A stretch of DNA of 64,000 nucleotides. Source: Centroscyllium fabricii. Lineage: Eukaryota. Numbering within the stretch: the first letter of the stretch is position 1; each line of letters opens with the position of its first letter. The translations under genes were made by a program, and so were the position numbers. The notes under the pieces were generated by a model, which did no database searches, was not told where the DNA came from, and saw only the letters and a program-made list of their open reading frames with translations. This document shows positions 1-64,000 of the stretch, piece after piece. The stretch covers positions 32,488,001-32,552,000 of the forward strand of contig JBNRSN020000012.1 of assembly GCA_051313645.2 (NCBI GenBank), read 5' to 3'.

Positions 1-535
1 GACCTTAGGATGAAGTCCATCAGGACCCAGGGACTTGTCAGCTCAAAGCTCCAACAATTTGCTCAGTACCACTTCCCTGCTGATTATAATTTTCTTTGAG
101 TTCCTCCCATCCTTCCATTTCCTGATTTACAGCTATTTCTGGGATGGTTCTTGTATCCTCTACAGTGAAGACCGGTGCAAAATCCCTGTTCAATTCAACT
201 GCCATCTCCTTATTTTCCATTATTAATTCCCCGGACTCACTTGTTATAGGACCAGTGCTCACTTTGTTAACTATTTTTAAATATCTATAGAAACTCGTAC
301 TATCTGTTTTTATATTTCTAGCTAGCTTTCTCTCATACTCTAATTTTTCTCTGCTTATTAATCCTTTAGTCATTCTTTGCTGTTTTTTACATTCTGTCCA
401 ATCTTTGACCTGCCACCCATCTTTGTGCAATAATATGCTTTTTCTTTAAGTTTGATACTATCTTTAACTGTTTTAGTTAACCACAGATGGTGTCCTCCCT
501 TTGGAATTTCTATTTCTCATTGGAATGTATATATT
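1..535 (-). mobile_element. CR1 LINE ORF2 fragment
   Basis: ORF 38-430 encodes EKLEYERKLARNIKTD..SFYRY...ELIMENKEMAVELN..FAPVFTVED, the CR1 linker between APE and RT, with frameshifts. Confidence 0.85.
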
Positions 536-1710
536 CTGTTTATTCTGAAATATCCCCCTAAATGTCTGCCACTGCAACTCTATTGATCTATCTTTATTTA
601 TACTACTGACATTTAAATGAGTGAGCTCTCTGGTAGTTACAGAACCAGCTTAGATCAGTTAATTAATTAACTAATCTCACCTGCTCTCCAGCAGAGCTTG
701 CTTAGCCCTGCCCAAGCCTGGAAGAAACTTAAAACTTGAAACAGTAAATTTAAGTTAAATGCTAATTGCATGCGCACAAGACTAGATTTTATAACAAAAG
801 TAATTAACCCTTAAGAGTCACTCCCTTACTCACCAAACTTGCAGGTTTACTCTCTGCTCCAAGCTGCACTCCTTCAATCTGATTGGTTAAGGTGACACAC
901 ACTTGGTTGCCCCTGTGCATTCGGGTCCCAGATGCTCCGTTTGCCTTGTTGTGCCATTGTCAGCTTGCACTTTCAGAACCTTTTGAGCCAATGAGTGCAG
1001 AGTCAAGTCTAACTAATGGCACATGCCGTTAGATCCCCTGCTACAGCAAAATCTGGCCCAAATAAATCCTGACTAAGGTTCAGTTAGCCAGTACCGTATC
1101 AGCATCAAGGAACTGCAAGTCAAGTGCAACATGCATCAGAAACAAATTAACATGCCCTGTGTTTTTCCTCAGTGATGTTCATTAATCCCACCCTCGGCAC
1201 AGCAATGTCCTAATGGAATTTTGTAAAATTTCCATTTGTTAGATTAACCCTTCTTGCAGCCTCTGTTGGTGAAAGTGCAAATGCAGTGCTAATCTATGAA
1301 CAAACTTACGTTCATCTCAAACAAATGGGTTGCAATAATTTCACTCACACCCCTTCAAAGCCATCAGAGGGAGGTCAATATCCTGCACTTATTTAACATT
1401 TATAATGCAAGGGCATAGATTTGCGGAGAATATGCAACATGTTTCATTCCTATGCCATTAACGTGTACATTTGCATGTATAAAAATCTGTATAGCCTAAA
1501 AAGTTTAAAGTATGAAAGGATTTGCCACATTCTTTATAACTAGCCTAGATCTTGCAGTAGAATTCATAGTTCAAGATCCCAGAGTGAGAATTGTCTTTTT
1601 CGTATTCTGTATTCATGCTGCTGAATTCAGTATCAAAACACATTACTAGACCCATTCTTTGGATTTAATGAGTATTATAATTAGTATATTAAAAGTAACA
1701 TTCACGCCAC

Positions 1711-2978
1711 ACAAGTGCTAGGCAATGACCATCTCCAACAAGAGAAAGTCTAACCACCTCCCCTTGACATCATTGAATCCCCCACCATCAACAGCCTGGG
1801 GGCCAACATTGACCAAAACCTTAACTGGACCAGCCACATAACTACTGTGGCTACAAGAGCAGGTCAGAGGTTGGGTATTCTGTGGCGAGTGACTCGTCTC
1901 CTGTCCAATTTGTTTTTTTGTCCATTCAAAATTACGTGCATGCGAGGTTTTACAATTCAAGAGCTGGCTCACCGGCTGTATGGAACCTGCAGAGAGCTGC
2001 GCGGCGTGGGAACATTGTTCCCGAGTTCCCAAAGCCTTTCCACAAGGCACAAGTCAAGAGTTTGATGAAAGACCCTCCACTTGCCTGGATGAGTGCTGGT
2101 CCAACAAAACTCAAGAAGCTCGACACCATCCAGAACAAAGCAGCCCGCTTGATTGGCATTCCATCTACCACCTTAAATATTCACTCCCTCCACCGCCAGC
2201 GTACCGTGTCTCCAGTGTGTACCATCTACAAGATGCACTGCAACAACCCGCCAAAACTTCTTCGAAAGCATCTCCCAAACCCGCAATCTCTTCCACCTAG
2301 AAGGACAAGAGCAGCAGGCGCATGGGAACACCACTACTTCCAAGTTCCCTTCCAAGTCACACACCATCCTGACTTGGAAATATATCACCGATCCTTCATC
2401 ATTGCTGGGTCAAAATTATGGGATTCCCTATCTAACAGCACTGTGGGAGTACCTTCACCACATGGACTGCAGCAGTTCAAGGTGGTGGCTCACCACCACC
2501 TTCTGGAGGGAAATTAGGGATGGGTGATAAATTTTGGTCTTACATAGAAACATAGAAGATAGGAGCAGGAGTAGGCCATTTGGCACTTCGAGCCTGCTCC
2601 ACCATTCAATGAGATCATGGCTGATCATCCGAACCCAGTACCCTGTCCCTACCCTCTCCCCACATCCCTCGATCCCTATCGAGCCTGCACCGACACACAT
2701 CCCACCCTATCCCGTAACCCCACATATTTAATCCCCCTAAAACTAAGGGTCAATTTATCCTGGCCAATCAACCTAACCCGCACATCTTTGGACTGTGGGA
2801 GGAAACCGGAGCACCCGGAGGAAACCCACGCAGACACGGGGAGAATGTGCAAACTCCACACAGAAAGTACCCAAGGCTGGATTTGAACCCGGGTCTCCAG
2901 AGCTGTGAGGCAACAGTGCTAACCACTATGCCACCATGCCGCGTCTTGCCAGTGATGCTCACATCCCGTGAATGAATT
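1711..2978 (+). mobile_element. CR1/L2-group LINE 3' end, interrupted by an HE1-type SINE (2542-2942) and a ~120-bp insert
   Basis: Degenerate RT C-terminus (KAQVKS.M...PLAWMSA..TKLKKLDTIQNKAARLIG...HHHLLEGN). The 3' tail resumes after the SINE (GTCTT duplicated) and ends in TGAATGAAT. Confidence 0.8.
2542..2942 (-). mobile_element. HE1-type V-SINE (tRNA head, V domain, CR1-derived tail)
   Basis: Minus strand reads GCGGCATGGTGGCATAGTGGTTAGCAC (A box)...GGTTCAAATCC (B box), V domain TGTGTGGAGTTTGCACATTCTCCCCGTGTCTGCGTGGGTTTCCTCCGGGTGCTCCGGTTTCCTCCCACAGTCCAAAGATGTGC, and a (TTCTATGT)n tail. Confidence 0.9.
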
Positions 2979-3081
2979 TTTTTTAATTACACATTTTAAT
3001 TTTTCGCTCCACTTCTATTTTCTCCCTGCTTTATTTTTGGATCACCCTTTTTATCTCTGCCTCGATGATGTTTGCTGGGTG

Positions 3082-3512
3082 AGAAAGAAAGACTTACATT
3101 TATATAGCACCTTACACGACCACCAAACATGTCAAAGCGCTTTACAACCAATGAAGTACTTTCAGATGTAGTCACTGTTGTAATGTGGGGAACATGGCAG
3201 CCAATTTGCATACACCAAGCTCCCACAAATAGCAAATTTGTTTTGTTATGTTAATTGAAGGCTAAATATTGGCCATGACACCAAGGATAACTCCCCTACT
3301 CTTCTTTGAAATAGTGTCATGGGATCTTTCACGTCCATCTGAGAGAGCAGATAGGCCTTAGTTTAATGTCTCATCTGAAAGACAGCACCTCCAACAGTGC
3401 AGCACTCCTTCAGCACTGCACGGGAGTGTCAGCCTAGATTTATGTGCTCAAGCTCCTGGAGTGGGACTTGAACCCCCAGCCTTCTGAGCCGGAGGAAAGT
3501 GTGCTACCCACT
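3082..3512 (-). mobile_element. Deu-domain tRNA-derived SINE (SacSINE1-like) with L2-type tail; the rest of its head lies at 11158-11183
   Basis: B box GGTTCAAGTCC, Deu-like core (AGATGAGACATTAAAC...GGACGTGAAAGATCCCATGACACTATTTCAAAGAAGAG) and tail GTGCTATATAAATGTAAGTCTTTCTTTCT. Confidence 0.75.
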
Positions 3513-4690
3513 TTGTTTTTATAAATATACTTTATTGAACATTAAGAACGTTTACAACATTGTGATAATTTCATTGTATCATGCAATTAATTCCATTCTG
3601 CCGCTCTACACAGCCATTCCACCACATTTTAACATCAAAACCTGAAGTTTAATTTGTCTCCTGTAACATATTAATCGATTGTACTTTAAAAATTGATTGT
3701 AAAATAATATCTTTAAATTCCTTTCTGAGTAAAACATCCACAGAGCCTTATAAGGATCTTTTAGCTTATATTTGAAATACTCTTTTAGATTGATTCTCCT
3801 CCCCTTAAAAAACAGAGCATTCCTTCTTTGCACGATCATGATTCTAGCCAAACTGAACATTAAATTAATTGCTGCTCCGCTGGACTCGGGCAGACTCTCC
3901 TGCAATCCCCATCTCAAAATGGAGTCCCACGGGATTCCCATTCTCGCTCTTCGGTCCCCACCCAGCAAAATAAATTCTCACAACTGTTGAACATAGTACT
4001 TAAAATCATTTAACTGTGGACATAACACCAGTAAATGGGACAGAGTCTCATCCTGTGTCCCACACGCTGGGCAAGTTGCCCCCTCCACTCGTCCAATCTT
4101 GCACAAGATCGTCATGGTAAAAATCAGGTTATGAGCCAATTTCAAATCCAGTTCAATCTACTCTGGACATTTAAAATTCGCCCACACTCCCTTCCAAATC
4201 CTGTTGAAGTCCAGCTGTGGGTATATACTCTGCCAAAACTCCTGACCAGCAGGTGTCTTGAATCTCCATTCTCTAAATACCTCATAGAAATCGAGTTTTA
4301 CAGTCATCAAATTGGACCAACTCTCCCTCTTTCTATAACAGAAAGCTTCCTTTGGAGATTTCCACATTTATTTCTTCCATCCAATCCTGTGGCATTGCCC
4401 TCACAATCTTCTCATACATGATCCCTATTGCTTTTTCCTCTACCTCCTGATCCTCCTCCTACACCATGTCCCTCACTGTCGTTTCCGGCAAGCAACCTGG
4501 AATTACCTCGTATAACACATCTTTCACACATATAACGCCAGCTTTGATAAAATCTTGATTAAATAAAACCTTCCCTTCGATGTTGACCCACCTGTTCAAA
4601 AATAAGGGCCGTTCTAAAAGTTCCTCAGCCCCCTTGGGCATAAACTGCACACTTTTTAAAAATTGGGCCCAAGTCTCTACAAGCCCCTTA

Positions 4691-6108
4691 CAAAAAAAAA
4701 CATTTTCACTTGCCCGAACATAAGTTTCACTTGCCTGAAATTTATTTAAGAAATAGATCAAAATGTAACATTTTTGTTGGAATGCTTCAGTGTAGGGCCA
4801 TGGAATGTGATTGTGCCTTTGGTTGCATTGGCTCGGTTGGGCAGCTTGAGTGTAGAGACTGATTTGCAGTTGGGCGGGCCACGATTGAACGGATTGTGCA
4901 TTAGCAGGCTTATCCTGCTCACTGCGATACGGGCAGAGTCGTTGGGCATGCGTGTTCGGGTTTGTTCAGCGGGATATTGCTGGTACTGTTTGTGTTTGCT
5001 TTCTGTCTTGAGCGGTGTGTTGTGTCAGCTGAGAGGATGGAATCCTCTTGTGCTGTGTGGAGGGTGCTGTTTCTTGGAGAACGGAGGTGGGTCATTTGAG
5101 GGGAGGTCAGCAGCTGGAGTGGTTTGTGAGCCTCAACAGTGGACTGGGATGTTGCAGGATCACTGAAGGGGGGCGGTTTGAGGATGGATTCTACTGCTTG
5201 GTGTTGGTTGCCCCCCGGGCAGAACCAACAGGACTATTAACAGCTTCTTCCCCTCAGCTGTCAGACTGTTGACAAAGAACTCCATCCCGTCTCATACTGC
5301 CTAGCCCTTGAAGATCATGAGATGCTATTATGTTCATAACCTGTTTGTACATAAGACCATAGCGAATATAACTTTTATATAGTGTATTTTTAACGGCATT
5401 TTAACCCACTGCACTTACTGTGTATACTCTTTTACTGTATATTATTATTATATATATGCATATAACTGCTGTTTGCACTCTGGTTGGACACACCTAATTT
5501 CGTTGCATTTTACTTGTACTGTGCAATGACAATAAAGCGAATCCAATCCAATCCAATCCAAAACTGCAAACATCTGTTGGTGCAGTTCCCCAGCTGCTAC
5601 AAACTCCCTTTTTTTTTTAGATGGTGAAACTTTTTGGAGCTGATCCATCAGGTTGTGTGTGTGCATCTTGCAATGAGAAGGGGCGGTTGTATTTGGTGAC
5701 TTGACCCTGATGTTTCATGTGCTTCCTGCCGCGCGCTCTCCGATTTCCCTTCCGGACTCGCTGACGCACAGGGTGAGAGGGGGGCGGCTCGCCTCGTCCA
5801 CTGTCCGCTTGGAGAGGTGCGGCCGGGGCCCGCCGTTCGGCGGCGCCGCCTGGCCGAATGGACGGCTGGCCCGCGGCGGGGAGTCTCAGACAGCCTCTCC
5901 AACTCTTCGTCGGCGCTCGCCGCCTAGCTGCGTGCGCACACACTAGGCGCTTTGCCGGGCCCGGCCGCTGCGCAGGCATCAGGGGGCAGGGCTTGGGTCA
6001 TGTCCGCACATCGTTTGTCCGGTCGGGCAAGTGGGATTTTCTTTTGCTTGCCCGACGGCGCATTTTGCTTGCCCCGGGCAAGCAGGCAAGCGGTTTTGTC
6101 ACGCCCTG
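4691..6108. mobile_element. Non-autonomous hAT-like DNA transposon inserted in Tx1 ORF2 (left TIR eroded)
   Basis: Splits the Tx1 peptide PRFYKG|LVETW. Right end TTTTGTCACGCCCTG is followed by CCCTTATA, with partial CCCTTA on the left. CTTGCCCG subterminal repeats occur at both ends (4708-4737, 6023-6090). Confidence 0.65.
5221..5559 (+). mobile_element. Rex1/Babar-like LINE 3' fragment
   Basis: Peptide RTNRTINSFFPSAVRLL, then a 3' UTR ending TGCAATGACAATAAA and an (AATCC)n tail. Confidence 0.6.
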
Positions 6109-7575
6109 CCCTTATAAAACCTAGGGAGAAGTTTAATCAATTTCAAAAACATATTATTGCATTCCATATACAATACTATCCCACTTCGTTTTAAAAAATG
6201 CTCAAAACTCTTCCAAAAACCTGTATTTGACTTCTGAAGAAATATCTTGACCCATTTGATTCTAAAGGATTTTTTCTTCAAATCAATATCTGAGAAATTG
6301 AGTCCTCCCTGATTTCTCTGTCCAATTATGGAATTGTAAGCGACTAAGGCTGATTTCCCTTCCCATAAAAGCCTCACACAAGCCTCTCGAATGGACTTTT
6401 CCGCCCACTCTGGGATATCCTCCACCATCAATAAGTACCATAGCTTAGATAGCAGGACAGCAGACACCACTATCGCTCTTCCTTGCACTTTCACCCACCT
6501 TCTTTACCATCTTCCCAAAATCTTTTTAATTTTCATACCCTTCACCTCAGAACTTAGCCCTTCCCGCATTAACACACCATCTATTCGGCACTGTTTTAAA
6601 ATATCACCCACCCAACCTGATCTGGAAAACTCCGTTTTTATGGGGTTCCAGTCCCTCCATAAGCCTCTCAAATTTAAATTTGCCATCATTTTTGCAATCA
6701 TCCCTCTGGAGTTATCATCCTTAAAGGTCATCTGGGCTGAAATGTCCATCCGAGATAAAAAATACATTAAAATCCCCCACTAGACAAGGATTTTCCATCT
6801 CTGCCACTTCAGTGAATAACCCCCGAAAAAACTCGCAATGCTTGGAATGGTCATTCGGTGCATAAATATTAAAGAGATCACAATTAAATCCCTCCATTTT
6901 TACCATTAGCCGTAAAAATCTCCCCTCCGTGTCTTTGTCCACCAAGGCAAAGTTCTCCTTTCTGGACGGACTCACCAAAACAGCCACCCCTCTATGGTTA
7001 TTGTTTGCACAACTTGCAAACACCTCTCCCTTCCAAACCTTCTGAACTCTTTCTAGGATGTCCTCATCCCAAAAGGTTTCTTGCAGACACAACACACATG
7101 TCCGTGCTTTTAAAACCCTGCAACAACTGCTGCAATTTCTTCTCACCCTTCAGTCCGTTCACATTAATCGAGAGCAAAGGGGAATATGCATGATAATCGT
7201 CCCATCATTTAATCTCTGGCCCTTCCCTCCTCTCATGCTCCTTCCCAACTTTTCGGCCAGCTGTTGCTTTTTTCTGCAGCCTCCGACTCTTTCTCACCTC
7301 CTGTTTGAACTTTCCCGGCTGTTTCAGCCTCTTCCTTGCATTATGTTTGGGTCCAGGAGCTGCCCTTTTTCCCCCCTTCTGCCCCTCACTAACCTTTCCC
7401 TTTCCACATGATGCTGCCCACCGCCCACTTCCTTGTCTCTGTCCCCCTCTAATTCATCACTCTCAAGCTCTTCTGTAACCCTCTGTGCCTGCTCTCCATC
7501 CGATACATAATCCTGCTCCCCATCAGATACATCTTCTCCCATAGAGAGTCTTGCTGCAATCGCAGTTTTTCCAAC

Positions 7576-9309
7576 CATAGATACATATAGAAAATAGGAG
7601 CAGGAGTCGGCCATTCAGCCCCTCGAGCCTGCTCCACCATTCAATGAGATCATGGCTGATTATCCAACTCAGTACCCCGTACAGCCTTCTCCCCATATCC
7701 CTTGATACCTTTAGCTCTTAGAACTATATCTAACTCCTTCTTGAATATATTTAATGACTTGGCCTCAACTACAATCTGTGGTGGAGAGTTCCACAGGTTC
7801 ACCACTCTCTGGGTGAAGAAATTCTTCCTCATCCCTGTCCTGAATGGCCTACACCTTATCCTTAGACTGTGCCCTCTGGTTCTGGACACTTCGACCATCG
7901 GGAACATTCTTTCTGCGTCTAGTTTGTCCAGACCTGTCAGAATTTGATAAGTTTTGATGAGATCCCCTCTCATTCTTCTAAACTCCAGCGGGTATAAGCC
8001 TAATTGACCCAATCTCTCCTCATACATTATTCCTGCCATCCCAGGTATCAGCCTTGTGAACCTTCGCTGAACTCCTTCCATGGCAAGAACATCCTTCCTC
8101 AGATAAGGCGACCAAAACTGCACACAGTACTCAAGGTGTGGTCTCACCAAGGCTCTGTACAACTGCAGCAGGACATCTTTGGTCCTGTAGTCAAACCCTT
8201 TCACTATGAAGGCCAACATACCATTTGCCTTCGTCATCGCCTGCTGCACCTGCATGCTTACCTTCAATGACTGGTGCACAAGAATGCCCAGGTCTCATTG
8301 CATTTCCCCGTCTCCCAATCTAGTCTACTTTTCTGTTTTTGACACCAAAGTGGATAATCTCGCATTTATCCACGTTATATTGCATCTGCCACACTTCTGC
8401 CCAATCACCCAACCTGTCCAAATCATCCTGGAGTTTCGTGGTATCGTCCTCGCAGCACACACGCCCACCCAGCTTTGTGTCATCTGCAAACTTGGAGATA
8501 TTACATCTAGTTCCCTTATCTAGATCATTAATGTATATTGTGAATAGCTGGGGACCAAGGACCGATCCCTGCGGTACCCCACTAGTCACTGCCTGCCACT
8601 CAGAAAAAGACCCGTTAATTCCTACTCTCTGCTTTATGTCCGCCAACCAGTTCTCTATCCAAGTCAATACCTTGCCCCCAATCCCATGTGCCTTAACTTT
8701 ACATGCTAATCTCTTATGCGGGACCTTATCGAAAGCCTTTTGAAAGTCCAAATACACCACATCCACTGGTTCTCCCTTATCTATTTTCCCAGTTACATCC
8801 TCAAAAAACTCCAGTAGATTAGTCAAGCATGATTTACCTTTAGTAAATCCATGTTGACTTTGTCCGATCCTGTCACTGTTTTCCAAGTGCTCAGCTATTA
8901 CATCCTTCATAATGGACTCCAGCATTTTCCCCACTACCGATATTAGGCTTACCAGTCTGTAATTCCCCGCTTTCTCTCTACCACCCTTTTTGAATAGTGG
9001 GGTAACATTAGCTATTCTCCAATGCATGGGCATAGTTCCAGATTCCAGCGAATGTTGAAAGATGATCAGTAATGCATCCACTATTACTAGGGCCACTTCC
9101 TTAAGTACCCTAGGATGTAGATTACCCGGCCCTGGGGATTTATCAGCCTTTAATCGCGTCAATTTCCCCAACTCCATTTCCCTACAAATACTGATTTCTT
9201 TCAGTTCCTCCCTTTCATCAGAACCTATGCTCTCCAACTTCTCTGGGAGGTTATTTGTGACCTCCGTTGTGAAGACAGAACCAAGTTATGCATTTAATTG
9301 GTCTCCCAT
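7576..9309 (-). mobile_element. 5'-truncated CR1 LINE inserted in Tx1 ORF1
   Basis: RT motifs KSPGP, NYRLVSL, VDVVYLDFQKAFDKVPH, GVPQGSVLGP, FADD; C-terminus LVRPHLEYCVQFWSP; CR1 3' hairpin and tail. Confidence 0.93.
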
Positions 9310-9507
9310 TTCAACCGTGATGCTCCCTTCGACATCATCGCCACCTCCGACCCTTGCTCCCTGATCCTTCTCCCCCTGGGACAATGGTGCCCCTATATTG
9401 CTCCCTTCTGGCGTATTTGTCTCGCTGCTCACATCCTGCTGCCCGTTTAAGGCTCCTGCCTCTTGCACCCTCTCCTTGTCTTGCCCCCTCCTGCTCACTA
9501 AGATGTC

Positions 9508-10620
9508 CTACTCCCCATCTTTCTTTGGAGTACTTACATTTACCTCGCCCCCCACTCCCGCCTCCTCTCCCCCCATGGTCACCAGATTCTCCAGGGAAAC
9601 CATATTAAGGCTCGAGTCTGCACTCCACCCTTGCTGCCCGCTGCTGTCTTTGTTCTTTTCCATTGTACTTGGTGTGTTTTCCACCATCTCCATCCTGTTC
9701 TCTGGTCCGCCATTTTCTGCCTCTTCCTGTGCTCTTTTCTCCTTCAGTTTACCCGCTGTGTCCTCTGACTGCTCCGCTCCTCCGGCCGTTCCACTCACAC
9801 CTCCTGCTCCTTTTCCCATCTCCTCATCACTCATAGAGCTTCCTTCTGCCTCAAACTCACAATGGGTGGGGCCTTGGTGACACACCCTACAGCTCTCTGC
9901 CTTGCAACTCCGAGCGATGTGCCCAGACTCGCCACAATTGTAACAGTACAAATCTAGACAGTTTCTTACAAGATGGTTGTGTCCAAGACAGTAATAACAC
10001 ACCTTCACTTGGTTATCATGCAGTACTCTGAGGTACTGCACTCCTTCCATTGTCTCGAATTTAATGCTGTACGGTAATGACCTCACCCCCTCTGGGAACC
10101 GCACCTTTACGTAACGGGCTCCATCTGCTACCTGTGTTCCAAGATAGTATCGCCTCCTTATTGCCGAGCAAATTTTAAGGTCCCATGACTCCAACTTTTT
10201 AATTAGTACATCATCCTCAATATAAATTGGCAAGTTTAAGAATGAGACCACCACCTCTTCCGAATATAGCAGAGATACCTCCAAGAACTTATCGCCAACT
10301 CTCGGACTGAGTAAAAGTCTTTCCACCTCCTGTCGGCCACTGACCATCACCTCGAACCCAACATTCGGCTTTGGTCGGCAGGCAAAGCAGCTTCCCTCGC
10401 CACAATCCTCACGTACCGCTTGGATAATACCCCAAGCTCGTATCTCCTTATCCTCGCACTGAACCACCACCGTGTTTTCTTTTCCAAACCTCCTGGGGTC
10501 CCGGCCCAAATCTTTGGGCCTTTTTCTTTCCCTTCCAACTGCAGTTTCTTCCCTAATTACATTAATCCTGGGAACACTGTCCTCTGAGGGGCCCGGCTCT
10601 CCAGACCCCTCAGCAGCCAT
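9508..10620 (-). pseudogene. Tx1-like ORF1 (gag-like, zinc knuckles); continues frameshifted to ~7250 across the CR1 insertion
   Basis: ATG at 10620 (MAAEGSGE...), VVSFLNLPIYIEDD, ADGARYVKVRFPEGVRSLPYS, CYYCLGHNHLVRNC, CYNCGESGHIARSC. Confidence 0.8.
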
Positions 10621-10632
10621 TTGGCTGTTGTT

Positions 10633-11034
10633 TAGAAACATAGAAACTAGGAGCAGGAGTCGGCCATTCGGCCCTTCGAGCCCGCTCCGCCATTCAATGA
10701 GATCACGGCTGATCACCCAAACCCAGTACCCCGCCCCTGCCCTCTCCCCATATCCCTCGATCCCTATCGACCCTGCACCGACACATATCCCACCCTATCC
10801 CCGTAACCCCACATATTCAATCCCCCTAACACTAAGGGTCAATTTATCCTGGCCAATCAACCTAACCCGCACATCTTTGGACTGTGGGAGGAAACCGAAG
10901 CACCCGGAGGAAACCCACGCAGACACGGGGAGAATGTGCAAACTCCACACAGATAGTCCCCCGAGGCTGGATTTGAACCCGGGTCTCCAGTGCTGTGAGG
11001 CAACAGTGCTAACCACTGTGCCACCATGCCGCCC
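10633..11034 (-). mobile_element. HE1-type V-SINE in the Tx1 5' UTR
   Basis: Near-identical to the copy at 2542-2942. Confidence 0.9.
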
Positions 11035-11897
11035 AAAAAGGCCCTAAAACCTGAAAACAAAAACCCACCACCAACTTTTTACAAACTCACTCCTACTCCC
11101 TGCTGCACTCAGGCAATGAGTAACACCTGCTCAGTCCTAGCCCCTCCCACCTAGAGAGTGCTACCCACTGAGCCACAGCTGGCCATGCACTCGCAAGTTT
11201 CTGCCACTAGTACAAACAGTTACATATTTTTTTAAATACTACACACCTTAACCAGCAACCAGTTGGAAATCAAACACAAGATCACATAATCAAAATAAAA
11301 CTAATGCCATGCTTTGGTGATTTCAATGGCACACCAAACATCAATCTGAATGAGACATTTTGACTGATTGATTGTCTTTTATACCATAATGAATTCCTGG
11401 CAGGATTGTAAAATATACTGGTGACCAGATCTGCCTTAACATGCCGTGGCTGTCGTGGCAAAACAACTTTCACAAGATAAACACACAAAAATCACTTACA
11501 AGGTTCCAGAGTGCAGCAAACAAAATAATTATAATAAATTTGTTTCTGATTATACTTCTGTAGCTCTTTAAAGCAGTGGTTCTCAAACTTTTTTGGTTGA
11601 AGGACCCCTTTGCAAATGGATTAGTAATCACAGACCCCTTATCTAAATTATAATACTATATAATACTCATCATGAAAGTGCTGCAGGTAAAGAGTGACAA
11701 TATCAGTGACAATGGTGGTGTGTCTACTTCTCACTGCAGAGTCTGTCTAGCCTTGGTGTGATGTTTGACAATGATACTAGTAAATTATTGACGGCCACTT
11801 TATCCAATCAACGCTCTCCAACGATTGGTCTCTCACCAATCAGAAAAAAGGTCGGGTCATTTTATGGAATTTTTTTTAAACATATATTCATGATTTT

Positions 11898-13724
11898 TTT
11901 ATTCATTTATGGGATGTGAGCATCACTGGCGAGGCTAGCATTTATTGACCATCCCTAATTGCCCTTGAGAAGGTAATGGTGAGCCACTGCCTTGAACCAC
12001 TGCAATCCTTGTGGTGAAGGTCTTACTATAGTTTCCTGTAGCGGTTTGATACTAAGTTGCTTGGTATGCCATTTCAGAGGCAGTTAAGAGTCAACCACAT
12101 TGACATTGGTAGTGGGGAAAATGCTAGAGTCCATTATAAAAGATATAATAGCTGAGCACTTGGAAAATAGTGACCGGATCGGACAAAGTCAACATGGAAA
12201 TACAAAAGGTAAATCGTGCTTGACTAATCTACTGGATATTTTTGAGGATGTAACTGGTAAAATAGATAAGGGAGAACCAGTGGATGTGGTATACTTGGAT
12301 TTTCAAAAGGCTTTCGATAAGGGACCGCATAAGTGATTAGCGTGTAAAGTTAAGGCACATGGGATTGGGGACAAGGTATTGACTTGGATAGAGAACTGGT
12401 TGGCAGACAGAAAGCAAAGAGTTGGAACAAACGGCTCTTTTTCCAAGTGGGAGGCAATAACTAGTGGGGTACCGCAGGGATCGGTCCTTGGTCCCCAGCT
12501 ATTCACAATATATATTCATGATCTGGACGAGGGAACTAGATGGAATAGCTCCAAGTTTGCAGACAACACAAAGCTGGGTGGGCATGTGTGCTGTGAAGAG
12601 GATGCCGAGAAACTCCAGTATGATTTGGACAGGTTGGGTGATTGGACAGAAGCATGGCAGATGCAATATAACGTGGATAAATGCGAGGTTATTCACTTTG
12701 GTGTCAAAACAAGAAGGCAGATTATTATCTGAATGGCAATAGATTGGGAGTAGAAGAAGTGCAAGGAGACCTGGGTGTTCTTGTGCACCAGTCGCTGAAG
12801 GTAAGCATGCAGGTGCAGCAGGCGGTTAAGAAGGCAAATAGTATGTTGGCCTTCGTAGTGAGAGGGTTTGAGTACAGGAACAAGGATGTCCTGCTGCAGT
12901 TGTAGAGGGCCTTGGTGAGACCACATCTTGAATATTGTGTGCAGTTTTGGTCGCCTTATCTAAGGAAGGGTGTTCTTGCCATGGAAGGAGTACAGCGAAA
13001 ATTCACCAGGCTGATACCTGGGATGGCAGGAATGATGTATGAGGAGAGATTGGGTCGATTGGGCTTGTACTCGCTGGAGTTTAGAAGAATGAGAGAGGAT
13101 CTCATTGAAACTTATAAAATTCTAACAGGACTGGACAGACTAGATGCAGGAAGGATGTTCCCGATGGTTGGGGAGTCCAGAACCAGGGGTCACAGTCTAA
13201 GGATAAGGGGTAAGCCATTTAGGACAGAGATGAGGAGGAATTTCTTCACCCAGAGAGTCATGAACCTGTAGAATTCTCTACCACAGAAGGCAGTAGAGGC
13301 CAATTCATTAAATATATTCAAGAAGGAGTTGCATATATTTCTTAAGGCTAAAGGGATCAAGGGATGTGGGGAGAAGGCAGGTACGGGGTACTGGATTTGG
13401 CTGATCAGCCATGATCTCATCGAATGGCGGAGCAGGCTCGAGGGGCCGAATGGCCTACTCCTGTTCCTATCGTCTATGTTTCTATTGCTGTGGGTCTGGA
13501 GTCACATATAGGCCAGACCAGGTAAGGACAGCAGATTTCCTTCCCTGAAGGACATTAGTGAACCAGATGGACTTTTACGTCAATCTGGTAGTTTCATTGT
13601 CACTATTACTGATACTAGCTTTTTATTCCAGATTTATTTAATTAACTGATTTTTTTAATTCCCCAGCTGCGTGGATTTAAACTCATGTATCTGGATCATC
13701 AGTCCAGGCCTCTCGATTACTGGT
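11898..13724 (-). mobile_element. tRNA-like SINE whose 3' tail matches the LINE at 1711-2978; split by CR1 into 11898-12102 and 13486-13724
   Basis: The tail (minus strand) GGCTCACCATTACCTTCTCAAGGGCAATTAGGGATGG...GATGCTCACATCCCAT matches 2486-2970. The body joins across the CR1 as CAACCACATTG|CTGTGGGTCTGGAGTCAC. Confidence 0.6.
12103..13484 (+). mobile_element. 5'-truncated CR1 LINE (degenerate RT to 3' tail)
   Basis: YLDFQKAFDK, GVPQGSVLGP, FADN, RPHLEYCVQFWSP with stops and frameshifts; same family as 7576-9309. Confidence 0.93.
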
Positions 13725-13742
13725 CTGTGTGTGTGTGTGTGT
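13725..13742. repeat. (TG)n microsatellite at the SINE 5' edge
   Basis: Direct reading. Confidence 0.85.
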
Positions 13743-15591
13743 AGCTAAGCCTAGTTTATAAAGTATGATTTTATCTATTCCTCTCCACAAACCAGATGTT
13801 AGCGTGTCGTATAATTGACGTGTCAAAGAACCAGTCAATGGTGAATCTCTGGTTGGAAAGCTTCAGATAGGAACAATCAGTTTAGAGGGGCGGTGCTTAT
13901 CGAGGTTGATGGGGTGGAGGAAGGTTATTATTAGTGTTAATAACATTTAATTTATCATTATTGAAGCGGGTTCCGGTTAGAAACCTTTTTATTTCAATAT
14001 GTTTCATATGAAACTTGTGACAGAGGCAGTTTAGTTTGTGGACTGTCTGGAAAGTCTCTACAGACCTCCAGGGGTCCGCGGACCCCAATTTAAGGACCAC
14101 TGCTTGAAAACACAGCATCTTCTATAGAGCAGACACAAGGCTGCCAGCTGTGAAATAAAATGTTATACCATAACTAAACCTGACCAGAAGCATTAAGGTT
14201 CTGTGTTCTGTTTACACTAAGGCTCCTTCTTTCAATGTTTTTGTGGGTCAAAACATTCAACCATGGTATTTGATTTTCATGTCTCCACAAACCAAAACTA
14301 TGCTTTAAAATAGCAATAAACTTAATAATCCCCAAGTATCCTTTAGCAAAAAACCTTTTCTCTCCAATATTAAATACCTCTTGTGCATAAGCTGCTTTCC
14401 AGTGCACAAAAGCTATTTATTTCCATATATGCTCTGTGACTCTTATATTGGCAGAGTTTTCAGAAACGTAGAAGCAATATAGGATACACATCAGAAGTGA
14501 GTGTTAACATAAAACAGACCGAGTAGCTTCGACCATATAATTCACAAGTACTACAGACAAAAGTGATACATTTTCTACCAGCCACAGCTACTAACCTGCA
14601 CTATATGCATTTTATATTTTTTAAAGCCCTCTTTCACAGAGATTTGGTGAATTCATTTTGTTTGCTGATACTACAGTACAAGGATGCAGAGTGATACACC
14701 TGATGGCATTGTGTTGTGTGATTTGAAATCTGGGGGAAACGTTTAAAGGGCAAAAAAATTAAAAAGGGAAAAAATATTAATTCTGTAAAAAAAAAACTAA
14801 TAGAAAGCCTTTGAAATGAACAGGATGTGCAGTCAAAATGGGAGATTTCTCAACAATTTGGTGAAACTGCTCATGTATTGATTTTATGGAAGCATAAACT
14901 AATGTGTGAGCTGCTGGTATATCTCAAACACATGCTGTATAAATCTCTGTAAACCATAAATGTTCGAAGATGTAGATTATGTTATTTACAATTTTATACC
15001 TCAGGCATTAAACATGTATTGCTGGTTGCATGTGTGACATCACAGCCCCACTGATTTTCACTACCATTGACAACTTGACCTTTGCAGCCATTCATTCTGA
15101 CCTACAGGCACATGTTTTAAGTATAGAAACAAAAGAAAGTGACAGGTTTTGATAGTCAATAAGGAGAAACTGTTTCCACTGGCAGGAGGGTCAGTCAGCA
15201 GAGGACACAGATTTAAGGTAATTGGCAAGAGAACCAGAGGGGAGATGAGGAGATTTTATTAACATAGCGAGTTGTTATGATCTGGAATGTATTACCTGAA
15301 AAGGTGGTGGAAGCGGATTCAATTGTATCTTTCAAAAGGGAATTGAATACATACTTAAAAAGGAAGAATCTGCAGGGCTACAGGGAAAGAGCAGGGGAGT
15401 GGGACAGATTTGATAGCTCTTTCAAAGTGTCAGCACAGACGTGAAGGGGTGAACTCCGCTTAGAATCATAGAATCACTACAGTGCAGATAGAGGCCATTT
15501 CAGCCCATCGAGCCTACACTGACACATATCCAACCCTATCCCTGTAACCCCACATATTTAATCCCCCTAACACTAAGGGTTAATTTATCCT

Positions 15592-15773
15592 TAATGTGGA
15601 GGTGCCGGTGTTGGACTGGGGTGGACAAATGCAAGAAGTCACACAACACCAGATTATAGTCCAACAGTTTTATTTTAAATCACAAGCTTTCGGAGCTTCT
15701 GCCCCTTCTTCAGGTGAAAGAAAGTTAAAATAAAACTGTTGGACTATAATCTGGTGTTGTGTGACTTCTTGCA
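15592..15773 (-). mobile_element. Penelope-like fold-back element, copy A
   Basis: TSD TTAATTTATCCT (15580-15591 / 15774-15785); inverted arms; shared tail CCAGTCCAACACCGGCACCTCCACAT. Confidence 0.75.
15679..15717 (-). ncRNA. Minimal type-I hammerhead ribozyme motif (copy A)
   Basis: UCAC-CUGAAGA-A-GGGGC-AGAA-GCUCC-GAAA-GC-UU-GUGA. Confidence 0.65.
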
Positions 15774-17430
15774 TTAATTTATCCTGGCCAATCAAACTAA
15801 CCCGCACATCTTTGGACTGTGGGAGGAAACCAGAGCACCCGGAGGAAACACACGCAGACACGGGGAGAATGTGCAAACTCCACACAGATAGTCACCCGAG
15901 GCCGGATTTGAACCCGGGCCCCTAGCGCTGTGAGGCAACAGTGCTAACCAGCATGCCACCGTGCCAGAGCTGGGGAGCGGGACAGATTTGATAGCTCTTT
16001 CAAAGTGTCAGCACAGGCGTGAAGGGGTGAACTCTGGTGCTGCATAATTCTAAAGTAAGGGCTGGTCAAGGGCTAGATTAAATATGTATGAGGTTCTCGG
16101 TGATCCAGAGCGCTTATGTGCAGAAAATATCATGTTTTATTTGTAAATCACTCCCATTCCAATTATTCAGTTAACAATAATGAACAAAATGAGTGCAAAT
16201 CTATAAAATGACTTGGATTTATCTTCCCTTGTCCAAATATTCACCTTTTCATTTTTTCCTTAACAGGATTTATAAATATTCTTAAAAAATATATAGATAA
16301 CTCCATTTTATATCAAGTGGAATCAACAAAGTAGCTTCAGGATCATTTAAATAATGTTGCTGTATTACTGCGGGTACCAGTTTGACGCCACTATCTGATG
16401 TATCATTAGCACTACTGCAGTGCAAGGCAATAGTTTTGAATAGGACAACCAGTTTGGCACTGTTATCACATCAAGGGAGAGCGGAGCACTTGTCTGAATG
16501 TGTACCTACACATGGTCTGTCAACCAGTTCCAAACGCTGGTGACATTTAAAAAATGTTAGCGACGAGCCAAAAATTCAGAAGCACAAATCAATACTGAAG
16601 AGGCTAACTTATACGACATATTTTGGATTGCTGCAAAGGTGAAACCCCTTCTCAGCAATAGATATGAATGTGCAATATAAGGGCATTATTGTACTATAGA
16701 TCTCAATATTTAAAGCAATTTGGGTCATCCTGAGGTCATGAAGAACACTATATAAATGCAAATTCTTTCTTTAGTGCTATCCATAAGTAGATCAGCAACT
16801 TGAATTCCAAGCCGATGAGCACCTGACACAATTTCAGTTCCGTGCAAAAGTGGTGGCATAAGGATGATGTTATTTCCGTTGGTTCCGTGTTGCTTTCATC
16901 TAGCAACAGAGGAGCTCTGCCAATGAATGCAACCGCTGACCGGCTAGTTAAACTTTAGTGTTCAAAGAGCCGAGGCTGCCTCCTAAATTAAATATATGCA
17001 AATTTAAGTGTAAAAATATCCAGTAGACCACCTGTGAAATTTATAAACATGATTTTGCACGCCACTGCAGTATCCCATGTGCAACTCAAGTGGTGTGATA
17101 CTGTGCGGAGCATCAGTCCTGTCAGATGTCAGCCTAGCTCCAGAGTTGCACTACAACTTCACGTTTGCATCATTTAAATGTTCTTCACATTGACTGTATA
17201 TTACTACTTTCCTGGTCTGAGACCAGTGGCGGCACAGTACAGAGAACAGCTGGCAGGATCCATTTACCCATGGCTGCAAATTCAACTCATGCATGTGTGT
17301 GCAAATTGGTACAGCTCTAATACCCCAGGCGGTAAATAATTAATCTTTTCTAAGTGTGAAGAGGAGTGGCTGTTTCCTCAAAACATTACAAAAAGACTCT
17401 ACAGTAAATGTATAAACTGCCCAGGAACAC

Positions 17431-17660
17431 CAATTACACAGAATGTACAGCACAGAAACAGGCCATTCGGTCCAACAGGTGTTAATGCTCCACACGAGCC
17501 TCCTCCCACCAACTGAATCGAATCCCATCAACATAACCTTCTATTCCTTTCCCCCTGGTGTAATTATCTAGCTTCCCCCGAAATGCAATCAACCACCATC
17601 CACATTTTAAGCCAGGCTTCATAGCGCAATGAACATAAGAAATAGGAGCAGGCGTGGGTC
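17431..17660 (-). mobile_element. CR1 3'-end fragments
   Basis: Tail-type sequences ACAGAATGTACAGCACAGAAACAGGCCATTCGGTCCAAC and GAACATAAGAAATAGGAGCAGG. Confidence 0.6.
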
Positions 17661-18041
17661 ATAGACATAGACATAGAAGATAGGAGCAAGAGTAGGCCAT
17701 TTGGCCCTTCGAGCCTGCTCCGCCATTCAACGAGATCATGGCTGATCATCCAAACCCAGCACCCCACCCCTGCCCTCTCCCCATATCCCTCGATCCCTAT
17801 CGAGCCTACACCGACCCACATATTCAATCCCCCTAACACTAAGGGTCAATTTATCCTGGCCAATCAACCTAACCCGCACATCTTTGGACTGTGGGAGGAA
17901 ACCGGAGCACCCGGAGGAAACCCACGCAGACACGGGGAGAATGTGCAAACTCCACACAGATAGTCACCCGAGGCCGGATTTGAACCCGGGTCTCCAGTGC
18001 TGTGAGGCAACAGTGCTAACCACTATGCCACCGTGCCGCCC
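17661..18041 (-). mobile_element. HE1-type V-SINE
   Basis: Near-identical to the copies at 2542 and 10633. Confidence 0.9.
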
Positions 18042-18076
18042 TATTCATTCAGCCCTTTGAGCCTGCACCTCCATTA

Positions 18077-18385
18077 AACAACAACAACAACTTGTATTTA
18101 TATAGTGCCTTTACCACAGTAAAACGTCCCAAGGTGCTGCACAGGAGTATTTTACGACAAAGAAATTTGACACCGATCCACATAAGGATGAATTAGGGCA
18201 GGTGACCAAAGGCTTGGCCAAAGAGGTAGGTTTTAAGGAGCGTCTTAAAGGAGGAGAGAGAGGTAGAGAGGCGGAGAGGTTTAGGCAGGGAATTCCAGAG
18301 CTTAGGGCCTTGGCACCAGAAGGCACGGCCACCAATGGTTGAGCGATTTATAATCAGTGATGCTCAAGAGGGCAGAATCAGAGGA
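18077..18385 (-). mobile_element. L2-type LINE 3' end
   Basis: Minus strand GAKALSSGIPCLNLSASL...SLKPTSL-like C-terminus and tail AAAGGCACTATATAAATACAAG(TTG)n, shared with the Deu-SINE tail. Confidence 0.7.
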
Positions 18386-18395
18386 TTCAATAAGA

Positions 18396-19197
18396 TCGAG
18401 TATTGTGTGCAGTTTTGGTCGCCTTATCTGAGGAAGGGTGTTCTTGCCATGGAGGGAGTGCAGCGAAGATTCACCAGGCTGATACCTGGGATGGCAGGAA
18501 TGACGTATGAGGAGAGATTGGGTCGATTGGGCTTATACTCACTGGAGTTTAGAAGATTGAGAGGGGATCTCATTGAAACTTATAAAATTCTGACAGGTCT
18601 GGACAGACTGGATGCAGGAAGGATGTTCCCGATGGTCGGGGAGTCCAGAACCAGGGGTCACAGTCTAAGGATAAGGGGTAAGCCATTTAGGACTGAGATG
18701 AGGAGGAATTTCTTCACCCAGAGAGTGGTGAGTCTGTGGAATTTGCTGCCTCAGCGAGCTGTGGAAGCTGGAACATTAAATAAATTTAAATAGACAGCTT
18801 TCTAGCTGATAAGGGAATAAGGGGTTACGGGGAGCGGGCAGGGAAGTGGACGTGAATCTAAGTTCGGATCAGCCATGATCCTATTAAATGGCGGAGCAGG
18901 CCCGAGGGGCCGTATGGCCGACTCCTGCTCCTACTTCTTATGAATTTCTTCACCCAGAGAGTGGTGAACCTGTGGAATTCTCTACCACAGAAGGCAGTGG
19001 AAGCCAGTTCATTAAATATAATCAAGAAGGAGTTGGATATATTCCTTAAGGCTAAAGGGATCAAGGTATATGGGGAGAAGGCAGGGAAAGGGTACTGAAT
19101 TTGGATGATCAGCCATGATCTCATTGAATGGCGGAGCAGGTTCGAGGGGCCAAATGGCCTACTCCTGCTCCTATCTTCTATGTTTCTATGTTTCTAT
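18396..19197 (+). mobile_element. CR1 3' fragment with a second CR1-subfamily tail nested at 18732-18941
   Basis: EYCVQFWSPYLRK...NFFTQRVV and two successive 3' tails. Confidence 0.88.
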
Positions 19198-19513
19198 CAC
19201 GGCTGATCTTCGATCTCAACTCCACTTTCCCACCCAATTCCCATATCCCTTGATTCCCCCAGAGTCCAAGAATCTATCTCCGTCTTGAATATACTCAACA
19301 ACTGGGGTAGAGAATTCCAAAGGTTCACAACCCTGCCCAGTGAAGAAATTCCTCTTCCTTTCCGTCCTAAATGGCCGATAAATACAAACTAAATGGAGTT
19401 TATACTCCACATGGTGCCAACCCCACCTGGTGTGAGGAGTCTTCCTTAGATGGCCCTCTCCGCTTGCTGGGCTTCAGTACATAGCGGAGTCAGGTGGGGA
19501 CCTCTCCTCTCTC

Positions 19514-19830
19514 TCTAGACTAGAACTAGGGGGCATAATCTAAGAATAAGGGGCTGCCCTTTCAAAACTGAGATGAGGAGAAACTTCTTCACTCAGAGGG
19601 TGGTAAATCTATGGAATTTGCTACCTCAGAGAGCTGTGGAAGCTGCAAAATTCAATAAATTTAAAATGGAGATAGACAGTTTCCTAGCTGATAAGGGAAT
19701 AAGGGGTTACGGGGAGCGGGCAGGGAAGTGGACGTGAGGCTATGTTCGGATCAGCCACGATCCTACTGAATGGCGGAGCAGGCCCGAGGGGCCGTATGGC
19801 CGACTCCTGCTCCTACTCCTACTTCTTATT
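19514..19830 (+). mobile_element. CR1 3' fragment (second subfamily) flanked by a ~240-bp direct duplication
   Basis: TRGHNLRIRGCPFKTEMRRNFFTQRVVNLWN and a tail nearly identical to 18790-18940. Confidence 0.85.
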
Positions 19831-19904
19831 AATCTATCTCCGCCTTGAATATTCTCAATGACTGGGGTAGAGAATTCCAAAGATTCACAACCCTGCCCAG
19901 TGAA

Positions 19905-20114
19905 CAAATGCAAGAAGTCACACAACACCAGGTTATAGTCCAACAGTTTTATTTTAAATCACAAACTTTCGGAGCGCTGCTCCTTCCTCAGGTGAAGTGG
20001 GAAGCAGCAGCGCTCCGAAAGCTTGTGATTTAAAATAAAACTGTTGGACTATAATCTGGTGTTGTGTGACTTCTTGCATTTGTCCACCCCAGTCCAACAC
20101 CGGCACCTCCACAT
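19905..20114 (+). mobile_element. Penelope-like fold-back element, copy B
   Basis: TSD CCTGCCCAGTGAA (19892-19904 / 20115-20127); the empty site is visible in the duplicate at ~19332-19344. Confidence 0.8.
19958..19995 (-). ncRNA. Minimal hammerhead ribozyme motif (copy B)
   Basis: UCAC-CUGAGGA-A-GGAGC-AGC-GCUCC-GAAA-GU-UU-GUGA. Confidence 0.55.
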
Positions 20115-20383
20115 CCTGCCCAGTGAAGAAATTCCTCTTCCTTTCCGTCCTAAATGGCCGATAAATATAAACGAAATGGAGTTTATACTCCACATGGTGC
20201 CAACCCCACCTGGTGTGAGGAGTCTTCTTTGGATGGTCCTCTCCGCTTGCTGGGCTCCAGTACATAGCGGAGTCAGGTGAGGACTTCTCTCTCTGGATTA
20301 TTGGCAGCCACTTTCGCCATTGTGCATGGGCGCAGAAAGGGCGTAAACGCGCCCACTGAGGCGGTGGGTGATTGCACCAATTA

Positions 20384-20552
20384 ACGGGGATAGGGTGGGA
20401 TATGTGTCGGTGCAGGCTCGATAGGGATGGAGGGATATGGGGACAGGGTGCTGGGTTTGGATGATCAGCCAAGATCTCATTGAATGGCGGAGCAGGCTCG
20501 AAGGGCCGAATGGCCTACTCCTGCTCCTATCTTCTATGTCTATCTTCTATGT
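20384..20552 (+). mobile_element. 5'-truncated HE1 SINE (tail only)
   Basis: Reverse complement of the HE1 tails at 2542-2715 and 10633-10805. Confidence 0.85.
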
Positions 20553-20639
20553 TAAATGCTACAAGTGGTGTATGTCTGGGTTTTGGTGGAGGGGTGGGGG
20601 TGCAATGAAATTTGGGTCCAGCTAAAATTAATTTCCCCC

Positions 20640-21140
20640 CCTCCCCCCAAACAAAGATGGCGAGCGAGACAGGAGAGCTCGAGCCTGAACTTCGGCGGTT
20701 GGGGGGCGCGCACGCGCCTGCAGCCGCTGGAGTTTAAAAGGCGGGAAGCAGCAGCGCGCGGCGACCTGGTGCGGAAATGGGGGCGGGGCGGTGGGGTGGT
20801 GGGCGGGGTTGGGCTGGTGCTGAGGGACGTCGAATGCGATTGGATAGTGGGCGCGTGCGGGAGAGGGAAGAGGGCGGGGCCTGTACACGTGGCTGGAGGG
20901 GGCCCCGCCCCCTGCCCCGCCCGGTGGCCCCCTGGGGAGCTGGAGCTGGGCTCCTGGTGCAGGTGGAAGGGGGCGGGGTCTTTGCACGCGGCTAGAGGGC
21001 GCCCCGCCCTCTGGTCCCGCCCCCACCCCCTGGCCCGCCCCTGGCCCCGCCCATAGCCCCCGGGGATCTGGAGCTGGGCTCCTGGTGCAGGTGGAAAGGT
21101 GGCCAAGCCGCGTGCTGCTTGCAGCCTGATCCTGGGCGAG
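20640..21140. promoter_or_regulatory. Orphan CpG-island-like segment with GC boxes and a 29-bp direct repeat
   Basis: Very GC/CpG-rich; many GGGCGG/CCGCCC; AAGATGGCG at 20654-20662; CTGGAGCTGGGCTCCTGGTGCAGGTGGAA at 20940 and 21068. Confidence 0.55.
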
Positions 21141-22159
21141 CAAGACTGCAATCCACCCATCTGCTGGCTGCTGTTTTCTTTTATTAAATGACACAATGCA
21201 TGCAAAAACGCTGAAACCTTTAACCCAATAACGATTTTAATATTTTCACGTCACTTTTGTTCATTGTTTCAACATTCAATCCGGATTCTTATTCTGCACC
21301 CCCTGACATACTTCCAACACAGTAAACTAGCTGCGCGTGTAATACAACGAAACGAGAGAGAGAGAGACATCGATCGCCGGTAAAGTTTTCTTCAGAATCG
21401 AGCGAAGAAAAAGAGAGGGGGGTGGGTGGTAATTGAAGAAAAGCGCACGTCGGGAATGGGAGAGGGAGTTATTGGGAGTAACCTCTCACCCGGAATCAGT
21501 GCCAGAGAGAAGCACCAGCGACTGTGAACAAGCACAGCAAGAAAACAAAATTACAACCAGCAACAAGACTGAGGATCAACGCAACATGCTTCCAACCAGC
21601 GCCAAGTGGGCACAACCCCTTTCGATTGCCTCGGCTGATATTACTTGCACTTTTTCTTTATCACAAATGCAATAAAAAAATATTGATCTGTACAACTGCA
21701 ATAGTTCTCAACATTCCATAATACATGCTAATTCTTATCACTAAATACTTATTTCCAATTTGTATGTGAACGTTCAAAGAAACTCTACATTTCATACGCA
21801 AACAAATCCTAAACATCACAGAGAAATACGCATTTATGCTTGATAAATGTATAATTGTGTTTGTGTTTTATAATTATTATTTATAACTATCGTCACAATA
21901 ATCATTTAAGTTGTTTTTTTTAAAAACTGGTCTACATTGTTGGACGTTTACTTGAAAGTGATCCTGACAATCGCAACCAGGCCAGGCTCTGAACATTTTC
22001 TCAATTTAACCACCAGACCCCGCAGAAAGAAAAAAAAAGCATTTACTGAGTAAGTTCCTAACTGGACGAGTTACTTTTGGAAAGTTGCGTACAGTAGAAT
22101 TGTGAATTGTGGCGGATAGCAAAGAATGACGATGCACGTTACAGTTTAAAATGTGTGTA

Positions 22160-22307
22160 AATGTAAATGAAATATGCAAATGAAATATACAAATATGCAA
22201 ATAAAATATACAAATGAAATATACAAATATGCAAATGAAATATACAATTGAAATATACAAATATGCAAATGAAATATACAAATATGCAAATGAAATATGC
22301 AAATGAA
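22160..22307 (+). repeat. AT-rich minisatellite containing six ATGCAAAT octamers
   Basis: Units GAAATAT(A/G)CAAAT / AT(A/G)CAAAT; ATGCAAAT at 22174, 22195, 22229, 22263, 22284 and 22297. Confidence 0.9.
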
Positions 22308-22838
22308 CGATATAATTACGACACTTTTCGAAGTAATGTAGTGGGAAATTAAGTTGAAATGTACACTTCCCTTTTGGTTTGCGTTCAGCTCGTCGTTTCC
22401 CAATCAGATAACCGTCGCACAAAATCTTCTTTTGGTGCTTCACAATCTTGCCTTAGCTGCTGGTTCTCCAATCGGTGTTTTATGGCAGTTTCTAAAATAA
22501 TGCAGTGATGTTTTTTGTTGCTCCCTTGTTTTACCTTCGGATCCTGCGGAGGAAATAATCTGGACAAATGACAACATACCGAAAGAGATGTATATATTTG
22601 AAACGCACGCATAAGAGGGATGGATGAAAGAGAAACCAGGTTCTTCGTGACAGGTCCGGTACTTGTTGGTAAACATTTGTAGGACTGCAATGCATGACTT
22701 TTCGAAATGAAGAGTTGGTTGGACGACCACACAAAGACAAGGCTGGGCCTTTGGAAATTTAAACATTATTAGTTCTCAAACACACAACCGTCGTGCATTC
22801 TAAAACATGCATTCGTTTTAACTACCTTTGTTGAACTT

Positions 22839-23045
22839 ATAATGTAGAGGTGCCGGTGTTGGACTGGGGTGGACAAATGCAAGAAGTCACACAACACCAG
22901 ATTATAGTCCAACGGTTTTATTTTAAATCACAAGCTTTCGGAGCTTTTACCCCTTCGTCACCTGACGAAGGGGCAAAAGCTCCGAAAGCTTGTGATTTAA
23001 AATAAAACCGTTGGACTGTAATCTGGTGTTGTGTGACTTCTTGCA
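22839..23045 (-). mobile_element. Penelope-like fold-back element, copy C
   Basis: TSD TTTGTTGAACTT (22827-22838 / 23046-23057); near-perfect palindrome centred at 22961-22962. Confidence 0.8.
22957..22996 (+). ncRNA. Minimal hammerhead ribozyme motif (copy C)
   Basis: GUCAC-CUGACGA-A-GGGGC-AAAA-GCUCC-GAAA-GC-UU-GUGAU: stem I GUCAC/GUGAU, stem II GGGGC/GCUCC, palindromic AAGCUU in place of stem III. Confidence 0.7.
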
Positions 23046-26000
23046 TTTGTTGAACTTGTGCACATTGGCCATACATCACATCACATGTGTTGTACCGATT
23101 GCCCCTGTCCTTACGATAGAAATAGCCGAGATTGTAATATATGCTTGAAGCTCCAAGTTCAAATATGTATATAAAAACGGAGAATATTGCGGTGTTTTAA
23201 TAAACGTGGCCTATGTAGTGCAATTTTTAAAGAAAGTTTGCTATTTATGATTGAAATTAACAGACGGTATCACCATCAACAATTAAACCATAGAAGCCAG
23301 ACAGTAAAAGCAATATTCATGTTTTTAATGTTCTACCCGTCTGTTGATTTTTACTGTATGCATGCAGATATTATTCTCACAATTATTGTCGTGTTAAAGT
23401 TTGTGTAACACACGCGGCGAAATATAATATTGCTTTGTTGAGTATTGTCTAATGGGTGTTTTTGAACCGAAATTACCAGCTAAAATTTTTTAAAAAGAAA
23501 CTTCACAACGTCAACGTTGACTTCCAGTGGATTCGAAATGCTGTCCAAGCAAACCGGCGAAAAATTCTACATTAAGCCGGCAAGACACCGTTCATTTATT
23601 TTGCTTGCAGAGTATTTACATGCACTAATATTGTTAACGTTATGATGGTCATGCATTGTTAGTACTCAGTAATAGCGGGTTTGTAATATTACATTTTTTT
23701 GTGGCCACGTCAAACCAAACCTGTCCATGCGACCTGCAAATCCTAAAGAGTATTTCAGAATTCCAAGGTTAAAAGAATACACAAAAAAGAGATACACCGT
23801 GTTATTGTAATGTGCATATGTCAATTGTTTAATGCATAAGGATTTGTGCTTTTATCGCTGTCTATTCGGGGCCTAAGATAAATTTAGCGAGGGAAAAAAG
23901 CTAACAAACCCGCTCACAAATCCTGCGCTCCTATTATTTATGCTGTATTAGTTTTCACTACAGGTGCTTATTTGGCGCGTTGGAGTTGCTACATTTTGCC
24001 CATCTGCACCTATGGCTGTTGCGGCGCCTACGTTTTGTGGCATCATTCAACGATTAACAATATTGCTTTTTGACTTAGCCGAAATGTGTACTGTACTTAA
24101 AAATGGGCGAGTTTATAAACAGCAACAATAAAGTGGGCAGAAATGGAAATATATTATCAATATATGTTAGATTTACTAAATAATTATTATGAAACTGAAT
24201 CTAAATTGACCCGCATTACCTTGTACGCTGTCAAATTGAATAGACTGCCAGATTCATTTACTGTTCTGTCACATGATTAGCAATCTGATTTTCGGTGAAG
24301 TCCTAATTATAATCATATATTATGGACATCAGCAATGCAAATAAAATATACTAGCGTGTACTAAATATACATATATATATGTGAATACTATAGCTTAGGA
24401 CATAATACAATGCCACTGAGTTTGCCTCTCGCTAACAGCAATCAGCATCCATATAGATGACATTGAGTCATCCAACACAACCTGCTTTAACGATGCAATC
24501 CGCACAATGGTGGTTCACACCGGTGATATATTTTATGAAATCCTGATAAAGTCCAAATACATTTTCCACAGACAAAAAGTAAACGTGCTGATTTAACGTG
24601 AACATTATCCCGCCGTAGAAAAAAAAATATGACTTTTAAATCAGGGATTGGTGTAATTGAATAAGTTGGTCATATGGGAACTAGCATTAAAAAAATGACC
24701 ATCGTATTATTTACACAAACTATCTGAAAATGTTTTTTTAAGTACTTATATCAATAGGTTTAACGTTTTAATTTAACGTTTAAATGCTGTACATTTAATA
24801 ACTATATCGCAAATCTAAAGCTCAAGGAAGCAGCACAATAATTTAAACATTTTGATTCTGGCTGTGTATTTTGCAAGTATAAATATGTATGCGGGGACAT
24901 TTAAAGCATTTTAATTTATACAGATTTAATTATTGTGGTATCACATTAGCGAGTCTTAAAAGCTGCCGTAAGTGACTGGTAACTAATTTGTCCTGCACGG
25001 TGTCAGCGGCCAGCCTTTAATATAAGGTCAGTAGATGGTGATTGTAATAAATATTCACCAGCACGTGTAGCACTGTTGGCCACATTTGCACTCGGCGCAC
25101 TGCGCATGTACCGCGACTGCCTGCACCACAGCCCACTGTGTGTGACTCCGCCAAAGTGAAGTTCCCAGAAATGTTTCAAACCTCTCTGTGGCACAAAAGT
25201 CATTTGGGAAGAGAAAAAATTGTGTAACCGATTGCCTCGGTTGAAACTATTAATATTTGAACCTCTGGGTTGCCGTGACACAAATTGTAAGGCGAAATGT
25301 AGCATTTTTTCAACGCTAATTTCCCCCTTAAACATGTTTTGTGTAAAGTGCGTCATCTGGTAACCCCGTGCTATTTCGTGCGATCATTCTAACGCTGGAA
25401 TAAATGTTACACGTTGATGACAGCTTCCAGCTGCAGGTTAAAAATAGCAGCGATGTTCCACAGGCTGGTCGTCTTTTCTTTAGTTTTAGTGAATTGCACC
25501 GCTTGCAAGAGCCTGTCGGCAGTCAGCTTGCTTTTCTGTAGGTAAACAGGGAGAAAATTGTAAAGACACAAAGATCGAAACAGCAGCTTTTAAAAGCTCG
25601 GCGCTCTTCGGGTTAATTTAATTTACAATGCACTGTTTAGTAAGTGAACTTAAAAAAAACAAAAATGCCCGGCGATGTCCTTTTCTAACGCACATACACG
25701 ACTCTGACCCGACGTCATTGAATTGATTCCAGTTACCAATAATGAGTTTCTGTGCGTAGGACTGTTTAGCAGAGATACCTACCATTTCTAAAATAATATT
25801 AACAACTAGTTGCACTGAACATGACAGATCTGAGTGAAGAATTCCGTAAAGTGCGACCCCCCCATCCCCCCACCCACCCCAAAACTATACAAGCCAATCA
25901 ATGCTTGTAGACAAGGTTAGGATATTGCACTTAACATTGTTACATGCGTTCAGTTATTCTGTCCCACCTAATAAGGGTAGGAATCGTCAGTTGTAAACAC

Positions 26001-29000
26001 CAAGGTATTCACTGCTTTAAGAGCGGTCTTGTGCTTGCAGCTAGTGCATAGAGACGGAGATAAACATGTTTAAGTTTTTTTCTGTCCCTTTTGTTTGTCT
26101 CCAATATTGTATTTATAAATATTGGCAACAATAATCAAGATTCGTGTTTGGAGAACCGGCGATGCAAACAGCACCAACCCGCTCTCACGTTATCAGTACG
26201 CGCCTGTTTTTTTAAAAAAAAACTATCGTCATGTTCAGCTCCAAATAGGAAAATGCACGGAGTGTGTTCTGCTTTTGGCATTCCATACGGTACTACATTG
26301 TATTTTCCAGTTAAACAGTGCATAAATCAAAAATAGGTCTGAAAGCATTTTCTCTGAAGGAGGTCATTGACAACGTGGTCTTCGGTTCCTTCTAAGTAGT
26401 GTTGAACAGTACAATCTATCGCAACCCCTCGTGGCTTTCAAAAATCAATAAAACATGAAGAAAATAGCAATAAAATATGTTTTTTAGAAATTAAGCAAGA
26501 AGTCAAATCCAATTGGCCAATAACGTTGGTCTTGTACTTCCAGGCCCGTTTGAGGTGTGCCAAAAAAAAGTCAAAAATCTTCCGCTGTTTGCGATTCTTT
26601 GCGTTTTAGTCGCAATGATTCGAATCTATTTGTGTTAGAATTTGAAACCGTTTTTCGTTTGTGCTTACTTTCCATTTATTAACGCTATAATTGCTAAACT
26701 TTTGCTTCTGTCGATCGCCAAGTGCTCCTAATGGTCGACAAATCACCGATGGCTTTCGAACCGAGAGGGAAATAAAGGTAAGATTTCGCCTTTGCTATCA
26801 ATAAAATAAAGGCAAGTAAATGTAAGAATGTATAACGAGAGTGGTCAGGGTGTTTGACCGTCACCCTCCACAATGTGGAGGAGTAGGAAGCCCACGATTG
26901 TGGCCGTGCAGTTTCGCAACCTGCAGATCAGGTTCAAAACACACTGCGCCTTTGCTGCAAACATCTTGCCAATAGTGGCCCAGTTACTGTGGCAGTTTCA
27001 CACAGGTACCAAAAGCTAAATCCTGCACACTTGTTTTATTTACTGACGTATCAAAAACGCTCAGGGCAAAAGTTACCATTTTCACTGGCAATGTTGTGCC
27101 TATTAAACAGTACTAGAACCGAGTTACTGCAGTTTGTTTACAAACAGTACGCTCTTCTGCACGGCATAACTGGGAGTTGGGGGTGGGGGGGTGCTTACAA
27201 TGATGTATATTTACGTAACTCTTAATACTAAATACTTGCACTGAATGGTTATTTTTATTTTCAGGTGTTTTATTTCCACACGCCGATTTTGACGGCTCTG
27301 CTACTATGATTCACAAATGGGCAAATAAATAAAAATATATCAATGCATTTGGGCAGATGCAGCATAAAAAGCTCTGCGAATGACCTTTTACATGTTGTTG
27401 CTCAGTAAGGCTCCATCCCACTCGCAGCCCAGCCTGCCTTCAGAATCCTCACAATCATTCCTTCTGCAAGGTGGCGCTCTATGATTTGATTTTACTTTGA
27501 ACACTGCTATGGCTGGCTGTTACCGGCTGCTGAATAGCTTAATTTCAAAAGTGCCATTATTCACGAACATGCATAAGGCACTTGCCTATTTTAAAAAAAA
27601 ACTATACAAGCTAATGTATTACTAAATAAATGGACGAAGCATATCTTCATTGGACAGAATTTGGCATTCTGCACACTGCCTGTTAAGTCAGTTAAGACTA
27701 TTTCAATCCGATGTTATAAAACACACACATTACGTTTCAGAGTATGATTACTGAACTAATATTTACGAATGTAATTGTATTTGGTGCTACATTGCGCTTT
27801 CTAGGCCAGATGAACTCTTTTTTTCTCTAACCCGCCTGCTTACCATATAGCACTGGCCTTGCTAACCTTAATCCTTGAATAAGCAGTTAAACTATCAATC
27901 TCATCTCCCGGAAGGTCAGTTTCTGTTGTGTACTCTATGGACATCACAAGCATTCGTAACTTTAGCTAGCATCATGATTTGTGTTGTCTGTTGATATGTT
28001 GTCTGCTTAATGGGGCGGTCATGCAAACTACAATGACGAACAAAGCCCAACAGTTCCAACAAGCGTAGCTAAGTTAGTGGAAGCAGTATAGCCTGCAAAT
28101 CTATCAAAGTAAATAGCAAAGAAGACAATCTGATTTAGTGAAACAGGCGTTCGGCTACAGTCATTAAGCATAAGTAATTTAGATTTTTTATTTTTTCCTC
28201 ATTTAGTAATTTGCTATCACAGCATCATCGAATGGAACGGATTTTTTAAAGTGAATGGGAATTAAATAAGTAAAGGCACATAAAGAAAATCAGATTACAT
28301 AAAATAAATTGTGTTCTTGTGAATTTAATTTCGCACTAAGTGGTTGGGTTTAGAACCATTGGTTATAATTCACAGTAAAGAACATAAATTAAAAATGATT
28401 TCAATTAATGCCAGCTATTAACGATTATAATTGCAAAATATGAAACCACGAAGGCCTCAGCTAATTGTAAAAAGGCAGATATGCATTTTTTTTGCCCCTC
28501 CCTGTGGAAAAAAGTTTGAGAAATCTGTCATAATTGAATCTTTAAAAGGTGTTTGTAATGATACATAATTATATAGATATGTTTTAAATTCTGTGGCTTT
28601 CCAAAAAATGTTACGCTGATGGCAATATTTATCAGCGTAACTTCCATAAACAAATGTGTCCAAAAAGGAGACATTCTTTCGCTAACTTCCTGTGAAGTCA
28701 GGCGGTTGTCTTTACACGACGCATCAATTAAATGGCCAGCGTTAATATTTATGTCGTTAGAGTAATCTGTTTTTTACCCCTCTAATATTTTATGGCTGCC
28801 ATTGCAAGCTCTGCAAAGTTAAATTAAAATATTATTATATAGTGATCCAAAATTTTGGTTTCATAAATGTAGGTATGAATACTAATTACGCACTGAGCTA
28901 ATATCAGCAGGGATGCTTTCATCCATCATTTTTTACATCTCCAAAGGCACTTTTCTGATGGTTTAATAGAGACAATTCCAGCAAAGTAAAAATATGTATA

Positions 29001-29300
29001 TATATTTTCACTCCCTGTTTCCTGGCTTATTTTATTCTGTGACGTGCAATAGTTTGCCGTTATGAATAAAAATACTGAATGCAACGCACTGGATTTTGGA
29101 ATCTTTAATATTGTAGGAAATGTTATGGAACAGTTTGTAAACTAGGTTTTACATACGAATGCATTTTTCATAAATATCGAATATCTGTAACACGCAATAC
29201 CGGTAATTTACGTACATGCGGATAAATATGGAGATTGGGAATATATACATAAATTTATCGCAACTGCGAAGGCAATGAACAGATAAATTTCTTATTTTGC

Positions 29301-29306
29301 TTTAAT
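29301..29306 (-). terminator. Candidate Zic1 polyadenylation signal ATTAAA (alternative AATAAA at 29031-29036)
   Basis: Hexamer ~700 nt past the Zic1 stop; position-based inference only. Confidence 0.35.
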
Positions 29307-30002
29307 ATCAAGTCTTACATAAAACAAAGTTACATTTTAACACGGAGTTCCAAGCTTGCACTACGATTTTTTTTGACAAAACAAGCAACACTTTGAACAC
29401 TTCACTACTCCGACTGGACTTTGGGACGAAAGGTTTGCACTGGATACAAAAAGCACATTAATAACAATAGTATCTGCTAGCTTTCTGACGCTCAGTTGAG
29501 ACTGAAATACAAAGTAATTCACATTTTGGTACACATCGACTATAGTAACTTTTTTTTGCCATCCATAAACAAATAATTGCATTTTTTTTCCAACCGTCCC
29601 CCAGATATGCAAATACCACGTTGACAAATCCCCTTGTGATATGTCTATGTACAGGATTCAAACATTAGACTCTCAAACTAGTAATTCTATATTTACAAAA
29701 AATGAAAGGAAAAAAAGGCCGCTGTCATAGAACACATGCAATTTCAGAGCTTGATCAGTTCTTTCTTTAAACCCAGCACTTGGCAATGGCTAGAGAAATA
29801 GCATCGTCCTACATGCATTTTGAGATTCGCTACTACGCAACCTTTCAAAGGTTTTGGTTTCGTCCTTTTTTTAAATTCCTTTCGGCGTCTATTGGCAGCT
29901 TTTTTTTTTGTCTTTGATTCCTCGCGATCGTAACTTTGGAGTCTTTTTTGAAAAGTTTTTTTTGTAATTTTTTTGTCGTATTTTTTTTGATGTGTGGTTT
30001 AC

Positions 30003-30200
30003 TTAAACGTACCATTCATTAAAGTTCGATGAAAGCGTGCTGTGGTTGGATGTGTGGTGGATTGCAGAAGATGTTGGGGACATTGAACTGTTGGTCTGGT
30101 TTTCTGTGGAGGGCGACACGATGGTGGGGGGTGTTGAGGACTCGTAGCCAGAACTTGCCGCAGGAGAAGGCTGTGACCCTTGAGTGGATGCCTCGTGGAC
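30003..30200 (-). CDS. ZIC1: Zic1 coding exon 3 (Ser/Thr-rich C-terminus ending NFNEWYV*)
   Basis: Acceptor ttttgtag|GTCCAC; translates [31 protein letters not shown]...[12 protein letters not shown]. Total CDS 976+164+198 = 1338 nt = 445 aa. This frame is absent from the ORF track. Confidence 0.95.
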
Positions 30201-30561
30201 CTACAAAAACCATCCACCATGTAAAAAAAACAGCCTTAAAGACAACTAAAGCGCTTGTGTAGGCTTTGTATTAAATTTGTAAAATAGATAACTACACAAC
30301 ATACCGCTTAACATAGTAAGGCCTTGCAAAAATTCTAGCTAGATTTTTTAAAAATCTGTTGTGATATTCCAAAGTTTAAACTAAACAAAGGTAGCAAAAA
30401 TTGCCCGATACAATTTTTCATTGAGATGAAAGCTGTCAGAACTGTAAACGATGTTTTAGATTTGACCTGCGATAGATTAAAATATATTGACCATACAAGG
30501 CTATAAAAGGGATACTAGCTCTTGAATGTAATGTGCACAGCGCTGAGCTGTCAGCTATTCA

Positions 30562-30870
<309 letters not shown>

Positions 30871-31805
30871 TTAGCTCTTTTGCAAATTTACTATTTATAT
30901 AAAACCCTAAAATTACGATTTAAAAAAAAAACACCAAGCAAAGCAGCCATCATTGAAAAACAAACACATTTTTATAATCACCCTACCTCACCAATCTACA
31001 ACCATGCCTTGCAAATCGCAGAAAACGGCAGCATTTTCTAAAATATACGTCCATGCACACAGTTCGGAATGTTACGAAGAATGCATAAGGTAAATTAATA
31101 AATGCTGATTCTTTGCTTAATTTATGATATGGACAGGGACTGGTTACACCATGTTGCAGCTGCCGTGGCGGCCTTACATGTACATATCAATGCTTATTGC
31201 CCTTTTACAACTGCAGTGGTAGGTTGAATAAAGTTGAAAATATGTACCAGCACAGTTGTAGGTTTCTATTTCTTATTTGTAATATTGCCCCTCTCTGATA
31301 CAAGCATTGCTTCCATGCTAGACCAATGCAGCCCTTGGACCGCAAACGCTGGAATAGCGTTTTGAAAAAAAAGACAACGGAAATGGTTATTTGCTAATTC
31401 TATTTACATTTTCGCTTTAATTAAACCGTTTCCAATTCTGTTTATTTAAAGTACGAGTTAGTGGACATCTCATGCAGTGAAGTGAATTGTTGCTAAGTGC
31501 CCCTGGAGGTTTTATAGTCGAGAAAGTGTTAAATCTCGACTTTGCAAAATCTTTACAACTACCTAACCACTATGTGTCATTAACATCGACATTGTTGTCG
31601 AGTGCTATTTTTTTTCGCAAACGCATATTGTGAACCAAGTTTTAACAAGATTATGAGCTCTTGGGAGCCCATAGTATATGTGTTAAGGTATACACACTAT
31701 AAATATATTCACACACACATATAGAAATACGCGCACATATATTTACATGTATACAACGTCTGCGTATCCGAAAGTTGATTTCGCAGTTATACATATACAC
31801 GCACT

Positions 31806-31852
31806 TACACACACACATATATATATATGTATATATATATAGAGAGAGAGAT
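31806..31852. repeat. Compound (CA)n(TA)n(GA)n microsatellite in Zic1 intron 1
   Basis: Direct reading. Confidence 0.9.
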
Positions 31853-32375
31853 ACAAATATGCAAACATAGAATGAGGCAGAGAAAAGGAAGCGATGAACA
31901 AGAATATACTCAATTTGTTGGTTGTGGATTTATAAGGAAACGAGGTAAACCAGCAACAGTGGGTATTTTTCCCCTTTAGATACAATTAAGCTTAGCGATA
32001 ATTTAATTTAAAATAAACTCTTATCACGATGTATTTGCAGGTTAACTATTTTTCCGTCAATATTGGAATAATTAAGCATAGCGTTTAATATTGTCATAAA
32101 ACCGCACAACGTCATACATTTCTATATATATATATTTTAAACAGCGCCCGTAACTCCAGTATAAATAGCACAGAGAGTTAAGCAAAAGCAAAATACTAAA
32201 CATGTTAATTTTATTCTGATATAAATATTTATTTGCACATGCATCTACAACACGTTTACTAAATAAATACTTGGAGCGTCCCGTTTATTTAAAAATGAAA
32301 GTAAGATAGAAACGGTTATAAATGCTTCGCAGTATTTCAGTTTCTCCTTTACACTTTTAAATACAGTCACCATAC

Positions 32376-33351
32376 CTGTGTGAGTTCTTTTGTGGATCTT
32401 GAGATTTTCTGATCTGGCAAAGACCTTGCCGCAGCCAGGGAATGGACAGGGGAATGGTTTCTCGCCAGTGTGGACTCTGATGTGATTTACAAGTTTATAT
32501 TTGGCTTTGAAAGGCTTTCCCTCTCTTGGACACTCTTCCCAGAAGCAGATATGGTTCGACTGCTCTGGTCCCCCAACGTGTTCCACTGTTACGTGAGTAA
32601 CCAGTTCGTGCATGGTGCTAAAAGTTTTGTTGCAGGATTTTTTAGGATTCGTCAACTGTTCGGGCTCGACCCATTTACATATGAGTTCTTGCTTAATGGG
32701 CTGCCTCATATAACGAAAGAAGGCCCCGGCCCCATGGTGGGCCGCCATGTTCATGTTCATGGGGCCATAGCTGTGCAGCTGGGTCGAGGCGTAGTGGTCC
32801 GATCTGGGACTGGTGACCTGGCTGTATTGGTCTGCTCTGCCGTACATGTCCCCAGAAAAGCCTAAGCGCATTTGGCCGTTCATTACATGTGCATTGGGAG
32901 AAGCGTGGGTCGTCGCCTGCTCGTGAAGCCCCGGGAAGAGTAGGTGCCCCGCGGCGTCAGTATGTCCATGGGGTCCCGCAAAGCTGCCCGCGGCCGCCGC
33001 CGAAGCGAACAGGCTGTGGCCGGCGCTGGCCGCCGCCGCGTCCCCGAAGCCCCGGTTGCGAAACAAAAAGTCTCGGGTCGAGTTGAACGCCGCGCTGCTG
33101 TACGAACTCACATGGCCGGGATGGTGACCCAGAGCCGCGGCGTAGCCCGGAGCCTGCGACGTGAAGGCGGTCTGACCCGAGGCCAGATCGTGAGTGCTGG
33201 GGCTGATTTTAAAAGCCCCCATCCCGTCCGCGAAAGGATTGATACCCAGCCCCACTTCTCGGTCGTTGACATCGCCTGTTGAGTGATGTCGGGATGATCC
33301 GAAGGTAGTCACTCCTAGAGTAGGATATTGAGGTCCAGCGTCCAGAAGCAT
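32376..33351 (-). CDS. ZIC1: Zic1 coding exon 1 (N-terminus, ZOC motif, ZF-NC, zinc fingers 1-3)
   Basis: ATG at 33351 gives [10 protein letters not shown]..., then TRDFLFRNR (ZOC), [19 protein letters not shown] and C2H2 fingers to HKRTHT-G. GT donor at 32375-32374, phase 1. Confidence 0.97.
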
Positions 33352-33719
33352 CGTCTGGCGATGGGGGGAGCAGAGAAGGAATAATGATACAAAAAAAAAA
33401 GCAAGCAAAGAATTCACAACGAAACTTGCTTAATATAAAATAGTCTCTGAGTCTGTTTGGAGCACTTGCAAAAACTCCTTATTTTTCTCTCTCTCCCTCT
33501 TCTCTCTTCGGCGTGTGGGAATTTGCTGGAGATTATTATTTTTTTTTTTCCAACCCCCTTCTTGCAAACGCAAATCATGCAATATTGTCTTTTTTTGCGG
33601 TTTATCTTCCTGGGGAGAAACTTTCACCTCATCAGCCGGGCGGTGAGCTGGAGAATGATAGCGGCAATCATTCCTGCAGATAAATGAATTGAAAAGACAA
33701 CACCATCCCCTTGATGAAT

Positions 33720-33900
33720 GGGGAGGATGGGGGGGGGGAGGAGTCACGTGGCGCCCGGCGTCGCTGCCCATTGGCCAGCCCCGCGCTGCCCCGTCGCGCC
33801 CGGCCGCCAATCAGCGGCCCGCGGCGCCCGTCCCGCCCCCTGATTGGCCGGCGCGCCTCATCAATCCCAGGTATTGTGCGCGCCTGACAGTGGCTGCTGA
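33720..33900 (-). promoter_or_regulatory. Zic1 proximal promoter (CpG-rich; E-box, CCAAT boxes, GC box)
   Basis: GC/CpG-rich patch ~370-550 nt upstream of the ATG, with GTCACGTG (33743-33750), CCAAT/ATTGG at 33770, 33807 and 33843, and CCCGCCCC near 33832. Confidence 0.7.
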
Positions 33901-36900
33901 TAAATTATTGTCGAGTCCAGATTTTCTTTCTTTTTCAATCCTCTCTTGTGTTTTTTTAATTTATATATATATATATATAATATGGAAAGAGGAGGAGGAG
34001 GAGGGGGGTGGTGGGGTGGTGGGGGGGGGGGGGGAGAGAGAACTGAAGAAAAACTCTTGTCTTCTTTCGACTTCACAATTCAGTCACCCCTTGTCAGACT
34101 GTTTGAAATTCGTTAGCATGCCACAACTCCAGACGAGGGGGGAAAAAAATAGCGGGCGGCTTCCTTTGTTGTTCACTAGCTTTTTTGATCGCCGGTGAAA
34201 ATTCACTTACCCAGATGAGTGAGCAAATAGAGAAAGAACACTCTTTTGAATTGGGTTAGGAAAAATGCATATGTTTGGATTCAGTACAAACATACAACAC
34301 TTGGTTGTTTTCCAGACGAAACCTCTTGATTAACCTGTCTTTCCCCATGTAAAAAGGCGATTGAAAACATCTTGCTTGGGCCTTTTTTTTTCTTCCATGG
34401 TGACAATGAACTGCTCTATACATATCTATAGGTTCTCAAACAATTGCAAAAAAATAGCTGCAAGTAAGGATTTCACCCCCGAGCCCCCTTTTGGTTTGGT
34501 GCTCTTTTCATTGATTACGAACAAAGAAAGAGGGGAAAAAATGGTTTATGAACACTCAGCTAAGAAAAATGTAGCTCCTTCCCACATCATGTTTTAGTTT
34601 ATACCTTGCCATTCACAGCCCCGAATTTGTTAAAGTCCATCTTCTGTGTTTCTGCAAAGTAATTTAATTATTTACGTGAGGCCAGCGGTTTGCATATTCA
34701 TTAAGTCTAATTATATTCTAGTAATAGAAACGTAAAAAGCCAACAAAGAATCGGAATCGTTCAATTTACCTTTTGTTCGCCACTTCAATGAGCTTCCTTG
34801 AAGCTAAATCTGTGTGTTAAAGTCTTATTTTATAACAAAGAAGCCTTACCGCATCCTTTAATAATTATCTCCGTTAGTAAACCATCACTTTGGAAGGATA
34901 CTGATTTAAATAGTTGTCTTGTTTCCACAACCACCCCCCCCCCCCTCCCGCCCCCTTCCTAATTCAGCTTTTTCTTATCGAAAAACATATTTACACGAAC
35001 ACTTGTCCTCGCTTACTTTTTTTTAACTAACACTTTTTAAAGGTTTTCACATAAAGGTACAACAGGTTAACTTGGAAAAAGGGGTTTTTCGCGCGCGAAG
35101 GTGTTGGCGCAATGTAAACCCCGGCGGTTTAAATGACTGCCTCCCGACCTTCCACGGCAGCGAAGTTCCAGTTATATTTAACAGCAGCGTTATTGTCCGA
35201 GGAAACAAGTTTATCATTAAATGTTAGGAAGCTGAGGGACAATGTACACGCGGGGACCTTGGAGCTGCAAAGAATTGAAAGCGGGCGCCTCTTGAGTGCA
35301 TATTCCCAGTTCACGACAATTTGGGGGCTGTGTGCTTACTTGGCCGCGACAATCCGAGGCGATGTGGATGTTTAATAGAGAATTGCAAATGCAGATTTTA
35401 GGTGCTTTAATGATCTAGAATTGTCTTATGCGAGGGTATCTGTTATAGTTAATCTGACTTTTCCGATGCAATAGATCCCACGCTTGTTGTGCCCATAATG
35501 AAATGTTATTTTTCTGCTTTAGTCGTGTACTTTGCACCCGAAGAATTAAATGGAACGTGATATTGTCTCGCTGAGTGATTACAATGGCTAACATCATAGC
35601 ATTACTTTAAATGATGCAATATACTGAAAACATGGATATTAAAATCACAGCAGTCAAGTAGCAGAAGCTGGAGTAATTTGATTCCAAAAGATTTACTGCT
35701 CATTGAAAGAGTGTGCAAATTCTAAAGGGGCACTTTAAGCGTATGAAAAGTAAACGTTTCCCATAGCATTATCTTTAGGCTGCATCGTCAAATATACAAA
35801 GAAGGGCTGATTTTAAAAGTTGTGGGATGGTAGAAGTTATCAAGTGGGATTTGCGGCGCTCTCCGCAGGAAACGCAGGCTGCTTGAGTTCAAAGCCACAT
35901 GCACCGACGTGACATATAAGCCATTAAAATATCATCCTGACGGCTCATTTCTGCTTCATCATACATTCCCTAACTGCTTCCAGAAACCTTGAAAAGGCGA
36001 AATGAAGAATGACTACCTAGTCAGAGCTACAAAGTAGATTTTTTTTTTTTACTTCGAAGTTACCTGAATTAAAAGATCGAAGACATCTTCTTCAACAGGT
36101 GGAGGACGGTAAGAGAGGCACGCGTATTCAAGTGACTTTTACTAAGCGACTCCTGACCTCTGAATTTCCATCATCTTTCATGTAAATGCAATTGACTAAA
36201 AAGAGAATAGAGATATCAGTCAGATTTTTGTTTCCTCAGAATAGCCCTTGTCAGGGGCCATCATGTTCTAATAAAAGCAAAACTAGGTGCGAGCGGCTCT
36301 GAATTATGCATTTCCATTCGAATGCTCTTGTGTGCACCGATATTATCCCTCCGATTGTTTTCAGTCGATGGATAGCAAAGCATTTAGTTGTTCTGTGAAG
36401 GGAGGTGGGGGGGGGGGACATTTGCCTCGGGGTTGAAGTGTTAGTTTACAAAAGGAATTGTTATTACTTGATTTAAAATTCTGGCTATTTTCATTGAGTC
36501 TAATTTAAAATTTAAATTTGATTTATAACTTGAAACGAAGTTAATCTTTCAATCGTTTATGTGCGACTAACACGTATGAACTGTTGCGCTCGTTAAAGTG
36601 CAGTTTTACTTGTCTGTACACTTGCACCTAGAATTGTTTTATGCGCGAGTGTATGTTTGAATACAGTTTAAGGTCTTCAAAAAGTGCGCTGAGCAACGCG
36701 TGCCCTTTATCCGCGTTCTCCTGTTAAGCAAACGCTTTAGAATATTGAGGTAATGAATTGATGTTTGCGTCCACGCTCCCTTTAAACACATATTTCCATT
36801 AACGGAATGTCATTTAAGTGAATTCAATTGTAATGCAAAAGTTATCTTGCAAATTTGTTCCTGATGACTGACCCCAGCACCGCATATTTAATTGATACCT

Positions 36901-39001
36901 TTTTTTTTAAAGACATGATTTTACGCATTATTTGAAATGCCCTGATGCTAAATGTCACTGTATAGTCAGGATTCTTTGTATACCGTTTCCGTGTGTTAGA
37001 TACCGTTCCGTTTATTATACTTATCCCTATTAAAACTGATTCGAATGAAGTTAGTCAGTTGGCTTTTTGCGCGCAAGGATAGCTCTGAAGTCGCCGACTT
37101 TTGAAATACCATATCGTTTGACCCCTGACCCGTGACCGACCACATGTGCCAGAGCCACACAATGCCACATAATGCATACCTTCCAAAATATTAGCTGTGT
37201 TGAAAGTAAAGTCACTGACCAAAGTTGAAAACAACAGTTCAAAATATAAGTGCTCTTTATTTTGACCAGCAAACGGAATGCATATTTTTCCCGATTATTA
37301 CGTTGATATAAAGCTGTCCTTTAGTTATATCCACGATAGGGGCTCCAGTGGTGAGTGCTTCAGTGATTTGTTTCTTTTTTCTGTGTTTTTTTAAAAACTT
37401 TCCTTTCTTATTATTCATGCAACCGAGATTATGTATGATTTGTACACTTGCACTGGGTAAAAAATACCTCAACAAAGCAAATTCAAATTTCAGCTCGTAT
37501 TCCAGCGATGTCTGGGCAAACTCAAGTATCAACTGTTAGTTAAAATAGCGCCCAAAGCCTCGCCTTTAAACAAATTATTATACTTCCGATTAGGCAGACA
37601 CGCGCGTTTCTAGTATTTTATTTCAAGCAGCCCATGACTTTGAATTAAAATTCCAACTGCCAAAGGTTTGTCTGAGAAACTTTGGGGGGTGGGGGGAAGT
37701 TTTGCAGGTCACCCTTTGCCTTTACCCATTATCCGCCTGCCCGCCTTGAGATCACCGTTAGAGATTTGATTGGTATTTGGGGCGATGTGTTCAGACAGAG
37801 CTATTTCCATTTTCTGAAATTATTTCCAACATATATATACAAAGTAATATTCCCCTGTGAAATTCGCGTTACAATCTTTGTAGGTGTTTTACCCAACGTA
37901 TTGGTGTGTCCCGTGTTTGAAATAAAAGATTTTGACACTAATTCCTCTTTTTTTTTTACTGAATTTATTCACGGGGTGTTTAAAGATTACGCAAAGAGTT
38001 AAAGCCTCCAGATTTCCAAATTTTGGGGAGGACAAACTTTGTATCCTTGTGTTTGGCTTTTTTCCCCCCTCTATTCGGACGTCAGTGGAACTGTAACCCT
38101 AACAGAGGCGATGATGACATTGGAAATACGCGCGTGGTTTTGTTGAAATGTATATTTTTGATTTTTCAAAAAGCTACCGTAAAGTATGTCAGGACACAAA
38201 TGCTTTCACGTTGTACCTGAAAATTCAGCAGGTTTGGGGGATTGGGCCAATCTATCAGCAGCTGTGGTTAAGTTTAAAGATAAGGTTGCAAATCTACAGC
38301 AAGAACTGAAACGTCACAAATATATCCTGCAAATAATATGGTATTGGGCCAAATAAAATTCGAGAAAAAAAACACGTAAAAAACAGAACGGAAAAAATAG
38401 GAGGCCATGCCTACTATGGCGGTTTTGGATCAATCATTTCTTCTGGAAAATATTACGTTCACACAGTAATCATTTATTTTAGTATTACTAGATGCATTCT
38501 ATGCACAAGCAGCCTTTTAACTGTTCAACAGGACAAAGGGTCGCCCCATTAGATGTGGCCAGGTATCCACTGCGACGCTGTGATTCCCCTTCTTGTAGCC
38601 TAAAACCTGACTGGAAGAACTTGAAACTAAAAATATAAGCGAACCGTGTCATTTTGACAATCTTGTTATTTCTTAAAAGAACATCTGTATCCTTAAAGCA
38701 CACGCCCAACAATTTCCAACTTTGCTTCATTGGAGTCGCTTGGTCTATCTGTCTAGTTATCTGGCTATTTAGTTATCTGGCTATTTATTTATCTGCAACA
38801 TTGTACCAAAAAAAGTTACTACGCCTGCACTTTTTTTTAGGTTGTCAAACATCCCACGGTGTTGCTGGCGCTGTCTGAGGTATGTGTAATTTAATGGAAT
38901 GGACGTATTTTGGAATAAAGTGCAGACTCTTACAAAATTACACTCACGGTGAAAGATGACGATGCACTGGTTATTTTGCAGGTCTGTGTATTTTTTTAAC
39001 T

Positions 39002-39217
39002 NNNNNNNNNNNNNNNNNNNNNNNNNNNNNNNNNNNNNNNNNNNNNNNNNNNNNNNNNNNNNNNNNNNNNNNNNNNNNNNNNNNNNNNNNNNNNNNNNNN
39101 NNNNNNNNNNNNNNNNNNNNNNNNNNNNNNNNNNNNNNNNNNNNNNNNNNNNNNNNNNNNNNNNNNNNNNNNNNNNNNNNNNNNNNNNNNNNNNNNNNNN
39201 NNNNNNNNNNNNNNNNN
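39002..39217. other. Assembly gap (216 N) in the Zic1-Zic4 intergenic region
   Basis: Run of N; the right flank is CA-rich. Confidence 0.99.
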
Positions 39218-42200
39218 CTCACATACACACACAGCATTATGCTTCAAAAATAGAGTTGCTCGTCACAGTTAAATTTGGAATTTCTTGCCATCGACCTAAT
39301 TTAAAACCGTGACTGTGTACAAGTTAAAACATAGGCATCGCCAGTTCCAATACAGGTGTGACGTTTCACATCCTCCAATGATTAACTTGCAGCTAAATGC
39401 GAATTAGAAATTACACTCACTGAAATCCAGGCTTGCATGTGACTGACTCAATTGTTCATCATATTCAAATTCCTGTAATTATATTTAAAACCACTTTTTA
39501 TACTAAACGGATGTAATGGGCTGTTTCAGGTCTTACCATGGCATTATTGCACTCTCAATAATATACCAAGGAAGTAAAAGTTGTAATTTGCTCGCTTGGT
39601 AAGTTATTGGCGCAAAAGTTTATATTATCTTCTGAATAAATATGAATACGCTGAGGTATGTGTAACCACAATCGTTGCCTGACGAGACTATCAGTATAAA
39701 AAAAACACTTACCTATGGAATTAGGTTCAAACATAAACATTTAAAAAGGCACCGGGACATCTCTTAACTCATGGTTTTCAACCTCCAGTCTGTATCGTTG
39801 TCACTTACAGTGTTTTATGTGGTCGCATACTGTACAAATTAGTGACAGTACATCCCACAAGCAGCTGTTTGCTGTAGTTCAATGTTCTCTGCGTGGCAGT
39901 ACTAGAATTAATATTTGACGACCATCGCATTGTAACAACAACCTTCGACCCGGTGTGCCTGGACTGCCACATTATTCTATGACACTTGCTTTATTTAATT
40001 CATTTACGGACGATTTGAGTGTAATGTAAGTTGGAAGCGTATTTGGATCACTTTAAGGCGGAGGCTTTGATCTCTTTGATGGGGTTCTACCCTCTTATAA
40101 GTATCGGGGTTACAGGTATCAACATAGCAGTGTTTAATCACAGCCACATCCACTCGGACCGTATCAGAAAAGCTTTACAAACTGGTTTAACAACGATCGA
40201 GAGGTAATGTACAGAAGTTAGCATGAATATATCTGTCGGTTTACTGTCGCCAAAGCTAGTTGCTTGTGAAAAGCTGACAGGAGGAATGACCATAACTTTG
40301 AAAGTGGATTTCTTTTCCTCACAGTCGTTCTGTATTTCCACAGTGAGAAGACAACTGCATAACTTGTGGACCCATTTAAAACTAACGCTATCAGAGCATT
40401 AATATTGTCCGGCAATACCAATAAGGATATCGCTCAAATGTGTAGCCTTCACAAGTATGTTTTTTTTGTAAATTGGCCTGTTGTTGTAAAATATTAAAAA
40501 ATATTCGCGAAGATAAGTGCTCTGCATTCGTTACACGAATACAACGGCGAGTTTAAAGGTGCTTCTTGTTAGAGTAACCATTCTGCATTGCTACAATCGT
40601 GTGCATATTATATAGAATGGATGGTGCAAGCTGTCTTGTTTCTAGTTTCTTTCCCTAGCACTTTAGTGTTCCAGCCATACACTGGTTATAGGGGACACAG
40701 ACCTCGATGGCTATCTCCGCGATCAGCGTGGCAGGTAAATGAACGAGTCATATGGTGTCTGTTTCTGAACTGGAATTGTGTTTGAAATCTCGCAATATCC
40801 TATATTATTGAGGTACTATGTGCAGCATGTGTACGTTGCGGCGATACTAAAGGTGTAACTAGTGACCTTAAATGAACTATAACTAGAGGTGTATATAGGG
40901 CCCCCAGTTTTCTCCACCATGGTGATAACTTGTTATCACACCCTAACTTCCTTCGATGGGAGAAAGTGTAAAGCATAGTGAAACAAATGTTTGCTTCCGT
41001 CTAGTACCTCATGCCTGTAGAATACAACTATACTGCCTGGATACAGGTTTCCTAGCCTTTTGTTATTTAAATTGTTATTACAAATATATAATAGCATGTT
41101 TTTAAAAAAAAAATTAAGCTGACGTTTGCAATATTGCACGCGTGCAAAGCAGGTATGATGTCGTTACTGAAGCATTGTCCAGGCAAATCCAAACAATGCA
41201 ATCAATAGGTGCTGCTTGAAGGATACTTTCAATAATGTCATTAACCAGCCAACAGTCTAACGGTTATTGGTACATAAAATTAACATCGTCAGTTACTAGG
41301 GGGAGGGGTCTCTATGCGGCATCACAAATAGGGCAAGTACAGAATAAACATTTTTTTTAAAGGTAATAAATCGGCAATACAGTAAAGGTAAAGCGTGACC
41401 CTGATTTCAGTTCTTTAACTTGCACCACACTGATTATGCTAATTAACCGCAGTGTATCATTCAGTATATTATAGTCACCACGTTTCTTTAATCTGGGATA
41501 GTGTTCTTGTTTAATTATTGTTTTTTTTAATAACAACTGTTTGCATATTTTTGCACATAAACATGCTACACAACTTTTTTCCTGAATCAAAATTCTTTAA
41601 CTAAACAGTTATACGAATGCATCTTGATGAAGGCAGAATGCAGCGAATTCTAGCAACATATATGATTACTAATGTAAATCACACACAGCTTGAGTGTGTG
41701 GAGTCAATCCTAGCAATTCGTAAACTAGCCCATTCTATTTTGCATTTTTGTATATTTTATTGCAGATTTCATGTTCCTCGATTTTATTTTAAGTTCTTTT
41801 TCGGATGATTGAATGGGGAAAATCATTGCCCTGCCCCAGAAATGTAATTGGATCATAGTATTTGTTGACAACTTTCTCCGATTAAACCTTATGATTTAAA
41901 CTACAAACATGCACAGACCCGTACACATACAACCAAGGCAAATTAATCTGTAGTAAAGGTGAAGTATTTCCTTGTTCGTTACGCTAAACGTTTGGTGGGA
42001 GGGTTGAGAGGTACAAGTTTAACGCATGGAATCTTGGGAGTCTAAATAACGAGGCTTCGAGCTGTTTTTTCAAATCGAGTTTGTGATTAAAAAGGGGCTT
42101 ATGAAAAGATTGCACTAAAACAACGCCAGAGTTAAGCTTCAGTAAAAAGAAAGGGTTTTTCCCGAAACTGCTTTATCGCAACGCGTTTCTCGAAAACAAA

Positions 42201-42808
42201 TTTCGCGAGAAAATAATTTTATTTGGAATTTACACTGCTCGGTTGCAATATAATCAAAGCGAATACCACGCCTATTTGTTGCATTTCGAATAGTTTTTTT
42301 TTTCCGCTGGGTTTCACTCCGCACTAGGGCTTAATCAAGGTTCCTTAGCATCTCTGTTGGACTTCTGTAGTGTTGATCCTGTAGTCTGCAAACCTGGAAT
42401 TCTGCAATAATTTCCTGTTTATAATGGGGCGAAGGAAGCTGTGAACTGCCCGCCATAAGAGGGGTATAACGTCTGCCTCGTGTTATTCTGTGACATCTTA
42501 ATCACATAGAGAAATATCCTGTCGATATCAAAAGCAGTAGCAACACGCTAATTTCTGGAGCATTTAGTTTGGGGCACAATGTAAACCATATTTCGAGCAA
42601 AAAAAAAAAACTTTCTGCACTTTATCAGCGTTTACAATCTTGGCAACTAAATTAAACGATAGGCTGGAAGGATCAATTACGTAAAATGGAAAGGTAAACC
42701 AAAGACCCCTCACCTTAACTGTATCTTTAGATAGTAGTGTACACATGATGGTACCGTGCATATTCTATACTTAACCTAAAGTACAAAACTCTCCATCTGG
42801 TTAAATAA

Positions 42809-42984
42809 TTGCAAGAAGTCACACAACACCAGATTATAGTCCAACAGTTTTATTTTAAATCACAAGCTTTCGGAGCGACGCTCCGAAAGCTTGTGATTTA
42901 AAATAAAACTGTTGGACTATAATCTGGTGTTGTGTGACTTCTTGCAATTGTCCACCCCAGTCCAACACCGGCACCTCCACATCA
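42809..42984 (+). mobile_element. Penelope-like fold-back element, copy D (perfect 71-bp arms)
   Basis: TSD TGGTTAAATAA (42798-42808 / 42985-42995); arms 42807-42877 and 42879-42949 with a 1-nt spacer. Confidence 0.82.
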
Positions 42985-45900
42985 TGGTTAAATAACGTTG
43001 ACAATGAAGGATCACCAACGTGATCGCAATGTATATTTCAATTGAAGAATATTGTTTTCTCAAAAGTCTATTGTAATGAAATAGTCTTCCTTTCTAAGTC
43101 TTATATTTCAACATTAAATAATAAGCAAAAGTCAGAGTCCATGTAACGTTATGTGTAATAAACGTATACTTTGTATAGTATATTGCACTCACCCACAAGC
43201 TGTAAATTGGTTATTTTACAATACGATTGCTTAGGAGTTTATATTACACTATGTTTACGTTTTGGGAAACATTTATATATTGCAACGTGCGTAAGCACTG
43301 TGTCCTTTTCTAGGGACTGTCACTTGCGACTGAGAAATTGCTCGAAAGACAACGGACTAGCTGACACCAAGGTGGGGGCTTAACCAGGTAATGGAGCAGC
43401 ACATGTACAAATCCCAGTCTAAGCCTGCAGTGTGAAGCCCAGGAGGCTGAAATATAAACGTGTCAACACTCACAGATCCACATTGCAGTCTTCTCTGTTA
43501 CACGTTAGAGCTTTGGGTGAAAAAAATAACTCCAAATCGTGCTGGTTATGAACTCAGCTTTTGGTTCCGAGTGATGGCCTGAGACTGGGCTCGACATTAT
43601 GGCAGATGTAAATAATATGGGCAGAAACAGAAAGGAAAATGCCAGCAATTGAAACACTTATTGCAGATAATGAGAAAAAATGCAGCTTTTGATGCAACGT
43701 TAATCTAGCCTTCGTTGTACAGAATTAATGTTCTAAAGCCTTTACTACCTACATTTGAAATGACTGCTCAATAGTGAATATGAGTTAATTACATTTTTTT
43801 GCATTATCTGAATGGCGTGTCTTCAGCTAATTTACGTTTTGGGGTTTAGTGTTTACAAATTCACCGAGCCCTTCATTATATTTAACTTGCTACGACTGCC
43901 GAGAATTGTTTTGAACAACTGTGTGATCTTCTTTCCCACCGCCATTCCCCTTCCCCTCCCCCACGTGTGCTCATCTGATCATACTTTTCTTTTAACCATT
44001 TTTCTTTCTTGTTCGGAGTGTTTGCCTGTCTCTGGATATGTTCCTCGCACGTATATAGATAGCATTGCTTACGTCTTTCTGCTTCTTATTCTTATCCCAC
44101 CTTAAATTTGCACTTTGTCTCTCTTCACCCCCCCCCCCCACCACCCCCCTCCCCATCTCATAAATTTCTACCCATGCTATTGCTCCCACCTCCCTTTCAA
44201 AAACCTACCTTTTTTTCTCTCTCTTGTATTGTAGGTCTGCTGTGCGCTAGACTGCGGGCTTCAAGCCCTGTCGCAGACCAGCTTAGGGACGGCGGCCTAA
44301 ATCCACGGAAATCGCAGCACCAGCTTTCCGTTCCCCCTTTAGCTTTCTTGCTGCACAACCTAAAGGGCTACAGCATACAGAATTTGAGTTAGTAGCCCGC
44401 TTTGTCAATCTCCTCCTCCCTGAAAAAATAAAGTCTAAACTACTTTTGCAAGATGGTTAGACAGACGTATGTGCTCAGGTCCAGTTAAACCGACGATGTG
44501 CACTGAGGACAAGTTACACTTGCAGACATAAGACTGTATACTGGGGGCGAGGGGTTGAGGCGAGCAGTACGTTCTGGTGTCAGGAGAAAAATATGAAAAC
44601 GTGAGGCTGATATAACGAGCGGAGTTCGGTCTAAACCGCCTCTCATTCATGTGTGTGCGGAGACGCAGACGAGCCACTGGCAATCTATCATTGCGCTATC
44701 TTTCTCTATGCCTCCCGATAGTCCACTACAGTTTACTTTTTTTCTCCCCCAGCGATGCGAGTTTCCTTCGTGTTTATTATAGATTCTGATAACACGGCGT
44801 CGGTTCGCCTTCACGAACTGTGTCTTGGAATTGGAAACACGTTTTTTGAGAAAAAAAACTGCAATGAACGTTTGCATCCATGTGATGCAGGCAATAATTC
44901 AAATCTCTTGGCAATCTGTCGAAACAAAGTATTGAAACAAACAACAACAACAAAACTTGCCAAGCCTAAGAAAATAAAAGTATCTCCCCGCCCCATACCA
45001 CACCCCCTCCGCCAGAACCAAAACTTCCCCAGGATTTTGGCTTAACACAATTACCAACCCGGGACTGCAGGCAAGGGGAACTCAGTAAGTTCGTGCATGC
45101 TGAGCAAAGTTTCAGACTCAAGTCTCGGGGAGAGAGAGAGAGAGAAAAAAAGTTAACAGATGCCTTTGACTGGGGATCTCTTTGATGGTCTGCGCCGCTA
45201 AGAACAACCAGCCGTCTGATTTTGTCAAAAAAACATAACACGCCTGGAAGTCGGCTGGTGTCAGGAGAGATAAAAATCACGAACTAATTTCCCGCCTGAG
45301 CATAACAGGCCATAACCCCATTTTCAGTTCAGTGCTGCCCGTGACTTCCTTCTCTCACACAAAAAAAAACCTAAATTCTTGCATAAGCCGCAGGAGCTGG
45401 TGTGGATCAATAAGGGGGTGTGCGAGATATTACTGAGTAGATGGCGGTGTTTGACCGGCTCGATGGAAGGATAAACTTTCCAACGCGTCTAACTGTATAT
45501 TTGTTCCTGAAACAAACCATTGCAACACCTCATAAATGATCAAATCCTGCTGCAATACACTTTTTCGCTGTCCTCTTCAGCCTGACAGACGGTTCCATAT
45601 CAACACCATCATGCAAGCCTATTAATAAGCAGCGGATCTAATTTAATTTCATAATGTAAGGAAACTTTAAAAATATATAGATAGATAAATAATTAAGGAG
45701 TAACCTTCACCAGAACCGTTAAATCCTGTCCCAATCCATCGTTGGTTGATGGATCTTATTGCCTTTCCCTCCCCTCAACACTCTAAGAAATGAATTACAA
45801 AATGATCAAATGTCTAACGTAGAAGGTTAAAAAAACCCACTAAACATTCATTCTTTGCGGGTAAAAAAAAATCCCGCTCAGATCAACTTAAAAAATCTGC

Positions 45901-46124
45901 ATTGTTGTTATTTAAGGAAAAGTGGCCTTCAGCAGCAGAAAATCTGTTAAAACGAGTTTACAAAACAGTTACAGGGTTTTTGCTAATAAAATTAGTCTGT
46001 TGCAAGAAACCAACAAAACAAAACCCACATCCTGCAGCCAAAAAAGACCTTTCTGTGTTCTCTTCAACACCCCGCTCCCCCCACCCCCGGTGTAATACGC
46101 ATGTGCCCTGACTGGGGTCCGTAA

Positions 46125-46165
46125 CTGGAGCTGTCAATCATCGCAAACTGACCAATGAGATTGCT
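46125..46165 (+). promoter_or_regulatory. Candidate Zic4 promoter module: PBX-MEIS/PKNOX decamer plus CCAAT
   Basis: CTGTCAATCA (46131-46140, reverse complement TGATTGACAG) followed by CCAAT (46152-46156), ~200 nt upstream of the Zic4 ATG. Confidence 0.5.
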
Positions 46166-46356
46166 TGTTGCTCGCGGAGCTCGACGGGCTGCAAAGCTGT
46201 TCATGAATCTCAATTCAGTTTCTCAATGCGTCCTGCTGCTGCTATCCGTCTGCACTCTCTACACCGAATGGCTATCCACGTTGGCAAAGAGCGAGTTTCT
46301 AAAGTTCGGTAACTTAAAAAAAAGTTTCTTTTATTATTTTTCTGCTGTCAGGCATT

Positions 46357-47518
46357 ATGAGCATGGATGCTTTGGGGAGTCCGATGATGGACCCATCATT
46401 CGCCAAAAGAAATCCAGCGCTGAGATTAGTAGATTTGGCAGGAGCTCACCACCATCATCATCACCATCCCCCTCAGAGCATGACAGGCTTCCCGGGGCTC
46501 AGCGGCCATCCCCACTCAATGGCACACACGCACCCTGGGGAGAGTGCTGGAGAACCCCGCCTGGGGCCGAGTCCATTCGGGCCTGAACACATGGGGCACC
46601 CTGCAGCCGCCGCTGCGCTTAAACTCAGCCCAACCCATCCCCACCACCATCACCACCATCATCATCACCATCATATGGCAGGCCACGCTGAGGTTGTCGC
46701 CAATCCAACGGCAGCTTTTGGCCCAGCGCAGGCAGCAGCAGCAGTCAGTTACTCAGTCTCGCACTCCCACGCCAGCTACACTGCCCAGGCTATCTCGGCA
46801 GGTAGAGACTTCCTCATCCGCAGAGATCTGACATCCTCAGTCATGCCTGGGATCACTGATCAATATCCTGGCACAAGTTCTCACCACGGAATGTTTGTAT
46901 CAACAACAGGTAGCTACCCCGGACACCATGGTCACCCCGAGGCTGGAAGCCACTCTTTATTCCCTGGACTCCATGATCAGGCTCCCCTTTCAGCCCCAAC
47001 TGGACACCATCTGAACGGACAGTTAAGACTGGGGCTACCTGGAGACATGTACGCCAGGTCTGAGCACTACAGCCAAGTGGCAAGTTCCAGGAGTGACCCA
47101 TTCGCCTCTTCCCCTCTGCATGGCTACGGTGGCATGAATATTAACATGAACTTAACTGCCCACCACGGTCCAGGTGCATTCTTTCGCTACATGAGACAAC
47201 CCATCAAGCAGGAACTGATTTGCAAGTGGACTGAACCGGACCCTGTCACTAAAAAGCCATGCTCCAAAACTTTTAGCACGATGCACGAACTGGTTACTCA
47301 CGTAACAGTGGAACACGTTGGGGGACCAGAGCAGTCGAACCATATCTGCTTCTGGGAAGAGTGTCCAAGAGAGGGAAAGGCTTTCAAAGCCAAATATAAA
47401 CTTGTAAATCACATCAGAGTCCACACTGGCGAGAAACCATTCCCCTGTCCATTCCCTGGCTGCGGCAAGGTCTTTGCCAGATCAGAAAATCTCAAGATCC
47501 ACAAAAGAACTCACACAG
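46357..47518 (+). CDS. ZIC4: Zic4 coding exon 1 (His tracts, ZOC-like motif, ZF-NC, zinc fingers 1-3)
   Basis: [37 protein letters not shown]..., [37 protein letters not shown], fingers to HKRTHT-G|gt at 47519. Head-to-head position relative to Zic1 matches the known Zic1-Zic4 pair. Confidence 0.93.
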
Positions 47519-50500
47519 GTCAGTATTTTCGAAGGATCATTAATCCATTTTTATTTCATTTTCGGTGTTCAAAAGTTAATAAAATAATGTTTGCGGTTTA
47601 ATACCGGTGGGAATTCAATCCAAATGCTCAGCGAAGCTGGGCTTTATGTGACTTGGAAAATAGCCTATTTTACAGCATTTCTATAAATCACACAGCTCTG
47701 AGAACTTTGTAATGTTGTGGATAATACATAATTAATAATGTTTTAGCTGTAAACGCTCTTCCGGTTACAGATAATAAAGCTGCCCTGATTCAATTTCTAC
47801 CGATATTAAACGCCATTAGATTTCTTCCTTTCAGTTGCAGTTAAAGGTTGTTACAAAACATGACACTCAGATCTCTGAGAACACTGTTTTGACGTTAAGT
47901 AGGGTCCAGTGGAAGCTTTTTGCCGATGATTCAGAATTATTAAAGAGTAGAATACATTGTCTATTTTGTTCTGTTGTTTTTTTGTTAGGATCCACACACA
48001 TAACAGTATTATTTTAAATCATTGTATGTTGTATCTGTACTGCAAGTGTGTATGTGCTCAAGGTAATCTACTGGCCGTATTATTTTAAAAAAAATCTGAA
48101 CATGTTATAGGCCTAAGACTAATGAAAACAAATGTGCAGGCCTACGTTCCGAAAAATGTCATTTGCAGAACCATTTGTGAAACTGGGACATGTGTCAAAA
48201 ACATCTGCTGGCTCCACTTAGCAGCGAGTAAACTGAGTCGCTCGAAGCTTACTCGAAGCTGCATTTGAACTTCCCAAGCCAGAGTAATTTAGAAGTAATG
48301 AAACCGCACTTATAAAATTTTCACACTCCCTGGAATAGCCCCTATTAATTGTTTTTTTTTACAGCAGCGGTTCGATACTTGCTCCCTGTATTGTAGTCTT
48401 GCCTTAAGCGCGGCCTTGCTCGGCTACAAGACAGTGGAGGGGAAATTGCAGATCGGAAAAATTCCCCACCGAGTTACTCCTTAAACGTTGGACATTTTTT
48501 CAATGTTATGATCCATTCTGTGTTAGCAAAACGTGTTTTCTTGGTTGGTTTCCTTTGCGGCTGGTGTATAGTTGGCGGAGGGGAGGATGGGGCGGGGGGG
48601 GGGGGGGGGGAGATTCTCCGTGAAATCAGCAGACACAATTTAACCCGAGGCACTTTGCTTCCCCTGAAACTTGTAAACTCTTCCCAAACTGTCCGCTTGC
48701 GATCTTTTCTTGGTTCTACCTCAATTATCTGCTGTAGTTATTCGCTCTATAATTATGCCATGTTGGTTGACGTTTTGTTGGAATTGAAGTGCATTTTCAA
48801 TGTACATCGGATCACGAGGTGGTTTGTGGGCCTTTTTTATAGGTACAATCCCGGTCACATTTTGAATTCAAAACATAATTTTCCCTTTTACAGTATAAAC
48901 TAAACATTGTCGATGGCGCCAATAAATTGAAGCGTATGTGTAAACAAAACAAAATACTTAGAGCACTGTTGCAGCAGTGATAATGTGTAAAATGGATATT
49001 GCAAAAAAAAAAAATTCAGGTAATGATATTACGTTTAGTACTTTTAAATAGTCTAACGTATAATACATAAAATGCATGTGTTGTGGGTGCAGAAACTGAC
49101 TGTGCGCATCTGACACTTGATAGCATTGTATTGTGCTCGCCTAAACAAACTTTCCCAGCACTTCATCGACTTCAGTTCAGCAGTTTAGTGTGCTGAGCAC
49201 TTAATTTACAAGAGCAATTCATTCCACCGGCCGCATTGCTATTTAGTTAAAAATAATGTAGTATCCAATAAAGGAGCTGTGTGTTTAGTAGCGTCGAATG
49301 CTCGCACATTCCCATATTTCAGTTAAATAGCGATCTCCATATGTTGCAATTAATCACTGTAATTGTGATAAATATTGCATTTCTCTTTCAGTTTAAAATT
49401 GCAAACACTAATGTTACTAAATTCTTAAATAAAAAATAGCAAGTATAGTAATTCTATTAACAAAGTAATTATCTTGTAAAATATTCATGCCGTTTGATTG
49501 GCTTCAGTCCTTTATAGGCAAATTTTATTGAATTGAAATCCCGAACCTTTTACATTATTTATTTCAACAAGCATGAAAAGATCGCCTCTGGGTAAACAGA
49601 GGCTTCAGTAGTTTTGTCACCTCGGTTATAAAATATTACCGTATAAAGTCTAAATCTAGAATTAAACATGGGTATTAAAAAGATTGATTAGAACGCGCAA
49701 ACAGCTTGTAGAGTTTATCACCAGGTAGCCATTTTTTTCTAAGTTATCCAATGCAAAGTTTAAATTCAATTTCAGGGAGGCTTTTTTTCGACTTATTTAT
49801 TTTCGCCAGGCCTAAGCTAACTGGTGAGATGACACTTAACAAGGATTGGTCGCAGTTAATCTTACATTACTCACTCCTTTATACACAGCATTAATAGTGA
49901 AGAAGGAGAAATGTGTAGCCAGGAGGAGTTTAGAGCTCTCGGGAATTGGCAGAGCAGACTTCATGCTCGTAGTGTCGGACGCTCCAGACACGGCACAATA
50001 ACAGTGTTTATGAGTCTGGGCTTCCCCATGGGTCCACTAACTTACTACTAGCTTGTACTACACTAATATCGTTGATTGGTCGTCTCAACCTAGCAAGTGA
50101 AGGTCAAATTATTCTAACGGCTTTCTGAACGTTTGGCTAATTACGGTGTAATATTAAATCGACATTTTGAGAGTTCGGTGAAGGGTCTCTGTTGTTAAAG
50201 CACGTAGCTGTGCACTGTAGCCGCATTGTTTTACATTTACCACAGATAGTTTTTTTTTAATCTTAGATTTAATGATGTTGCAATGTTTTATTAGAATGGT
50301 CATAATTAAAGTTTTTAAAAAAAATGTTTGTTATTCCCCACCCCTGCAGTTTCAGAAATCCATTGTAAGCCACTGTGAGCAAAGTGACTGCTGTTTAGGC
50401 CTGGGCGTTAAACATTGCTTTAACTTTACCAACAAGGATAAACTATTACTGCACACCGTATCCGCAAGAACGTGCCTGCAACATATCACTGCAATGTGAA

Positions 50501-50655
50501 TTCCTCAATTAGCTCATTTAATATTTTATTGAAGCGTGTGTTAGCGGGTTACGTTGTCGTTTTAATAGTGGAGGATAATACCTTTATGTTAATAATAATT
50601 GGTAATACCTTAACGTTTCTGACTCATCACTCTGCCTCTTGTGGTTTTCTTTTAG

Positions 50656-51092
50656 GAGAAAAACCCTTCAAATGCGAGTTTGAAGGCTGTGACAGACGTT
50701 TTGCTAACAGCAGCGACAGGAAAAAGCACTCTCATGTGCATACAAGTGACAAGCCCTATAACTGCAAAATAAGAGGCTGTGATAAATCGTACACGCACCC
50801 CAGTTCCCTTCGTAAGCACATGAAGGTCCACTGCAAATCTCCTCCTCCCAGCTCGGGCTACGAGTCCTCCACCCCTTCGCTGGTATCTCCTTCTTCGGAC
50901 TCGGGCCGGGACCCCCCGGCTTCAGCCTCCCAGCTTGACCCCATCTCATCTTCCCACGCAGCTAACCTGAGCGAATGGTATGTGTGTCAAAGCACAGGAA
51001 CAAGTGGTATTCCAACACCTCCAAGCAATTCATCTTCACCTGGACCAGGAGAGCACGCTTACAGAAACTCTGACCCCAGAACTATTCACTAA
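50656..51092 (+). CDS. ZIC4: Zic4 coding exon 2 (zinc fingers 4-5 and C-terminus)
   Basis: Acceptor ttttag|GA GAA AAA; ...[49 protein letters not shown]...[10 protein letters not shown]...TAA. Total CDS 1162+437 = 1599 nt = 532 aa. Confidence 0.94.
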
Positions 51093-51814
51093 CCGGGAAC
51101 CTAAGGCCACTTGGACATGCATCCACAATAAGAAACACTGACTAAGTCTTTGTTCCTCTGATGTTTGCAATGCCATACGCTCTGCAGCATTTGACTTGAG
51201 GAACTACTTGAGTTTCTGGAGGCCGAGCGCCTAGGAAACGTGAAAAATGATGTAATGCACTGGCATACAAAAAAGATAAAGACATGTATTAAAGAGAAAG
51301 TGTCCCTAATTGTAACCTTACACAAGTTGCAGATAATAGTCAAGAACTACGCATCTTGAACAACACAGCATCACTTACAAGTGCTCCCCACCATATAGTA
51401 CTGTTTTCACTAAATGTTGTATAAAGAAAATCGTTGTTCGATTTATCGTTATTATTTTTCTCTCTTCTGGAAGAAAATACACTGCGATATCGATTTGTTA
51501 AGAAAGTATGTTGCATTTCTTTTTGAAAGCCAGAAGGGTGTTAGAGGATATTCTGTACACCTGATGTGAATAGTAATGAACAAAGGCCTTTGTAGGCTGA
51601 AACAAAATGGATACTGTCTCTTTAAAAGCCTGCCTAGCCTTTGACTTTGTTTAAACATTTCTGCAAACTACATTTTCGTGTTAGACATTTTTTTTGTTGC
51701 AGAATAAGCCTGTAAAAGCATATAAATATTGGTATTGACATATACAGCGTGTGTTAAGTATCTCGTTTCTTTTTCTGTTTTGTTTTCCTTGAAATAATTT
51801 ATTTAAACTGTTAC

Positions 51815-51820
51815 AATAAA
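51815..51820 (+). terminator. Candidate Zic4 polyadenylation signal AATAAA
   Basis: AATAAA ~720 nt after the stop codon in an AU-rich 3' region, followed by U/GU-rich sequence. Confidence 0.45.
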
Positions 51821-52640
51821 ACACATTTTTGTACAAATGAACCAAAGTGTTTTATTGTAGGGCGATTAGACAGTGTACATTTTTTTCTTAGATTATTTTA
51901 AATAATTAGCGTGTCTTCTGTAAATTATAGTGTTTTATAAATGGAGGTTTGACTATGTAGGATCATTTTTCTTTCTGTATTTTTGATCCTGTTTTGATAT
52001 ACATGGGTACTGGTTTGTAATAAATTGATAATAATAGAAATGCTGTTTAAAAACTTTTGAGAAATGGGCCCATTTGTTGTTAATATGTATAGTAAAACAT
52101 TGGTTCTGTCTTATCCCTGTGACACATATATTCAACCACCACTAAAGAACAAGCTCTAACTCATTGACTTGGTCTAATTTTTTTTTTGTAGTCAGGAGCA
52201 ACACACATTTTAGTACGTTTGTTTTGCGCTACAAGCACGATTTTGTTAACGCGCATTCTCGTTAAAATGTAACATCGGCGAAGCACATTTTTTTTTGTGG
52301 AACCCTTAAAAATAGTTGGTGAAAAAGTTGTAAGACCGAGGTATTGTTACGGTGAAATCCTACTGTTTAAGCAGAAATCGTTGTACTGAAACCACTTTGT
52401 ATTTTGCCAATGTACGAATGAACTGTGTATAGTTTATAATTGTATTGTCAAAAACTCACAAGTAAATGCGTCTTGTAAAAAAATAAATTTTGTAAAATAA
52501 AATTTTTAAATGGCTGTTTGTTACACTTTACAATGAAAAATATACCATCACGCAGATGCCTACTACGCATTACACATATAGATGATAGTAGGTGGATAGC
52601 TAGATACATGTATACAGATACATAGGTAGATACATAGGTA

Positions 52641-52707
52641 ATAACAACAAAAATGCTGGGAAAATTCAGCAGTTCAGGCAACATCCGTGGAGAGTTTTGT
52701 TATCGTC
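52641..52707. mobile_element. 67-bp retroposon remnant, possibly a second Penelope-like family
   Basis: 14-bp flanking direct repeat TAGATACATAGGTA (52627-52640 / 52708-52721); core AAAATGCTGGGAAAATTCAGCAGTTCAGGCAACATCCGTGGAGAG. Confidence 0.45.
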
Positions 52708-53019
52708 TAGATACATAGGTAGTTGGTTGATACACCGAAAATATATTTATCACATTTAAATTCTTTTGATTAAAACATCGCACAAAACATTTAATCAACA
52801 CACAAAATTGATAAACCACGACTGTGCACAAATTAATTTTGTATCAGTGTAGTGCAAATATCCCCCTTGTGATATGCTTGATGGCTCAAAGATCTATATT
52901 TCACCAAAAATAGTTATCCTTTGGGGATCCCATGAACTGGAAAATAAACTTTTTTTTTACTCAAATGCAAGTAACGATTTATAATTGAAATGTGAACTCT
53001 CTCTGTCTCTCGCCATTCC

Positions 53020-53042
53020 TCACACACACACACACACACACA
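53020..53042. repeat. (CA)n microsatellite
   Basis: Direct reading. Confidence 0.9.
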
Positions 53043-56000
53043 AAGACTTAACGAGGGAGTTTAAGGTTGGTCATAAGCAGTTCTCGAAGACTAGTCGTTT
53101 TCTCTTCAGGGTTTTCTGCTATGGGTCCTAGCAAATGGGAAGACAACGTGTTGCACAGTAAGGGGACTAGGTTGCTATGCAAGATAAATAAAATGGGGTT
53201 AATATATTCGTTTCCCCCTCAGAGAAAGCCTAATCTACTATATCTTCCAGTAAAGTCGGGACAGCTGTGAAAAGATATTAATAATCCAATCATCTTTTCC
53301 CCAGTTTGCACCACCAGTGACTGAGGCTGTCTGACTTCCTTCGCAGCTCATTCTCTAATTACGTTTTCCCCGAGATCTGGCGCAGAAACCAGTGCAAGCC
53401 AGAAATAAAAGTAACCATGAAAAAAAAATTAAAATAGAGGACACCCATCTTCAGAAAGACGTGGCATCCATGTCTTACAATAACCAAATTCACGCGAAAG
53501 ACATGGAGAGCAACCGAAAGTTTTTTCGATGAGCAATTGAACCAGAAGTTGAGCCAACGGAAGAATAATAATAAAGTCCATAAAAGTTGAGTAATAGTAT
53601 GGATAGTTAGGCTTTTATTTGTTGCAATCTACTTTAGATCAGATTAAATTGGCGTGTGATATGTTAGCTAGAAAACGATAAAACTAATGACATGGACTTT
53701 TGGGCAATTTTTCAAAGTTTTTGGAGTCGCAGATGGTACAAAAAAGTCATTTTATACCCAAGTTTATAAATTGAATTAATTACGGTGGGTAGTTCTTCAC
53801 CTTTAATTTTTCATTTACTTGTTGCAGATGTCCACCCAGTTGCTATAGGTAATCCAGGCAGCCGCAACTCAAAAGCCTGAATATTCTCGTGGAGACATCA
53901 AAGCAGAAAAATCTACAATGAAGTATTTCTTCGCAACGGTGAATCTTCATGGTGAGTTAGGATTTCTATGGCAATAGACAAGTCATACTTAAATACTGAA
54001 AGCCAAGTCTGGAGCTAGTCCAGTCTTTTCATTAAGGACGGAATGTTTACGTCTTAAGAACCATATGTAAGCAAGTTTGTGTGTGTGTATCTATAAGTGT
54101 GGAGATATATATATATATATATTTGTTACGCTGTTCAGCTCATTGTTATATAACTTTAAACCGCAAAGAAACCCTCACGCGAAGCATGACTTGTACCAAA
54201 TTCAAATAAAACGTCAAATATAACTTCCAACCTCCCCCCCCAAAAGAAAGCGAGGATTTGAGTTAGAATGCCAATTAACTTGCTATTTCCCGTTTCTATC
54301 TGCTATAGTTAATCAGGGGGCGAGTTAAACTTTCTGTAAACTTTTTAAAGGACCAGGAGAATTTTTTTTCTCTACAAAGAACGAGAGAGAAAATAAAAGA
54401 CACAAGGACTCTAATCAGACTCGGGCTGTTCAAAGAGCCGGGTTTTAGAATTCCAAAGTGTGAGTTTTATGGTACATCAGCACCGCACGCTAGGATCGCT
54501 ATGGTAATGAACGGAGCAATGGCAAACTGCCTTCAAAGGAGGCACACTCGATTCGAGACACTCTATTAAGATACATTTGCGTTGACCTTTGGTTTCATGC
54601 TAGGTTAGTACAGTCAATCTTCACTTCATCATAATCTTTAATATTTTGAGGTTGAGGCGAATTCTCAGGCGGATTAGGGACGGCTTGAATCGAGTTGGCT
54701 TGGCTCCTCGGAGAGGGAGCCCAGCGGGTTCGATCTGGGACCTGGGAGCAGATAAGTTGGGGATTCGTCTTTTAGTAATTGTCTTGTTGTTTATTTTATA
54801 CAAGTACCCAGTGAATGGCGAAAAATAAACACGATGAAAAATAACCAAACAGTCGAGTCCTCTTTAGTGAAAACCCTTGTGGCTGAATAAAGAGGATGGT
54901 ACAATCTCTATTCAGGGCAGAAGTCTTTGAAGTGGGAGTTATTATCTAAGGGATTCTTCCTCGTCGTCTTAACGACGCTGATGAAACGGAAAGCGTTCTT
55001 TGTCAGCGATTTGTTCCCCTCTCTGTCAAGCGTTTTCTGTCCGTTAGTTCTGAACCGTTTCTAAAGAGATAAAAGATGGAAAGACTTGTATTACTACCTT
55101 GAGCAGACAGGGCAGTGTTAGAACTGTTGCTACATTTTAGATTGAACGACAATTGTGCTGCTGTTTCTGGCGTACCTGTTCAAATCCACCATCAAACATT
55201 AGTGCAGTCCGGCACCTTCAGAATGTGTATAACTGTGAGAGTAACTATTCTAGAAACAGAGCGACGACATGAAGGGTTACTACTACCTTTGAGTGATGTG
55301 AAAAGGGGGAATTATTTATGATTTTTTTCCTGTCATTTAAACATGCATACAATGAAAACTTCCTGCATTGAAATCGACCCTTTTATTTTCTCGCAGCAGC
55401 GTAATATCAACGTTGAGAAACATTCTTTTAACAAATCTCGGGTTTTGTATTTCAAACTCCTGCACGGTCGCCATTTTGTTCAATGCAATTTACTCCAGAA
55501 TTGTATTAAGCTTTAGTGGCAGTAATCTCTATTACTCCGAGGCATTACAGTTGCTCTTCCCGTTTTAGTTGCTTTCCTTCCTCGCCATTATATTAAAAAG
55601 TCATGCTCTCCCATTTTGTCTTTCAGTTCCTTTTTTTTTTAAGTTTGAAATTGGGGACGGAAAAAAACTTTATTGAACAAAGTGTATTAAAAGTAAATCC
55701 AATCGGCGCAATAATATGGCTCGCGTTGGATATGAAATAAATTAACTCATTACACGTCATCCTTTTAGTTTACAACTCATTTACAGAATCATTTTGCACA
55801 GTGGAGTAAAATCAGCACAGTAAATATGGATTTCTTTGCCCTTGCTGTTTACTATCCCTGAACGAATTTAGGGCCGAGTTCTCCTGGGTAAATGCACCCC
55901 CCACCCCCCACCCCTACAATCACTTGTAATGTCTGCACCTTTTGTTTGCTGTTCACTTTTTGATTATGTAGTTTTTTTTCTCCAAGAACACGGCAAATCG

Positions 56001-57190
56001 GCACTATACAAGAAGTGCTGGGCATTAGATTGCGCCTGACACCACTAAAAAGGAATCTGTTAAAAAGCATTCAACCTGAAACAGATTCTTTCAGCCGTTT
56101 TTTTCACAAAACCTTGTTTAACAATATAAGCTAGTTTTAATTAAACTATTCATAGCTCTATCCCTGTCGCTTTTAAAACTGGCCACAATTCCGTCCTGTT
56201 AGTTTCCATGTTAAAGTCCACGCTAGGTTAGGCCTGAAGAAACAATGGGCATCTAACTTTTAATCGTGAATTCTTTCGGCTGGGACTATTACAGCATCGC
56301 GTCGCAAATCAATCGTTTCCAAATCTGTGTAAATTGTCAGTGAAATAAGTTCGCAGCTTACTCCTTTCGTAAATAGCTGGTTCTCGACGTGACAGACAAG
56401 TTGCAATTTGCAAGAAAGCAATGTTCTAATGAATTCATTACCATGATTACAGAATTTCGTCCAGTATAACCCTCCCCCAAGTCCTGGAAGCATTTTCTTA
56501 TCTTGCATGGACGTTTGGGGGCCTTAAATTGAAACCTGGGTCTCAGACAAATAATTCATTATTGTCAATCAAGTCGAAAGGAATTATTGGCAGCTGCATT
56601 AAGTACATAGTGGTTCTTAATAAAATATCATAATGGATACAGAAAATCACATCGAATTGCTGTCAAAAGTGCGAGATATTTATTTTAATCGACAGCCTTA
56701 CACACTCTTGCTGCATACTGATGACTTTTAAGGTCAGCAAGTTTTTGCAATAGTTACTCAGACAGAGTTTGCTGACAGCACGTCTCTTAATGTAGATGTT
56801 AAATGACTGGGGGAGACATTTCCTCGTATAACTAAAGCTGAAACAAAAAATTAGGGCTTGTATTGCATTATATTATCTTTGTATGAATTGCAACACGTAG
56901 CTGACAACTTCAAGATGTAATCTCACTCTATTAAAATATTGTTTGATTGCATCGTTTAACTCAAATTGTTTTGAGTCATGTGGTATCACGTCGAGTGAGC
57001 TGCTTGCCCCAATCAATAAATAGAAAACTAATGGAGCTTTTATATGCACATCTTCTAAAAAGTGTTGCATGCACAAATTTTCTTTTGGCTGGGAACAGTT
57101 ACACGCCAGTGAAATAAATGGCATGTGAGGTACCCAGACGCTGGCAAGGCATTCAGCGACACGATTTTGTTAACAGTCGGGTTTTATATC

Positions 57191-57290
57191 CATAATGTGG
57201 AGGTGCCGGTGTTGGACTGGGGTGGACAAATGCAAGAAGTCACACAACACCAGATTATAGTCCAACGGTTTTATTTTAAATCACAAGGAA
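57191..57290 (-). mobile_element. Penelope-like element, copy E (single arm, truncated at the ribozyme 3' edge)
   Basis: TSD GGGTTTTATATC (57179-57190 / 57291-57302); same tail as copies A-D. Confidence 0.78.
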
Positions 57291-60200
57291 GGGTTTTATA
57301 TCAGTCGAATGGTTTTGTCCTTGATGGGCATCTTTTAAAACATAAGCGTAGCAGCAACGACTAAACAAGTAAAACCATTTTAGTTCACCTGAGCTCCCCG
57401 TTTAACCTAAAAAAAAAATCACAGCCCAGCTCCATAATCCCGTTAAAACACATCGGAATCTAAAGCTACACGCATGCGCTCTGTTTTACGGTATGGTTGC
57501 TGGTGAAGTGAGCAAGCAATTTTTCCGGTGACTTAACAATTTTTGTGTCTAATTTATGAACCTTTACGGACCATATGGATGCATAAGTTATCAAAACGGT
57601 GAAAGTCGACATCTAATCCCACGTTCGCTATATGTTCACACACTTGCTTACTTTGAAATGTGTCCAAAATGGTGGCCAGAGAAAAAAAATGAAGAGGTGA
57701 CAACACTTACTAATTAATCCACACGGTGAAAGGCTATAATGCTTGACTGAGGATATGCAGTTATTACACTTGACTATAGTCAACAAGAGATGGAAAGGCA
57801 CGTTGGACAACATGGTGAGAGACGTGTGGCCATCATTAGTGGTTCCTTTATTGACAGTGGCTTTTCTTCCTCATCATTGACAAACCATTTTGGAAGGATT
57901 CATCCCCTGTTGCTTCCTATCATCCACCTCATCCAAGCTTCTGGAGAGCATTAATTAACGTCCATTCACTGATAAGTCCTGACAACAAAGCAATGCATGT
58001 AGAAGGGACTAGCACCCCGAAACAATACGGAGACCAGAATGCAAAACTATGAAGAGGGCAAAAAGTAATCAACTCATATTTATACCCCGCATCCTGATTT
58101 TCTAAGCAATCCTTTTTTGGGAGTGCAGATTTTTCGATTTTGCACGTGAATCCCCAAAACACGGCGCCTTGTTGCCTCGTTTCTAATGACTGCTATGCAT
58201 AAAACGTGACGTCAGAATTTATAAGCTAAACGCAATTTTAGCCACCGATCTGTTAAAGCACAGTAACCGCACACTCGGTCACCTTCTGAGCCAATACCCT
58301 TATGATAAGCGGACCGTGCTCTGTCCCCTTCACTGCCCTGTATTTGTACGAATTAGATGAAAGTGATATGTGATCGATAACGAATGAGACATTCTATAAA
58401 CAGCGATTTTAATTTTACTTTCCCTCCTTAGGTTTCTTAAGGTTTTTATTTTAAAGATTTTAACAGCTTCTTGCGGTGTCGTTGTCTAACATTTAGTTCG
58501 AGGCGTGGATCCGTAATGTGAGCAGTTGAAAAAAAACATCACAGACATATCTGGTACATATATTAAAAAATAAACACCTCAACTGTGGCTTCGAATGAAT
58601 TTCCCAGGGAAAGGCTCACCTCTATTTAAGGCGCACACTGTTAATAGAGGAAGAGTTTCTTTGGGAGTGATAGACATCCATGTCATTTTAGTCAATGCTA
58701 GTCTACAGATATCAGATTGCAAGACAAGCAAATTATTGGTCCAACATTTCATATTCCGTGCGCTCCAGCTCAACTCGGTTTGATCCTGCCATGTTCATTA
58801 TCTTATTTTTTTTTCAATCTTTCTTTATATATGGAAGAAGATGCGCCTTGCAACTTGGTTAAGAAAAAAGCCGCCACAATGTAATATTGCTTAATAACTC
58901 TTGGTTATAGTCAAACTAATAAGAACTAGAAATAACGGAAGATCGTTTCTTATAAACAACATTTGTCCGAAGCAATCACCCCTGGTAGAGATTCTGACGT
59001 CTTCAATGTCACCCACATGACTGGTTAAGACCGTATAGCTTCGGTAAACCTTTGAAGCTGTGGACCATATGTTGATTTATACAGATCATAATAAACCATG
59101 GTAACATCAGATATTATGTGGTGAATGCGGTACCTAAATACGCGAGCTAAAAGCGCGCTAGCGAGTAAGGACAAAACAAGGCACTGTTTAACTGACTAGT
59201 AAACATTGAACTGAGACTCCATAGAATCCAAATGATAGTTAACATTTATTTACTCTCCCAAACAGGCAATAAACATTTGAAAATCTTTTAAATAGTTTTT
59301 AATTTTACGGCCATTCCAAAAACATAATTAAACGCCTACATCTTAAGACCGCTTTTCAGTTTTATTTCTATGTAAGCGATTTTTATAATAAAGAGGTGTG
59401 TCTCAAAGATATCGTGAAATGTACTTTTCTTTTCCGACTTCTGGAGGAATCATTCTTAAGAAAACGCACCAATAATAGAAAGGGCCTTGACATCTGCAAG
59501 TCTGTAATCCTGACATTTTTAATATTTGAAGGATTACATTTGCAGTGTATTTAACAAAATATCGAAGCAGCAAAACTCAGTTCTGCTCAGTTGATGAACA
59601 ATGATAATAATGACATTTTATGTTTTAGATATTAAAATAAAAAAAGGTATGCTGTTAAAATTGGATAGTTCTCGTGCAGCTTAAATAGACCACCACAGAC
59701 ATATTGCATACATATTCTATACATACTGGGATTCCGTGTTACATGATAATAAACATTAAAACTAATCTTGCTGGTGTTTACTAGCTGTATCAAGTACAGA
59801 CCCGATTAAAAGTCATATTTACAGTCCTATTTCTAACAAAACATTGAAACGGACCTTTAAATCATGTTCACCGCGACAGCTATTTCAATGGCGCAATTAT
59901 GAAACGGCACAGTACAGTTTAAAATACCCAACATTTCCATTTGGCGTGTGGAACACAGGAAGTCGAATGAAAACATAGTAAAAATTCTAATAAATCATCC
60001 ACAAGTAAGGTAGCATTCGCCAAAATGATCTCGACGAATGAATCCAGCGCTATTTTCTTTTTAACATCTACAAATGTCTTCTGAATTATATTTTCTTCAA
60101 CTATTGTCAATAAATATCGTGGAAAAGATGTCTGGATAAGCAAATTAGGATAATAGCGGTGGAGTATTTCTTAAAGGTTCATCCACTGCCACTGATAATT

Positions 60201-63068
60201 TAACTCAACATTTTTGTTGGTTTGCTTAAGAAAATGTTTCTACACTGATACAGATTTTTTAGAAAATTACTGTTGTTCTGAAAAACGACATTTAACGTCT
60301 TAATACAGATAGACCCAAAATATAGACATTTCATGTAAACAAAAACACTGATTAGGAATTAGCCCAAATTATCATCGGTTGCATTATGGTGCATGTTTTA
60401 TAGGTTTTTAATACATAAATATAATAAAATTATGACCGTCAAATGTTTTGCTCTCGATATAATGGTGCAATATAGTTTTTGCAACATGTTAGTTTGTAGA
60501 AAACTTGGTATGCCCAACAAATATCAAATGACTTTGGAGTCCTTATTCGGGGTTTAGAGACACGACTGCAATGCAGGTGATGCAAGGGTCGGACGATATA
60601 CATATGGCGATGTTCATTTTCTAAAGTTGAGATTAATAACGTGTAGTGGTGTTTTCATACGCTCCAGTATTCCTTATCCCCGCATCTGCTGCTGCTCTAC
60701 ACACATCAATCAAGCGTGCAAACTTCAGCTTTGCAGAAATGACAAATACAGCCAGTCTGGTGTTTATGCAGCATGTCTTAATCACGAATATATGTCAATA
60801 TGATTCTTGGTATAATATTACTGCTATGGTCTGTCTTGAGTGTGTGTGTGTGGGGAAGTGAAAAAAAACCATATTGCATTCACCGATACTTGCAGGTGTA
60901 TACTCTGATGTGTATATCCGATGTGTGTGACATTGCCACGTATATATTTTATATTAAGTATTTGGAAACAGTCAAAACCATATAATATATATACAATTGT
61001 AAATGTATCTGCTGTAAGGCAATCAATTGGAGCCTAACTCCATTTTAATAAAATTTGAACGAGTTACAATATTTTTCTGGACCCAGCATCATATCTGTTG
61101 GGAAAGAATTTTAAATGGTTTAATTGCCGTTTTGCCTTTTCCTGTGCTTGCGTTCTTTGGGCACAGCAACAGCATTCCGAGAGTTTCAAGCTTACACTTT
61201 TGCTTCCATCATATTGCTGTGAATTTGGATACACCGATTTATGTATTTTTGTTAATACAAGTTTATCAGCATAGCATAAGACGATTGGAAAATTGAAGTA
61301 ACACTGACTCGTGGGTTCATTGGCTGGGTAGGAAAGTTCAGATTTATATTTCAATACATGCAGTCACAGAGTGAAATACCACATTAGAAAAGGGGAAAAA
61401 AAAGCCTGGTTTCTTCATTGCATTTTTAATTACGGCTGCGGGTAAGGAGATTATTGTCATCCTGTGTTCATAAAAGAATCAAGCTCCCCTTTAGATTTCT
61501 AATTTCTGGAAAATAGAGGCTGACCTTTCAGAAGCTGTTATAGAAATACAGAGGTTCATTTGAGTGTGAAATATCATTTCATTGAAAAATAATGGAGTCG
61601 GTAATCCGACTTCCGGAAACTGTCCTGAATTATTTAACACGACTCCTTTAATAGGGGATTAGTAGGAGCCTTAGAAAAAAATCTTTGCGTTCTATTCAAT
61701 GTCTTATTTTATGTTATAATTACTAGATATAAAGATGTACAGATTAGTATGCAGAAATCGTCCTGACAACACGCAGGTGCTATTCTAATCATTCAGCTTT
61801 CTTAATTAACGAATCATGTAAGAAAATCGAATAATAAAAACATTCCCGTGAAAGCTGAGGAGGTTTTGTTAGAGACTGTGTGAATGATGCCTTTAACAAG
61901 GAGCTGAAGGGTCAGACAGCAATGCACTGACTTACGACCTTTTATGTGGAAACAATCTCCTTTAAGTTTTAACTTGCAGCTTGTATATTAAGGAGACTCT
62001 ACTCTTTTTTTTAGTAAATTGTATCTCTTCTAGATTCAACATAACTTAGTCGTCTGAAGTCCGTCGACAAACGCAAGTTACGTTCCGCTGTCAATGCATT
62101 GAAATTAAACAATCTCACTGGGGTATGTTGCAAGTCGAGATATCTGGAAACTGCAGTCTTCAGTATGCTTCGCACCTCTAGCAAAGTTCAGTATAATTGC
62201 CGGAAAATGTTATACCTTGCCTTGTCTCATGCTCCCGCTAAAAATATGGACGCCAAACATTCATATATTAGCCTTCACTATAAAAAAAGCGACTGTTAAT
62301 ATTTCCTCTTGACAAGGTTTTGCACGTGACGTGAAATGTTGAGGTGGACACTAGGTATATTTAAGTTATAGCACAGATTATATGTACCTGGGATGAATGG
62401 AAAATGGGAGAAATAATTGATCACAATGGTTATTTAAACTCATAACATTAGCCGTATTTATTCCTTTGTATATTTTAGTCTGTTTATTTATTTCATTTTA
62501 TTTTGGTCTTAGTGTGCAACGATTTTTTTTAATTTGAAAGCAAGAACATTTGAAGTTTACTTACATTACGTTCAGTCTAGTACTGGTCGTTTTTGGTATT
62601 TATTTGCACATGTGTGTATATATATATATATATACTACTTGGATATATATTATATACCTATGTATGTATAATAGTTTAAATTATAATACAACTTAATTGT
62701 GGCACTATTTGAATGATTAATAACATTACCTCAAAAATGCCCCTGAGCAAGCTGTGATCTCTAAATGGTCACATGACTCACATACACGCCAGAATGAGAG
62801 GATCCATATTCTTCCCAATAATATTGGGACCAATTACAACGAGTAGTTTTACTAACTGAAATAACCAGTCGACACACGAGTGTGCAAGTACAGATCCGAT
62901 TAAGTAGGATTTATATAATCTCCCTGTTTACTTTTAATTGCTTTTTTTTTCTCCCAAACTTGTCGGGCTCCTGCGACCACTCGTGTTTTTATATTATTTT
63001 TTTTTTCATTTGTGGCACTTACCTCGTTCATTCTGACCACTCCCTCTCGTTTCTTTCCTCTTTCTCTC

Positions 63069-63079
<11 letters not shown>

Positions 63080-63100
<21 letters not shown>
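63080..63100. repeat. (CA)n microsatellite
   Basis: Direct reading. Confidence 0.9.
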
Positions 63101-64000
63101 GTGTCAATACTCATTTCTAAGATTAGTGCAGCGGGTGTAAATGATAGGTTTCTAAGAAGCGATGCAAAGTACTCCAGCAGTTTTAGAACACAATAAAAGT
63201 ATTAGGATATCAGCCGCACTCCAAATGATCACGCGTTAAATTATTTTGCTTTCACGGATGAAGAGGCTTTCTACAATGTAAATCAAGCGCCTTCGTTATT
63301 AAGTCTGAACACTAATCTCTAACAACCTTTACATAATGTGGCAGAATGTGCCACACTATTTCGCACCTGCACTATGAATAGAACCGTCTTTTGAATATAA
63401 GACACGCTTGTTGCCCTTCTGTTCCAAAGCAGTTGTCTGAATAAGTCAAGCGGCCTGAATGCCCATACTTGCTTTTCTGTTGCCCCTTTGATCACAGAAA
63501 ATTTCTTCTAATTTGTCCTTTTCTTTGTAACAACGTTTCCAAATCTTTTTTTTTTTAATCACTTTTCAAAACGCATTTTGTAAAAAGAACATAAATCGGC
63601 CAGGAAGACAAAAGTCCTTGGGAAACATTTAAAGTCATTCAGGGTTTTGTAAAGCTGTAGAATACAAGCAAGATTGTTGCATGTTACTTGACTGAAAGTG
63701 ATGTTTAAATGCACATAACCTTGAATATCAGTGCCGGGCAGTTTGAAGGGGAGAACATTTTCACAAATATCAAACATTGTTTGGTCAAAGCTGACCCTTC
63801 CCTTTGTTTGTGATTAATCGGGCTGATTAAAACGGTAGGGTTACAGAAACCCTTGTCTGTACACACTGAATATTGAGGGGCTACAGCAGACTTCGCACAA
63901 CATGATTCGACTACTTGTTTTTAAATTAAACGCCTTAAGTGGGCTTTACTCCTGGACCCTGAAGGAAAGACGCTAAAATATGAAGCAAAATCGCAGCTCA

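Follow-up and report, generated by a model that had tools for sequence, protein, structure and literature searches.

What do three short hammerhead ribozyme motifs represent in this part of the Centroscyllium fabricii genome: self-cleaving RNAs in their own right, or pieces left by a larger mobile element? A preliminary description of the 64,000-nucleotide stretch of DNA analyzed here as a whole (hereafter the window) assigned them to a short Penelope-like element (PLE) family of elasmobranchs and read them as a self-cleaving RNA module. Our analysis indicates that they lie in insertions which are very probably the 5'-truncated pLTR ends of an endonuclease-bearing PLE retrotransposon of sharks, copied from uncleaved RNA.

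Minimal hammerhead motifs in the window

A hammerhead motif search, run as a descriptor scan over both strands of the window, returned three type I sites in total, exactly those listed there (copies A, B and C; Table 1). Each has stem I UCAC/GUGA, the CUGANGA core, one extra A, a 5-bp stem II, GAAA, two nucleotides and UU, as had been described, and the differences between the copies had also been recorded correctly: N7 is C in copy C, A in copy A and G in copy B; loop II reads AAAA, AGAA or AGC among the three; the third pair of stem II is A-U in copy B and G-U in copies A and C; and GAAA is followed by GU in copy B. This GU is probably a later mutation, because the other arm of the same insertion has GC. 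The positions first given were essentially right, with both minus-strand ranges 1 nt too wide; on the plus strand, the range 22957-22996 took in G22957, which belongs to an inverted arm, the motif with its 4-bp stem I occupying 22958-22995. The AAGCUU palindrome pointed out earlier is present, and the part of it available for dimer pairing is AGCU, the flanking A and U being core bases by established hammerhead numbering. AGCU is found in copies A and C and in the partial arms of insertions B, C and D, with the wobble version AGUU in the full copy of B. In all three copies the core (CUGANGA...GAAA...UH) is closed by stems I and II, and the motifs have an unpaired base between positions 9 and 10.1 and a G10.1-C11.1 pair. 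They thus fit the minimal hammerhead (min-HHR) of metazoan PLEs as PMC4209133 defines it, where positions 15.2-16.2 are palindromic, stem I has 4-5 bp, A9 is followed by an extra base and a G10.1-C11.1 pair is present; this bears out the original classification.

Could the pattern be a chance word in an unrelated repeat? Three observations leave some room for this. First, copies A, B and C count as about one independent motif because they are copies of one repeat family. Second, none of the 14 matches that an Rfam search of the window gave at E ≤ 5 is a hammerhead, and all are below the gathering score; they are miRNA-type hairpins and one antitoxin, the top ones reflecting the fold-back described below. 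Third, conservation of the core is suggestive only, with 0 of 12 core columns variable among the three motif copies against 6 of 26 other columns (P = 0.15), and conservation elsewhere in the element is similar to that of the core. Against this, the minimal descriptor was found in just 1 of 150 simulated order-1 Markov windows and in 0 of 150 order-3 Markov windows; the extra A, the G10.1-C11.1 pair and the palindrome are traits outside the descriptor; and the element displays an independent PLE anatomy. We therefore regard a chance origin as practically negligible. A complete type I fold is present in 3 of the 32 CUGANGA words of the window, and tolerating one core mismatch in the window scan yielded no further hammerhead sites.

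Table 1. Positions in the window of the hammerhead motifs, the insertions that carry them, and neighboring features
Feature	Position	Strand	Details
Minimal hammerhead, copy A	15680-15717	-	In long arm; predicted cut between 15684 and 15683
Minimal hammerhead, copy B	19959-19995	-	In short arm; GU at stem III remnant; predicted cut between 19963 and 19962
Minimal hammerhead, copy C	22958-22995	+	In short arm; C3=22962, N7=22966, extra A=22969, stem II 22970-22974/22979-22983, G12=22984, palindrome AGCU 22987-22990; predicted cut between 22991 and 22992
Insertion A	15592-15773		182 bp; long arm 15592-15724 (-), inverted short arm 15725-15773 (+)
Target duplication of A	15580-15591 / 15774-15785		12 bp; host is a SINE-like repeat
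Insertion B	19905-20114		210 bp; short arm 19905-20003 (-), long arm about 20001-20114 (+), truncated near stem II start; host is another repeat
A+C-rich tail of B, long arm only	20079-20114	+	36 nt, 69% A+C
Target duplication of B	19892-19904 / 20115-20127		13 bp
Insertion C	22839-23045		207 bp; long tail-bearing arm 22839-22961 (-), inverted short arm 22958-23045 (+)
Target duplication of C	22827-22838 / 23046-23057		12 bp
Insertion D	42809-42984		176 bp; fold-back centered on ribozyme loop II; partial motif, no CUGANGA on either arm
Target duplication of D	42798-42808 / 42985-42995		11 bp; site between Zic1-like and Zic4-like coding exons
Insertion E	57191-57290	-	100 bp; single tail-bearing arm with the last bases of the motif only, running from about 3 nt before the predicted cut to a terminal ATG
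Target duplication of E	57179-57190 / 57291-57302		12 bp
Zic1-like coding exons	32245-33429, 30562-30870	-	zf_ZIC match
Zic4-like coding exons	46318-47601, 50442-51092	+	Divergent from Zic1-like; Pfam and protein comparison
LINE reverse transcriptase and 3' pieces	7650-9285, 12088-13378, 18230-18793	-, +, +	Pfam RVT_1; 600-bp inverted pairs; presumably CR1-like
Broken LINE	4459-7149, 9508-10794	-, -	APE endonuclease piece and 428-aa zinc-knuckle ORF1, split by repeats; presumably Tx1/L1-like
SINE-like repeat, four copies	2719-2945, 10808-11034, 15743-15969, 17815-18041		227 nt
A-rich tandem array	22136-22318		Steps alternate between 8 and 13 nt; 500 bp away from insertion C
Assembly gap	about 39000-39218		Window contains 216 N

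The motifs lie in fold-back insertions

The motifs had been described as three copies. Self-BLAST and a repeat search of the window show that they are not free-standing but lie in insertions bounded by target duplications, and bring the family to five members of 100-210 bp each, insertions D and E being the two missed earlier. The target duplications are exact in all five cases, with lengths of 12, 13, 12, 11 and 12 bp for A to E, and four of the five have an A+T content of 67-83%; the same search at 3000 random places gave a duplication of at least 10 bp in 0.2%. Moreover, empty counterparts were found for three insertions. The host repeat of insertion A has uninterrupted paralogues at 10763-10965 and 17815-17972, and that of insertion B at 19271-19506, each with the target present once. 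The empty site of insertion C is seen in run X19 (organism H), where a contig of 9428 nt joins 22839 directly to 23059; contigs of run X1, perhaps the source sample, cross both junctions of the insertion at single-copy depth. Thus, A, B and C are discrete insertions, and C, being absent at the orthologous site in organism H, is recent and lineage-restricted.

The repeat is very abundant in sharks: a 701-base stretch matched 29760, 6025, 5089 and 2082 contigs in the read assemblies of four runs (organisms A, B, C and H), with almost all of the depth on the element, where the summed depth (which is not a copy number) reaches millions against about 7 for the flanks. Among the contigs of run X1, compared where at least 80% alike, the listed A and T changes all fall outside the motif, with three C/G changes unplaced. 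Position C11.1 reads T in 1-6% of the depth across the four runs (5.7% in X1), at a CpG site where the change gives a G-U pair, and in the runs other than X1 N7 is U or G, with A-U in stem II. Within the window two subfamilies can be told apart, with T before the terminal ATG position in A, C and E and C in B and D; stem II has a G-U pair with a 4-nt loop in A and C and an A-U pair with a 3-nt loop in B.

Arms, tail and junctions

Insertions A to D consist of a long arm joined head to head to an inverted, shorter and tail-less arm, with 91-99% complementarity between the two. In every insertion the long arm, read in the ribozyme sense, ends at a common point 90-94 nt past the predicted cut, and in A-D the short arm ends 32-39 nt before it. 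The tail is accordingly present on exactly one arm in all four two-armed insertions, with lengths of 32, 37, 38 and 39 nt. Long inverted arms of such complementarity, together with target duplications, would also be seen in a DNA-transposon MITE whose terminal inverted repeats happened to include a hammerhead-like word. MITEs, however, have equal terminal inverted repeats, a fixed duplication length and a uniform body, and here the arms are unequal by 32-39 nt, the duplications vary between 11 and 13 bp, the centers differ, E is one-armed and the motif is rare by chance. This makes a MITE origin highly improbable.

The predicted cut site is crossed by eight of the nine arms (by only about 3 nt in E), the exception being the short arm of A, which starts 5 nt after it; the RNA templates that were copied were therefore uncleaved. 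All five insertions have their 5' junctions in or beside the ribozyme motif. Those of A and B lie 7-8 nt above stem I, with the long arm of B beginning near the start of stem II; that of C is a TCA/TGA microhomology overlap inside the ribozyme core; that of D falls at loop II; and the 5' end of E is at the predicted cut. The junction is thus different in each of the four fold-backs, and at most one arm per insertion carries the full core. Variants characteristic of a subfamily are common to both arms in C (N7=C and one downstream C) and in D (one A), consistent with a single RNA species as template or with one arm having been copied from the other. Among 15 joints listed for run X1, out of a set that includes 67 more, the greatest depth belongs to a loop-II fold-back like that of D (1117, about 150 times the single-copy depth of ~7), and the same kind of fold-back recurs in runs X5 and X10.

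The high copy number and this recurrent, deep loop-II fold-back are what one would expect if the 100-210-nt palindrome were itself a mobile RNA, a non-autonomous retrozyme or SINE-like unit excised by the ribozyme and moved by a PLE enzyme; indeed, PLE-derived retrozymes are reported from one chondrichthyan genome in bioRxiv 10.64898/2026.07.22.740005. A unit of that kind is hard to reconcile with a junction that differs from one fold-back to the next, with no more than one full-core arm per insertion, with a ribozyme blocked by the fold-back in B and C, and with inverted arms in place of the head-to-tail repeats that define animal retrozymes. We accordingly consider it unlikely and favor truncated pLTR ends of a PLE.

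Sequence beyond the tail and the search for the parent ORF

In the window, the tail ends of all five insertions are closed by target duplications. In the assemblies of all four runs, the loose ends that extend past the tail read ATG in the ribozyme sense, and those of X1, X5 and X10 read ATGGCTA (345, 51 and 48 contigs), with an agreement of only 0.39-0.45 over 30 letters; insertions D and E run into the same ATG. From this shared position, the ATG is probably the ORF start of the parent element. In the other direction, the consensus of the loose ends in X1 and X5 has TCAGT about 12 nt above stem I. We take this to be an initiator-like motif, which makes it a possible transcription start in the parent element. 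The loose ends themselves have a median of 9-13 nt above stem I; we do not read this as evidence for a transcription start, since lengths of this order are expected from short contigs in any case.

A Pfam search of 143 of the 178 window ORFs of at least 75 aa found no GIY-YIG domain; the other 35 are mostly alternative frames over the Zic exons, the LINE pieces and the N gap. The domains recovered were LINE-type reverse transcriptase (RT), endonuclease and zinc-knuckle pieces and Zic. Protein searches with the peptide read upstream of the ATG, a set of short and weak queries, gave no matches, and DNA patterns of the element had 0 matches in prokaryote-centered viral, metagenome and prokaryote genome collections. 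Shorter DNA patterns hit 17 + 44 loci, of which 0 of 61 align over at least 35 nt, and these were set aside as chance. Membership in the PLEs hence rests on insertion anatomy and the ribozyme, since the parent RT/GIY-YIG ORF was not found in the window. Thus, the Penelope-like assignment of the preliminary description gains an inverted copy, a 30-40-nt tail and a target duplication, while the RT/GIY-YIG linkage did not emerge in the window.

Genomic neighborhood

The window covers a head-to-head Zic1/Zic4-like locus, in which Zic1 is named from sequence likeness and the zf_ZIC match. The first exon of Zic4 has 94% identity to a catshark protein cluster, the other 57 matches lying at 44-73%, which supports the elasmobranch host that had been proposed. 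The zinc-finger parts of the two Zic first exons (32374-32645 and 47249-47520) are 97% identical in DNA over 272 nt, and the second-exon pair (30719-30836 and 50653-50770) is 80% identical; the high first-exon identity may reflect gene conversion between the inverted paralogues. Pieces of LINEs and SINE-like repeats are scattered through the window (Table 1). Several of the SINE-like copies are joined to a LINE-like 3' end, and insertion A landed in one copy.

Folding and likely activity of the copies

In isolation, the motif folds with stems I and II paired at probabilities of 0.77-1.00. Forcing the ribozyme within its insertion costs 45 kcal/mol in B and 49 kcal/mol in C, because the inverted arm pairs with it, and 2.7 kcal/mol in A. 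In copy A the ribozyme sits in the fold-back loop, and its stems have probabilities of 0.03-0.05 in context because upstream pyrimidines pair with the core in a competing fold. Pyrimidines able to pair with the G8-A9-stem II strand and so block the ribozyme are present at 15718-15724 and in the run consensus above 22958; in the parent element, such a stretch upstream of stem I is a possible off-switch, judging from the modeled pairing. Nearest-neighbor energies, which omit the core contacts and are a weak test of a dimer fold, give -19.9 kcal/mol for the double hammerhead, which is less favorable than two monomers (-22.4) or the cofold minimum (-24.2). None of the motifs in the window has an adjoining same-strand tandem partner, the nearest same-strand full motifs being 4.3 kb apart in separate insertions.

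Might one or more copies nevertheless be functional ribozymes and cleave host RNA, such as read-through transcripts extending downstream of Zic1? Copies A and B lie on the Zic1 strand, the cores are intact, and the ribozyme of copy A could be formed at a small cost. Yet the energies demanded in B and C and the low stem probabilities in A speak against cutting, as do the 4.3 kb between A and B and the recent arrival of C, and min-HHR monomers did not cleave in vitro (PMC4209133). We judge host-transcript cleavage very unlikely. With B and C trapped in fold-back hairpins, and with every copy lacking an adjoining tandem partner on its own strand, A, B and C are unlikely to act as cleaving modules and are likely fossils rather than working modules, so that the earlier label of a self-cleaving module overstates what these copies are.

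A model for the origin of the insertions

We propose that the insertions derive from a PLE whose RNA would carry the minimal type I hammerhead, about 90 nt and then the probable ORF start codon, in that order. By analogy with work on an anole PLE, the PLE protein would cut both target strands 11-13 nt apart, and reverse transcription of each arm would begin at its own internal site, the two sites lying 32-39 nt apart. Uncleaved RNA would then be copied back across the ribozyme, with copying stopping in or just past it, and the two ends would be joined through self-complementary patches of the ribozyme, namely the stem II hairpin, TCA/TGA and the upstream pyrimidines. In our view, the ribozyme hairpins may supply the priming point. 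In the parent, the ribozyme is predicted to cleave weakly, most likely in dimers paired at the AGCU palindrome, with the assistance of the PLE protein, or both; in the five copies of the window it would be a passenger.

A further and more tentative reading, which we put forward as a doubtful possibility, is that the main effect of the ribozyme on the genome is to set the end point of reverse transcription rather than to cleave: copying of uncleaved RNA would halt either on reaching the folded hammerhead or a few bases above it, where the RNA begins, and the hairpins would then offer a snap-back or annealing point for the inverted arm. It is suggested by the position of all five junctions in or beside the motif and by the recurrence of the loop-II junction in X1, X5 and X10. 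If it were true, the mass of 100-200-bp insertions in sharks would amount to an in vivo map of the PLE integration step, recording two start sites, a cut of both strands with an 11-13-nt stagger and ribozyme-guided closure. A young family with five insertions per 64 kb, clean duplications and ribozyme-clustered junctions offers a large natural data set on which models of how inverted PLE copies arise can be compared.

Comparison with known systems

Our literature search, which was thin on subscription journals, Repbase and preprint supplements, recovered no published description of this shark family; two supplement files of PMC4209133 gave 0 matches to shark or ray names, and the supplement file of PMC8557442 that was searched holds no shark name.

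In all tested sequence traits, including the 4-bp stem I, the shark motifs resemble the min-HHRs of metazoan PLEs (Cervera and De la Pena 2014, PMC4209133). These are mostly single motifs of truncated PLEs, sometimes in close opposite-strand pairs, and their multimers cleave weakly in vitro (PMC4209133). Stem II has 5 bp here versus 7-8 bp in the Schistosoma min-HHR families, and published families often have 6-8 bp (PMC4209133). A further difference is that no parent ORF was seen for the shark motifs.

The insertions themselves are comparable to those of EN+ PLEs, which combine an inverted 5'-truncated pLTR copy with a 30-40-bp tail and a target duplication (Arkhipova et al. 2013, PMC3846280; Craig et al. 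2021, PMC8557442). Shared features are the head-to-head inverted copy, the tail at one end, the target duplication, a pLTR that reaches the ORF start (in the shark family, the probable one), and palindromic junctions, the last being interpreted in PLEs as self-priming (PMC3846280). Differences lie in the target duplications, which are 11-13 bp here versus 8-10 bp in Adineta PLEs, and, relative to complex EN+ PLE insertions, in the small size of the shark insertions (100-210 bp), their lack of an ORF and the location of every junction in or beside the ribozyme.

A biochemical counterpart is the Poseidon element PAc of Anolis, for which the tail was shown in vitro to span the interval from one internal RT start site to a second (Frangieh et al. 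2024, PMC11167929). PAc cuts and extends both target strands, prefers AT-rich targets and uses uncleaved RNA as its main template; its ribozyme cleaves only with the protein and is dispensable for insertion in vitro (PMC11167929). The shark family is similar in having the ribozyme at the probable pLTR/ORF junction, an A+C-rich tail stretch, AT-rich targets and an uncleaved template. The two differ in layout. Stem II marks the beginning of the PAc ORF, and reverse transcription is initiated about 111-118 nt into that ORF (PMC11167929); in the shark family, the probable ATG is found about 90 nt past the cut site, at the same point as the tail end.

With non-LTR retrozymes (Li, Clavereau, Pollet, bioRxiv 10.64898/2026.07.22.740005) the shark units share a PLE derivation, a non-coding nature and a type I hammerhead. 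In retrozymes, ribozyme-bearing units are repeated head to tail in tandem, whereas the shark units are head-to-head fold-backs with at most one full core. The ribozyme is of a kind known since 2014, and these shark motifs add one family to a known class.

What the first reader, a model, noticed from the sequence alone, without database searches (positions are those of the whole stretch)
32374..47520. Zic1 and Zic4 share a 256-nt, 254/256-identical zinc-finger tract: gene conversion between ancient inverted paralogs
Seen: 32374-32629 (Zic1, minus) is the reverse complement of 47265-47520 (Zic4) with two mismatches only, 32614/47280 (synonymous ACC/ACG) and 32514/47380 (Pro/Ala). The tract runs from KTFSTMHEL to the exon-1 GT donor and stops there. 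Protein constraint cannot explain it: the nearby 19 codons [19 protein letters not shown] are amino-acid-identical yet differ at 12 synonymous sites, and exon 2 (ZF4-5) also differs at many synonymous sites. Established: the Zic1/4 and Zic2/5 head-to-head pairs come from a tandem duplication older than the vertebrate genome duplications, so synonymous sites should be saturated. Inference: recent or recurrent ectopic conversion homogenises ZF1(part)-ZF3 between the two genes. I cannot tell from here whether this has been reported for this lineage.
Basis: partly seen in the sequence, partly recalled or inferred. Interest (0 to 1): 0.85.

Follow-up and report, generated by a model that had tools for sequence, protein, structure and literature searches.

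The report
Shark Zic1–Zic4 zinc-finger gene conversion
In this shark, two neighbouring brain-development genes that split before vertebrates arose share one almost letter-perfect 256-base stretch, most likely because one gene's DNA was copied onto the other long after the split.

Summary
Observation confirmed: 32374-32629(-) in Zic1 and 47265-47520(+) in Zic4 match at 254/256. The window is elasmobranch, and both genes are true Zic1 and Zic4 orthologs outside the tract. Inside the tract 80 of 81 comparable codons are identical; outside, 73 of 186 (P=2e-23), which is saturation level. The tract fills 256 of the 274 nt of the longest gap-free homology block; the other blocks are 99, 116 and 48 nt. 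Ectopic gene conversion between inverted paralogs 14.6 kb apart is the best reading (0.85).

Qualifications: 'recent' is loose, at 0.3-75 million generations. 'Recurrent' is not shown: ray Zic1 carries tract substitutions that ray Zic4 lacks. The donor is only weakly Zic4. The protein tract was already near-identical in sharks and amniotes, so the event is probably neutral. Ortholog DNA and raw reads were unavailable, so ultraconservation and a mis-filled assembly remain formally untested. Ten literature searches found no report for Zic genes, but the same pattern is described for Capitella Dlx. A new case of a known process, notable for the paralogs' age.

The parts
32374..32629 (-). Shared tract, Zic1 copy: second half of ZF1 through ZF3, plus the exon-1 GT donor
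   Evidence: 254/256; zf_ZIC at aa 216-262, zf-C2H2_15 at 269-298, zf-C2H2 at 300-324
47265..47520 (+). Shared tract, Zic4 copy; carries the private Pro39Ala change at 47380
   Evidence: Pro in 15 of 15 other elasmobranch Zic4 proteins seen
32376..33351 (-). Zic1 coding exon 1 (ATG to phase-1 donor)
   Evidence: spliced product 445 aa, 98.7% identical to Heptranchias, Leucoraja and Mobula Zic1
30670..30833 (-). Zic1 exon 2 (ZF4-5), synonymous sites saturated against Zic4
30003..30200 (-). Zic1 exon 3 (C-terminus to stop)
46357..47518 (+). Zic4 coding exon 1 (first in-frame ATG to phase-1 donor)
   Evidence: spliced product 532 aa, 95-97% identical to full-length shark and ray Zic4
50656..51092 (+). 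Zic4 exon 2 (ZF4-5 and C-terminus)
32671..32727 (-). Internal control: ZF-NC and start of ZF1 in Zic1, 19 identical residues, 45/57 nt identical to Zic4 47173-47229
32630..32670 (-). 5' heterology barrier: ZF1 inter-cysteine loop, 2 residues longer in Zic1 than in Zic4, 6 of 12 aligned residues identical
39002..39217 (.). 216-N scaffold gap between the two genes (the only gap in the window)

Best explanation
The tract is an ectopic (non-allelic) gene-conversion patch. A double-strand break or stalled fork in one gene's exon 1 was repaired using the inverted paralog 14.6 kb away as template, without crossover. Copying ran through the one long stretch of gap-free homology and stopped at the unrelated introns on one side and at the ZF1 loop indel on the other. 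The protein there was already the same, so the patch changed only synonymous sites and could fix neutrally. Patches extending into subclass-specific residues would lack homology or be purged. Two substitutions remain: one Pro-to-Ala in Zic4 that arose afterwards or is a polymorphism, and one synonymous change near the 5' edge that may predate the last event. SHOWN: near-identity, sharp ends, saturation elsewhere, orthology, block lengths. INFERRED: the repair mechanism, neutrality, direction (weakly Zic4 to Zic1) and date (probably after the shark-ray split, unless the synonymous rate is below about 2e-10 per year).
For: 80/81 identical codons in the tract vs 73/186 outside; saturation expectation about 31/81. 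pS 0.019 in the tract vs about 1 in ZF-NC, ZF4 and ZF5. Gap-free homology blocks are 99, 274, 116 and 48 nt, and the tract occupies the 274-nt block. Outside the tract the genes group with Zic1 (11 of 11, support 0.88) and Zic4 (14 of 14, 0.97), with subclass B at 1.0, so this is not a recent whole-gene duplication or a chimera. Subclass A/B-diagnostic columns: 0 of 84 in the tract, 4 of 98 in flanking finger columns. GC3 of the Zic1 tract (40/82) is lower than the rest of Zic1 (225/346, P=0.008) and matches Zic4 (220/431, P=0.72). No Rfam family and no unusual fold, z=0.49. Precedent: Capitella Dlx, an inverted pair with a 150-bp homeobox tract (PMC3199776, passages).
Against: No ortholog DNA and no reads were available, so the diagnostic within-species clustering was not tested. 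There is an N gap between the genes, so the assembly is not gapless. Batoid Zic1 and Zic4 differ at 1-2 tract residues, so the process is not general or continuous. The direction test is weak: tract LLR is +9.6 for Zic4 usage, but held-out Zic1 blocks ranged from -15.9 to +11.9, with 1 of 28 overlapping blocks above the tract value. GC3 is not raised, so there is no signature of GC-biased conversion. The protein tree of the tract is an unresolved star.
Confidence: 0.85

Rival explanations
1. Assembly artefact: one copy was mis-filled or over-polished with reads from the other gene, so the two copies are really two alleles of one gene (probably Zic4).
For: The window has a 216-N gap between the genes. 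The paralog lies within mate-pair range (14.6 kb). The tract composition is Zic4-like. The two mismatches could be heterozygous sites.
Against: A mis-fill needs exact shared anchors at both ends. With saturated synonymous sites the chance of a 3' anchor of 25 nt or more is 0.0005-0.005, and the longest exact match elsewhere is 18 nt. Collapse or polishing can only raise an identity that was already high. Both ends fall at biologically meaningful homology limits, and both reading frames and donors are intact.
Confidence: 0.07
2. One very old conversion (stem gnathostome or stem chondrichthyan), preserved since by nucleotide-level constraint (an ultraconserved coding element, exonic enhancer or splice element) plus the slow shark clock.
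For: Sharks have a very low mutation rate, 7e-10 per generation (PMC10587355, passages). The protein tract is identical in shark, bird, lizard, marsupial and mouse Zic1 and in many Zic4. At 1e-10 substitutions per site per year, one or no difference after 450 My has P=0.05.
Against: At 2e-10 per year or faster, P is 0.0008 or less for 450 My and 0.03 or less for 250 My. There is no RNA family or structure signal. A search for ZIC1/ZIC4 with ultraconserved/synonymous terms listed 4 of 5 matching papers, none about this by title or abstract start. This rival still needs a conversion, so it changes only the date.
Confidence: 0.07
3. Protein constraint plus shared codon bias or chance keeps the codons the same.
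For: ZF2-ZF3 is the most conserved part of the family, with 0 subclass-diagnostic columns.
Against: Equally invariant protein segments show 5/17 and 27/52 identical codons. The tract has no codon bias (GC3 0.49). Even at 70% codon identity P=1e-11, and simulated identity is 80-84%.
Confidence: 0.01

Closest known systems
Capitella teleta Dlxa/Dlxb conversion (PMC3199776; passages read)
   Same: Old, closely linked, inverted pair of developmental transcription factors; nucleotide identity confined to the DNA-binding domain; remainder of the genes diverged.
   Different: Annelid homeobox pair, tail-to-tail; the tract is 150 bp and runs into the intron. Here the pair is head-to-head, predates the vertebrate genome duplications, and the 256-nt tract stops at the donor.
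Mosaic concerted evolution of BMP8A/B, DDX19A/B and TUBG1/2 in mammals (PMC2720389; passages and 5 text supplements searched)
   Same: Segment-limited conversion in linked vertebrate gene pairs lasting over 100 My; BMP8A/B are inverted.
   Different: Those tracts span exons plus introns, as the screen required two exons and an intron, so a one-exon tract like this would be missed. The duplicates are mammalian in age, and recurrence was shown there by trees. ZIC is not mentioned in the text or the 5 supplements searched.
Hexapod engrailed/invected concerted evolution (Peel et al. 2006; title seen in a reference list; paper not held; content recalled)
   Same: Ancient linked transcription-factor pair with homogenised DNA-binding domain (recalled).
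   Different: Insect homeobox genes, with recurrence shown across lineages (recalled); here only one genome was seen at DNA level.
ZXDA/ZXDB conversion (PMC2724270; passages read)
   Same: [quoted passage not shown]
   Different: The genes are X-linked ZXDA and ZXDB, not Zic genes, so this is not a prior report of the finding.

Membership tests
Ectopic gene conversion tract | Local identity between paralogs far above the flanks at unconstrained (synonymous) sites | tested here: met
   80/81 vs 73/186 codons, P=2e-23; pS 0.019 vs about 1
Ectopic gene conversion tract | Flanks keep orthologous ancestry (not a new duplication or crossover chimera) | tested here: met
   Tree of 320 non-tract columns from 50 proteins; 98.7% identity to shark and ray Zic1 over the full length
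Ectopic gene conversion tract | Tract lies within uninterrupted homology and ends at heterology | tested here: met
   256 of a 274-nt block; other blocks 99, 116, 48 nt; ends at GT donor and ZF1 loop
Ectopic gene conversion tract | Paralogs cluster within species, not by orthology, in a DNA tree of the tract | not testable with these tools
   No eukaryotic DNA collection; plasmid search empty; protein tree of the tract is an unresolved star
Ectopic gene conversion tract | Both copies physically real (read support) | not testable with these tools
   No reads; only indirect anchor simulation
Ectopic gene conversion tract | Identifiable donor (non-reciprocal transfer) | tested here: inconclusive
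   GC3 and codon LLR favour Zic4, but held-out Zic1 blocks overlap the value
Recurrent concerted evolution | Lineage-specific substitutions shared by both paralogs in several lineages | tested here: inconclusive
   Shared derived residue in 4 of 6 amphibian pairs (P34A twice, I27V twice; permutation P=0.033), 0 of 3 chondrichthyan, 0 of 5 amniote, 0 of 6 ray-finned pairs. The unhomogenised Zic2/5 control gave P=0.043, so the test is unreliable
Recurrent concerted evolution | Raised GC from GC-biased conversion (common, not obligatory) | tested here: not met
   Tract GC3 0.49 vs 0.65 (Zic1 rest) and 0.51 (Zic4 rest)
Ultraconserved coding element | Near-identity at DNA level between distant orthologs | not testable with these tools
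   Only ortholog proteins were available
Zic1 (subclass A) / Zic4 (subclass B) gene pair | Divergent tandem pair, five C2H2 fingers, orthology | tested here: met
   arrangement as in PMC7403390

The most novel reading that the evidence does not exclude
Zic1 and Zic4 have exchanged their ZF1-ZF3 exon segment repeatedly for more than 500 million years: most recently in this shark, and episodically in amphibians and amniotes. Ray-finned fishes (4-7 residue differences in 6 of 6 pairs) and the sister pair Zic2/Zic5 (5-9 differences in 19 of 19 pairs) escaped. The protein-level identity of Zic1 and Zic4 fingers in sharks and amniotes would then reflect copying as well as constraint. This would be among the longest-lived conversion relationships known between vertebrate developmental paralogs.
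Probability: 0.3. Interest if true: 0.75.

Novelty: new member of a known kind. Interest (0 to 1): 0.5.

Why it matters
If real, it shows that paralogs separated before the vertebrate genome duplications, and saturated everywhere else, can still recombine through a single ~270-nt island of homology. That puts a natural lower bound on the homology needed and shows that 'escape from conversion' need not be permanent. Practically, zinc-finger-based Zic trees and dates are distorted, and probes, guides or short reads from this segment cannot tell shark Zic1 from Zic4. The same pairing resolved with a crossover would invert the 14.6-kb promoter interval and swap the 3' halves of the genes, which is a testable rearrangement. 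It probably has no effect on the proteins, which limits its biological weight.

Tried and rejected
Literature: ten searches. The only paper holding zic1, zic4 and 'gene conversion' together is a medaka genome paper, where the terms are unrelated. 'ZIC' in PMC2724270 means ZXDA/B. The chick Zic paper notes high zinc-finger homology but gave no identity figure in the passages read.

Not readable here, known to me only from reference lists or recall: Aruga 2006 Genomics, the 2018 Zic book chapters, Keller and Chitnis 2007, Peel 2006. A prior mention there is not excluded.

Sequence tests that gave nothing: Rfam 0 hits in 64 kb; tract fold z=0.49; blastn of the tract against plasmids, no match. 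The protein tree of the tract was unresolved. That call timed out before the non-tract tree, which was rebuilt with FastTree.

Direction test: simulation from pooled codon usage looked decisive (0 of 5000 under Zic1 usage), but the held-out-block control undercut it, so I treat it as weak. My prediction that Spea Zic4 would share Spea Zic1's P34S failed.

Inversion by crossover was rejected: each N-terminus is joined to its own C-terminus. One search had an off-by-one Zic4 splice junction, so its exon-2 numbers are void and one search replaces them. The genome-contig scan was not used (prokaryotic collection).
Full report
OBSERVATION. The segments 32374-32629 (minus) and 47265-47520 (plus) are reverse complements at 254 of 256 positions, differing at 32514/47380 and 32614/47280. 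Identity ends at the GT donor and at 32630/47264. Exact runs are 140, 99 and 15 nt, and the longest exact match elsewhere between the two loci is 18 nt. The arms are 14.6 kb apart, with a 216-N gap between them.

THE GENES. The minus-strand gene has three coding exons giving 445 aa, 98.7% identical to Heptranchias, Leucoraja and Mobula Zic1. The plus-strand gene has two exons giving 532 aa, 95-97% identical to full-length shark and ray Zic4. The window is therefore elasmobranch. A tree of 320 non-tract columns from 50 proteins (48 named, chosen by me for taxon spread, plus the two window proteins) places them in Zic1 (11 of 11, support 0.88) and Zic4 (14 of 14, 0.97), with subclass B at 1.0. 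Each N-terminus is joined to its own C-terminus, so no crossover inversion has occurred. PMC7403390 (passages) and PMC6175831 (passages) state that the tandem duplication preceded the vertebrate genome duplications. The tract covers the second half of ZF1 through ZF3.

MORE THAN CONSTRAINT. Among aligned identical residues with more than one codon, 80 of 81 share the codon inside the tract. Outside, 73 of 186 do (N-terminus 31/87, ZF-NC 5/17, loop 2/6, ZF4-5 27/52, C-terminus 8/24). Fisher P is 1.9e-23, and the saturation expectation is about 31 of 81. Synonymous differences per site are 1/52.7 in the tract against 12/10.2, 18/17.3 and 10/10.8 in ZF-NC, ZF4 and ZF5. In three sets of 100,000 simulations with identical protein, the longest exact run never passed 71 nt and identity was 80-84%. 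There is no Rfam match in the window and no unusual fold (z=0.49).

WHY THIS SEGMENT. The gap-free homology blocks around the finger domain measure 99, 274, 116 and 48 nt; the tract fills the longest. It is bounded by unrelated introns and by the ZF1 loop, where Zic1 is two residues longer. Subclass-diagnostic columns number 0 of 84 inside the tract and 4 of 98 in the flanking finger columns. Inference: homologous repair from the inverted neighbour is possible only here, and it is silent at the protein level, so it can drift to fixation. The dependence of conversion on a minimum homology length is stated in PMC3199776 (at least 50 bp). A figure of about 200 bp for vertebrates is my recall and comes from no call.

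DIRECTION AND DATE. GC3 of the tract (40/82) differs from the rest of Zic1 (225/346, P=0.008) but not from Zic4 (220/431, P=0.72). The codon likelihood ratio favours Zic4 by 9.6. However, held-out Zic1 blocks ranged from -15.9 to +11.9 and Zic4 blocks from -15.6 to +9.7, so Zic4 as donor is only a lean. At 7e-10 mutations per generation (PMC10587355, passages), one synonymous difference gives 13.6 million generations (95% range 0.3-75 million). An age of 250 My has P=0.03 at 2e-10 per year and 0.26 at 1e-10 (the yearly rates are assumed values). 'Recent' means only 'far younger than the duplication'.

OTHER SPECIES (proteins only). All 15 elasmobranch Zic4 proteins seen, of a 32-member cluster, match the window's Zic1 tract exactly, so Ala39 is private to the window's Zic4. 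Heptranchias Zic1 also matches. Against continuity: Leucoraja Zic1 has P34S and Mobula/Hypanus Zic1 has I27V and P34S, absent from their Zic4.

Tract differences within pairs were: chondrichthyan Zic1/4 1, 1, 2; amniote 1, 0, 1, 0, 0; amphibian 1, 0, 5, 3, 3, 2; ray-finned 4, 6, 6, 6, 7, 6; chondrichthyan Zic2/5 5-9 in 19 pairs. Before that count I dropped 2 duplicate rows and 4 cross-species rows, and added the Spea, Pleurodeles and Huso pairs. The 2 non-chondrichthyan Zic2/5 pairs were also left out. The Fundulus and Coregonus pairs may be congeners rather than one species, Scleropages has two Zic1 copies of which one was used, and the two Hymenochirus proteins are listed on contigs of different length.

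Four of 6 amphibian pairs share a derived residue (P34A in Ranitomeya and Hymenochirus; I27V in Lissotriton and Pleurodeles; permutation P=0.033). These sites are hypervariable, the pairs are not independent, Spea went against the prediction, and the unhomogenised Zic2/5 control gave P=0.043. This is a hint only. The protein tree of the tract is a star: identity at protein level is widespread in sharks and amniotes and cannot date or localise conversion.

RIVALS. An assembly mis-fill (0.07) is possible in a gapped assembly and would explain the Zic4-like composition. But it needs exact anchors at both ends, and a 25-nt 3' anchor has probability 0.0005-0.005 under saturation. An ancient conversion preserved by nucleotide constraint (0.07) could not be tested without ortholog DNA; it alters only the date. 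Protein constraint alone (0.01) is excluded by the controls.

KNOWN CASES AND NOVELTY. The closest documented case is Capitella Dlx (PMC3199776, passages). Mammalian mosaic pairs lasting over 100 My are in PMC2720389, which does not mention ZIC in its text or in 5 supplements held as text, and whose screen required two exons plus an intron. Ten searches (listings and abstract starts, with passages of 9 papers read) found no report for Zic genes. The primary Zic phylogeny papers and book chapters were not read here, and figures and bioRxiv supplements could not be seen, so a prior mention is not excluded.

VERDICT. A real and statistically extreme feature, best read as ectopic gene conversion (0.85). 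It is a new member of a known kind, notable for the age of the paralogs and probably neutral. Recurrence across vertebrates is open (0.3) and is quickly testable with public genomes. Interest 0.5.

Noticed in passing
window 42807-42949; relatives at about 15583-15784, 19900-20114, 22840-23051, 57187-57287: A perfect 71-bp-arm palindrome with a 1-nt spacer lies between the two genes. It belongs to a dispersed family of ~200-bp elements with long inverted arms and variable centres (MITE-like by anatomy; not classified). A cruciform here could seed breaks near the Zic pair, which is speculation.
   Followed up: partly
window 47380 (Zic4 codon for tract residue 39): Pro-to-Ala in ZF2 is absent from 15 of 15 other elasmobranch Zic4 seen, but Ala is usual at this site in teleost Zic5. 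It may be a private substitution, a polymorphism or a base error.
   Followed up: partly
window 39002-39217: A 216-N scaffold gap in the intergenic spacer; the orientation of the two contigs agrees with the known head-to-head arrangement.
   Followed up: partly
window 1-21000: Dense retrotransposon remains: reverse transcriptase 8320-9285(-), endonuclease 6721-7149(-), zinc-knuckle ORF 9508-10794(-), with several 85-93% identical copies in both orientations.
   Followed up: no
window 31084-31115 and 34744-34775: A 32-nt, 78% inverted match between Zic1 intron 1 and the Zic1 upstream region; possibly chance or a duplicated small regulatory motif.
   Followed up: no
protein P0104 (Callorhinchus milii): A divergent subclass-B Zic, sister to Zic5, with 14 tract differences; possibly a chondrichthyan Zic6-like gene.
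   Followed up: no
proteins P0073-P0154 vs teleost Zic5: Chondrichthyan Zic5 has Pro39 and Val47 like Zic1/2/4, whereas teleost Zic5 has Ala39 and Ile47. From residue 37 on, several ray and shark Zic2/Zic5 pairs are identical in protein, so a shorter Zic2/5 tract over ZF2-3 is worth a DNA check.
   Followed up: partly
window 46635-46674 and 46450-46468: Two histidine runs in the Zic4 N-terminus, the longer encoded by a CAC/CAT tandem repeat.
   Followed up: no
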